Positions 1-37,972 of a stretch of DNA of 37,972 nucleotides are shown here, in pieces. The translations under genes were made by a program, and so were the position numbers. This DNA is from Octopus bimaculoides. Lineage: Eukaryota. Where the stretch lies: positions 43,050,182-43,088,153 of the forward strand of contig NC_068997.1 of NCBI RefSeq assembly GCF_001194135.2. Direction: 5' to 3'. Numbering within the stretch: position 1 is the stretch's first letter; each line of letters starts with the position of its first letter. Under the pieces are notes generated by a model, which made no database searches, was not told the origin of the DNA, and saw only the letters and a list, made by a program, of their open reading frames with translations.

Positions 1-312
1 TATATATATATATATACATACACACGCACACACACACATATATATATATATACATACATACATACATACATACATACATACATACATACATACATACATA
101 GATATATGTGTGTGTGTGTTTACTTACATATATACACGCATTCGTACACACAAACACACACATACGCACCGAGAGAGATATTCATAGATAGAAGTAGATA
201 TCGAGAGCTAGATGTGTATGCGATACATGCATATGTGCGTGTATATATATATGTTTGTATGTATGTATGTGTGTATATATTTGTGTGGTGTCTTTCAGAC
301 GCGTGTGCGTAA

Positions 313-374
<62 letters not shown>
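1..374. repeat. Compound microsatellites (TA)n/(CA)n/(TACA)n, representative of many in the window
   Basis: Read directly. Other long arrays include (TAGA)n 4745-4797, 11830-11877, 12064-12124 and 19941-20084, (TACA)n 5048-5116, (CTT)n 9630-9698, (CT)n 14452-14546, (TG)n 31510-31630 and (TTA)n 37280-37358. Confidence 0.95.
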
Positions 375-864
375 NNNNNNNNNNNNNNNNNNNNNNNNNN
401 NNNNNNNNNNNNNNNNNNNNNNNNNNNNNNNNNNNNNNNNNNNNNNNNNNNNNNNNNNNNNNNNNNNNNNNNNNNNNNNNNNNNNNNNNNNNNNNNNNNN
501 NNNNNNNNNNNNNNNNNNNNNNNNNNNNNNNNNNNNNNNNNNNNNNNNNNNNNNNNNNNNNNNNNNNNNNNNNNNNNNNNNNNNNNNNNNNNNNNNNNNN
601 NNNNNNNNNNNNNNNNNNNNNNNNNNNNNNNNNNNNNNNNNNNNNNNNNNNNNNNNNNNNNNNNNNNNNNNNNNNNNNNNNNNNNNNNNNNNNNNNNNNN
701 NNNNNNNNNNNNNNNNNNNNNNNNNNNNNNNNNNNNNNNNNNNNNNNNNNNNNNNNNNNNNNNNNNNNNNNNNNNNNNNNNNNNNNNNNNNNNNNNNNNN
801 NNNNNNNNNNNNNNNNNNNNNNNNNNNNNNNNNNNNNNNNNNNNNNNNNNNNNNNNNNNNNNNN

Positions 865-1156
865 TTTATAACGTGCTTTCACTTCACTACCGAGCGCAGC
901 TCTGTGCGCCTTGGGTATGTGCTGTGGTTTGCTGTGGTGCTCTTATGGTTACTGTATTGAAAGTGTTTTGCGTAGGATGTGTACAGTGCCCAGTAGTGCA
1001 ATTTTCTGTATGTTATATATACTTGTAAGTCCTGGTGTTTTTGTTATGTATTTGTCTGAATATTTTTTTATTATACCTAAGGCACCTACTATGATAGGAA
1101 TTGTTTCTGTTTTTAGATTCCACATTCGAGTTATCTCTATTTCCAGGTCTTTGTAT

Positions 1157-1161
<5 letters not shown>
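865..1161 (-). mobile_element. 5'-truncated R4/Dong-like (RLE) non-LTR retrotransposon: ORF C-terminus plus 3' UTR
   Basis: Minus-strand KYKDLEIEITRMWNLKTETIPIIVGALG...IQKIALLGTVHILRKTL fits the RLE C-terminal pattern KY.DL..E..R.W....P...GALG...QK..LLGT..ILR. The 5' junction lies in a (TAA)n array; the 3' end runs into the N-gap. Confidence 0.8.
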
Positions 1162-1227
<66 letters not shown>

Positions 1228-1242
1228 GATTACTATTATGCT

Positions 1243-1457
1243 AAGACGGCGAGCTGGGAGAATCGTTAGCACGCCGAACGAAATGCTTAGTGATATCTCA
1301 CCAGTCGCTACGTTTTGAGTTCAAATACCGCCGGGGCCGACTTTACCTTTCATCCTTTCGCGTGCGATAAAATAAGTACCTGTGAAGCACTGAGGTCGAT
1401 GTAATCGACTATCCTACTTCCCAAAAATTTCAAGCCTTGTGCCTATAATAGAAAGGT
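1243..1457 (+). mobile_element. tRNA-headed SINE, family A (GGCGGCGAGCTGG head)
   Basis: B-box-like GAGTTCAAAT and (TTA)n tail. Aligns by eye with the copies at 7481-7699, 34127-34359 and 2530-2703 (minus). Confidence 0.75.
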
Positions 1458-1471
1458 TTATTATTATTATT

Positions 1472-2014
1472 GAGTGAGTGAGCAGTGCATGCCATCAAAC
1501 TGACACTGGGGTAAAATATACGAAGCCCAGTATACCCAGCATGACTACTCGTATGATAAGGGTATACTAGGCTCATGCATCACAACCATATGTTCACGAC
1601 ATATCAAGATTAACAGCCCATGACCTTGCAGATAGGATCCAGTTAGAATTTTCTTCAGGTCGAGTAGCCCATCTCACTCAAAAGGTCCCTGAATATGGGT
1701 TATTTAAGGATATTGAACGAAAACACCCATGTTTCTAGAGGTAGATTATCCAAACTCCAAAGAATTCCTCTGAACACATGGCTATGTTGCTCCCCCACTA
1801 CTTCTGCTCGTGATTAGAGATGCATATGTTGTCAGCCACCAAGGGACATGCTCAACTGGTTAAGGTCAAACAATTAACAAGCAAATCTGTGGTACTGAGC
1901 AGAATATTTTTAGTCCATCTTTTATACCAAAGACAAAATAATGTTCATAATAACACTTCCAATCATTGAAGATCAGAAACCATGAGAGCCACTGCCTGGT
2001 ACCGCGTCAGAGCA
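1472..2014. mobile_element. ~540-bp non-coding interspersed repeat flanked by (TTA)n on both sides
   Basis: Its start (TTATTGAGTGAG..GTGCATG.CATCAAA.TGA.ACTGGGGTAAAATATACGA) recurs at ~37360-37410, again after a (TTA)n array. No coding capacity seen. Confidence 0.6.
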
Positions 2015-2529
2015 TATTATTATCATTATTATTATCATTATTATTATTATTAATATTGTTGTTGTTGTTGTCGTCGTCGTCGTCACTATCGTCGTCGTCG
2101 TTATCGCCGTCATCATCGGCAGCAAAAAAGGTAGGACGATGTAGAGATAAGTCAATGGAAATTGGAAGTAATTTTCCTCTTCATAGATAAAATAAATCAA
2201 ATTTTGATACTCATTAATTATTGAGTTTATTATTGTTTTTAATATATGGAATTATCTCTTAAACGTCTATCTGTGTGTGTTTGTTTACCTGTATATATAC
2301 ATATGTATGTATGCAACCATGTGCATGCATGTGTGTTCGTGTGTGTGTGCATGTGCATGTGTGTATAGAAGGAATTCTCACATGTGATAGAAAATACATG
2401 ACAGACAAAACAAACGAAGAGATATGAGAAAATTCGTCCTTCATCAGCTGTTTTTCCGAAGGATTATTGCAGTATCGGCACAATCTCAGTATTGATTTCC
2501 AATTTTGACACAAGGCCAATAACCCGGGG

Positions 2530-2703
2530 CAGGTGATAAGTCGATTCCATCAACCTTAATATTTAACTGGTACTTATTTTATCGACTCCAAAAGGATGAA
2601 AAGCAAAGTTGACCCTCGAAAGAATTTGAACGCAGAACGTAAAGACAGACGAAATACCTCTAAGCGTTTTTCCCGGAGGTGCTAACAATTCTGCCAGCTC
2701 GCT
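2530..2703 (-). mobile_element. SINE family A, diverged copy
   Basis: Reverse complement begins GCGAGCTGGCAGAATTGTTAGCACC...GCGTTCAAATTC...TTTTCATCCTTTTGGAGTCGATAAAATAAGTACCAG and matches 34127-34270. Confidence 0.7.
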
Positions 2704-2784
2704 TTTAATATTTGAATTTAACATATGAGAGCGTCTCATAAAGCGAGATTTATATATCTTAAATTTGCAGAGGAATTTGTAGTG

Positions 2785-2859
2785 GGTAGTTTAGCTTAAT
2801 CAGTCAAAGCATCGTGACGCGTAATCACGGGGATGTGAGTTCGGGTCCACAGCTAGCCA
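2785..2859 (+). pseudogene. tRNA-like sequence, probable tRNA-Thr(CGT) pseudogene or tRNA-derived head
   Basis: Folds by eye into a cloverleaf: acceptor GGTAGTT/AGCTA(G)CC, D stem GCTT/AAGC, anticodon stem CGTGA/TCACG around loop CG-CGT-AA, T loop TTCGGGT. Defects are G33, G58, a T-stem deletion and an acceptor bulge. TTTT follows at 2867-2870. Confidence 0.5.
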
Positions 2860-3617
2860 CCTACACTTTTCTCTGCAAAATAGGGGTAGTTTATCTTGTT
2901 CAGGCTATATTATTAGCATTATTCTGCGATTGAGAATTTAAAATCACTTCTTTATCTATTTAATATTAAGTTCCTCAGTTTTTTTCCACTGTTAAAATTT
3001 ATAATTAATTAATTAATTTGTATATATTTGTACGTGATTTGTATCTGAGAATGATTTGCATCATTGTTGAAGTATGCGGATCTAGTGTCTTAAGCTGCGT
3101 ATGTTTTGTATATGCGTATAGGTATGCTTGCTTATGCATATGTATATATGTATGTATGTATGGATGGATGGATGCATGCATATATGTAAATAATAAATCG
3201 AACTCCGACGGATTCGACCAGTACATATTCCATTTGCTCGATGAACCGAACTACCTATTTATCGAATTCGTCTCTACGTGGCTGACTGTTCCACAAATAC
3301 TCGTACCCTTAACTTGACCCTTGGCTAGAATCAGCGTGACACAAATGAATGATAATGCTGGCCCTTTCAGTTTCAGGTACAATTCATACAATGGGCTTCC
3401 AGACGATGTCCAGTTACCAAGTTTCTCTCACAAGACTTGGGTCAGCATAGGCTTCGAGTCGCGACAATCCGAGTTCTGTTGTACAGCGTAGGTTCTTGGA
3501 CAAGTATCTTAAGTCGACCCAAGCCTTGTGAGTGAAACTGAAACTGGGCAAGGAAAAGGTAGGTGCCCTTCGAATAGACTGTGTACGCATATGTACGCAC
3601 GAGTCTGTATATGCGTA

Positions 3618-4028
3618 TTAATTGTTCAGTTTTATTTCAAGATTTCAAGCCAATGGGGAAGGCATATATTTCTAGCGTAGATCCAAAGCTCCTTCACTGG
3701 AATTTCAACAACATAAACAGGGTATTTTGCATGAATGTCTGTATATGTGCAGTATTTGGAGTCAGTGCATGTGCAGATTTGTTTTGTTTTATGTATACAT
3801 TCTCTTGCATATAGTTACATATCTAGATGTACGCATATATATTTAAATTATAAACTTCTGGAAAGGTTTACAAATGTTTACAGTTCCAGTGATGTCTTGT
3901 ATCTGTAATCTTCGAATCAGCTTTCTTCTTTCTGGCTTTGAGAAGTCTAATTTCTCATGATTGGTACTTAGGCCGTGTGTTAAATATCCTAGTTCCCCAA
4001 TAAGTACAGATATAAACATGAACTTGTA

Positions 4029-4030
<2 letters not shown>
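3618..4030 (-). mobile_element. Second RLE (R4/Dong-like) LINE family: ORF C-terminus plus 3' UTR
   Basis: Minus-strand YKFMFISVLIGELGYLTHGLSTNHEKLDFSKPERRKLIRRLQIQDITGTVNICKPFQKFII* (stop at 3843-3845) resembles the RLE C-terminal P..iGaLG...LQ....GTv.I.K pattern. The 5' junction abuts (TACA)n; the 3' UTR has AATAAA at ~3631-3636. Confidence 0.6.
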
Positions 4031-4059
<29 letters not shown>

Positions 4060-4089
4060 TGTATGTATGTATGTATGTATGTATGTATG

Positions 4090-4240
4090 TGTTTACATTC
4101 CCATAACCTAGCGGTTCGGCAAAAGACATCGATAGAATAAGCACCAGCCTTAAAAAAATTTCTGGGTTCCATATGTTCGACTAAACATTCTCCCAGGCGG
4201 TACCCCAGCATGGCTGCAGCCTATTGATTTAAACAAGGAA
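4090..4240 (+). mobile_element. SINE family B, 3' half
   Basis: GTGTTTAC.TCCC.TAAC.TAGCGGTTCGGCAAAAGAC..GATAGAATAAG...GGCGGT.C.CCAGCATGGC matches 34685-34792 and 17005-17150. Confidence 0.65.
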
Positions 4241-4460
4241 AAAGTTTAAAAAACGTTTGCAAATTTGTTTCAATTATTTTTGAAATCTACAGAATGTATA
4301 ACAAAAAAAATCTAATTATTAAATTACTGATATGATATATAATTATTAAATTATCTTACAATTGAGAAAAAAAAGAAGGGAAGCAAGGTACAGAGAAAGA
4401 TAGAACTTTCGATATTTAAACATGCACAGTAAAAGGTATGCTAGAACATGACCTAGTTAT

Positions 4461-4498
<38 letters not shown>

Positions 4499-4716
4499 AT
4501 ATTTGAAGTTTACGTCAGTTAATTAATTCGTCCATGAGGGCGTTATTTTCTTTTCGATGGTATTTATGTAGAACTCATTCGTATTCTATCACCTTTTCTG
4601 TAAGCAAGCTTAGATATTTAGCTTCGACCTTTCCTTTTTCCTTACTTGGTTTCTAATTTATGTTTTTCTAACAAGTACTACATATTTTACAACGATGGGA
4701 ATATACACACACAACA

Positions 4717-4797
<81 letters not shown>

Positions 4798-4849
4798 CAT
4801 ACATACATACATACATACATACATTCTTGTTTTTTTTTTCAAAATGTAA

Positions 4850-5035
4850 CCACATGTGAATTGTTGGTGATGTTTTTTTCTTCCGTCTTCCTTTTCTATT
4901 GGACTTTCTGTTTCTGAAGGAGAGTTTTGCCCGAAACGTTAAACCACCTTTCTTTCCTTCCCTGAGCGTCTGCTAATACTTTACATGTACCACGTCCTCG
5001 CGTTCTTGTTTTTTGTGTTTGTTCTTCGTTTTTTG
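4850..5035 (+). mobile_element. ~180-bp dispersed repeat with a degenerate hammerhead motif (4910-4944)
   Basis: Aligns over its length with 15495-15670. Contains GTTT-CTGAAGG-A-GAGTTTTGCCC-GAA-ACGT-T-AAAC. Confidence 0.6.
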
Positions 5036-6351
5036 GGGGGATTTACTACATACATACATACATACATACATACATACATACATACATACATACATACATA
5101 CATACATACATACATACAAACAAGTACATTCTTATGTACATTAATTCATTGATGTACGTATCAATACAAATTAACAGGCACGATGAAACATTTTTTCACA
5201 CCCCACGTTTTGATATATTTACAGGTGGGAGTGTAGAAGTAAGTGCATGAAATGGTATGGGCAATTACATATTGATAAATAAATAAAAACGGATAAATAT
5301 ATATAGAATTACACTTAGAATAGAAAATAAATACATATGTAAAACATGTGCATATATATGTGTATAAATATACCCAGACATGCAAACATACACACGCACA
5401 TACATACATACACATGCACACATATATACATATAAACATTCGCATATCGCGAATGGAATAAAATAACTATAATTATGGCAAGTGCTTGTGGTTTTGTGAT
5501 CTTAGTTTAGAGGGTTTACTTAAGAAAAACACCCTTATTTAAATATGCAATGGACGCAAATATAGCTCTGAAGATCATGTGAGGTGTAGCAATATATTTT
5601 ACATGTGAAGTCTCTGTATGTGTTTGTAAAAGTCCTAGATATTTCACATTGGCCTAGTTAAATACATTCAGAATGTTTGTCTAGTTTGGAAGTTATAATA
5701 TAAAAAGTTTCTGATCTTGCAATAGAACAAATACTGCAAGTTTGCTTTACCTAAAACGTTTCGCCGTAAGCTATATCGTTTATTCGCAAACTTCAGCTAC
5801 CTGATGTACGTGGATAATAACGTGTCATTTCTTTGAAGTGGATTTCGGAAAGAGGGTATGTTGATGGTATATGAGTTTGAATAGACTGCAGATGAGTTTA
5901 ATGTATGTCTTAGAAAAGTTATTGCAATGGACGGTACATGAGTAAGCAATATTCTTAGTTAGATATGAAACTTAGGAATAGAGTTGATGCAATTAGAATT
6001 ATTAGTAATGAGACTGATGTTAGGCTAATTCAAATTAGAACGACTCGATGAAGCAAGTAATTTAGTGGAGTAAAAGATTTTGATAAACTTATTGTGCAAG
6101 TTTTATAATATTTATGCAGTAGTGGAAAGTGATTCTTAAGTAGCGGATTGTAACTAGCTCATATTTCTTTCCTATTTCAATGATTAACCAGTCGTACAAG
6201 TTCATTGATGTGCATAATTTTTGCATTAAATTTTTGTATAAAATTATTATTATTGCATGGCGGCGAGCTGGCGGAACTGTTTGTTTGTATATACATATAA
6301 CATACACACAAAAAACACCAGACATACACATTTGTTAGCTTATATACATAC

Positions 6352-6400
<49 letters not shown>

Positions 6401-6589
6401 NNNNNNNNNNNNNNNNNNNNNNNNNNNNNNNNNNNNNNNNNNNNNNNNNNNNNNNNNNNNNNNNNNNNNNNNNNNNNNNNNNNNNNNNNNNNNNNNNNNN
6501 NNNNNNNNNNNNNNNNNNNNNNNNNNNNNNNNNNNNNNNNNNNNNNNNNNNNNNNNNNNNNNNNNNNNNNNNNNNNNNNNNNNNNNNNN

Positions 6590-6628
<39 letters not shown>

Positions 6629-6693
6629 TACATATATATGTATGTATGAAAAATTAAAATAAGAAATAAAAAATTATTCAAGTTCAGAACATA

Positions 6694-6731
<38 letters not shown>

Positions 6732-7289
6732 ATCTTGGAAAGAAGAAAGGCAAAATCGACTTTGATGGGATTTGAACTGAGAACATAGAGATCCAACCCA
6801 ATGCCACAACTAATCTTGTCCGATGCATAGCCAATTTATTTGATTTTTGATAGTTTTTTGTACATTTTCGGCTATTGCTTTTTCCAGATTTTTGTTTGGT
6901 ATGTATGCGGTGTGACATTTTTCAGTCAATAGCAATCAATTAATTCTATTAATATTATAGAAAAGAATCATAAATGTAATCTTAAAGAGGACAGAAAATA
7001 TTAAAACGTGTAATTTAAAAAAGAACTATAACAACAAAAGAATCTAAAGGAGAGTATGTTTACTGAGATTTATGAGTTGAAATGTGTTTTGTGGTCGCGC
7101 TTAATATGTCGATATTTAGTTAAGAAGTAAAAATAGGAAATGTCGCATAGCTTCAGCGGAGGTTGTCTAGCTACGCTAAAGTCTTGCTAACTTCAAACGA
7201 TGCTACGTAATTCAGTATGTTTGTATCTGCAGACCATATTCTAAATCGGCATGGTATTCCTATATGTACATATGCATTATGGTTATCAA

Positions 7290-7699
7290 CATCAAAATGC
7301 TTTGTGGCATTTCGTCCGACTTTATGTTCTGAATTTCGATGAGCTCGACTTTGCCTTTCATCCTTTCGGGTCGATTAAATAAGTACTAGATACGCACTGG
7401 GGTTGATGTAATCGATTTAAGCCCTTCCCCCAAATTTGAGGCCTTGAGCTTCCAGTAGAAAGGATTATCCTTATTATCGTTAAGGTGGTGAGCAGGCAAA
7501 ATTGTCAGCACCGCCGGGCGAAATGCTTAGTGGTATTTCGTCCCTCTTTACGTTCGAAGTTCAAATTCCGCAGAGGTCGACTTTGCCTTTCTTCCTTTTG
7601 GGGGTCAATAAATTAAGTACCAGTGGACCACTGGGGTCGATGCAATCGGCTATTCCCCTCCCCCAAAACTTCAGGCTTTGTGCCTTTAGTAGAAAGGAT
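7290..7699 (+). mobile_element. Two adjacent SINE family A copies (headless ~7290-7470; near full-length 7481-7699)
   Basis: Both carry GTCGACTTTGCCTT...GGGTC.AT.AA.TAAGTAC...CACTGGGGT.GATG.AATCG...CCCC.AAA.TT..GG...TG.G.CTT.AGTAGAAAGGAT. The second has a (CAT)n tail at 7701-7762. Confidence 0.7.
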
Positions 7700-7706
7700 C
7701 GTCATC

Positions 7707-7738
<32 letters not shown>

Positions 7739-7789
7739 CATCATCATCACCATCATCATCACTATTGAAACAAATATTGCTAAATATTA

Positions 7790-8890
7790 GGAGTTATTAC
7801 AAAAAGAATGTCTACAAAATGTTATTACGAATCAATAGAAAAGGGAGACTCTTTTACTTCCCGATTAAACCAAGGAGTTTTTTATCGCCTGGTGCCACAG
7901 CGATCCATTTTCACCTACATCATTGTACAGCCGAAGACGAAATTGCCGAACAAAATCTCAACTCCATTTCTGTATTCTTAGTTTGTTCAGGAAGATCTCT
8001 GAATTTGGCTTCAATAGCATCCACTTTTTTAAACCCGTCAGCCACCAGGGCTTCTCCTTAATCCTTGGTCGCACTGTGAGATTTCCTTGCTGAAGATAGT
8101 CTCGGGTTTCACATAAGTCGATAGGGATCAGTTGATAGCTCCACTCCTCTCTTTACACGAACGTCCAGCTTAGAATGAAAGAAGTCAGAGACGATAACAA
8201 AATCTACCAGTGATCTCTGATCCAAAGGTTCCTTGTATCAGGTAGTCATATAGATAACCCGGTTTTGGAAGGATGTCTCCACAATGGAGATCCCATTTTC
8301 AGCACCGAATACGAGTGAGGCCTCTCTATTTTTGAATTTAGGTTCAATCCTCCTTTCCACGTCCGATGATCAGTGCCAACTGTGCAAACAGTGCCAAATT
8401 GTGCATTGAAATTCACTTGTAGAATAATGACTCGGTTTTAATTACATCTAGAGCTGTAACAAAAGCCTCAGTGACTTCGTCATGTAAATATTTGTATTTG
8501 ATCTCGCTGTTTGGTGCATATACTTGCAACATCCACCGTGGTCCGTCCTCCTATCTAAGCTTCATGTGGCAAACCCTCCTGCCTCGTAGAACACACTCCA
8601 TAACACAATTTAACAGACATAGTTGGCATCACATCTGAATAGTGGAGTTTCCATCGTCCATCCAAATCTATGGCATCAGCTACGGAGCCTAGGAGAGGTT
8701 ACACCGATTATATCTAGCCGGTAACGTCTGATCTCCACCACTAGTTCCAGCTCTTTACCAATAAGGGTTGTGACATTCCAATTCCAAATCCTTCACCGTT
8801 GTTCCCTCTTGGATCCATTTAGGGCTCCTGAGACACGAATCCTTTGTGCTTCCATCCTACGCCTGCCATAAAAAGCTGCAGGTTTATTGT
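7790..8890 (-). mobile_element. Decayed RTE-clade (Expander/Rex3-like) LINE, AP-endonuclease region
   Basis: Frameshifted minus-strand pieces: WNVTTLIGKELELVVEIRRYRLDIIGV (~8780-8700), GWKLHYS, LQVYAPNSE (~8530-8500), NFNAQ, ENGISIVETSFQ...QRSLVDFVIVS...LDVRVKRGVELSTD (~8300-8120), KTPWFNREVK (~7880). These follow the order of APE motifs in RTE elements. Confidence 0.8.
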
Positions 8891-9663
8891 TGGTTGTTTC
8901 AACATTGGGTACAGACCGCAATGTGTGCAATGTCTTTTACAAATGGACACCCTCTACTTAAGATTCGAACGCGTCTTTTGCTAATCAGTGCGACAGACGA
9001 TGCAGTATGATTGCTCGTTTGAACCTCTTTCATATTGTAATTTTTGGTAGTTTTATTCACGCCAGGCACCAATCTGGTATTTATATTTGACCCACAAATT
9101 CATACATACATACATTCAAGCGCGCGCATACATACACACTCATTTAGTTACTTATTTTTATGTTTCCAAGTTCAAGCTTCGCCGACAGTCAACTTTGATT
9201 GGTATCTTTCCATTGCCGATAAAAGTCAAGCTTTAACACTAGTTACTTTATCAGTTTCTTTTGGTAGGTTGTTTATACGGTTATTTTTCTCTCGTTCTGT
9301 TTTGAGACAAACCACATCAATAATCCATAATAGTTTATTGCTTCTTTTTATATATATATTTATGATTATTCACACAAATTAAATAAATCTTATCATATGA
9401 TATCAAATATTACTATATCATATTAAGTATTATCGCGTAGAAACGGTGACGTATGCAATATAGTCAACAAGCCACTCTTACATTTTCGTTTCCACGTTTA
9501 TACATCTTTCATTCATTCACTTGGCAACACCGTTTCCATTTTTCATCCTATGATTTCTCTTCTTGTAGAGCAGAAAGTTCTCTTAACGATCTCATCTTCG
9601 TCGTTGTCGTCGTCGTTAACGTCTTCTTTTTTCTTCTTCTTCTTCTTCTTCTTCTTCTTCTTC

Positions 9664-9695
<32 letters not shown>

Positions 9696-9851
9696 CTTCC
9701 GCTGCTGCTGCTGCTGCTCCTGCTGCTGTGATTCCTCCTTCTGGGGTTGATAAAATAAGTAGCAATCGAGTGCTGGTTGCCAAAATAAACGACTAAACTC
9801 TCTTGCGAAACAAGTTGCCTTACGCCTATCTTAGAAAAAATAAAAAAATAA

Positions 9852-9899
<48 letters not shown>

Positions 9900-11007
9900 N
9901 NNNNNNNNNNNNNNNNNNNNNNNNNNNNNNNNNNNNNNNNNNNNNNNNNNNNNNNNNNNNNNNNNNNNNNNNNNNNNNNNNNNNNNNNNNNNNNNNNNNN
10001 NNNNNNNNNNNNNNNNNNNNNNNNNNNNNNNNNNNNNNNNNNNNNNNNNNNNNNNNNNNNNNNNNNNNNNNNNNNNNNNNNNNNNNNNNNNNNNNNNNNN
10101 NNNNNNNNNNNNNNNNNNNNNNNNNNNNNNNNNNNNNNNNNNNNNNNNNNNNNNNNNNNNNNNNNNNNNNNNNNNNNNNNNNNNNNNNNNNNNNNNNNNN
10201 NNNNNNNNNNNNNNNNNNNNNNNNNNNNNNNNNNNNNNNNNNNNNNNNNNNNNNNNNNNNNNNNNNNNNNNNNNNNNNNNNNNNNNNNNNNNNNNNNNNN
10301 NNNNNNNNNNNNNNNNNNNNNNNNNNNNNNNNNNNNNNNNNNNNNNNNNNNNNNNNNNNNNNNNNNNNNNNNNNNNNNNNNNNNNNNNNNNNNNNNNNNN
10401 NNNNNNNNNNNNNNNNNNNNNNNNNNNNNNNNNNNNNNNNNNNNNNNNNNNNNNNNNNNNNNNNNNNNNNNNNNNNNNNNNNNNNNNNNNNNNNNNNNNN
10501 NNNNNNNNNNNNNNNNNNTCAATAAAAGCCGCGACGTAATTTGTATATTTTACTTTAAGGTGAAATCAAATAGATTTTGATTACTCATTTCATGATTTTC
10601 ATGCAATCACTGCAATAAATGAAATAAAATTCTTTTTTTTACAATATGAATTACAAAAACCATTGAATGAGCACGTTAACGGTATAAAACTATTTTATGT
10701 TAGTCGCCATGTTATTTGTTTAAAGCTATCAATCCTCCGCTCGCTTACATTTTTGATAAATAACAACAAAAATGTCGAAATTTTTAATTCACGCTAAATT
10801 AAGAAAATATTTGAATTTTCTTTAAAACATGAATGAATGTCTTACGTGACTATCCACTTTTCACTTGTTAGGTAATTCAAAATACTTCAACAAATATTTT
10901 GATCTGGGACTACAAAAAATATTTCATATTTGAAAGAGTGTTTATTTTATCAGAGAGGTAACGGTCACAGACCATATTATCCTGTTTGTAAGGCTTTCTA
11001 TGTTGCA

Positions 11008-11038
<31 letters not shown>

Positions 11039-11379
11039 CGTATGTATGTATACACAGAGACATAAATACAAACACACACATGCAGACATGCAAAAATCGT
11101 TAATGTGGTTTTCTCAAGATTTTGTTCAAAAATCCTTCCGAATTTTAAAAGAATGATGTTGATAAAAATCTTTGTTTAAACACATTCTCATTAAACCTAA
11201 TTAGTATAGTAAATAGCAATTAATCACAGGTAATGGGCCGGATTAAGAACATATACAGAATACTTGATATTGTGCTTGAGTGAAATATACTCACTTATAT
11301 AGCGTCATTTTCTTTTTCGTATACCTAATGTTCCCCGTATTTCTCCACCTCTCCAATACATATACATATACATTCATAT

Positions 11380-11445
<66 letters not shown>

Positions 11446-11507
11446 TGACCGTTGACTGAACACTATTCAATTTTTTTTCTCCGTGTTTTTCTCCTTGTCT
11501 CCGTATT

Positions 11508-11539
11508 CTTTCTGTTGAAGAGCGTAGCTCGAAACGTCA
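11508..11539 (+). ncRNA. Hammerhead-like motif variant, truncated by the assembly gap
   Basis: CTTT-CTGTTGA-A-GAGC-GTA-GCTC-GAA-ACGT-C-A|N. Stem II is perfect and the triplet is GUC, but the core reads CUGUUGA instead of CUGANGA. Confidence 0.4.
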
Positions 11540-11829
11540 NNNNNNNNNNNNNNNNNNNNNNNNNNNNNNNNNNNNNNNNNNNNNNNNNNNNNNNNNNNNN
11601 NNNNNATATATATATATATATATATAATCAAAGCTAATTCAAAGAGGTTTGAAACCTTCAGATATGGAACTTTAAGTGGGCGTGAAAGCATCTTGTTATC
11701 CTTTTCATGTGCGTGCGTGCATACGCGCGCCACCACATACAAACAAACCCCATTATAAACGTGCGAATGTGCATATAAGATAGATAGATAAATAGACAGG
11801 CAGACAGACAAACAGATAGACAGATAGAC

Positions 11830-11880
<51 letters not shown>

Positions 11881-12062
11881 TTGATTTATATAAGGGCAGT
11901 ACTATACAATAATGCCTCACGCTTAGGGGGACAATGCCCTTATATAAATTAAATTATATATATTTCTGGAAAAAGATGATAGGTTTTTTTTTCCTTATGA
12001 GGTTTTTTCACGCTAACTACTTGATAAATTCTTATAAAGTTTTTATCCTAACATTATATTAT

Positions 12063-12126
<64 letters not shown>

Positions 12127-12886
12127 TCACAGGCACACATTCATATGTATCCCTAAACGCTTTCTTTACAATTACCTACGCACATTTCTATGTTTATCAA
12201 ATCATTTATCCGGGCATTTCTTCTCTTAACATGCACAAACAAACTCAGCCAACTCAAAATAACACACAGTTGAAATAACTCTGATTTGGTGTAATAGTGA
12301 AAGTAGGCAGCGAAGTATTTGTTGTTGCAGTTCTGGTTTTATTGCTGTTGTTGTTATTGTCGTTGATAGTGGCTGGCGGTGGTGGTGTCTTAACTGTTCA
12401 ACTTACATTAGTGTTGAGAAGACTCTTTGTTCTTAAGTCCGATTAATCGAACAGAAACAAACGAAACTCGCATGCCATGAAGCAGCAACAGATTTTCTCT
12501 TTGAAGTCGTCAAGAAACCGTAATTGTCCCGTCTCTTCTTCATTTCTTTGGATCATTTTGATTGCCGTCAATTCTTAGCAATGAACTTAATAATTGGCTC
12601 GATTTTCGTCTCTTCTTCTTCGAAACTAATGCGTTGCAGTTTCGGTTTCCAGATAAAATAACACAAAGTCTTATTGTTGTTTATTGTCGTCGTCGTCGTC
12701 GTTGTTGTTGTTGTTGTTGTTATTGTTGTAGTAATTTACGGAGATTTACGGATGTCGTAAGTAACTATCCATTGATGTATCCAGCAGTAAATTGTCACCA
12801 AATGTTAGGCTACTTATGATGAAAATATTCACTAGTTTACAGATATTCTGAATGTGTTTGTTAAGCGGTCTTATTCCTATGTGTCA

Positions 12887-12952
<66 letters not shown>

Positions 12953-13202
12953 TTATCTATCTATTTATCTATCTATCAATCAATCTATCTATCTATCTAA
13001 CTATCTGTTGTTCTGTCAGCCTGCCTGTCTGCCTAACTGTCTATGTTTGTATGTGCGTGTATCTGTGTGTGTACAAATAGATATACCGGGTTAGTTATGC
13101 AGATAATAACAGTTAGAAAGACAGGTAAATTGATAGGCACACACATTTATACACAAACATACATGTATTTTTTTTTCGTGTGTGTAAATATGCGTGTGTA
13201 TG

Positions 13203-13258
<56 letters not shown>

Positions 13259-13391
13259 CGTATACACACACTCACACGAACACACACTCACACGAACACA
13301 CACGCTTACACACAAACACATACACTCACATCGCGTATGCATATATGTGCTTTTGTTTGTGTATGCATTTCAAGATCCAGTCGAAGTATTC

Positions 13392-13422
<31 letters not shown>

Positions 13423-14445
13423 ATCTGTCCATTTTCCTTCCTATCTATGAATGTGTGATATTATACGAGGCTTAAACTAAAGAACCTTCTACTTATTATC
13501 TAAAGACGGTCTACGATGCTGTGGCTTGCCTCTACTAACAACTAACTCCACTTACAGCGTTGCATGCGACACCTACAATAGCATCGTTGATTGAAATTGG
13601 AAAGAAATCTTTACAGTAGACACACACAAACACAAACCGGACACATATTACACGCATTGAAACGCTCTTCCAGATATACTTGTACACTCCTTTTCTCTAT
13701 TTCTCTCTCTCACACACACACAGACACACACACACACACATACACTCACATACACATACGTATATAGACAGAGCCTTCTGTTTTAGCCAATTATAATTAT
13801 AAGAATTATTGTTGTTGTTATTGTTATTGTTACTTTTTCTACTGTCCTTCGTGTAGCTGAATATGGGAACAACAATGGTGGAATTAGAACTGCGGGAGAA
13901 ATTTATCATAGTCTCATAAAAGTAATAAAGAGAAAATATAAATTAAGAGAGGACAGGCTGAAAATGGCTGCCCGTTTTAACTAATTCGCAAAGAGCTCGT
14001 TATGGTCGCTCATTCATCGGACTAGTAAAGCTGATTAGGACAGTTCTAATCCCTATCTCTGATAGTCACATCAAAGACGCGGCAGCGTAGGAAAAAACAC
14101 TTATTTTAGTAACCTTATTGATTCCACACATCGATATGTACGTGTGTGTGGGTGTGTGCGTGTGTATGTATACACACACATAAATAGATAGGTAGATAGA
14201 TAGACACATGCATACATACATGCATATGTATGTTTATACACGCACACACAAGCATGCAGACACATACACCTATACTTACATACATACACGCACACACAGA
14301 CATACAGACACATACACAAACACAAATACACACACGCACACACTCACATACACACTTATATGAGTGTGTATATATGTAAGCATATGGATGCCTGTATGTA
14401 TGTATGTATGTATGTTTGTGTGAACTCTCCTCCCCAACCATCTTT

Positions 14446-14550
<105 letters not shown>

Positions 14551-15494
14551 TATGCATAATATTAATAGATCCTTTGAAATTTCCTTCGTCAACGACGTAG
14601 ATCAAGTTACTTATCAAAGCAAACAATACGGCCATAACTGTAGTGTCTAATGAATTGGCAAGCTATCAATTCGACCAAAATGAGCAGTCTTGTTTATGGC
14701 ACCATTTGACGGTCTTTGTTTACAAATGCCATCCAAGGTATTTGTGTAAGATTGGTCAGTTTCTTCACTGCCTCGACCTCTACCACTACCACCATCACCA
14801 CCAACAACAACACCACCAACAACAACACCAGCAACGGTAAAGCCCGCAACAACAACAACAACAACAGTTGAAGCAGTAACGACAGCAGCACCTACCATTA
14901 TCGCGTATTTCGGCTGAAAATAACGACAGGAAAAAAACATACACAAGTAGTCACATTAGCAAAAGCTAAACAGTCTTTTTTATTCGTTTTTTCTTATTCC
15001 CCATCTCTCCCTTCTCTCTCTCTCTCCCTCTTACCCTCTCTTTCTCTTTTATGAATTACCTGTTAATAAAATGCTAAATTCGAGAGTATTCTAGCAAAGA
15101 TCTTAACTCATTAAAAGTTCTCGACATTTATTGCATCTGATCTTCAACAGAAATAGAATCTAACGACTTTTTTTTATTGTTTGTTCACAGTTTCAAAGAA
15201 CTCGTACTTCTTGTTTTTAACGTTTCCCATGAGTGGTTTTTGTTTCTTTAGGGTTTTACTTTAATTCTTTTAAACTTTTTAGATGTTTTTTTTTTTCTTC
15301 TTTTAACTATCTACGAACATTCCAGAAGATCAATCGGTACACTACAACGAACTTGTATAAATTTCGGGGAACTTCAAGCTTCTTCAAATCAACTTCAAAT
15401 CTAACTTTACCAAACATTTTTCGATTCTCTGTCATAGTATTGTAGAAGTATATATGGGCGTGTTTGTGTACTTGTATACGTGTATACATAAACG

Positions 15495-15670
15495 TATGTG
15501 GATCGTTGGCGATTTTTTTCCTTCGTCATCCTTTTCTCTTGGACTTTCTTCTGTCTTCTGTTTCTGAAGAAGAGCTTTGCTCGAAACGTAAAACTACCTT
15601 TCTTTCCTTCCTTGAGCGTCTGCTAATACTTTGCATGTACCACACCCTCGCGTTGTTTTTCTCTTCGGTT
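15495..15670 (+). mobile_element. ~180-bp dispersed repeat (Penelope-derived or retrozyme-like), paralog of 4850-5035
   Basis: Long shared blocks with the 4.9-kb copy: CTTTCCTTCC.TGAGCGTCTGCTAATACTTT.CATGTACCAC..CCTCGCGTT. Confidence 0.6.
15560..15594 (+). ncRNA. Minimal type I hammerhead ribozyme motif
   Basis: Stem I GTTT(15560-63)/AAAC(15591-94); core CTGAAGA(15564-70) plus one extra A; stem II GAGC/GCTC with TTT loop; GAA; palindromic stem III ACGT(15586-89); cleavage triplet GTA ending at 15590. Confidence 0.65.
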
Positions 15671-15674
15671 ATGT

Positions 15675-15707
<33 letters not shown>

Positions 15708-15898
15708 TATATTATATTATCTCTAACNNNNNNNNNNNNNNNNNNNNNNNNNNNNNNNNNNNNNNNNNNNNNNNNNNNNNNNNNNNNNNNNNNNNNNNNN
15801 NNNNNNNNNNNNNNNNNNNNNNNNNNNAAATGCACACACACACACACACACATGTATGTTCGAAAGTACGTACGTATGTATGTATGTATGTATGTATG

Positions 15899-16008
15899 TC
15901 ATTATTCAGTTTATTTAAAGATTTCTTGCCAATAGAGAAAGAACTGGTTTCTAACCTAGATCCAAGGCTCCTTCATTGGAATTTCAACATCAACAACAGG
16001 GTATTTTT
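15899..16008 (-). mobile_element. Short 3'-end copy of the second RLE LINE family inside a (TACA)n array
   Basis: Aligns with 3618-3730 (…AGATCCAA.GCTCCTTCA.TGGAATTTCAACA…ACAGGGTATTTT). (TATG)n on both sides. Confidence 0.65.
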
Positions 16009-16974
16009 GTATGTATGTATGTATGTATATATGTATGTATGTATGTATGCATGTATGTATGTATGTATGTATGTATGTATGCATGTATGTATGTATACGC
16101 ACACAAGTATGCATACCACGATTTCTCCAACTGTTTGAGACGCGGTGTCCCTGAGGAGCTTTCCTGGTGGGCTCATGCTCTCAAAACAAGTGGCACCGCA
16201 TCTCAAAAGTCGGTCTATCTCTTCATGGTGATAAAATGATTTCGCTCCGAATAGTCACTGACACTCTACAAAGATGTGGTTCACAATGAAATACTGCATT
16301 CACATCACAAGATCGCATCCAGAAAATTACCACTCAGTTTCTCTTTCTTACATACTGCGGCATCTGGCTGCAGACATGCACTCCTCTCTCTTTCAATTCT
16401 GTCTCTGCTGCAATGACGTCTGCTAAATCCTCATCAGCTTAACGGATTTATCATCCCAGTGCCCCACGATGCTATCAGACGGACAAGAACTTGTCACTCC
16501 AGAAGCGAGCTGCAAGCACACGGACAAAGTGATCATGGTCGGCTCTACCATAAGTTGACAATTGATTTATATTGGTGGTTACCTACCCTTTGTTACCTAC
16601 TCTTTCTATGATGCATGCGGTGGAAATTGCATGCATGAGGTGGGAATTGTCGGAGATATATCTGCTCGAAGTCGTGTGGCTTTGCACGTTCTCAATACTA
16701 CCGACAGATAATCCGTTGAAAGAAGTTCCAGTAAAAGGATGGCTCAAAACATTCTTCCTTTTCTTCAGTTAGGAATGGCTATTCCTTCCTTTTCTTTGCG
16801 AAATGTGTGTGTAAGTATGTATGCATGCATATATGTATGTACGTATGAATGCATGTGTGTTTATGTATGTATGCGTGTATATATGTAGAATTTTGTATAT
16901 ATGTGTGTGTGTGTGTGTGTGTATGTATGCGTGTGTGTGTATATATGTGTGTGTGTGTGTGTGTGTTTGTGTGT

Positions 16975-17160
16975 GTTCCGCCATCGCTTGAGAACCGGTG
17001 ATAGTTTGTTTACGCTCCGTAACATAGCGGTTCGGTAAAACTGACCGATAGAATAAGTGCCAAACTTAAAAAATAAACACAGGGATCGATTTGTTCGAGT
17101 AAACCCTTCAGCGCGGTGCTCCAGCATGGCAGCAGTCCAATGATTGAAACAAATAAGACA
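16975..17160 (+). mobile_element. SINE family B, 3' half
   Basis: CCATCGCTTGA.AACCGGTG...GTTTACG.TCCGTAAC.TAGCGGTTCGG...GATAGAATAAGT...GCGGTGCTCCAGCATGGC.GCAGTC.AATGA.TGAAACAA. Confidence 0.7.
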
Positions 17161-17223
17161 TGTTTCTTGTGAAATAAATGAATTTAGTTGGGGAATGGAA
17201 TTCATTTTTCGTTTTACTTTTTT

Positions 17224-18190
17224 NNNNNNNNNNNNNNNNNNNNNNNNNNNNNNNNNNNNNNNNNNNNNNNNNNNNNNNNNNNNNNNNNNNNNNNNNNNNN
17301 NNNNNNNNNNNNNNNNNNNNNNNNNNNNNNNNNNNNNNNNNNNNNNNNNNNNNNNNNNNNNNNNNNNNNNNNNNNNNNNNNNNNNNNNNNNNNNNNNNNN
17401 NNNNNNNNNNNNNNNNNNNNNNNNNNNNNNNNNNNNNNNNNNNNNNNNNNNNNNNNNNNNNNNNNNNNNNNNNNNNNNNNNNNNNNNNNNNNNNNNNNNN
17501 NNNNNNNNNNNNNNNNNNNNNNNNNNNNNNNNNNNNNNNNNNNNNNNNNNNNNNNNNNNNNNNNNNNNNNNNNNNNNNNNNNNNNNNNNNNNNNNNNNNN
17601 NNNNNNNNNNNNNNNNNNNNNNNNNNNNNNNNNNNNNNNNNNNNNNNNNNNNNNNNNNNNNNNNNNNNNNNNNNNNNNNNNNNNNNNNNNNNNNNNNNNN
17701 NNNNNNNNNNNNNNNNNNNNNNNNNNNNNNNNNNNNNNNNNNNNNNNNNNNNNNNNNNNNNNNNNNNNNNNNNNNNNNNNNNNNNNNNNNNNNNNNNNNN
17801 NNNNNNNNNNNNNNNNNNNNNNNNNNNNNNNNNNNNNNNNNNNNNNNNNNNNNNNNNNNNNNNNNNNNNNNNNNNNNNNNNNNNNNNNNNNNNNNNNNNN
17901 NNNNNNNNNNNNNNNNNNNNNNNNNNNNNNNNNNNNNNNNNNNNNNNNNNNNNNNNNNNNNNNNNNNNNNNNNNNNNNNNNNNNNNNNNNNNNNNNNNNN
18001 NNNNNNNNNNNNNNNNNNNNNNNNNNNNNNNNNNNNNNNNNNNNNNNNNNNNNNNNNNNNNNNNNNNNNNNNNNNNNNNNNNNNNNNNNNNNNNNNNNNN
18101 NNNNNNNNNNNNNNNNNNNNNNNNNNNNNNNNNNNNNNNNNNNNNNNNNNNNNNNNNNNNNNNNNNNNNNNNNNNNNNNNNNNNNNNNNN
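17224..18190. other. Assembly gap (largest of 13 N-runs)
   Basis: Other N-runs at about 375-864, 6401-6589, 9900-10518, 11540-11605, 15728-15827, 22357-22679, 23623-24310, 25440-26081, 29443-29913, 33836-34118, 35234-35478 and 36803-37008. Most are bordered by simple repeats. Confidence 0.99.
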
Positions 18191-18284
18191 TTTATAATCG
18201 CTCGTATCTTTTTCTTTCCTTTGCTTCCGCGCCGACGGTTTCCATCGTTTCGCCTTCCTCCTCGTTTTCTTTGTCATTTGGGCA

Positions 18285-18530
18285 GGGGTGCGTTGTGTCC
18301 TTGAGCAAGACACTTTATCCATGTTACCCCAGTCGACTCTGTTGGCAAAAATGAGTAGTGCGTATATTTCAAAGGGCCAGCTTTGTCACACTCTGTGTCA
18401 CACTGAAGCTCTCTGAGAACTACACGTATCTGTGGAGTGCTCAACTACTTGCACGTTAATTTCACGAACAGGCTTTTTCGTTGATCGGAACAACTGGAAA
18501 ACTCGTTGTCGTAAGCGACGGAGTGCCGGT
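18285..18530 (+). mobile_element. SINE family C (Meta-domain-like), headless copy
   Basis: GCGTTGTGTCCTTGAGCAAGACACTTTA...TTGTCACACTCTGTGTCA...CTGTGGAGTGCTCA.C.ACTTGCACGTTAATTTCAC matches 37670-37915. Confidence 0.7.
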
Positions 18531-19522
18531 TAATAAGAATATAGAATAGAATATCTCCTAGTATTTGTATCGCTCTTCTGAGTTCAAATCCTACCGTGAT
18601 CAAATTTGCTTTTACGTCCGCGGATCGATAAACTACCAGTCCAGGGTAGCGATACTAGAGATCAACTATTCTCGTTGCGCAGTGGGACTGATTCCGGAAT
18701 CATGTGGTTGGAATGCGAGCTTCTTACCATACAGTCTCACCTGATGAAAATAATTACTTTATAGCATTTTTCGGTGATCAACAAAACAAACTTGGGAAAG
18801 AAAATATATATCTCGCTCTTCATGGAATAAGGAAAAACTAAGAACCTTTTCGAGAAAGTAATTTTCTTGTTGTTTGCTAAAAAGATTCCGATAAGAACAA
18901 GCTCCAATATTACGAAGAACAACGACAATAGCAATTTCAATTAAAAACAAAATTAATGGAGTAATAAACAAAAGAAAAGTAATAATAACAGTAACATTAC
19001 CAATAAGATAGCACGATGTTATACTAGTAATTGTAATGTTTTTTTCCTTTTAATTGCTTTATAATATCTATAGGATTTATTTAAATCTTTAAATCATTAA
19101 AAGTGCTGCTAGCGCTTAAATATATGGCTATGAGCAGTGAAATAGCCAACTTAAATATGACGACGGGGAAAAAGTAATAACGAACAAAACATGGCTGCGG
19201 GTGGAAGATGACGAACAGATGGCTACAGCGTGGGAGAGAAATAGCGAAAATAACATGACGATGGGTGGTGGGGTGAGGAAAATTGTAAACAAATTACGAC
19301 AAAAGACAAAATAAATAATGCCACAAGAATAGCGATCTTTGTTCAATATTTTGTCGTTGTTAGTTTAATTCACTAAATAGAAAGATAAAAACATGTGTTC
19401 ATACAAATAAATACGTATTATACAGACAATTTGCAAACTTAATGCTTAACATTGTATAAAAGCTTATACATACGCTATATGCATGCGTGCAATTATCTAT
19501 CTATCTATCTATAATAACTAAT

Positions 19523-19841
19523 TGGCACTTCATCGGGTAGAACAACGAGGGTTCCAGTTGATCCGATAAATGGAATAGCCTACGCACGAAATACTCAAGT
19601 GTTTGAGTATTCCATGGAAACGTGTACTCTTAACGTAGTTCACAAGGATATTCAATTTGGCACAGAGTGTGACAAGGCTGTCCCTATGAATTACAGGTAC
19701 TGCTAATTTTTGCCAGCTGAGTGGACTAGAACAACAGGAAATAAAATGTCTTACTCAAGAGACACATCGCGCAGGCGGAATCGAACTCACGATCTTGCGA
19801 TCATGAGCCGAATACCCCAAACCACCAGGCTACGCGCCTTC
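19523..19841 (-). mobile_element. SINE family C, near full-length
   Basis: Reverse complement GAAGGCGCGTAGCCTGGTGGTT...GTGAGTTCGATTCC shows a tRNA-like head with A/B boxes. The body matches 37600-37917. Confidence 0.75.
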
Positions 19842-19939
19842 ACACACACACACATAATCACACACATACATACATATATACACACAAACGCAAGCACGCA
19901 CGCACATATGCACACACATGTGCACACACACACACACAC

Positions 19940-20085
<146 letters not shown>

Positions 20086-20897
20086 GTTTCTCGCTTTGTC
20101 CCCATCGGTCTCAATTTCTTTATACTTACCCTCTTTATTTCTTTCTTGCCCTCTTACCTTTCCTCTTTCACCACTTTTCCTCCGGAAAACATTGGCGGGA
20201 TACTGAGGTAAAGCTGAAAGAAAGCAAGGGTCCAACTAGAGAGAAGCAGAAAAGACATTGCAGTATCGAGGAAAGAGGAGTAAAATCGTCGACGTCCTAA
20301 ACTCCATCGAGAGCAAAGGACTTAGTGAATCTTTACAAAATTGGAAGGGAACACGATATGATGTAGTCTTAGTAACCTCTAAAAAAAAAAGGCAGGGTGG
20401 TCGCTGTAGAAATACTTTTCGTAATAGGTCTACTCAATCAGTTTTGTCTGGGGCTAAACAACAACAACAACAAACAAACAAACAAACAAATAATAACGAC
20501 AGAATGATGACACTTGCTTTCATATGTCAGATGAAACACGAACCGTTCGTCAAGTTCATTATGCAAGTTATTGAATGAAATAATGTAATATAATCAATAC
20601 TTGGCAAGATTTATAAAACGTCAGAAACTTTCCAAAGATGTGCATGTTTTTGAATAAATATTTTTCTTAACTATATTTATATTGATTTTATTAATAAAGT
20701 GTTGGGGGTGGATTTTATGAAAAAAATTTTATTGACAAATTAATATAAAGCTTTGCTCATGATCAACATTTTTAAGCATTTTGGTAATTTTTTAATACGT
20801 TTATCTTATTAAGTTTATTGTTAAAATAATATCGATTAATACAATTTTTCTTTTTTCTTTTCTCTTCTTTTTTTTGTTTCATTTATTTCATGTTTAG

Positions 20898-21465
20898 TTG
20901 GACAGTAATAACGTCAACAGTGGTAGGTACCCAGGCCATGAAGAAATTATGGAATTTTTACGGAAACTGGGTCTCCTGGCCAACACTATCGAAAGTACAG
21001 CTTCAATTGACGACACCGACTCAGAATCTGCTGAAAGAATGAAAAAAGTTAACCCCTACAGTTTCCAAGGTACCAGAGGCAAAAGATTAAACGCAAACAG
21101 TTTCATGGGTTCCCGAGGTAAAAGAGTCCTCGTTAATGACAAACGGACTGTCAGTGCTAACGCTTTCGTCGGATCGAGGGGTAAACGTTTGGTTACCTTA
21201 TTCGGTGAAAAGCCCCAACTAAACGATCTTACGGGAGTCATTGACAAAAAATCAGGTGCTTTAGCATTCGTCCCAACAAGAGGCAGAAGACAATCAACCA
21301 ATGACGAACTTGCTTACATGGGTCCGATGTTATTGAGAGAAGGCCGAGGAATGAATTCGTTATCGTTTGGTCCCCCAAAAGGCAAAAAATACAGTCCACT
21401 TGACTTCATTGGATCGCGTGGCAAGAAAAGTACTCTTGAAGATTATGTGTTAAATAACCAAAACG
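20898..21465 (+). CDS. TKRP: Internal coding exon of a tachykinin-related peptide (TKRP) precursor; six predicted amidated peptides
   Basis: Pyrimidine tract ~20845-20880 and AG at 20896-20897 (phase 0). Open frame LDSNNVNSG...KK-VNPYSFQGTR-G-KR-LNANSFMGSR-G-KR-VLVND-KR-TVSANAFVGSR-G-KR...KK-SGALAFVPTR-G-RR...RG-MNSLSFGPPK-G-KK-YSPLDFIGSR-G-KK-STLEDYVLNNQN. Donor G|GTAAT at 21465/21466 (phase 1). FxGxR-amide is the protostome TKRP signature. The peptides match the Octopus vulgaris oct-TKRP set as I recall it. The ORF-track tail (FIYLFIY...) is intronic (ATTT)n. Confidence 0.95.
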
Positions 21466-21473
21466 GTAATTGC

Positions 21474-21474
21474 T

Positions 21475-21517
<43 letters not shown>

Positions 21518-21561
21518 TGTATTCATTTATTTATTTATTTATTTATACATTTATTTATTTA
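21474..21561 (+). repeat. (ATTT)n microsatellite just inside the TKRP intron
   Basis: Read directly; begins about 8 nt after the GT donor. Confidence 0.95.
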
Positions 21562-21654
21562 TCAGAATGATAAGCATCTGTGAACCTCACTAACACTCTC
21601 AAGTTACGGCGGATTAATGTTTGTTAGACTTGGGTGAACTTTTACCGTGCATAT

Positions 21655-22100
21655 TTATGATCAGATGTGTTCCAGCTGTGGCCATCTTTTGTCTTTTATT
21701 GAAATAGTTAATCTCGAACTACTTTATTCACTGTGTCCTTATTATATTAAGAAGCGAGATTTTGCTGTTGTTTCTAGCAAGTAGATCAAGTCACCGTATA
21801 GAAACACCCGCAAGATGCAGTAGATGTCGTTATTACTGTTGCTGTTCTTATAGATGTTGTTGTAATTGATACTGTTGCTATACATGTTATTGTTGCTGTT
21901 GTAGATGCTGCAGTTGTTGTTGTTTAGCCTCAGTTCAGTACTGATGGATAAGACCTACAGTCAATCTATGTAGCAGCCAAGACCATCTCTTGTTTTTCAA
22001 GTATGGTTTATCTGGAACTTCATTATTCAATGTGTCTTTCTCTTCTTTAAAAGTTGGTACGGTGGGTTTTTTAAGCTGAAAATCTTGCAAATGTGAGATG
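21655..22100 (+). mobile_element. Two decayed copies of an unclassified interspersed repeat (third copy at ~26750-26945, minus)
   Basis: Shared GAC..ATGATCA...CCA.C..TG.CCATC...TTATTCA.TGTGTC...TGCT.TTTCTAG motifs across the three sites, judged by eye. Confidence 0.4.
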
Positions 22101-22679
22101 TCAACAAACATTGATGGCCACGATGGGTAGAATCTAATGGATCAACTTGACCTAAATGTAATAATCTGAAAGAAAACCATGGGTTACAATAGAGGAAACT
22201 TTAGAGGTCTTCAGTCAAAGATAGGAACGACAGGCGAAAGATTTTAATAATGGTTTTAGGATTTGAGACTCAACACAGATTATGAGATGTGGAGATAGGA
22301 TTGAGTAAAATATGGACCAGATATGCTAGTTTCGTTCTCTCTCTCTCTCTCTCTCTNNNNNNNNNNNNNNNNNNNNNNNNNNNNNNNNNNNNNNNNNNNN
22401 NNNNNNNNNNNNNNNNNNNNNNNNNNNNNNNNNNNNNNNNNNNNNNNNNNNNNNNNNNNNNNNNNNNNNNNNNNNNNNNNNNNNNNNNNNNNNNNNNNNN
22501 NNNNNNNNNNNNNNNNNNNNNNNNNNNNNNNNNNNNNNNNNNNNNNNNNNNNNNNNNNNNNNNNNNNNNNNNNNNNNNNNNNNNNNNNNNNNNNNNNNNN
22601 NNNNNNNNNNNNNNNNNNNNNNNNNNNNNNNNNNNNNNNNNNNNNNNNNNNNNNNNNNNNNNNNNNNNNNNNNNNNNNN

Positions 22680-23003
22680 TATTTCTGTCTCCTGATCTTT
22701 CTTTGTTTCTCAGACCAAGCTTTCTCCATTCACTACACGAGCCGTGCGCTTTCGCGCAGCTCGCTTAAGTTTTTCATGCTGGATATGTGCTCTCTCAAAA
22801 GTGTCGATCCCCTCCTTAACCTGCTTCCTCCATCTGTGGCGATGACAGGCATTGTTCTCCCTGTCAGTGTCCTGCATATCACAGGCCTTTAATGAGGACT
22901 TGACACAGTCCTTAAATCGCAGCCTTGGTTTCTGCCGGAGTCTCCTTCCATTCACAAGTTCTCCATATAGCAACTGCTCAGGAATCCCGCTATCCTTCAT
23001 TCT
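22680..23003 (-). mobile_element. RTE-clade LINE fragment, ORF C-terminal region
   Basis: RMKDSGIPEQLLYGELVNGRRLRQKPRLRFKDCVKSSLKAC...RHRWRKQVKEGIDTFE...KRAARK fits the RTE pattern RM.D.RiPK.lLYGEL..G.R..G.P..RfKD.lK...R..WR..v..G...FE. Confidence 0.85.
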
Positions 23004-23509
23004 AATACATACATACATACATACATACATACATACTGCATCCCAAAGATGGAAACCGGCTCCCTCATTAGTGGGAGATTTATAATAATTAAAAAATAGA
23101 AGAGACATAAAGACATATGCATATGTATACAAGTGAAGTAAATATATGATTGCGTGCGTTCGAGAATTCTTTTTTCTTTTGTCTTGTGCACCAACTGGTT
23201 TCTAATTTGTTTTAAACCTCATTCAGAGCAGGTGCAGATATATGAATTTCCCCAAAATCTATAAAAGTTTTGAGACTCGACTTTTTGCGTTCTGTATATA
23301 GTCACACTAAAATTTACTTATAGGATATTTACACACACACACAAACTCACATACACACACACACACACACCCTTACTCAAACACGGAGGCAATATATCAA
23401 ACGAGCTAGTATAGGTATGACGGAACAAATGCATAAAATAGTAGTTAACTAGTATCAAATCAATTTATAACATACTGAAGAGAAATGCAAGTATATTTCC
23501 AGATATATA

Positions 23510-23560
<51 letters not shown>

Positions 23561-24594
23561 TTGCTATTATGTTAAACTATCGTATGTCCAAACTTGGCCA
23601 AATGCATTTTTTTCAATATCTANNNNNNNNNNNNNNNNNNNNNNNNNNNNNNNNNNNNNNNNNNNNNNNNNNNNNNNNNNNNNNNNNNNNNNNNNNNNNN
23701 NNNNNNNNNNNNNNNNNNNNNNNNNNNNNNNNNNNNNNNNNNNNNNNNNNNNNNNNNNNNNNNNNNNNNNNNNNNNNNNNNNNNNNNNNNNNNNNNNNNN
23801 NNNNNNNNNNNNNNNNNNNNNNNNNNNNNNNNNNNNNNNNNNNNNNNNNNNNNNNNNNNNNNNNNNNNNNNNNNNNNNNNNNNNNNNNNNNNNNNNNNNN
23901 NNNNNNNNNNNNNNNNNNNNNNNNNNNNNNNNNNNNNNNNNNNNNNNNNNNNNNNNNNNNNNNNNNNNNNNNNNNNNNNNNNNNNNNNNNNNNNNNNNNN
24001 NNNNNNNNNNNNNNNNNNNNNNNNNNNNNNNNNNNNNNNNNNNNNNNNNNNNNNNNNNNNNNNNNNNNNNNNNNNNNNNNNNNNNNNNNNNNNNNNNNNN
24101 NNNNNNNNNNNNNNNNNNNNNNNNNNNNNNNNNNNNNNNNNNNNNNNNNNNNNNNNNNNNNNNNNNNNNNNNNNNNNNNNNNNNNNNNNNNNNNNNNNNN
24201 NNNNNNNNNNNNNNNNNNNNNNNNNNNNNNNNNNNNNNNNNNNNNNNNNNNNNNNNNNNNNNNNNNNNNNNNNNNNNNNNNNNNNNNNNNNNNNNNNNNN
24301 NNNNNNNNNNTATATATATATATACATATATATATGACGGACTCTCCCATCGAAGACCACGTAAGAACGTTCAGCTTTTGCCGAACGACCTGCACAAATA
24401 ATTTTGTTTATAATGATCAAATGCTCGTGCCGTACATAGCTCACTCTCTCCATCAAATCGATGTTGTCTGAACAGGTGCACGGAGTACCATGCGTCAGGT
24501 GTCGAAGTAATCACAGACCAAGGTGTTTTGCTCAAAAACACAACGCGCCATCCGGCCTAGGATAGATAGATAGATAGATAGATACATACATACA

Positions 24595-24627
<33 letters not shown>

Positions 24628-25059
24628 CTGTCAGGCTCCTATCTATTGGCTAAGTAGAGGAGGCTCCAGTAATGTTTGACAAAGCTGTGGGGAAGGCAGC
24701 TCTTCTAGGATAAAGATATTGTCACATGAAACTTGTAGTGAAAATAGTACCAGTCACCTTGCATTGCTTGGTGGGGGAACATACAATGGTGACTAAGAGT
24801 GTGCCAAAATTGTTGTACAACTTTTTATCACTTAAATCCAATGACGCGCAGATGTCTCACTATAATGCATGACAGGTTATTACCTGACAAGATAAGGCAA
24901 TAATCATTTATGTATGTAGTGAAAGAAACTGAAAAATTTTGTAGGGCATACGTATTATTCAAATTGCTTGAATAAGCTATACATTTGGCGAAAACTCGAA
25001 GCCGGTTATCAATACATTTATAGCAACTATCAGAAAATTATATCGTGTAATTTATTCAT

Positions 25060-25275
25060 TATCTTTCCTGAGCCATAGGCACATGAGGCTGGTTTCCCGG
25101 ATTCTATGGTGTATATATTTTCTATCTGGACGGGATGCCACTCCGTCACAGTATCACATGCTTTTGCCAACTGGCTGGACTGGAGCAACATGAAATGCAG
25201 CGTTTTGCTCACGAGCACAACGCTTCGCCCGATCCAGGTATCGAAGCTACAATCTTACGAACATGGGTGCAAAAC
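25060..25275 (-). mobile_element. SINE family C-related copy (head plus Meta-like domain)
   Basis: Reverse complement has TTCGATACCTGG...GCGTTGTGCTCGTGAGCAAAACGC...TTGCTCCAGTCCAGCCAG.TGGCAAAAG. Confidence 0.55.
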
Positions 25276-25401
25276 ACACGCCTATACATATTTATATAAA
25301 TGTATGTGCTTATACATATATTTATATATTTACATGCACACAAATATAAATATACATACATTTATATATGATATATGTCGACATCATGTGTGTGTGTGTG
25401 T

Positions 25402-25439
<38 letters not shown>

Positions 25440-27399
25440 NNNNNNNNNNNNNNNNNNNNNNNNNNNNNNNNNNNNNNNNNNNNNNNNNNNNNNNNNNNNN
25501 NNNNNNNNNNNNNNNNNNNNNNNNNNNNNNNNNNNNNNNNNNNNNNNNNNNNNNNNNNNNNNNNNNNNNNNNNNNNNNNNNNNNNNNNNNNNNNNNNNNN
25601 NNNNNNNNNNNNNNNNNNNNNNNNNNNNNNNNNNNNNNNNNNNNNNNNNNNNNNNNNNNNNNNNNNNNNNNNNNNNNNNNNNNNNNNNNNNNNNNNNNNN
25701 NNNNNNNNNNNNNNNNNNNNNNNNNNNNNNNNNNNNNNNNNNNNNNNNNNNNNNNNNNNNNNNNNNNNNNNNNNNNNNNNNNNNNNNNNNNNNNNNNNNN
25801 NNNNNNNNNNNNNNNNNNNNNNNNNNNNNNNNNNNNNNNNNNNNNNNNNNNNNNNNNNNNNNNNNNNNNNNNNNNNNNNNNNNNNNNNNNNNNNNNNNNN
25901 NNNNNNNNNNNNNNNNNNNNNNNNNNNNNNNNNNNNNNNNNNNNNNNNNNNNNNNNNNNNNNNNNNNNNNNNNNNNNNNNNNNNNNNNNNNNNNNNNNNN
26001 NNNNNNNNNNNNNNNNNNNNNNNNNNNNNNNNNNNNNNNNNNNNNNNNNNNNNNNNNNNNNNNNNNNNNNNNNNNNNNNNNTATATATATATATATATAT
26101 ATATTGAGATATCACATATATATTCACGCACATAAAAGATCAATTTTGTTCGCGATTGCCTCAAAGTGATAACCCACACTTGAGTAAAGACTTCTTTCAT
26201 AGTTGAACAACAGACAAAAAAAAAGAACAAGTAAATCTTAGCAAATATTTACAAGCCAATAAAAACGAAGCATTGTAGTAAGACGGTCACGCTCCGTTGG
26301 ATTGGCTTTCAAATATTAACATCTATTCAAATGAATCAGTGCACCATCTTCCGCCCTCTGTGTGTTTTCTTTGGAATATCCTTCCTTCCCACTACAACCA
26401 ATACCATTTCATTCTAATACTACTACTAAAAGATCTGAAATCAATGTCGTGTTCACAGTCCGTGTAACAACGTAACAACCAGCATGGCGTCCATAAGTAA
26501 GCCGCACCGCAGTTCTTTAAAGAGCGAGAGGGGTGGAGGAAGGAGAGAGAGAATAAGATGAAGAAAAAGCAGGCAAGTGAAAAGGAGAGAAAGGCTGGGA
26601 GAGTGAGAGAGTAAGAGAAGGACACCTACGATAACAGATCACTGTACCAATATAACATTATACCACTACACTACCATACAAACACACCAACGCACTATTG
26701 CACCCATATTCCATCTCTCCCCCACTACTGCACCAACCAACCTATCAGGATGCTTCTAGAGGGTCACTCAATTTACTAGAAATAGCAACCAAATTTCCCC
26801 TTGAATCGTAGCCTACTGTCTTAAAAGATAAATATCATATTGAACTCTATGATCTTAGATGCACACTGAAGGCAGAAAGAAGGATGGTCACAGATGGGTT
26901 GTCTTTGATCACAGGTCTGTTGTATTAGGGGTAAACCGGAGTTACACAACGATTTCCGCAAACATTGTACTAATATACACTAACATACAACCATACAAAT
27001 GCATTACCACGTCCTTATACTGATTTGTTCATTTCGCAATCACGTGTTTCTCTGTTCGACGCCAATGCACTGGCTTTGCTCATGTTTTCTACCAGAGTCA
27101 CGCATTGACCAAAGTTTTCTGAATGGATTTTGTTAGATGAAAATTGAAAGGAAACCCGTAATTGACTGGTGAAATTAGATGAGCAGCCTGCTAAACCGAA
27201 TTTCGCATAAAAAAATTATATTAAAATGAAAATGTTCATAAAATCGTTGGACAAAGATTCACGTTGGACAAAGATATCCCAGCATGAACGATGATCAATG
27301 ACTGAAACAAGTAAAAATAAAATATATACATACATACATACATACATACATACATACATACATACACACGCACACACACACACATACACACACACACAT

Positions 27400-28440
27400 A
27401 ACTTAGAGATGTTTCGTCCAAAGATTGGTCTAGGCCATGTCTAACTTAATAGCACCACCTGAAAGGATTAGCTAAATCCTTTTTTAAGTCAATTTTTGTG
27501 GTATCATGGTCCATTCGAATAGGGAGTTCTTGTTCAGTGAGTTGTATCCTGGTATAGGTGGCTTATCTGTTATTCCTTGAAGAAATTTGTCTAGATTCCG
27601 TTTAAAGGTGATGGGATCCTTTTCCTCTTTGATCTGTTTGGGGACAATATTAAATAGGGCAGAGCCTGTTGAGGAAAAGAAATTGTGTTGCAGCGTATTT
27701 ATGTGTTGTGATCCTGAATTGGGTAGGGGATGCATGGACCGTGGTCCTAGCATTGGTTGAATTTTGAAGCGAATGTCGTTTGGGCAATGCTGATGGTAGA
27801 TTATCCACATCGTGCATATGATGTATCGCTCACGACAGCGCTGGAGAGAATAGAGTTTCAACGCTTTAAGGTGGTCCCAATAATCGAGATCAGTCATGCC
27901 CTTAATTTTTTTAGCAAATGTCCTCTGGGATGATTCAATTTTCAAAGTGTTTTGTTTTGTATGGGGACAGTAGTATTCGAGGTGTGACCGTACAACGGAG
28001 GAGAAAAAAGAATGATGACACCTTGTTCTCTGGACCGGAAGGTTCTTAAGACCCAAGAGCTCATCCTACGAACTATCGACCTTATTGTTGATGTAGGCAC
28101 TCCAGCTGAGATTGTTGTCAGCAATTACTCCTAGGCCTCTGATATTATTAGATACTGTGAGTGGTGACCCCGAAGGAAGAGATTATGGTTGTTTTACTAA
28201 TCTTTCTTCCAAAATGCATCAGCTCAAATTTTTCCTCATTTAGTTGCGTTTTGTTTTTGTCTTCCCATTGACTAACAGCATGTAAATCAGACTGGAGTTC
28301 AGTTCGGTCTCCTTCTTCATTGATGATTTTCTGGAGCTTGGAGTCATCAGTGAATATTTACACTTTGCCGTGTTTTATGACGCTGGAAAGGTCGTTTATA
28401 TAGGCTATAAAGAGAAGCGGGCCCAAGACAGTCTTCTGAG

Positions 28441-28443
<3 letters not shown>
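27400..28443 (-). mobile_element. Decayed CR1/L2-group LINE: reverse transcriptase C-terminal half plus 3' end
   Basis: Minus strand [18 protein letters not shown] (RT motif B), stop, IFTDD (motif C, 28357-28343), LQSDL..V.QW, QLNEEKFELMHF, RGLGVIADNNLSW, VRSHLEY, ESSQRTF, LKLYSLQRCRERY, FKRNLDKFL. In-frame stops are present. Confidence 0.88.
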
Positions 28444-28474
<31 letters not shown>

Positions 28475-28517
28475 ACACACATACACACATACACACACGC
28501 ACACACACACATGTATA

Positions 28518-28553
<36 letters not shown>

Positions 28554-28621
28554 AATACATATACACATACACATATATACATATATATACATGCATATAT
28601 ATATATGCATATACATATATA

Positions 28622-28686
<65 letters not shown>

Positions 28687-28734
28687 CAAGGCTGACCCAT
28701 TAAAAATACAAGTAGTACTGAGTAGAATGGAGCA

Positions 28735-28845
28735 CCGCGAGAAATAATACCTTACTCAAGGACAGAACGCCCTGCCAGAAATTGAACTCACGACCTTGGT
28801 TGTTAGCCGAATACACTAACCACTAAACCACACGCCTTCACGGTA
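28735..28845 (-). mobile_element. SINE family C head fragment
   Basis: Reverse complement GAAGGCGTGTGGTTTAGTGGTTAGTGTATTCGGCT...GTCGTGAGTTCAATTTCTGG...GTTCTGTCCTTGAGTAAGG. Confidence 0.65.
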
Positions 28846-29308
28846 ACGTACCATGCGTACAACAAATTGTGTTAGGTGCCTGTATAGTCGCGAGCAAACA
28901 GACTCTCCCCTTGGCCTGCGCATCAAATTGAATTCTTTATCGACGCCTATCAGATCTTCCTGTTGATATTATATAGTCTTATGCCGTCAATCGCATTGTT
29001 GGCTTTTAATATAGAAAGGACTGTATATATTGATATTTCATCTGAGCATTGATTCTGACGGTATTACTTCTTGTCTAAGACCATCGGTGTGTGCGTGTGT
29101 GTGGTCTGTGTGTGTATAGACACGCACACGCACACGCACACACACGCACACACACACACACACATACACAAGCAAACATACACAGACATCTATATATTTA
29201 TTTTTATCAGTTTAGCTTTCTCTCTCTATATCTTTCTATCTTTCTCTCAATATATATGTGCATAAATTTATAAGTATACACCCACACACACACATACACA
29301 GACATACA

Positions 29309-29350
<42 letters not shown>

Positions 29351-29913
29351 CATACATACACACACATTCGTACATATATACATATATGTGTATGTACGTA
29401 TGAATATGATTATGGATATATATATATATATATATATATATANNNNNNNNNNNNNNNNNNNNNNNNNNNNNNNNNNNNNNNNNNNNNNNNNNNNNNNNNN
29501 NNNNNNNNNNNNNNNNNNNNNNNNNNNNNNNNNNNNNNNNNNNNNNNNNNNNNNNNNNNNNNNNNNNNNNNNNNNNNNNNNNNNNNNNNNNNNNNNNNNN
29601 NNNNNNNNNNNNNNNNNNNNNNNNNNNNNNNNNNNNNNNNNNNNNNNNNNNNNNNNNNNNNNNNNNNNNNNNNNNNNNNNNNNNNNNNNNNNNNNNNNNN
29701 NNNNNNNNNNNNNNNNNNNNNNNNNNNNNNNNNNNNNNNNNNNNNNNNNNNNNNNNNNNNNNNNNNNNNNNNNNNNNNNNNNNNNNNNNNNNNNNNNNNN
29801 NNNNNNNNNNNNNNNNNNNNNNNNNNNNNNNNNNNNNNNNNNNNNNNNNNNNNNNNNNNNNNNNNNNNNNNNNNNNNNNNNNNNNNNNNNNNNNNNNNNN
29901 NNNNNNNNNNNNN

Positions 29914-29956
<43 letters not shown>

Positions 29957-30510
29957 TGTGTGTATATTTATTTATTTATTTATTTATGTATGTATGTATG
30001 TATATATGTATGTATGTATGTGTTTGTATTTGTATATGCATCATAGCGTTTTAAAATCAAAGTCATATAAATGAAGCCAGGTACATTTGGCATGCATGAA
30101 CATCCGTTCTAGTTGTCGCGCACTAAAACGAAAGTTTGATATCAAAATCTGATGTGTAAATTGCATTTAGCTACATATTTTGCTACCTCTAAGAAACAAA
30201 GAACTAAGAAAGAAACTTTGTTAGGTAATAAATAACTATTAATGGAATTTGAAGCGTCAAAACTTCACAGTGACCAGTGGTTTCGCGCTGATACGGGAAT
30301 CATCAGGCAAGTAAAGATTAAAAAAAGAACCCTCTGTTTATTGGTGATTGGTCTGGGTTAAAGTTATGTCGAGGGTGTGTCACTAGTGAAGGGTATGTAT
30401 TGGGGGAGTTTGTTGATGTGTATTGGTGCGTGTCTATGTGTGAGCAGTGTGTGTATGTATGTTAGTTTGGACAACATAGATTTTTGCTCAGAAAATATAT
30501 AGGTTGAAAA

Positions 30511-30720
30511 CGGTGGTTCTTAGGCGAGGTCCATATGACCCTTAGGAGTTCACATTATTTTTTGCTGTAAAATATTTTAACAATTTTTCGTACAGTTCCT
30601 AATATTATTTAGCTACAAAAATATAATAGGATGTTTTAAACATCAAATAACTATGGAGATCTAGTTGAGTAAAATAGGAGTCAAGGGGTTCCATAGGCAA
30701 AAAATGTTTGAGAACCACTG
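30511..30720. mobile_element. hAT-type MITE with 8-bp target-site duplication
   Basis: Left end CGGTGGTTCTTA; right end reverse-complemented CAGTGGTTCTCA (10/12 match). Flanks GTTGAAAA (30503-30510) and GTTTAAAA (30721-30728) match at 7/8. Confidence 0.75.
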
Positions 30721-31507
30721 GTTTAAAAGAATATGGTTTCTTTTTAAGGATGGTAATTTGTCTATTAATAGTGAAATGAAAATTAACTGCGATACGAAAA
30801 AGTTTTGGGCAAACTATATTTCGTTTGAAGGTTAGTTCACGTCATGTAGTGGTGAGTGGAGTAGTTTTGTATTGACGTGAGCTCTGTGTTGTGGCAACAG
30901 TTTTCTGTTAGGCAGTTAATTTTCGCGTGATTGGATGTGTGTAGTAGAATGGGTCTGAAGTCGATTAAAAAAAAAACATTTGGGGACTACCACACAGATA
31001 TCAACCATTCAATTCACCCTACATAACATGCCACTATATAAAAACTTTTCTGCTGCATCACTAATAATACCAGTTGATCTCTCAACGGTAAATACTTTAG
31101 TCAAATCTTGAATTTCTCTCACATAGTTTTTCTTTTCGTTTCGTTTCACTTCTTTTTACTATTAATAACAAAATTACCATCCTCAAATACAAACAATTTT
31201 CATTTAATCCCACATCATTTATAACCGCAATGTCTGTAGTCCTAACACATACATCCATAAATACCCAAACATGTTAAGCACGTACATTTGACGAAATAAA
31301 TATACATAGAAAATAACAGTCGAAAGAAATAAACAAATGCTGAGAAGAAAATCTACCCAAAACATACTACACACGCACGATACAGATATAAACTAAAATA
31401 ACCACCTATAAATACAGTATTAATTTCTCAACTCTTACGAGTCTGGAGTTTTCCGTACCAAGGTGCGGTGAGCCTCTATTCACTGTGAGATATTAAACAC
31501 AACAATT

Positions 31508-31589
<82 letters not shown>

Positions 31590-32374
31590 TGTGTGTGTGC
31601 GTGTGTGTGCGTGTGTGCGTGTGTGTGTATGTGCGTGCATATGAGTGGATTCATTCACGTATACAGAGACTAGCCAATGCATGTACACATGATAAGAGAG
31701 AAACAATCTACAATAGAAGTCTATATGTATGCATTGTAATATATATACCATTCTAATCACAGGAAATGATCAGAGTACTTTGCCAAAAGATTTTCAGATT
31801 CGGCCAATTGTTGGAATCATTGAGAAATGTGATACGTTTTCAGTTCTTTTTATTTCTCCTTCAGTGATATATCGTGCACGCACACTCATACACACACATA
31901 TATATATATATATACAGACATACCAACACCTTTACTGTACATACACATGATGCGCACAGGCACACACATATACATATATGCTATTATATATACATATATA
32001 TATAAACATATTTTCATATATTTATATATGTATATAATTGTATGTGTGTGTGTGTGTGTGTATTTATTTACCCGCACTACCGACATATATATAGTAAACT
32101 GCAAATATCACCATACCATGGTTTAAGGCTTAGTAGACTAAATACAAGCAATAAAGGAAATATTTATATGTACTTGGTGGGAACTACTTGTTCATATCTC
32201 GAAGTCTTAGTTGTATAAGTTCCTTGATTATCCGTTCCGCGTGGAGCGCCATTGTTTCCAAACTCATCTGATAATTTCTTTAGGCGAGGAATTTGCTATT
32301 GATATGACGCCTGACGTTATCGAACAGTCGTCACTGCTAACTACAGTAGAAATATCTTTTATCTTTTCATTTTT

Positions 32375-32773
32375 CGTTTCTTTGTTTAAGTCATTAGAGT
32401 GCGGCCATGCTGGGGCGCCGCCTTAAAGAAATTTTAGTGAAATGAATCAATCCCAGTACTTTTTTTTCTTCTTTCGAAGCCTGGTACTTAATCTATTGGT
32501 TCCTTATGCAAAACCGCTAAGTTACAGGGAAGTAAACACACCATCACCGGTTGTCAAGTGGTGGTGGAAGCCAAACACAGACACAAAAACACACAAACAC
32601 GTATGTGTGTGTGTAAGACTGGGTTCATTCAGTTTCGATCTACCAAATCCACTCAGAAACTATGGTGGGCCCGAGGCTCTATTACAAAACACTTAGCCAA
32701 AAGTGCCACGCAGTGGGACTGAATCCGGAACTATGTGGTTGGAAAGCAAACTTCTAACCGCACAGCCACGCCT
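32375..32773 (-). mobile_element. SINE family B, near full-length
   Basis: Reverse complement AGGCGTGGCTGTGCGGTTAGAAGTTTGCTTTCCAACCACATAGTTCCGGATTCAGTCCCACTGCGTGGCAC... matches 34454-34792. Confidence 0.75.
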
Positions 32774-33795
32774 GTTCTTTATGCAAATGCCGATGAGAAT
32801 ATACACATCCAGGAAAAATAGGTTTATGTATATATTTAACCCGTTTGTATTTAAAACCGGCCACACCAGGTCCAAATACTCAACATGTTCTATGTTTAAA
32901 TCGGTTAGATTCAGCCTTTCACACCTACCCCGCACAATCTCGTTCTAAACATAAACAATCACATCATCAACATCTCGAAGCTACGAAATGATGCAGGATT
33001 AATTGAAAACAACGTGAAACAATAAGCATTAAATTTGACAGAATAATTTAAATGCTAAAGGGTTAAGTTATAGGTACCTCTGTTATAGGTACCTCTGGTT
33101 AGGACGTTCAACTCACGACCTTGCGGTCGTGGTTTCGATTCACGCACTGGGTGGCATGTTGTATCCTTCAGCAAAGCATTTCATTTCACCCTGTTCCAGT
33201 CTGCTCATCTGTAAATGAACACCATCGAAATGCCAGCGTAACTGTGTCCCCCTCTAGCTCTCCCATTTGAGAGGATGTCTAACTTGAGTTTGAGACAACA
33301 TGGGCATCTGACGAAAACATGGTATATTTTGTCAAGCCTTATTCAATCGCAAGAGACGGCTGGATGTAGGTATTATGATTGAATCCCTCGTCAGCTATCA
33401 CCCATCTCCTTGTATTGTTAAGAAGCTCGCTTTGCTCCAGCATGGCCGCAGCCCAATGATTGAAACAATTAAAACAAAAGATACGATCTAGTCGTCTGCA
33501 AATTATTTTTGCGTGTGCGGAGACACTGTGTATCTAGAAACATCATATCTAATGAGCTCTTTCTCTTTTTGAAGTCAACAGGATATGAGCTTAGGGAGAA
33601 TTAGTTGTTATTTACTGTCTTAAGGGCAATATGTTGCGATTATGTTGAGATCATGGCTGACTGAGTCATCAATTTCAGAACAATAGGAAAACACTTACTC
33701 TTACTCTTTCGTTTGTTTTTATGTGTTTGTATGCATGTGTGAGTGTGTGTGTGTGTGTTTGTGTGTGAGTGAGTGTGTGTGTGTATGTGTGTGAT

Positions 33796-33835
<40 letters not shown>

Positions 33836-34126
33836 NNNNNNNNNNNNNNNNNNNNNNNNNNNNNNNNNNNNNNNNNNNNNNNNNNNNNNNNNNNNNNNNN
33901 NNNNNNNNNNNNNNNNNNNNNNNNNNNNNNNNNNNNNNNNNNNNNNNNNNNNNNNNNNNNNNNNNNNNNNNNNNNNNNNNNNNNNNNNNNNNNNNNNNNN
34001 NNNNNNNNNNNNNNNNNNNNNNNNNNNNNNNNNNNNNNNNNNNNNNNNNNNNNNNNNNNNNNNNNNNNNNNNNNNNNNNNNNNNNNNNNNNNNNNNNNNN
34101 NNNNNNNNNNNNNNNNNNACACACAT

Positions 34127-34359
34127 AAGGCGGCGAGCTGGCAGAAACCTTAGCACGCCGGGCGAAATGCTTAGAGGTATTTCGTCTGACGCTACGTTCT
34201 GAGTTCAAATTCCGCCGAGGTCGACTTTGCCTTTCATCCTTTCGGGGTCGATTAAATAAGTACCAGTTACGCACTGGGGTCGGTATAATCGACTTAATCC
34301 GTTTATCTGTCCTTGTTTGTCCCCTCTGTGTGTAGCCCCTTGTGGGTAGTAAAGAAATA
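34127..34359 (+). mobile_element. SINE family A, best-preserved copy
   Basis: AAGGCGGCGAGCTGGCAGAAACCTTAGCACGCCGGGCGAAATGCTTAG...GAGTTCAAATTCCGCCGAGGTCGACTTTGCCTTTCATCCTTTCGGGGTCG. Confidence 0.8.
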
Positions 34360-34385
34360 ACACATACACACACACACACAGTTAC

Positions 34386-34444
<59 letters not shown>

Positions 34445-34453
34445 AGTATAAAT

Positions 34454-34792
34454 AGGCTCGGCTGTGTGGTAAGTCGTTTGCTTCCCAGTCACATGATTCC
34501 GGATTCAATCCCACTAGGTGGTACCTTGGCAAGTGTCTTCTACTATAACCTCAGGCCAACTGAAACTTTGTGAGTGGAGATTTGGTGGACGGAAACTAAA
34601 GACGCCCGTTGTATACATATGTATATGTGTGTGTGTCTTTGTATCTCTGTTTGTCCCTCCTACACCGCTTGACAACCGGTGTTAGTGTGTTTACGTCCCC
34701 GTAACTTAGCTGTTCGGCCAAAGACACTGTTAGAATAAGTATTGGGTCGATTTGATCGACTAAAAACCTTTCAAGGCGGTGCTCCAGCATGG
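34454..34792 (+). mobile_element. SINE family B
   Basis: Head GGCTGTGTGGTAAG...CCGGATTCAATCCC, then CCTTGGCAAGTGTCTTCTACTATA and the shared 3' half. Truncated at CCAGCATGG, where the GIY-YIG fragment starts. Confidence 0.75.
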
Positions 34793-35120
34793 AGTGTTCA
34801 CATTTAAAAGCAACTTCACTTGTGCCTCTGAGAATCTAATTTATGTAATAATCTGCTCGGGTTGTGAACATCACTATATAGGACAGACGAGTATAACATT
34901 GAGACGAAGAACCACACTACATAAAGAGCAGATCCGGTTCCCGCAATACAGACAGATTCCTTTAAGTGAACACATAGAGAGATATGAAGGTAACATTAAA
35001 CCAAATTTCACAGTTTACCCTTCTACCAGTGCAAAGATACAATTCCTTAACAAAGAACATTTAAATAAAGAAAATTTATTCCTCAAAAAATACAGAACGC
35101 GTCTAAATATGCACGCATAA
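34793..35120 (+). mobile_element. Penelope-like element fragment: GIY-YIG endonuclease domain
   Basis: FTCASENLIYVIICSGCEHHYIGQTSITLRRRTTLH...LSEH has the IY/YIG motif halves, the conserved R and the CCHH pattern of PLE endonucleases. Ends with stop at 35118-35120. Confidence 0.85.
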
Positions 35121-35739
35121 CCAACTTTGATCTCTATACATATTCTAATTCACGATTACATACCCATCACTGTACATATTTCTCCCCACTACTCTAATTT
35201 TTGAATTTTTGTGTGTATATATCCCCCCCCCCCNNNNNNNNNNNNNNNNNNNNNNNNNNNNNNNNNNNNNNNNNNNNNNNNNNNNNNNNNNNNNNNNNNN
35301 NNNNNNNNNNNNNNNNNNNNNNNNNNNNNNNNNNNNNNNNNNNNNNNNNNNNNNNNNNNNNNNNNNNNNNNNNNNNNNNNNNNNNNNNNNNNNNNNNNNN
35401 NNNNNNNNNNNNNNNNNNNNNNNNNNNNNNNNNNNNNNNNNNNNNNNNNNNNNNNNNNNNNNNNNNNNNNNNNNNNNNCCCCCCCCCCTACCGAAAGATG
35501 AACAATTATCTCCCCTGTTCACAATCATAACGATAACCAATTAACTCTCCTTAGATTTTTTCTACTTCTTTAGAAAGAGTTCACACACAAAATGGACAAA
35601 GACATTTTTCTTAAGAAAATCAGTTTTAATGTCATGATTGGCGAAAGCGAAACCGGTCGACAAACACAATATAAGATATATTAAAAATTATATTAAGACT
35701 ATGTAAAGTGTATGCATTTATATACATATATATACATAC

Positions 35740-35790
<51 letters not shown>

Positions 35791-36413
35791 CATACATATA
35801 TACATACATATATATACATATATATACATATATATGTGTGTGTGTGTTTGTGTGTGTGTGTGCACATCATATATATTTGAATATATATATATATTATTAT
35901 CAAAACTCAGGTTACGTAGTTGAGTCATCGAGCACTTTCAGATATTAATTACTTTATTTAGATGAATTAAAGATTGTACTGCTTGGGTTTACTTGCATCT
36001 CTCTACCACTACCACCACCACCGCCGCCGCCGCTGCCGCCGCCACTACCGCTACAACTACTGCTACTACAACGCGCACGCACACACACATATATACATAT
36101 AAGAAAAAGACAGAAGGGGAAGGAGAGAGAAAAAACATGCATTAATCAGAGATATATATTGAAAAATATTTCTATTTTCTGTGCGGCTGGCATCGCGCTA
36201 AAAATTTCACGCCAAATATCCATAGGAACACTTTTCTGCTTGACCAGCAAACACCCTCACCAATATATCACCTCACAACACACGGTTATCAGTATTTATG
36301 TCTCCAGATAAATAAACAACTGTAGGAAATACAGGTGGCAGATGAGAGGGAGTTGTAGGTAGAGGAGAATGGAAGGCAGACAGGTGGGAGAAGAGGAATG
36401 ATGTAGATAGCAG

Positions 36414-36560
36414 ATAGAGAAGAGTAAGAAGACAGTGTATAGAGGAGAGTAAGTAGAAGAGAGTGTATAGAGGAGAGTAAGGAGAAAAGAAGTGTATAGG
36501 AGAGAGTAAGGAGAAGTGAGTGTATGAAGGAGAGTAAGCAGAAGAGAGTGCATCGTAGAG
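36414..36560 (+). repeat. Purine-rich ~28-bp minisatellite (AGTGTATAGAGGAGAGTAAG.AGAAGAG), about 4-5 degenerate units
   Basis: AGTGTAT...GAGAGTAAG recurs at ~28-29 bp spacing. Confidence 0.6.
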
Positions 36561-37278
36561 AGATGGGAGCAGACAGATGAGAAAAAATAGCAAGATCGCG
36601 TCAAGACAGAAACTATAAATGCTATAAATATTAAAATGTGATGAAGGACAGCATTATTTTGGTTTTCGCTTGTTTGTTTCTTGTTTCTGTTTTCTTTTGG
36701 CACTGTTTTTCTGTTGTTTTTTTTTTTTTGCCTGTCTAGCCATTTACCTGTTGGTTTATATCTAAGTGTAAAAGTTTGCACTAACTCGTATCCATAAAAA
36801 AANNNNNNNNNNNNNNNNNNNNNNNNNNNNNNNNNNNNNNNNNNNNNNNNNNNNNNNNNNNNNNNNNNNNNNNNNNNNNNNNNNNNNNNNNNNNNNNNNN
36901 NNNNNNNNNNNNNNNNNNNNNNNNNNNNNNNNNNNNNNNNNNNNNNNNNNNNNNNNNNNNNNNNNNNNNNNNNNNNNNNNNNNNNNNNNNNNNNNNNNNN
37001 NNNNNNNNTATATATAATACAGAATGGGACAAGAACGCAAGACATCCAGAGAGTTAGCTGATACAAGAAAGGGACAAAACATCCAGATAGACGATACAAA
37101 GAAAACACGGACATGTCATTCGGAGTTTTCTTTCTTCAGTCGAGATCCAGATTATCCTTGCAATTTCGGCTGGTACACACATGCACACACATACACACAC
37201 ATATATATACAACATACATATACATATGTATATATATATATATATATAATAATGATAATAATAATATTAATAACAATG

Positions 37279-37347
<69 letters not shown>

Positions 37348-37599
37348 GTTATTATTATTGAGTGAGAGAGAAGTGCATGTCATCAAAGTGAACTGGGGTA
37401 AAATATACGAGACTAACTCTAAATTGTACTTATCTATTTTATATGACAGTATAAATGGCTGAGCGAACCACAGATACTCGTACACTTAACATAATTTTCA
37501 AACAGCGTGGCGCTGTATGATAAAGCCGGACCGTTTGAATCACAGGTACACCACGTCTGATGAGCTTCCTCACAGTTCCTCTCATTGTACTATTACAGT

Positions 37600-37917
37600 G
37601 AAGGTTCGTGGTTTAGCAGCTAGAGTATTCGGCTGAAGATCGCAAGGTCGTGAGTTTGATTCCCGGCAACGCGTTGCGTCTTAGAGCAAGACACTTTAAT
37701 TCGCGTTGCTCCAGTCCACTCAGCTATCCAAAATGAGTTATACCTGTATTTCAAAGTGCCACTCTTGTCACACTCTGTGTCAGAATGAATCTCCCTGAGA
37801 ACTGCGTTAAGGGTACACGTGTCTGTGGAGTGCTCAGCCACTTGCACGTTAATTTCACAAGGTGGCTGTTCCTTTGATCGGATCAACTGGAACCCTCGCC
37901 GTCGTAACCTACGGACG
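37600..37917 (+). mobile_element. SINE family C (tRNA head plus Meta-domain-like core), near full-length
   Basis: GTGGTTTAGCAGCTAGAGTATTCGGC...GTGAGTTTGATTCCCGG...GTTGCGTCTTAGAGCAAGACACTTT...CTCCAGTCCACTCAGCT..AAAATGAGT resembles the MetaSINE central domain as I recall it. Confidence 0.7.
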
Positions 37918-37972
37918 TATGTGTGTGCATGTGTCTTTGTGTATGCATTTGCTCCCTGCTTGTAAACCGATG

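What the first reader, a model, noticed from the sequence alone, without database searches (positions are those of the whole stretch)
20898..21465. Octopus tachykinin-related neuropeptide precursor exon hidden in repeat-dense DNA
This is the only host coding exon in 38 kb, with six Gly-basic amidation cassettes. From memory of the O. vulgaris set, peptides I, II and V are identical. Three differ: TVSANAFVGSR (recalled FLGSR), SGALAFVPTR (recalled SDALAF) and YSPLDFIGSR (recalled GSK). This suggests the ortholog from another Octopus species with new peptide variants. The gene family is known, but a fragmented neuropeptide gene in gapped sequence is easily mis-annotated.
Basis: partly seen in the sequence, partly recalled or inferred. 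Interest (0 to 1): 0.7.

Follow-up and report, generated by a model that had tools for sequence, protein, structure and literature searches.

The report
Octopus tachykinin-related peptide gene, exon 2

Summary
Window 20898-21465 (+) is a 568-nt exon with a canonical AG acceptor and GT donor. It encodes residues 50-238 of Octopus bimaculoides XP_014780997.1 at 100% identity. RefSeq calls this 264-aa protein 'uncharacterized protein LOC106876803'. The window is O. bimaculoides chromosome CM046617.1 and lies entirely inside this roughly 91-kb, three-exon gene.

An assembled 1595-nt transcript contig splices exactly at 20898 and 21465. The protein is 94% identical to the cloned O. vulgaris tachykinin-related peptide (oct-TKRP) precursor. 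The exon carries six of the seven peptide cassettes; the seventh is in exon 3, about 32 kb downstream of exon 2 and outside the window.

- Peptide VI is identical to the O. vulgaris peptide, so the recalled 'GSK' was wrong.
- Only two peptide cores differ. In III, Leu becomes Val; Val is shared with other octopods and Argonauta, so it is probably ancestral. In IV, Asp becomes Gly, which is specific to this lineage.
- The other long ORFs in the window are gap artefacts, translated microsatellites or transposon remnants.

Verdict: a known gene of a known family. Interest is low.

The parts
1..20897 (+). 3' part (20.9 kb) of intron 1 of the TKRP precursor gene. The whole intron is about 57.9 kb. 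It ends in a polypyrimidine tract and the AG acceptor at 20896-20897.
   Evidence: The transcript contig L002 maps to the genomic locus L001 in three blocks. Exon 1 ends at L001 10147 and exon 2 begins at L001 68047, which is window 20898.
20898..21465 (+). Exon 2 (568 nt) of O. bimaculoides LOC106876803, the TKRP precursor. It encodes residues 50-238 and the first base of codon 239. It enters in phase 0 and leaves in phase 1.
   Evidence: tblastn of XP_014780997.1 gives 100% identity over 189 aa. L002 is 100% identical over bases 504-1073, which is exon 2 plus the 2-nt AG overlap at the acceptor, and its match stops at the exon boundaries. Against another octopus species the exon is 95.6% identical with no gaps, while the intron flank is 82.1% identical with 47 gap columns. 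dN/dS is 0.29-0.41.
21042..21086 (+). Cassette I: KK / VNPYSFQGTR (21048-21077) / G / KR. The peptide core is identical to O. vulgaris.
21087..21125 (+). Cassette II: LNANSFMGSR (21087-21116) / G / KR. The peptide core is identical to O. vulgaris.
21141..21188 (+). Cassette III: KR / TVSANAFVGSR (21147-21179) / G / KR. It has Val where O. vulgaris and O. sinensis have Leu and Callistoctopus minor has Ile.
   Evidence: Val is also present in P0009, P0010, Argonauta hians P0002 and the distant precursor P0003.
21246..21290 (+). Cassette IV: KK / SGALAFVPTR (21252-21281) / G / RR. It has Gly where all other octopods listed have Asp. The C-terminal site is dibasic RR where the others have RS.
   Evidence: The same residues appear in the independent transcript assemblies P0010 and P0011.
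21336..21389 (+). Cassette V: REGR-G / MNSLSFGPPK (21351-21380) / G / KK. The upstream dibasic RR of O. vulgaris is RG here.
   Evidence: The processing consequence is inferred, not shown.
21390..21428 (+). Cassette VI: YSPLDFIGSR (21390-21419) / G / KK. The peptide core is identical to O. vulgaris.
21466..37972 (+). 5' part (16.5 kb) of intron 2. The whole intron is about 32.1 kb. It starts with the GT donor at 21466-21467, followed directly by a (TTTA)n microsatellite at 21474-21562.
   Evidence: Exon 3 starts at L001 100754, beyond the end of the window (L001 85121).

Best explanation
Window 20898-21465 (+) is exon 2 of the single-copy Octopus bimaculoides ortholog of the oct-TKRP (tachykinin-related peptide) precursor gene, RefSeq LOC106876803 / XP_014780997.1.

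Shown here:
- The gene has three exons spread over about 91 kb.
- Exon 1 carries the 5' UTR and residues 1-49, which have a hydrophobic, signal-peptide-like N-terminus.
- Exon 2 carries the acidic spacer and six peptide cassettes.
- Exon 3 carries the seventh cassette, the stop codon and the 3' UTR.
- The mRNA is spliced exactly at 20898 and 21465.

Inferred from the established prohormone pathway and from the O. vulgaris and Aplysia work:
- The prepropeptide enters the secretory pathway.
- Prohormone convertases cut at the KK, KR and RR sites.
- Carboxypeptidase removes the basic residues.
- Peptidylglycine alpha-amidating monooxygenase converts each C-terminal Gly into an amide.
- This yields about seven F-X-G/P-X-R/K-amide peptides.
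- These peptides act on a rhodopsin-type TKRP receptor in brain and visceral ganglia, for example to stimulate gut contraction.

Compared with O. vulgaris, the O. bimaculoides set differs in these ways:
- Peptide III has Val in place of Leu.
- Peptide IV has Gly in place of Asp.
- The site after peptide IV is dibasic.
- The dibasic site before peptide V is lost. Cleavage there may instead occur at the R-E-G-R monobasic site, which would give a Gly-extended peptide V. This last step is inference only.
For: - Sequence identity. The exon translation equals residues 50-238 of XP_014780997.1. That protein sits in the same 90% identity cluster as the cloned O. vulgaris 'tachykinin-related peptide precursor' BAD26598.1 and the Callistoctopus minor 'minor tachykinin precursor' BAB40308.1. 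The full-length alignment to BAD26598.1 is 94% identical.
- Source of the window. The window is 100% identical, with the same gaps, to O. bimaculoides CM046617.1.
- Expression and splicing. The 1595-nt contig L002 encodes the exact 264-aa protein. It aligns to the genome in three collinear blocks separated by about 57.9 and 32.1 kb, with GT-AG at all four boundaries. A second set of transcript contigs (L003, L004; 98.9% identical) stops matching at the same boundaries.
- Selection. The exon is 95.6% identical and gap-free against another octopus species, while the adjacent intron is 82.1% identical with indels. dN/dS is 0.29-0.41.
- Motif statistics. There are six cassettes in one frame and 0.03 expected by chance.
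- Family membership. A profile search of 1.84 billion representative proteins gave 72 hits. Of the 70 non-query hits, 65 carry at least two F-x-[GAP]-x-R-G-[KR] cassettes.
- Function in relatives. Seven oct-TKRPs and their receptor have been characterised in O. vulgaris. The receptor is most sensitive to II and III and insensitive to substance P, and the peptides have contractile effects on the gut (PMC5736919). In Aplysia the C-terminal Arg and amidation are necessary for receptor activation (PMC11365428).
Against: Nothing found argues against the gene call. The limits are as follows.
- There is no peptide-level evidence for O. bimaculoides, such as mass spectrometry.
- The tissue of origin of the transcript run SRR32601320 is unknown to me.
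- The signal peptide was judged by eye only.
- No Pfam family covers this precursor, so membership rests on orthology and the repeated motif.
- Peptides IV (FVPTR) and V (FGPPK) depart from the strict FXGXR consensus.
- The processing outcome at the RG site before peptide V is untested.
Confidence: 0.97

Rival explanations
1. It is a non-functional copy of the TKRP gene, either a pseudogene or a decaying duplicate, that happens to keep an open frame.
For: It sits in very repeat-rich, gapped sequence with transposon remnants nearby.
Against: A spliced transcript that is 100% identical across all three exons derives from exactly this locus. The frame is intact and there is only one copy in the 110-kb locus. 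The exon is much better conserved than its flanks, with dN/dS below 0.5. No second O. bimaculoides relative appeared in the protein searches.
Confidence: 0.01
2. It is a gene for a salivary-gland (venom) tachykinin of the Oct-TK or eledoisin kind, not an endogenous neuropeptide gene.
For: One database entry for the ortholog is named 'minor tachykinin precursor'. Cephalopods do make salivary tachykinins (PMC6880623).
Against: Salivary tachykinins end in FXGLM-amide (PMC6880623). None of the six cassettes does; all end in R or K before the Gly. The orthologous O. vulgaris precursor is the TKRP precursor, expressed in nervous tissue such as the gastric ganglion (PMC5736919).
Confidence: 0.01
3. 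It is a chance open frame in low-complexity DNA, with no gene present.
For: Many long ORFs in this window are artefacts of N runs and microsatellites.
Against: The frame is 100% identical to a RefSeq protein and a transcript, carries six motif cassettes against 0.03 expected by chance, and has canonical splice sites.
Confidence: 0

Closest known systems
Octopus vulgaris tachykinin-related peptide (oct-TKRP) precursor, BAD26598.1 / UniProt Q6F6I8 (Kanda et al. 2007, FEBS J 274:2229; cited from PMC5736919 and PMC6880623, as the paper itself is not held)
   Same: It is the ortholog. Its length is 265 aa against 264 aa, with 94% identity. The order of the seven cassettes is the same, and the cores of peptides I, II, V, VI and VII are identical.
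   Different: III is FLGSR in O. vulgaris and FVGSR here. IV is SDALAF in O. vulgaris and SGALAF here. The site after IV is GRS in O. vulgaris and GRR here. The site before V is RR in O. vulgaris and RG here. There are also a few spacer substitutions and a one-residue deletion in exon 1.
Callistoctopus (Octopus) minor 'minor tachykinin precursor', BAB40308.1 / Q9BLK5
   Same: The architecture is the same. It is 90% identical over exon 2 and 91% over the full length.
   Different: C. minor has FQGSR in I, FIGSR in III, VNSLSFGPTR in V, YSAVDFIGSR in VI and FMPSR in VII.
Other molluscan and protostome TKRP precursors (Aplysia apTKRP, Crassostrea gigas TK, Urechis, insect TKRPs)
   Same: All are multi-copy FXGXR-Gly-dibasic cassettes in a secreted precursor. 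The amidated C-terminal Arg is required for receptor activation in Aplysia (PMC11365428). The profile search recovers such precursors.
   Different: Outside cephalopods only the cassettes align, and the spacers are unrelated. Copy number differs: 3 in Aplysia and 7 here. Two octopus peptides depart from the consensus (FVPTR and FGPPK).
Cephalopod salivary tachykinins (Oct-TK I/II, eledoisin)
   Same: They are also named tachykinins and are also made by octopods.
   Different: They are FXGLM-amide peptides made in salivary glands and aimed at the prey's receptors (PMC6880623). The exon here encodes no such C-terminus, so it is a different gene.

Membership tests
Protostome tachykinin-related peptide (TKRP) precursors | Several peptide copies ending in F-X1-G-X2-R, each followed by Gly (the amide donor) and a basic cleavage site | tested here: met
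   There are six cassettes in exon 2. I, II, III and VI are strict FXGXR. IV is FVPTR and V is FGPPK, the same departures as in the characterised O. vulgaris precursor. The seventh cassette (FIPSR-GKR) is in exon 3.
Protostome tachykinin-related peptide (TKRP) precursors | Orthology or clear homology to an experimentally characterised TKRP precursor | tested here: met
   The protein is 94% identical over its full length to O. vulgaris BAD26598.1 and falls in the same 90% identity cluster. In the profile search, 65 of 70 hits carry at least two cassettes.
Protostome tachykinin-related peptide (TKRP) precursors | Secretory precursor with an N-terminal signal peptide | tested here: inconclusive
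   Exon 1, outside the window, encodes MYAIRVSSSRR followed by a hydrophobic stretch ISCFLQVFLLFSGLLNSLQWGAFA. This looks like a signal peptide by eye. No signal-peptide predictor was available.
Protostome tachykinin-related peptide (TKRP) precursors | Expressed as a spliced mRNA | tested here: met
   Logan contig L002 (SRR32601320) encodes the exact protein and splices at 20898 and 21465 with GT-AG introns.
Protostome tachykinin-related peptide (TKRP) precursors | Mature C-terminally amidated peptides are produced and activate a TKRP receptor | not testable with these tools
   This needs peptidomics and receptor assays. It has been shown only for O. vulgaris (as cited in PMC5736919) and Aplysia (PMC11365428).
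Cephalopod salivary tachykinins (Oct-TK / eledoisin type) | C-terminal FXGLM-amide | tested here: not met
   There is no F-X-G-L-M-G cassette in the exon or in the full precursor.
Any Pfam-A family | Match at or above the gathering score | tested here: not met
   There were no Pfam hits for the 264-aa precursor at E <= 0.1. Pfam has no model that captures this precursor.

The most novel reading that the evidence does not exclude
The changes specific to the O. bimaculoides lineage alter the set of mature peptides, not just a residue or two. These changes are also present in the closely related transcript P0010. Loss of the RR site before peptide V (REGR-G-MNSL...) could give a Gly-extended or much longer N-terminally extended form of peptide V. 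The RS to RR change could raise the yield of the Gly-variant peptide IV. That would be a small natural experiment in neuropeptide repertoire evolution between sister octopus lineages.
Probability: 0.35. Interest if true: 0.2.

Novelty: already known. Interest (0 to 1): 0.1.

Why it matters
It matters only modestly.
- The gene family, its peptides and its receptor have been characterised in O. vulgaris since 2007.
- The exact O. bimaculoides protein is already a correct RefSeq model.
- The practical value is in annotation. LOC106876803 in O. bimaculoides, the O. vulgaris genome models ('hypothetical predicted protein') and the O. sinensis partial model could all be named as the TKRP precursor.
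- The O. sinensis model could also be extended to three exons.
- Researchers using O. bimaculoides as the laboratory octopus should synthesise the species' own peptides III (Val) and IV (Gly) rather than the O. vulgaris forms.
- They should also check the true N-terminus of peptide V.

Tried and rejected
- Pfam scan of the precursor gave no family.
- A PDB sequence search gave no match at E <= 1. I did not predict a structure, because a multi-cassette prohormone is not expected to fold, so nothing could be learned from one.
- Rfam at gathering threshold and ARAGORN on the whole window found nothing.
- Kanda et al. 2007 is not in the held library. Full-text searches for the six O. vulgaris peptide strings and for the gene and protein accessions returned nothing useful. 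The O. vulgaris comparison therefore rests on the deposited protein BAD26598.1, and peptide numbering follows the order in the precursor.
- O. vulgaris genomic DNA could not be fetched. P0005 is not on record, and the P0004 gene range of 138.9 kb is too long. Intron comparison was therefore limited to about 720 bp of intron 1 from an unnamed octopus species (L005).
- The repeat finder on the whole window was swamped by N runs and microsatellites. Only families D12-D17 there are informative.
- I tried to identify the species behind the Logan runs from the literature. This produced only a conflicting record.
- I considered and rejected three readings: pseudogene, salivary tachykinin gene and chance ORF (see the rival explanations).

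Full report
**1. The observation**

Window 20898-21465 on the + strand is open in one frame. It translates to a 189-residue sequence with six cassettes of the form peptide-Gly-basic-basic (coordinates). The motif F-x-[GP]-x-[RK]-G-[KR]-[KRS] occurs six times. All six are in this frame between 21063 and 21428, and none is in any other frame of the window. In 200 shuffles of the window the mean count was 0.03 and the maximum was 1.

The stretch is bounded by a polypyrimidine tract and ...TGTTTAG upstream of 20898, and by GTAATT downstream of 21465. Its GC content is 43.1%, against 36.3% for the window.

There are 13 N runs totalling 5289 bases. Tandem repeats cover 19.5% of the resolved bases, and most gaps abut microsatellites.

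**2. What it is**

A search of the 5.8-billion-protein collection gave three clusters. The top cluster (E = 6e-104) holds these entries:
- the cloned O. vulgaris 'tachykinin-related peptide precursor' (BAD26598.1 / Q6F6I8);
- the Callistoctopus minor 'minor tachykinin precursor' (BAB40308.1);
- two O. vulgaris genome models named 'hypothetical predicted protein';
- a partial O. sinensis model;
- O. bimaculoides XP_014780997.1, 'uncharacterized protein LOC106876803', 264 aa.

tblastn of XP_014780997.1 against the window gives 189/189 identities for residues 50-238 at 20898-21464. Nothing credible matches residues 1-49 or 239-264.

The window itself is 100% identical, block by block and with the same gaps, to positions 47150-85121 of locus L001. 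L001 is CM046617.1:43003033-43113865 of assembly GCA_001194135.2. The window is therefore O. bimaculoides chromosome sequence, at roughly CM046617.1:43,050,182-43,088,153 by my arithmetic.

**3. Gene structure and expression**

A 1595-nt Logan contig (L002, run SRR32601320) encodes the exact 264-aa protein. It aligns at 100% identity to L001 in three collinear blocks: 9643-10147, 68047-68614 and 100754-101275. The boundaries read CAG|GTACTT...TTTAG|TTGGAC and AAACG|GTAATT...TTACAG|ATTCAC, so both introns are GT-AG.

Intron 1 is about 57.9 kb and intron 2 about 32.1 kb. The window lies wholly inside the gene. It holds the last 20.9 kb of intron 1, exon 2, and the first 16.5 kb of intron 2.

Exon 1 supplies the 5' UTR and residues 1-49. 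This part has a basic N-terminus followed by a hydrophobic stretch, which looks like a signal peptide by eye only. Exon 3 supplies ...DSPKENYERR-ASLHNTFIPSR-GKR-ST, the stop codon and a 3' UTR with AATAAA signals.

A second pair of transcript contigs (L003 and L004, protein P0010, 98.9% identical in the exon) stops matching at exactly the same two boundaries.

**4. Constraint**

I compared the exon with a genomic contig from another, unnamed octopus species (L005). The exon is 95.6% identical with no gap columns. The adjoining 743 aligned columns of intron 1 are 82.1% identical with 47 gap columns. Nei-Gojobori dN/dS for exon 2 is 0.29-0.41 in the three pairwise comparisons. That is purifying selection of the moderate strength expected for a prohormone whose spacers are free to vary.

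**5. Family membership**

Pfam has no model for this precursor and the PDB has no relative. I built a profile from the window exon and the three proteins returned (alignment A2) and searched 1.84 billion representative proteins. It found 72 proteins at E <= 1e-3. Of the 70 that were not in the query, 65 carry at least two F-x-[GAP]-x-R-G-[KR] cassettes. This is the protostome TKRP-type precursor family.

The literature held here defines TKRPs by the FX1GX2R-amide C-terminus. It distinguishes them from the FXGLM-amide salivary tachykinins of cephalopods, Oct-TK and eledoisin (PMC6880623). None of the six cassettes ends in FXGLM, so this is the endogenous neuropeptide gene and not the salivary one.

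**6. How it most likely works**

Shown here: a spliced mRNA encodes a precursor with seven Gly-basic cassettes.

Inferred from the established prohormone pathway:
- The signal peptide is removed.
- Prohormone convertases cleave at KK, KR and RR.
- Carboxypeptidase trims the basic residues.
- Peptidylglycine alpha-amidating monooxygenase converts the exposed Gly to a C-terminal amide.

Evidence from relatives:
- Seven oct-TKRPs have been characterised in O. vulgaris. The cloned receptor oct-TKRPR responds best to II and III and not to substance P. The peptides contract oesophagus, crop and stomach, and the transcript and receptor are present in the gastric ganglion (PMC5736919, citing Kanda et al. 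2007).
- In Aplysia, the C-terminal Arg and the amide are necessary for receptor activation. Alanine at the X1 position raises EC50 (PMC11365428).

**7.

| Peptide | O. bimaculoides (this window) | O. vulgaris | Note |
|---|---|---|---|
| I | VNPYSFQGTR | identical | |
| II | LNANSFMGSR | identical | |
| V | MNSLSFGPPK | identical core | Upstream site differs |
| VI | YSPLDFIGSR | identical | Recalled 'GSK' was wrong |
| VII | ASLHNTFIPSR (exon 3, outside window) | identical | |

- Peptide III. Val is also present in P0009, P0010, Argonauta hians and the distant cephalopod precursor P0003, and C. minor has Ile. Val is therefore probably the ancestral state, and Leu is the O. vulgaris/O. sinensis peculiarity.
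- Peptide IV. Gly occurs only in O. bimaculoides and the near-identical P0010 and P0011, so it is a lineage-specific change.
After IV, O. vulgaris has G-RS (monobasic) and O. bimaculoides has G-RR. Before V, O. vulgaris has REGRR|MNSL and O. bimaculoides has REGRG-MNSL. Both are present in the independent transcript assemblies, so they are not assembly errors.
- If cleavage now occurs after the remaining Arg, which has an Arg at P4 (R-E-G-R), peptide V would be GMNSLSFGPPK-amide. This is inference only.

**8. 'The only host coding exon in 38 kb'**

No other part of the TKRP precursor matches the window. Most of the 52 ORFs of at least 110 aa are read through N runs or are translated microsatellites. 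The exceptions are these:
- ORF 27484-28056 (-), 190 aa. It continues, after a frameshift, from a fragment at 28202-28441 (-) that matches the C-terminal third of Pfam RVT_1. The match has E = 1.2e-4 and 22.3 bits, below the gathering score because only profile positions 124-195 are present. Its relatives are uncharacterised proteins scattered across a mantis shrimp, another O. bimaculoides locus and environmental contigs. I read it as the tail of a 5'-truncated non-LTR retrotransposon.
- ORF 34779-35120 (+). It matches Pfam GIY-YIG (E = 4e-5, above the gathering score). This is the endonuclease type carried by Penelope-like elements; that link is my own knowledge and was not tested.
- ORF 22710-23132 (-). 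It resembles retrotransposon ORF2 tails from memory but has no Pfam hit, and I did not follow it up.

**9. Annotation status and novelty**

The O. bimaculoides model is structurally correct, since it equals the transcript, but it is unnamed. The O. vulgaris genome models are 'hypothetical'. The O. sinensis RefSeq model (XP_029655686.2, 194 aa, partial) covers only this exon and starts four codons inside the intron. Bacterial-style ORF callers on genomic contigs read through the donor into the (TTTA)n microsatellite, as in P0009, which ends ...NNQNGNCFIYLLIN.

No paper in the held library mentions LOC106876803 or XP_014780997. Even so, the gene family, the peptides, the receptor and this exact protein sequence are all public. 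I rate the finding as already known and of low interest.

**10. Verdict**

Confidence in the gene call is 0.97. The most novel reading left open is that the processing-site changes alter the mature peptide set in the O. bimaculoides lineage (probability about 0.35, modest interest).

Noticed in passing
window 27484-28441 (-): This looks like a remnant of a 5'-truncated, frameshifted non-LTR retrotransposon. A fragment at 28202-28441 matches the C-terminal third of Pfam RVT_1 (E = 1.2e-4, below the gathering score). The 190-aa ORF at 27484-28056 continues from it. That ORF's relatives are uncharacterised proteins in a mantis shrimp, another O. bimaculoides locus and environmental contigs. Upstream it is cut off by (AC)n/(AT)n microsatellites at 28441-28684.
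   Followed up: yes
window 34779-35120 (+): A 113-aa ORF matches Pfam GIY-YIG (E = 4e-5, 24.3 bits, above the 22.6 gathering score). It is probably the endonuclease tail of a Penelope-like retroelement; that link is from my own knowledge. It occurs once in the 110-kb locus.
   Followed up: partly
window 22710-23132 (-): A 140-aa ORF next to a gap has a sequence (…GIPEQLLYGELVNGRRLRQKPRLRFKDCVK…) that I recall as typical of the C-terminal tail of invertebrate LINE ORF2 proteins. It has no Pfam hit and occurs once in the locus.
   Followed up: partly
window 1242-1410, 7512-7613, 34126-34294; 18314-18522 and 37696-37915; 18678-18743 and 32709-32774: These are short interspersed repeat families, 75-90% identical between copies. 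The first has 18 matches and the third has 7 in the 110-kb gene locus, on both strands. They look SINE-like. ARAGORN and Rfam call nothing in the window.
   Followed up: partly
window 21466-21562: A (TTTA)n microsatellite of about 22 copies starts 8 bases after the exon-2 donor. It keeps the exon's frame open to 21593. ORF callers that ignore splicing therefore produce a 199-231-aa protein ending in FIYLFIYL..., as seen in the public protein P0009 from genomic contigs of another octopus.
   Followed up: yes
whole window; gaps at 375-864, 6401-6589, 9900-10518, 22357-22679, 25440-26081, 29443-29913, 33836-34118 and others: Of the window, 13.9% is N, in 13 gaps. Most gaps are flanked on one or both sides by (AT)n, (AC)n, (CT)n, (AAT)n or poly-C. 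These are assembly breaks at microsatellites, kept from the short-read assembly in the chromosome-scale version.
   Followed up: yes
loci L003 and L004 (Logan contigs of SRR16213285 and SRR16213284): These runs yield a full-length octopus TKRP transcript (P0010, 98% identical to O. bimaculoides, sharing SGALAFVPTR and REGRG). Yet a 2026 paper lists SRR16213284 as RNA-seq of the mealybug Planococcus ficus from Mexico (PMC13340311). Either the accession in that paper is a slip, or the run is contaminated with RNA from an octopus close to O. bimaculoides. This is unresolved.
   Followed up: partly
protein P0007 (O. sinensis XP_029655686.2): This RefSeq 'partial' model of 194 aa consists of this exon only. 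It begins FHVQ-LDSNN..., four codons inside the 3' end of intron 1. It lacks the signal peptide exon and peptide VII.
   Followed up: yes
protein P0004 (O. vulgaris CAI9735013.1, 276 aa): This is an alternative O. vulgaris genome model. It replaces the final ...FIPSR-GKRST with ...FIPSR-DPVTSFTKQEKSFCAL, which would remove the amidation and cleavage signal of peptide VII. The O. vulgaris gene range is 138.9 kb. Whether this isoform is real was not tested.
   Followed up: no
protein P0002 (Argonauta hians, 251 aa), alignment A1 columns 210-236: The Argonauta precursor lacks the whole peptide IV cassette, a 27-residue gap. It also has an Asn-rich insertion near the exon 1/2 boundary. Peptide V there ends FGPTR, as it does in C. 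minor and P0009. The FGPPK ending is therefore a derived state of the O. vulgaris/O. bimaculoides group.
   Followed up: partly
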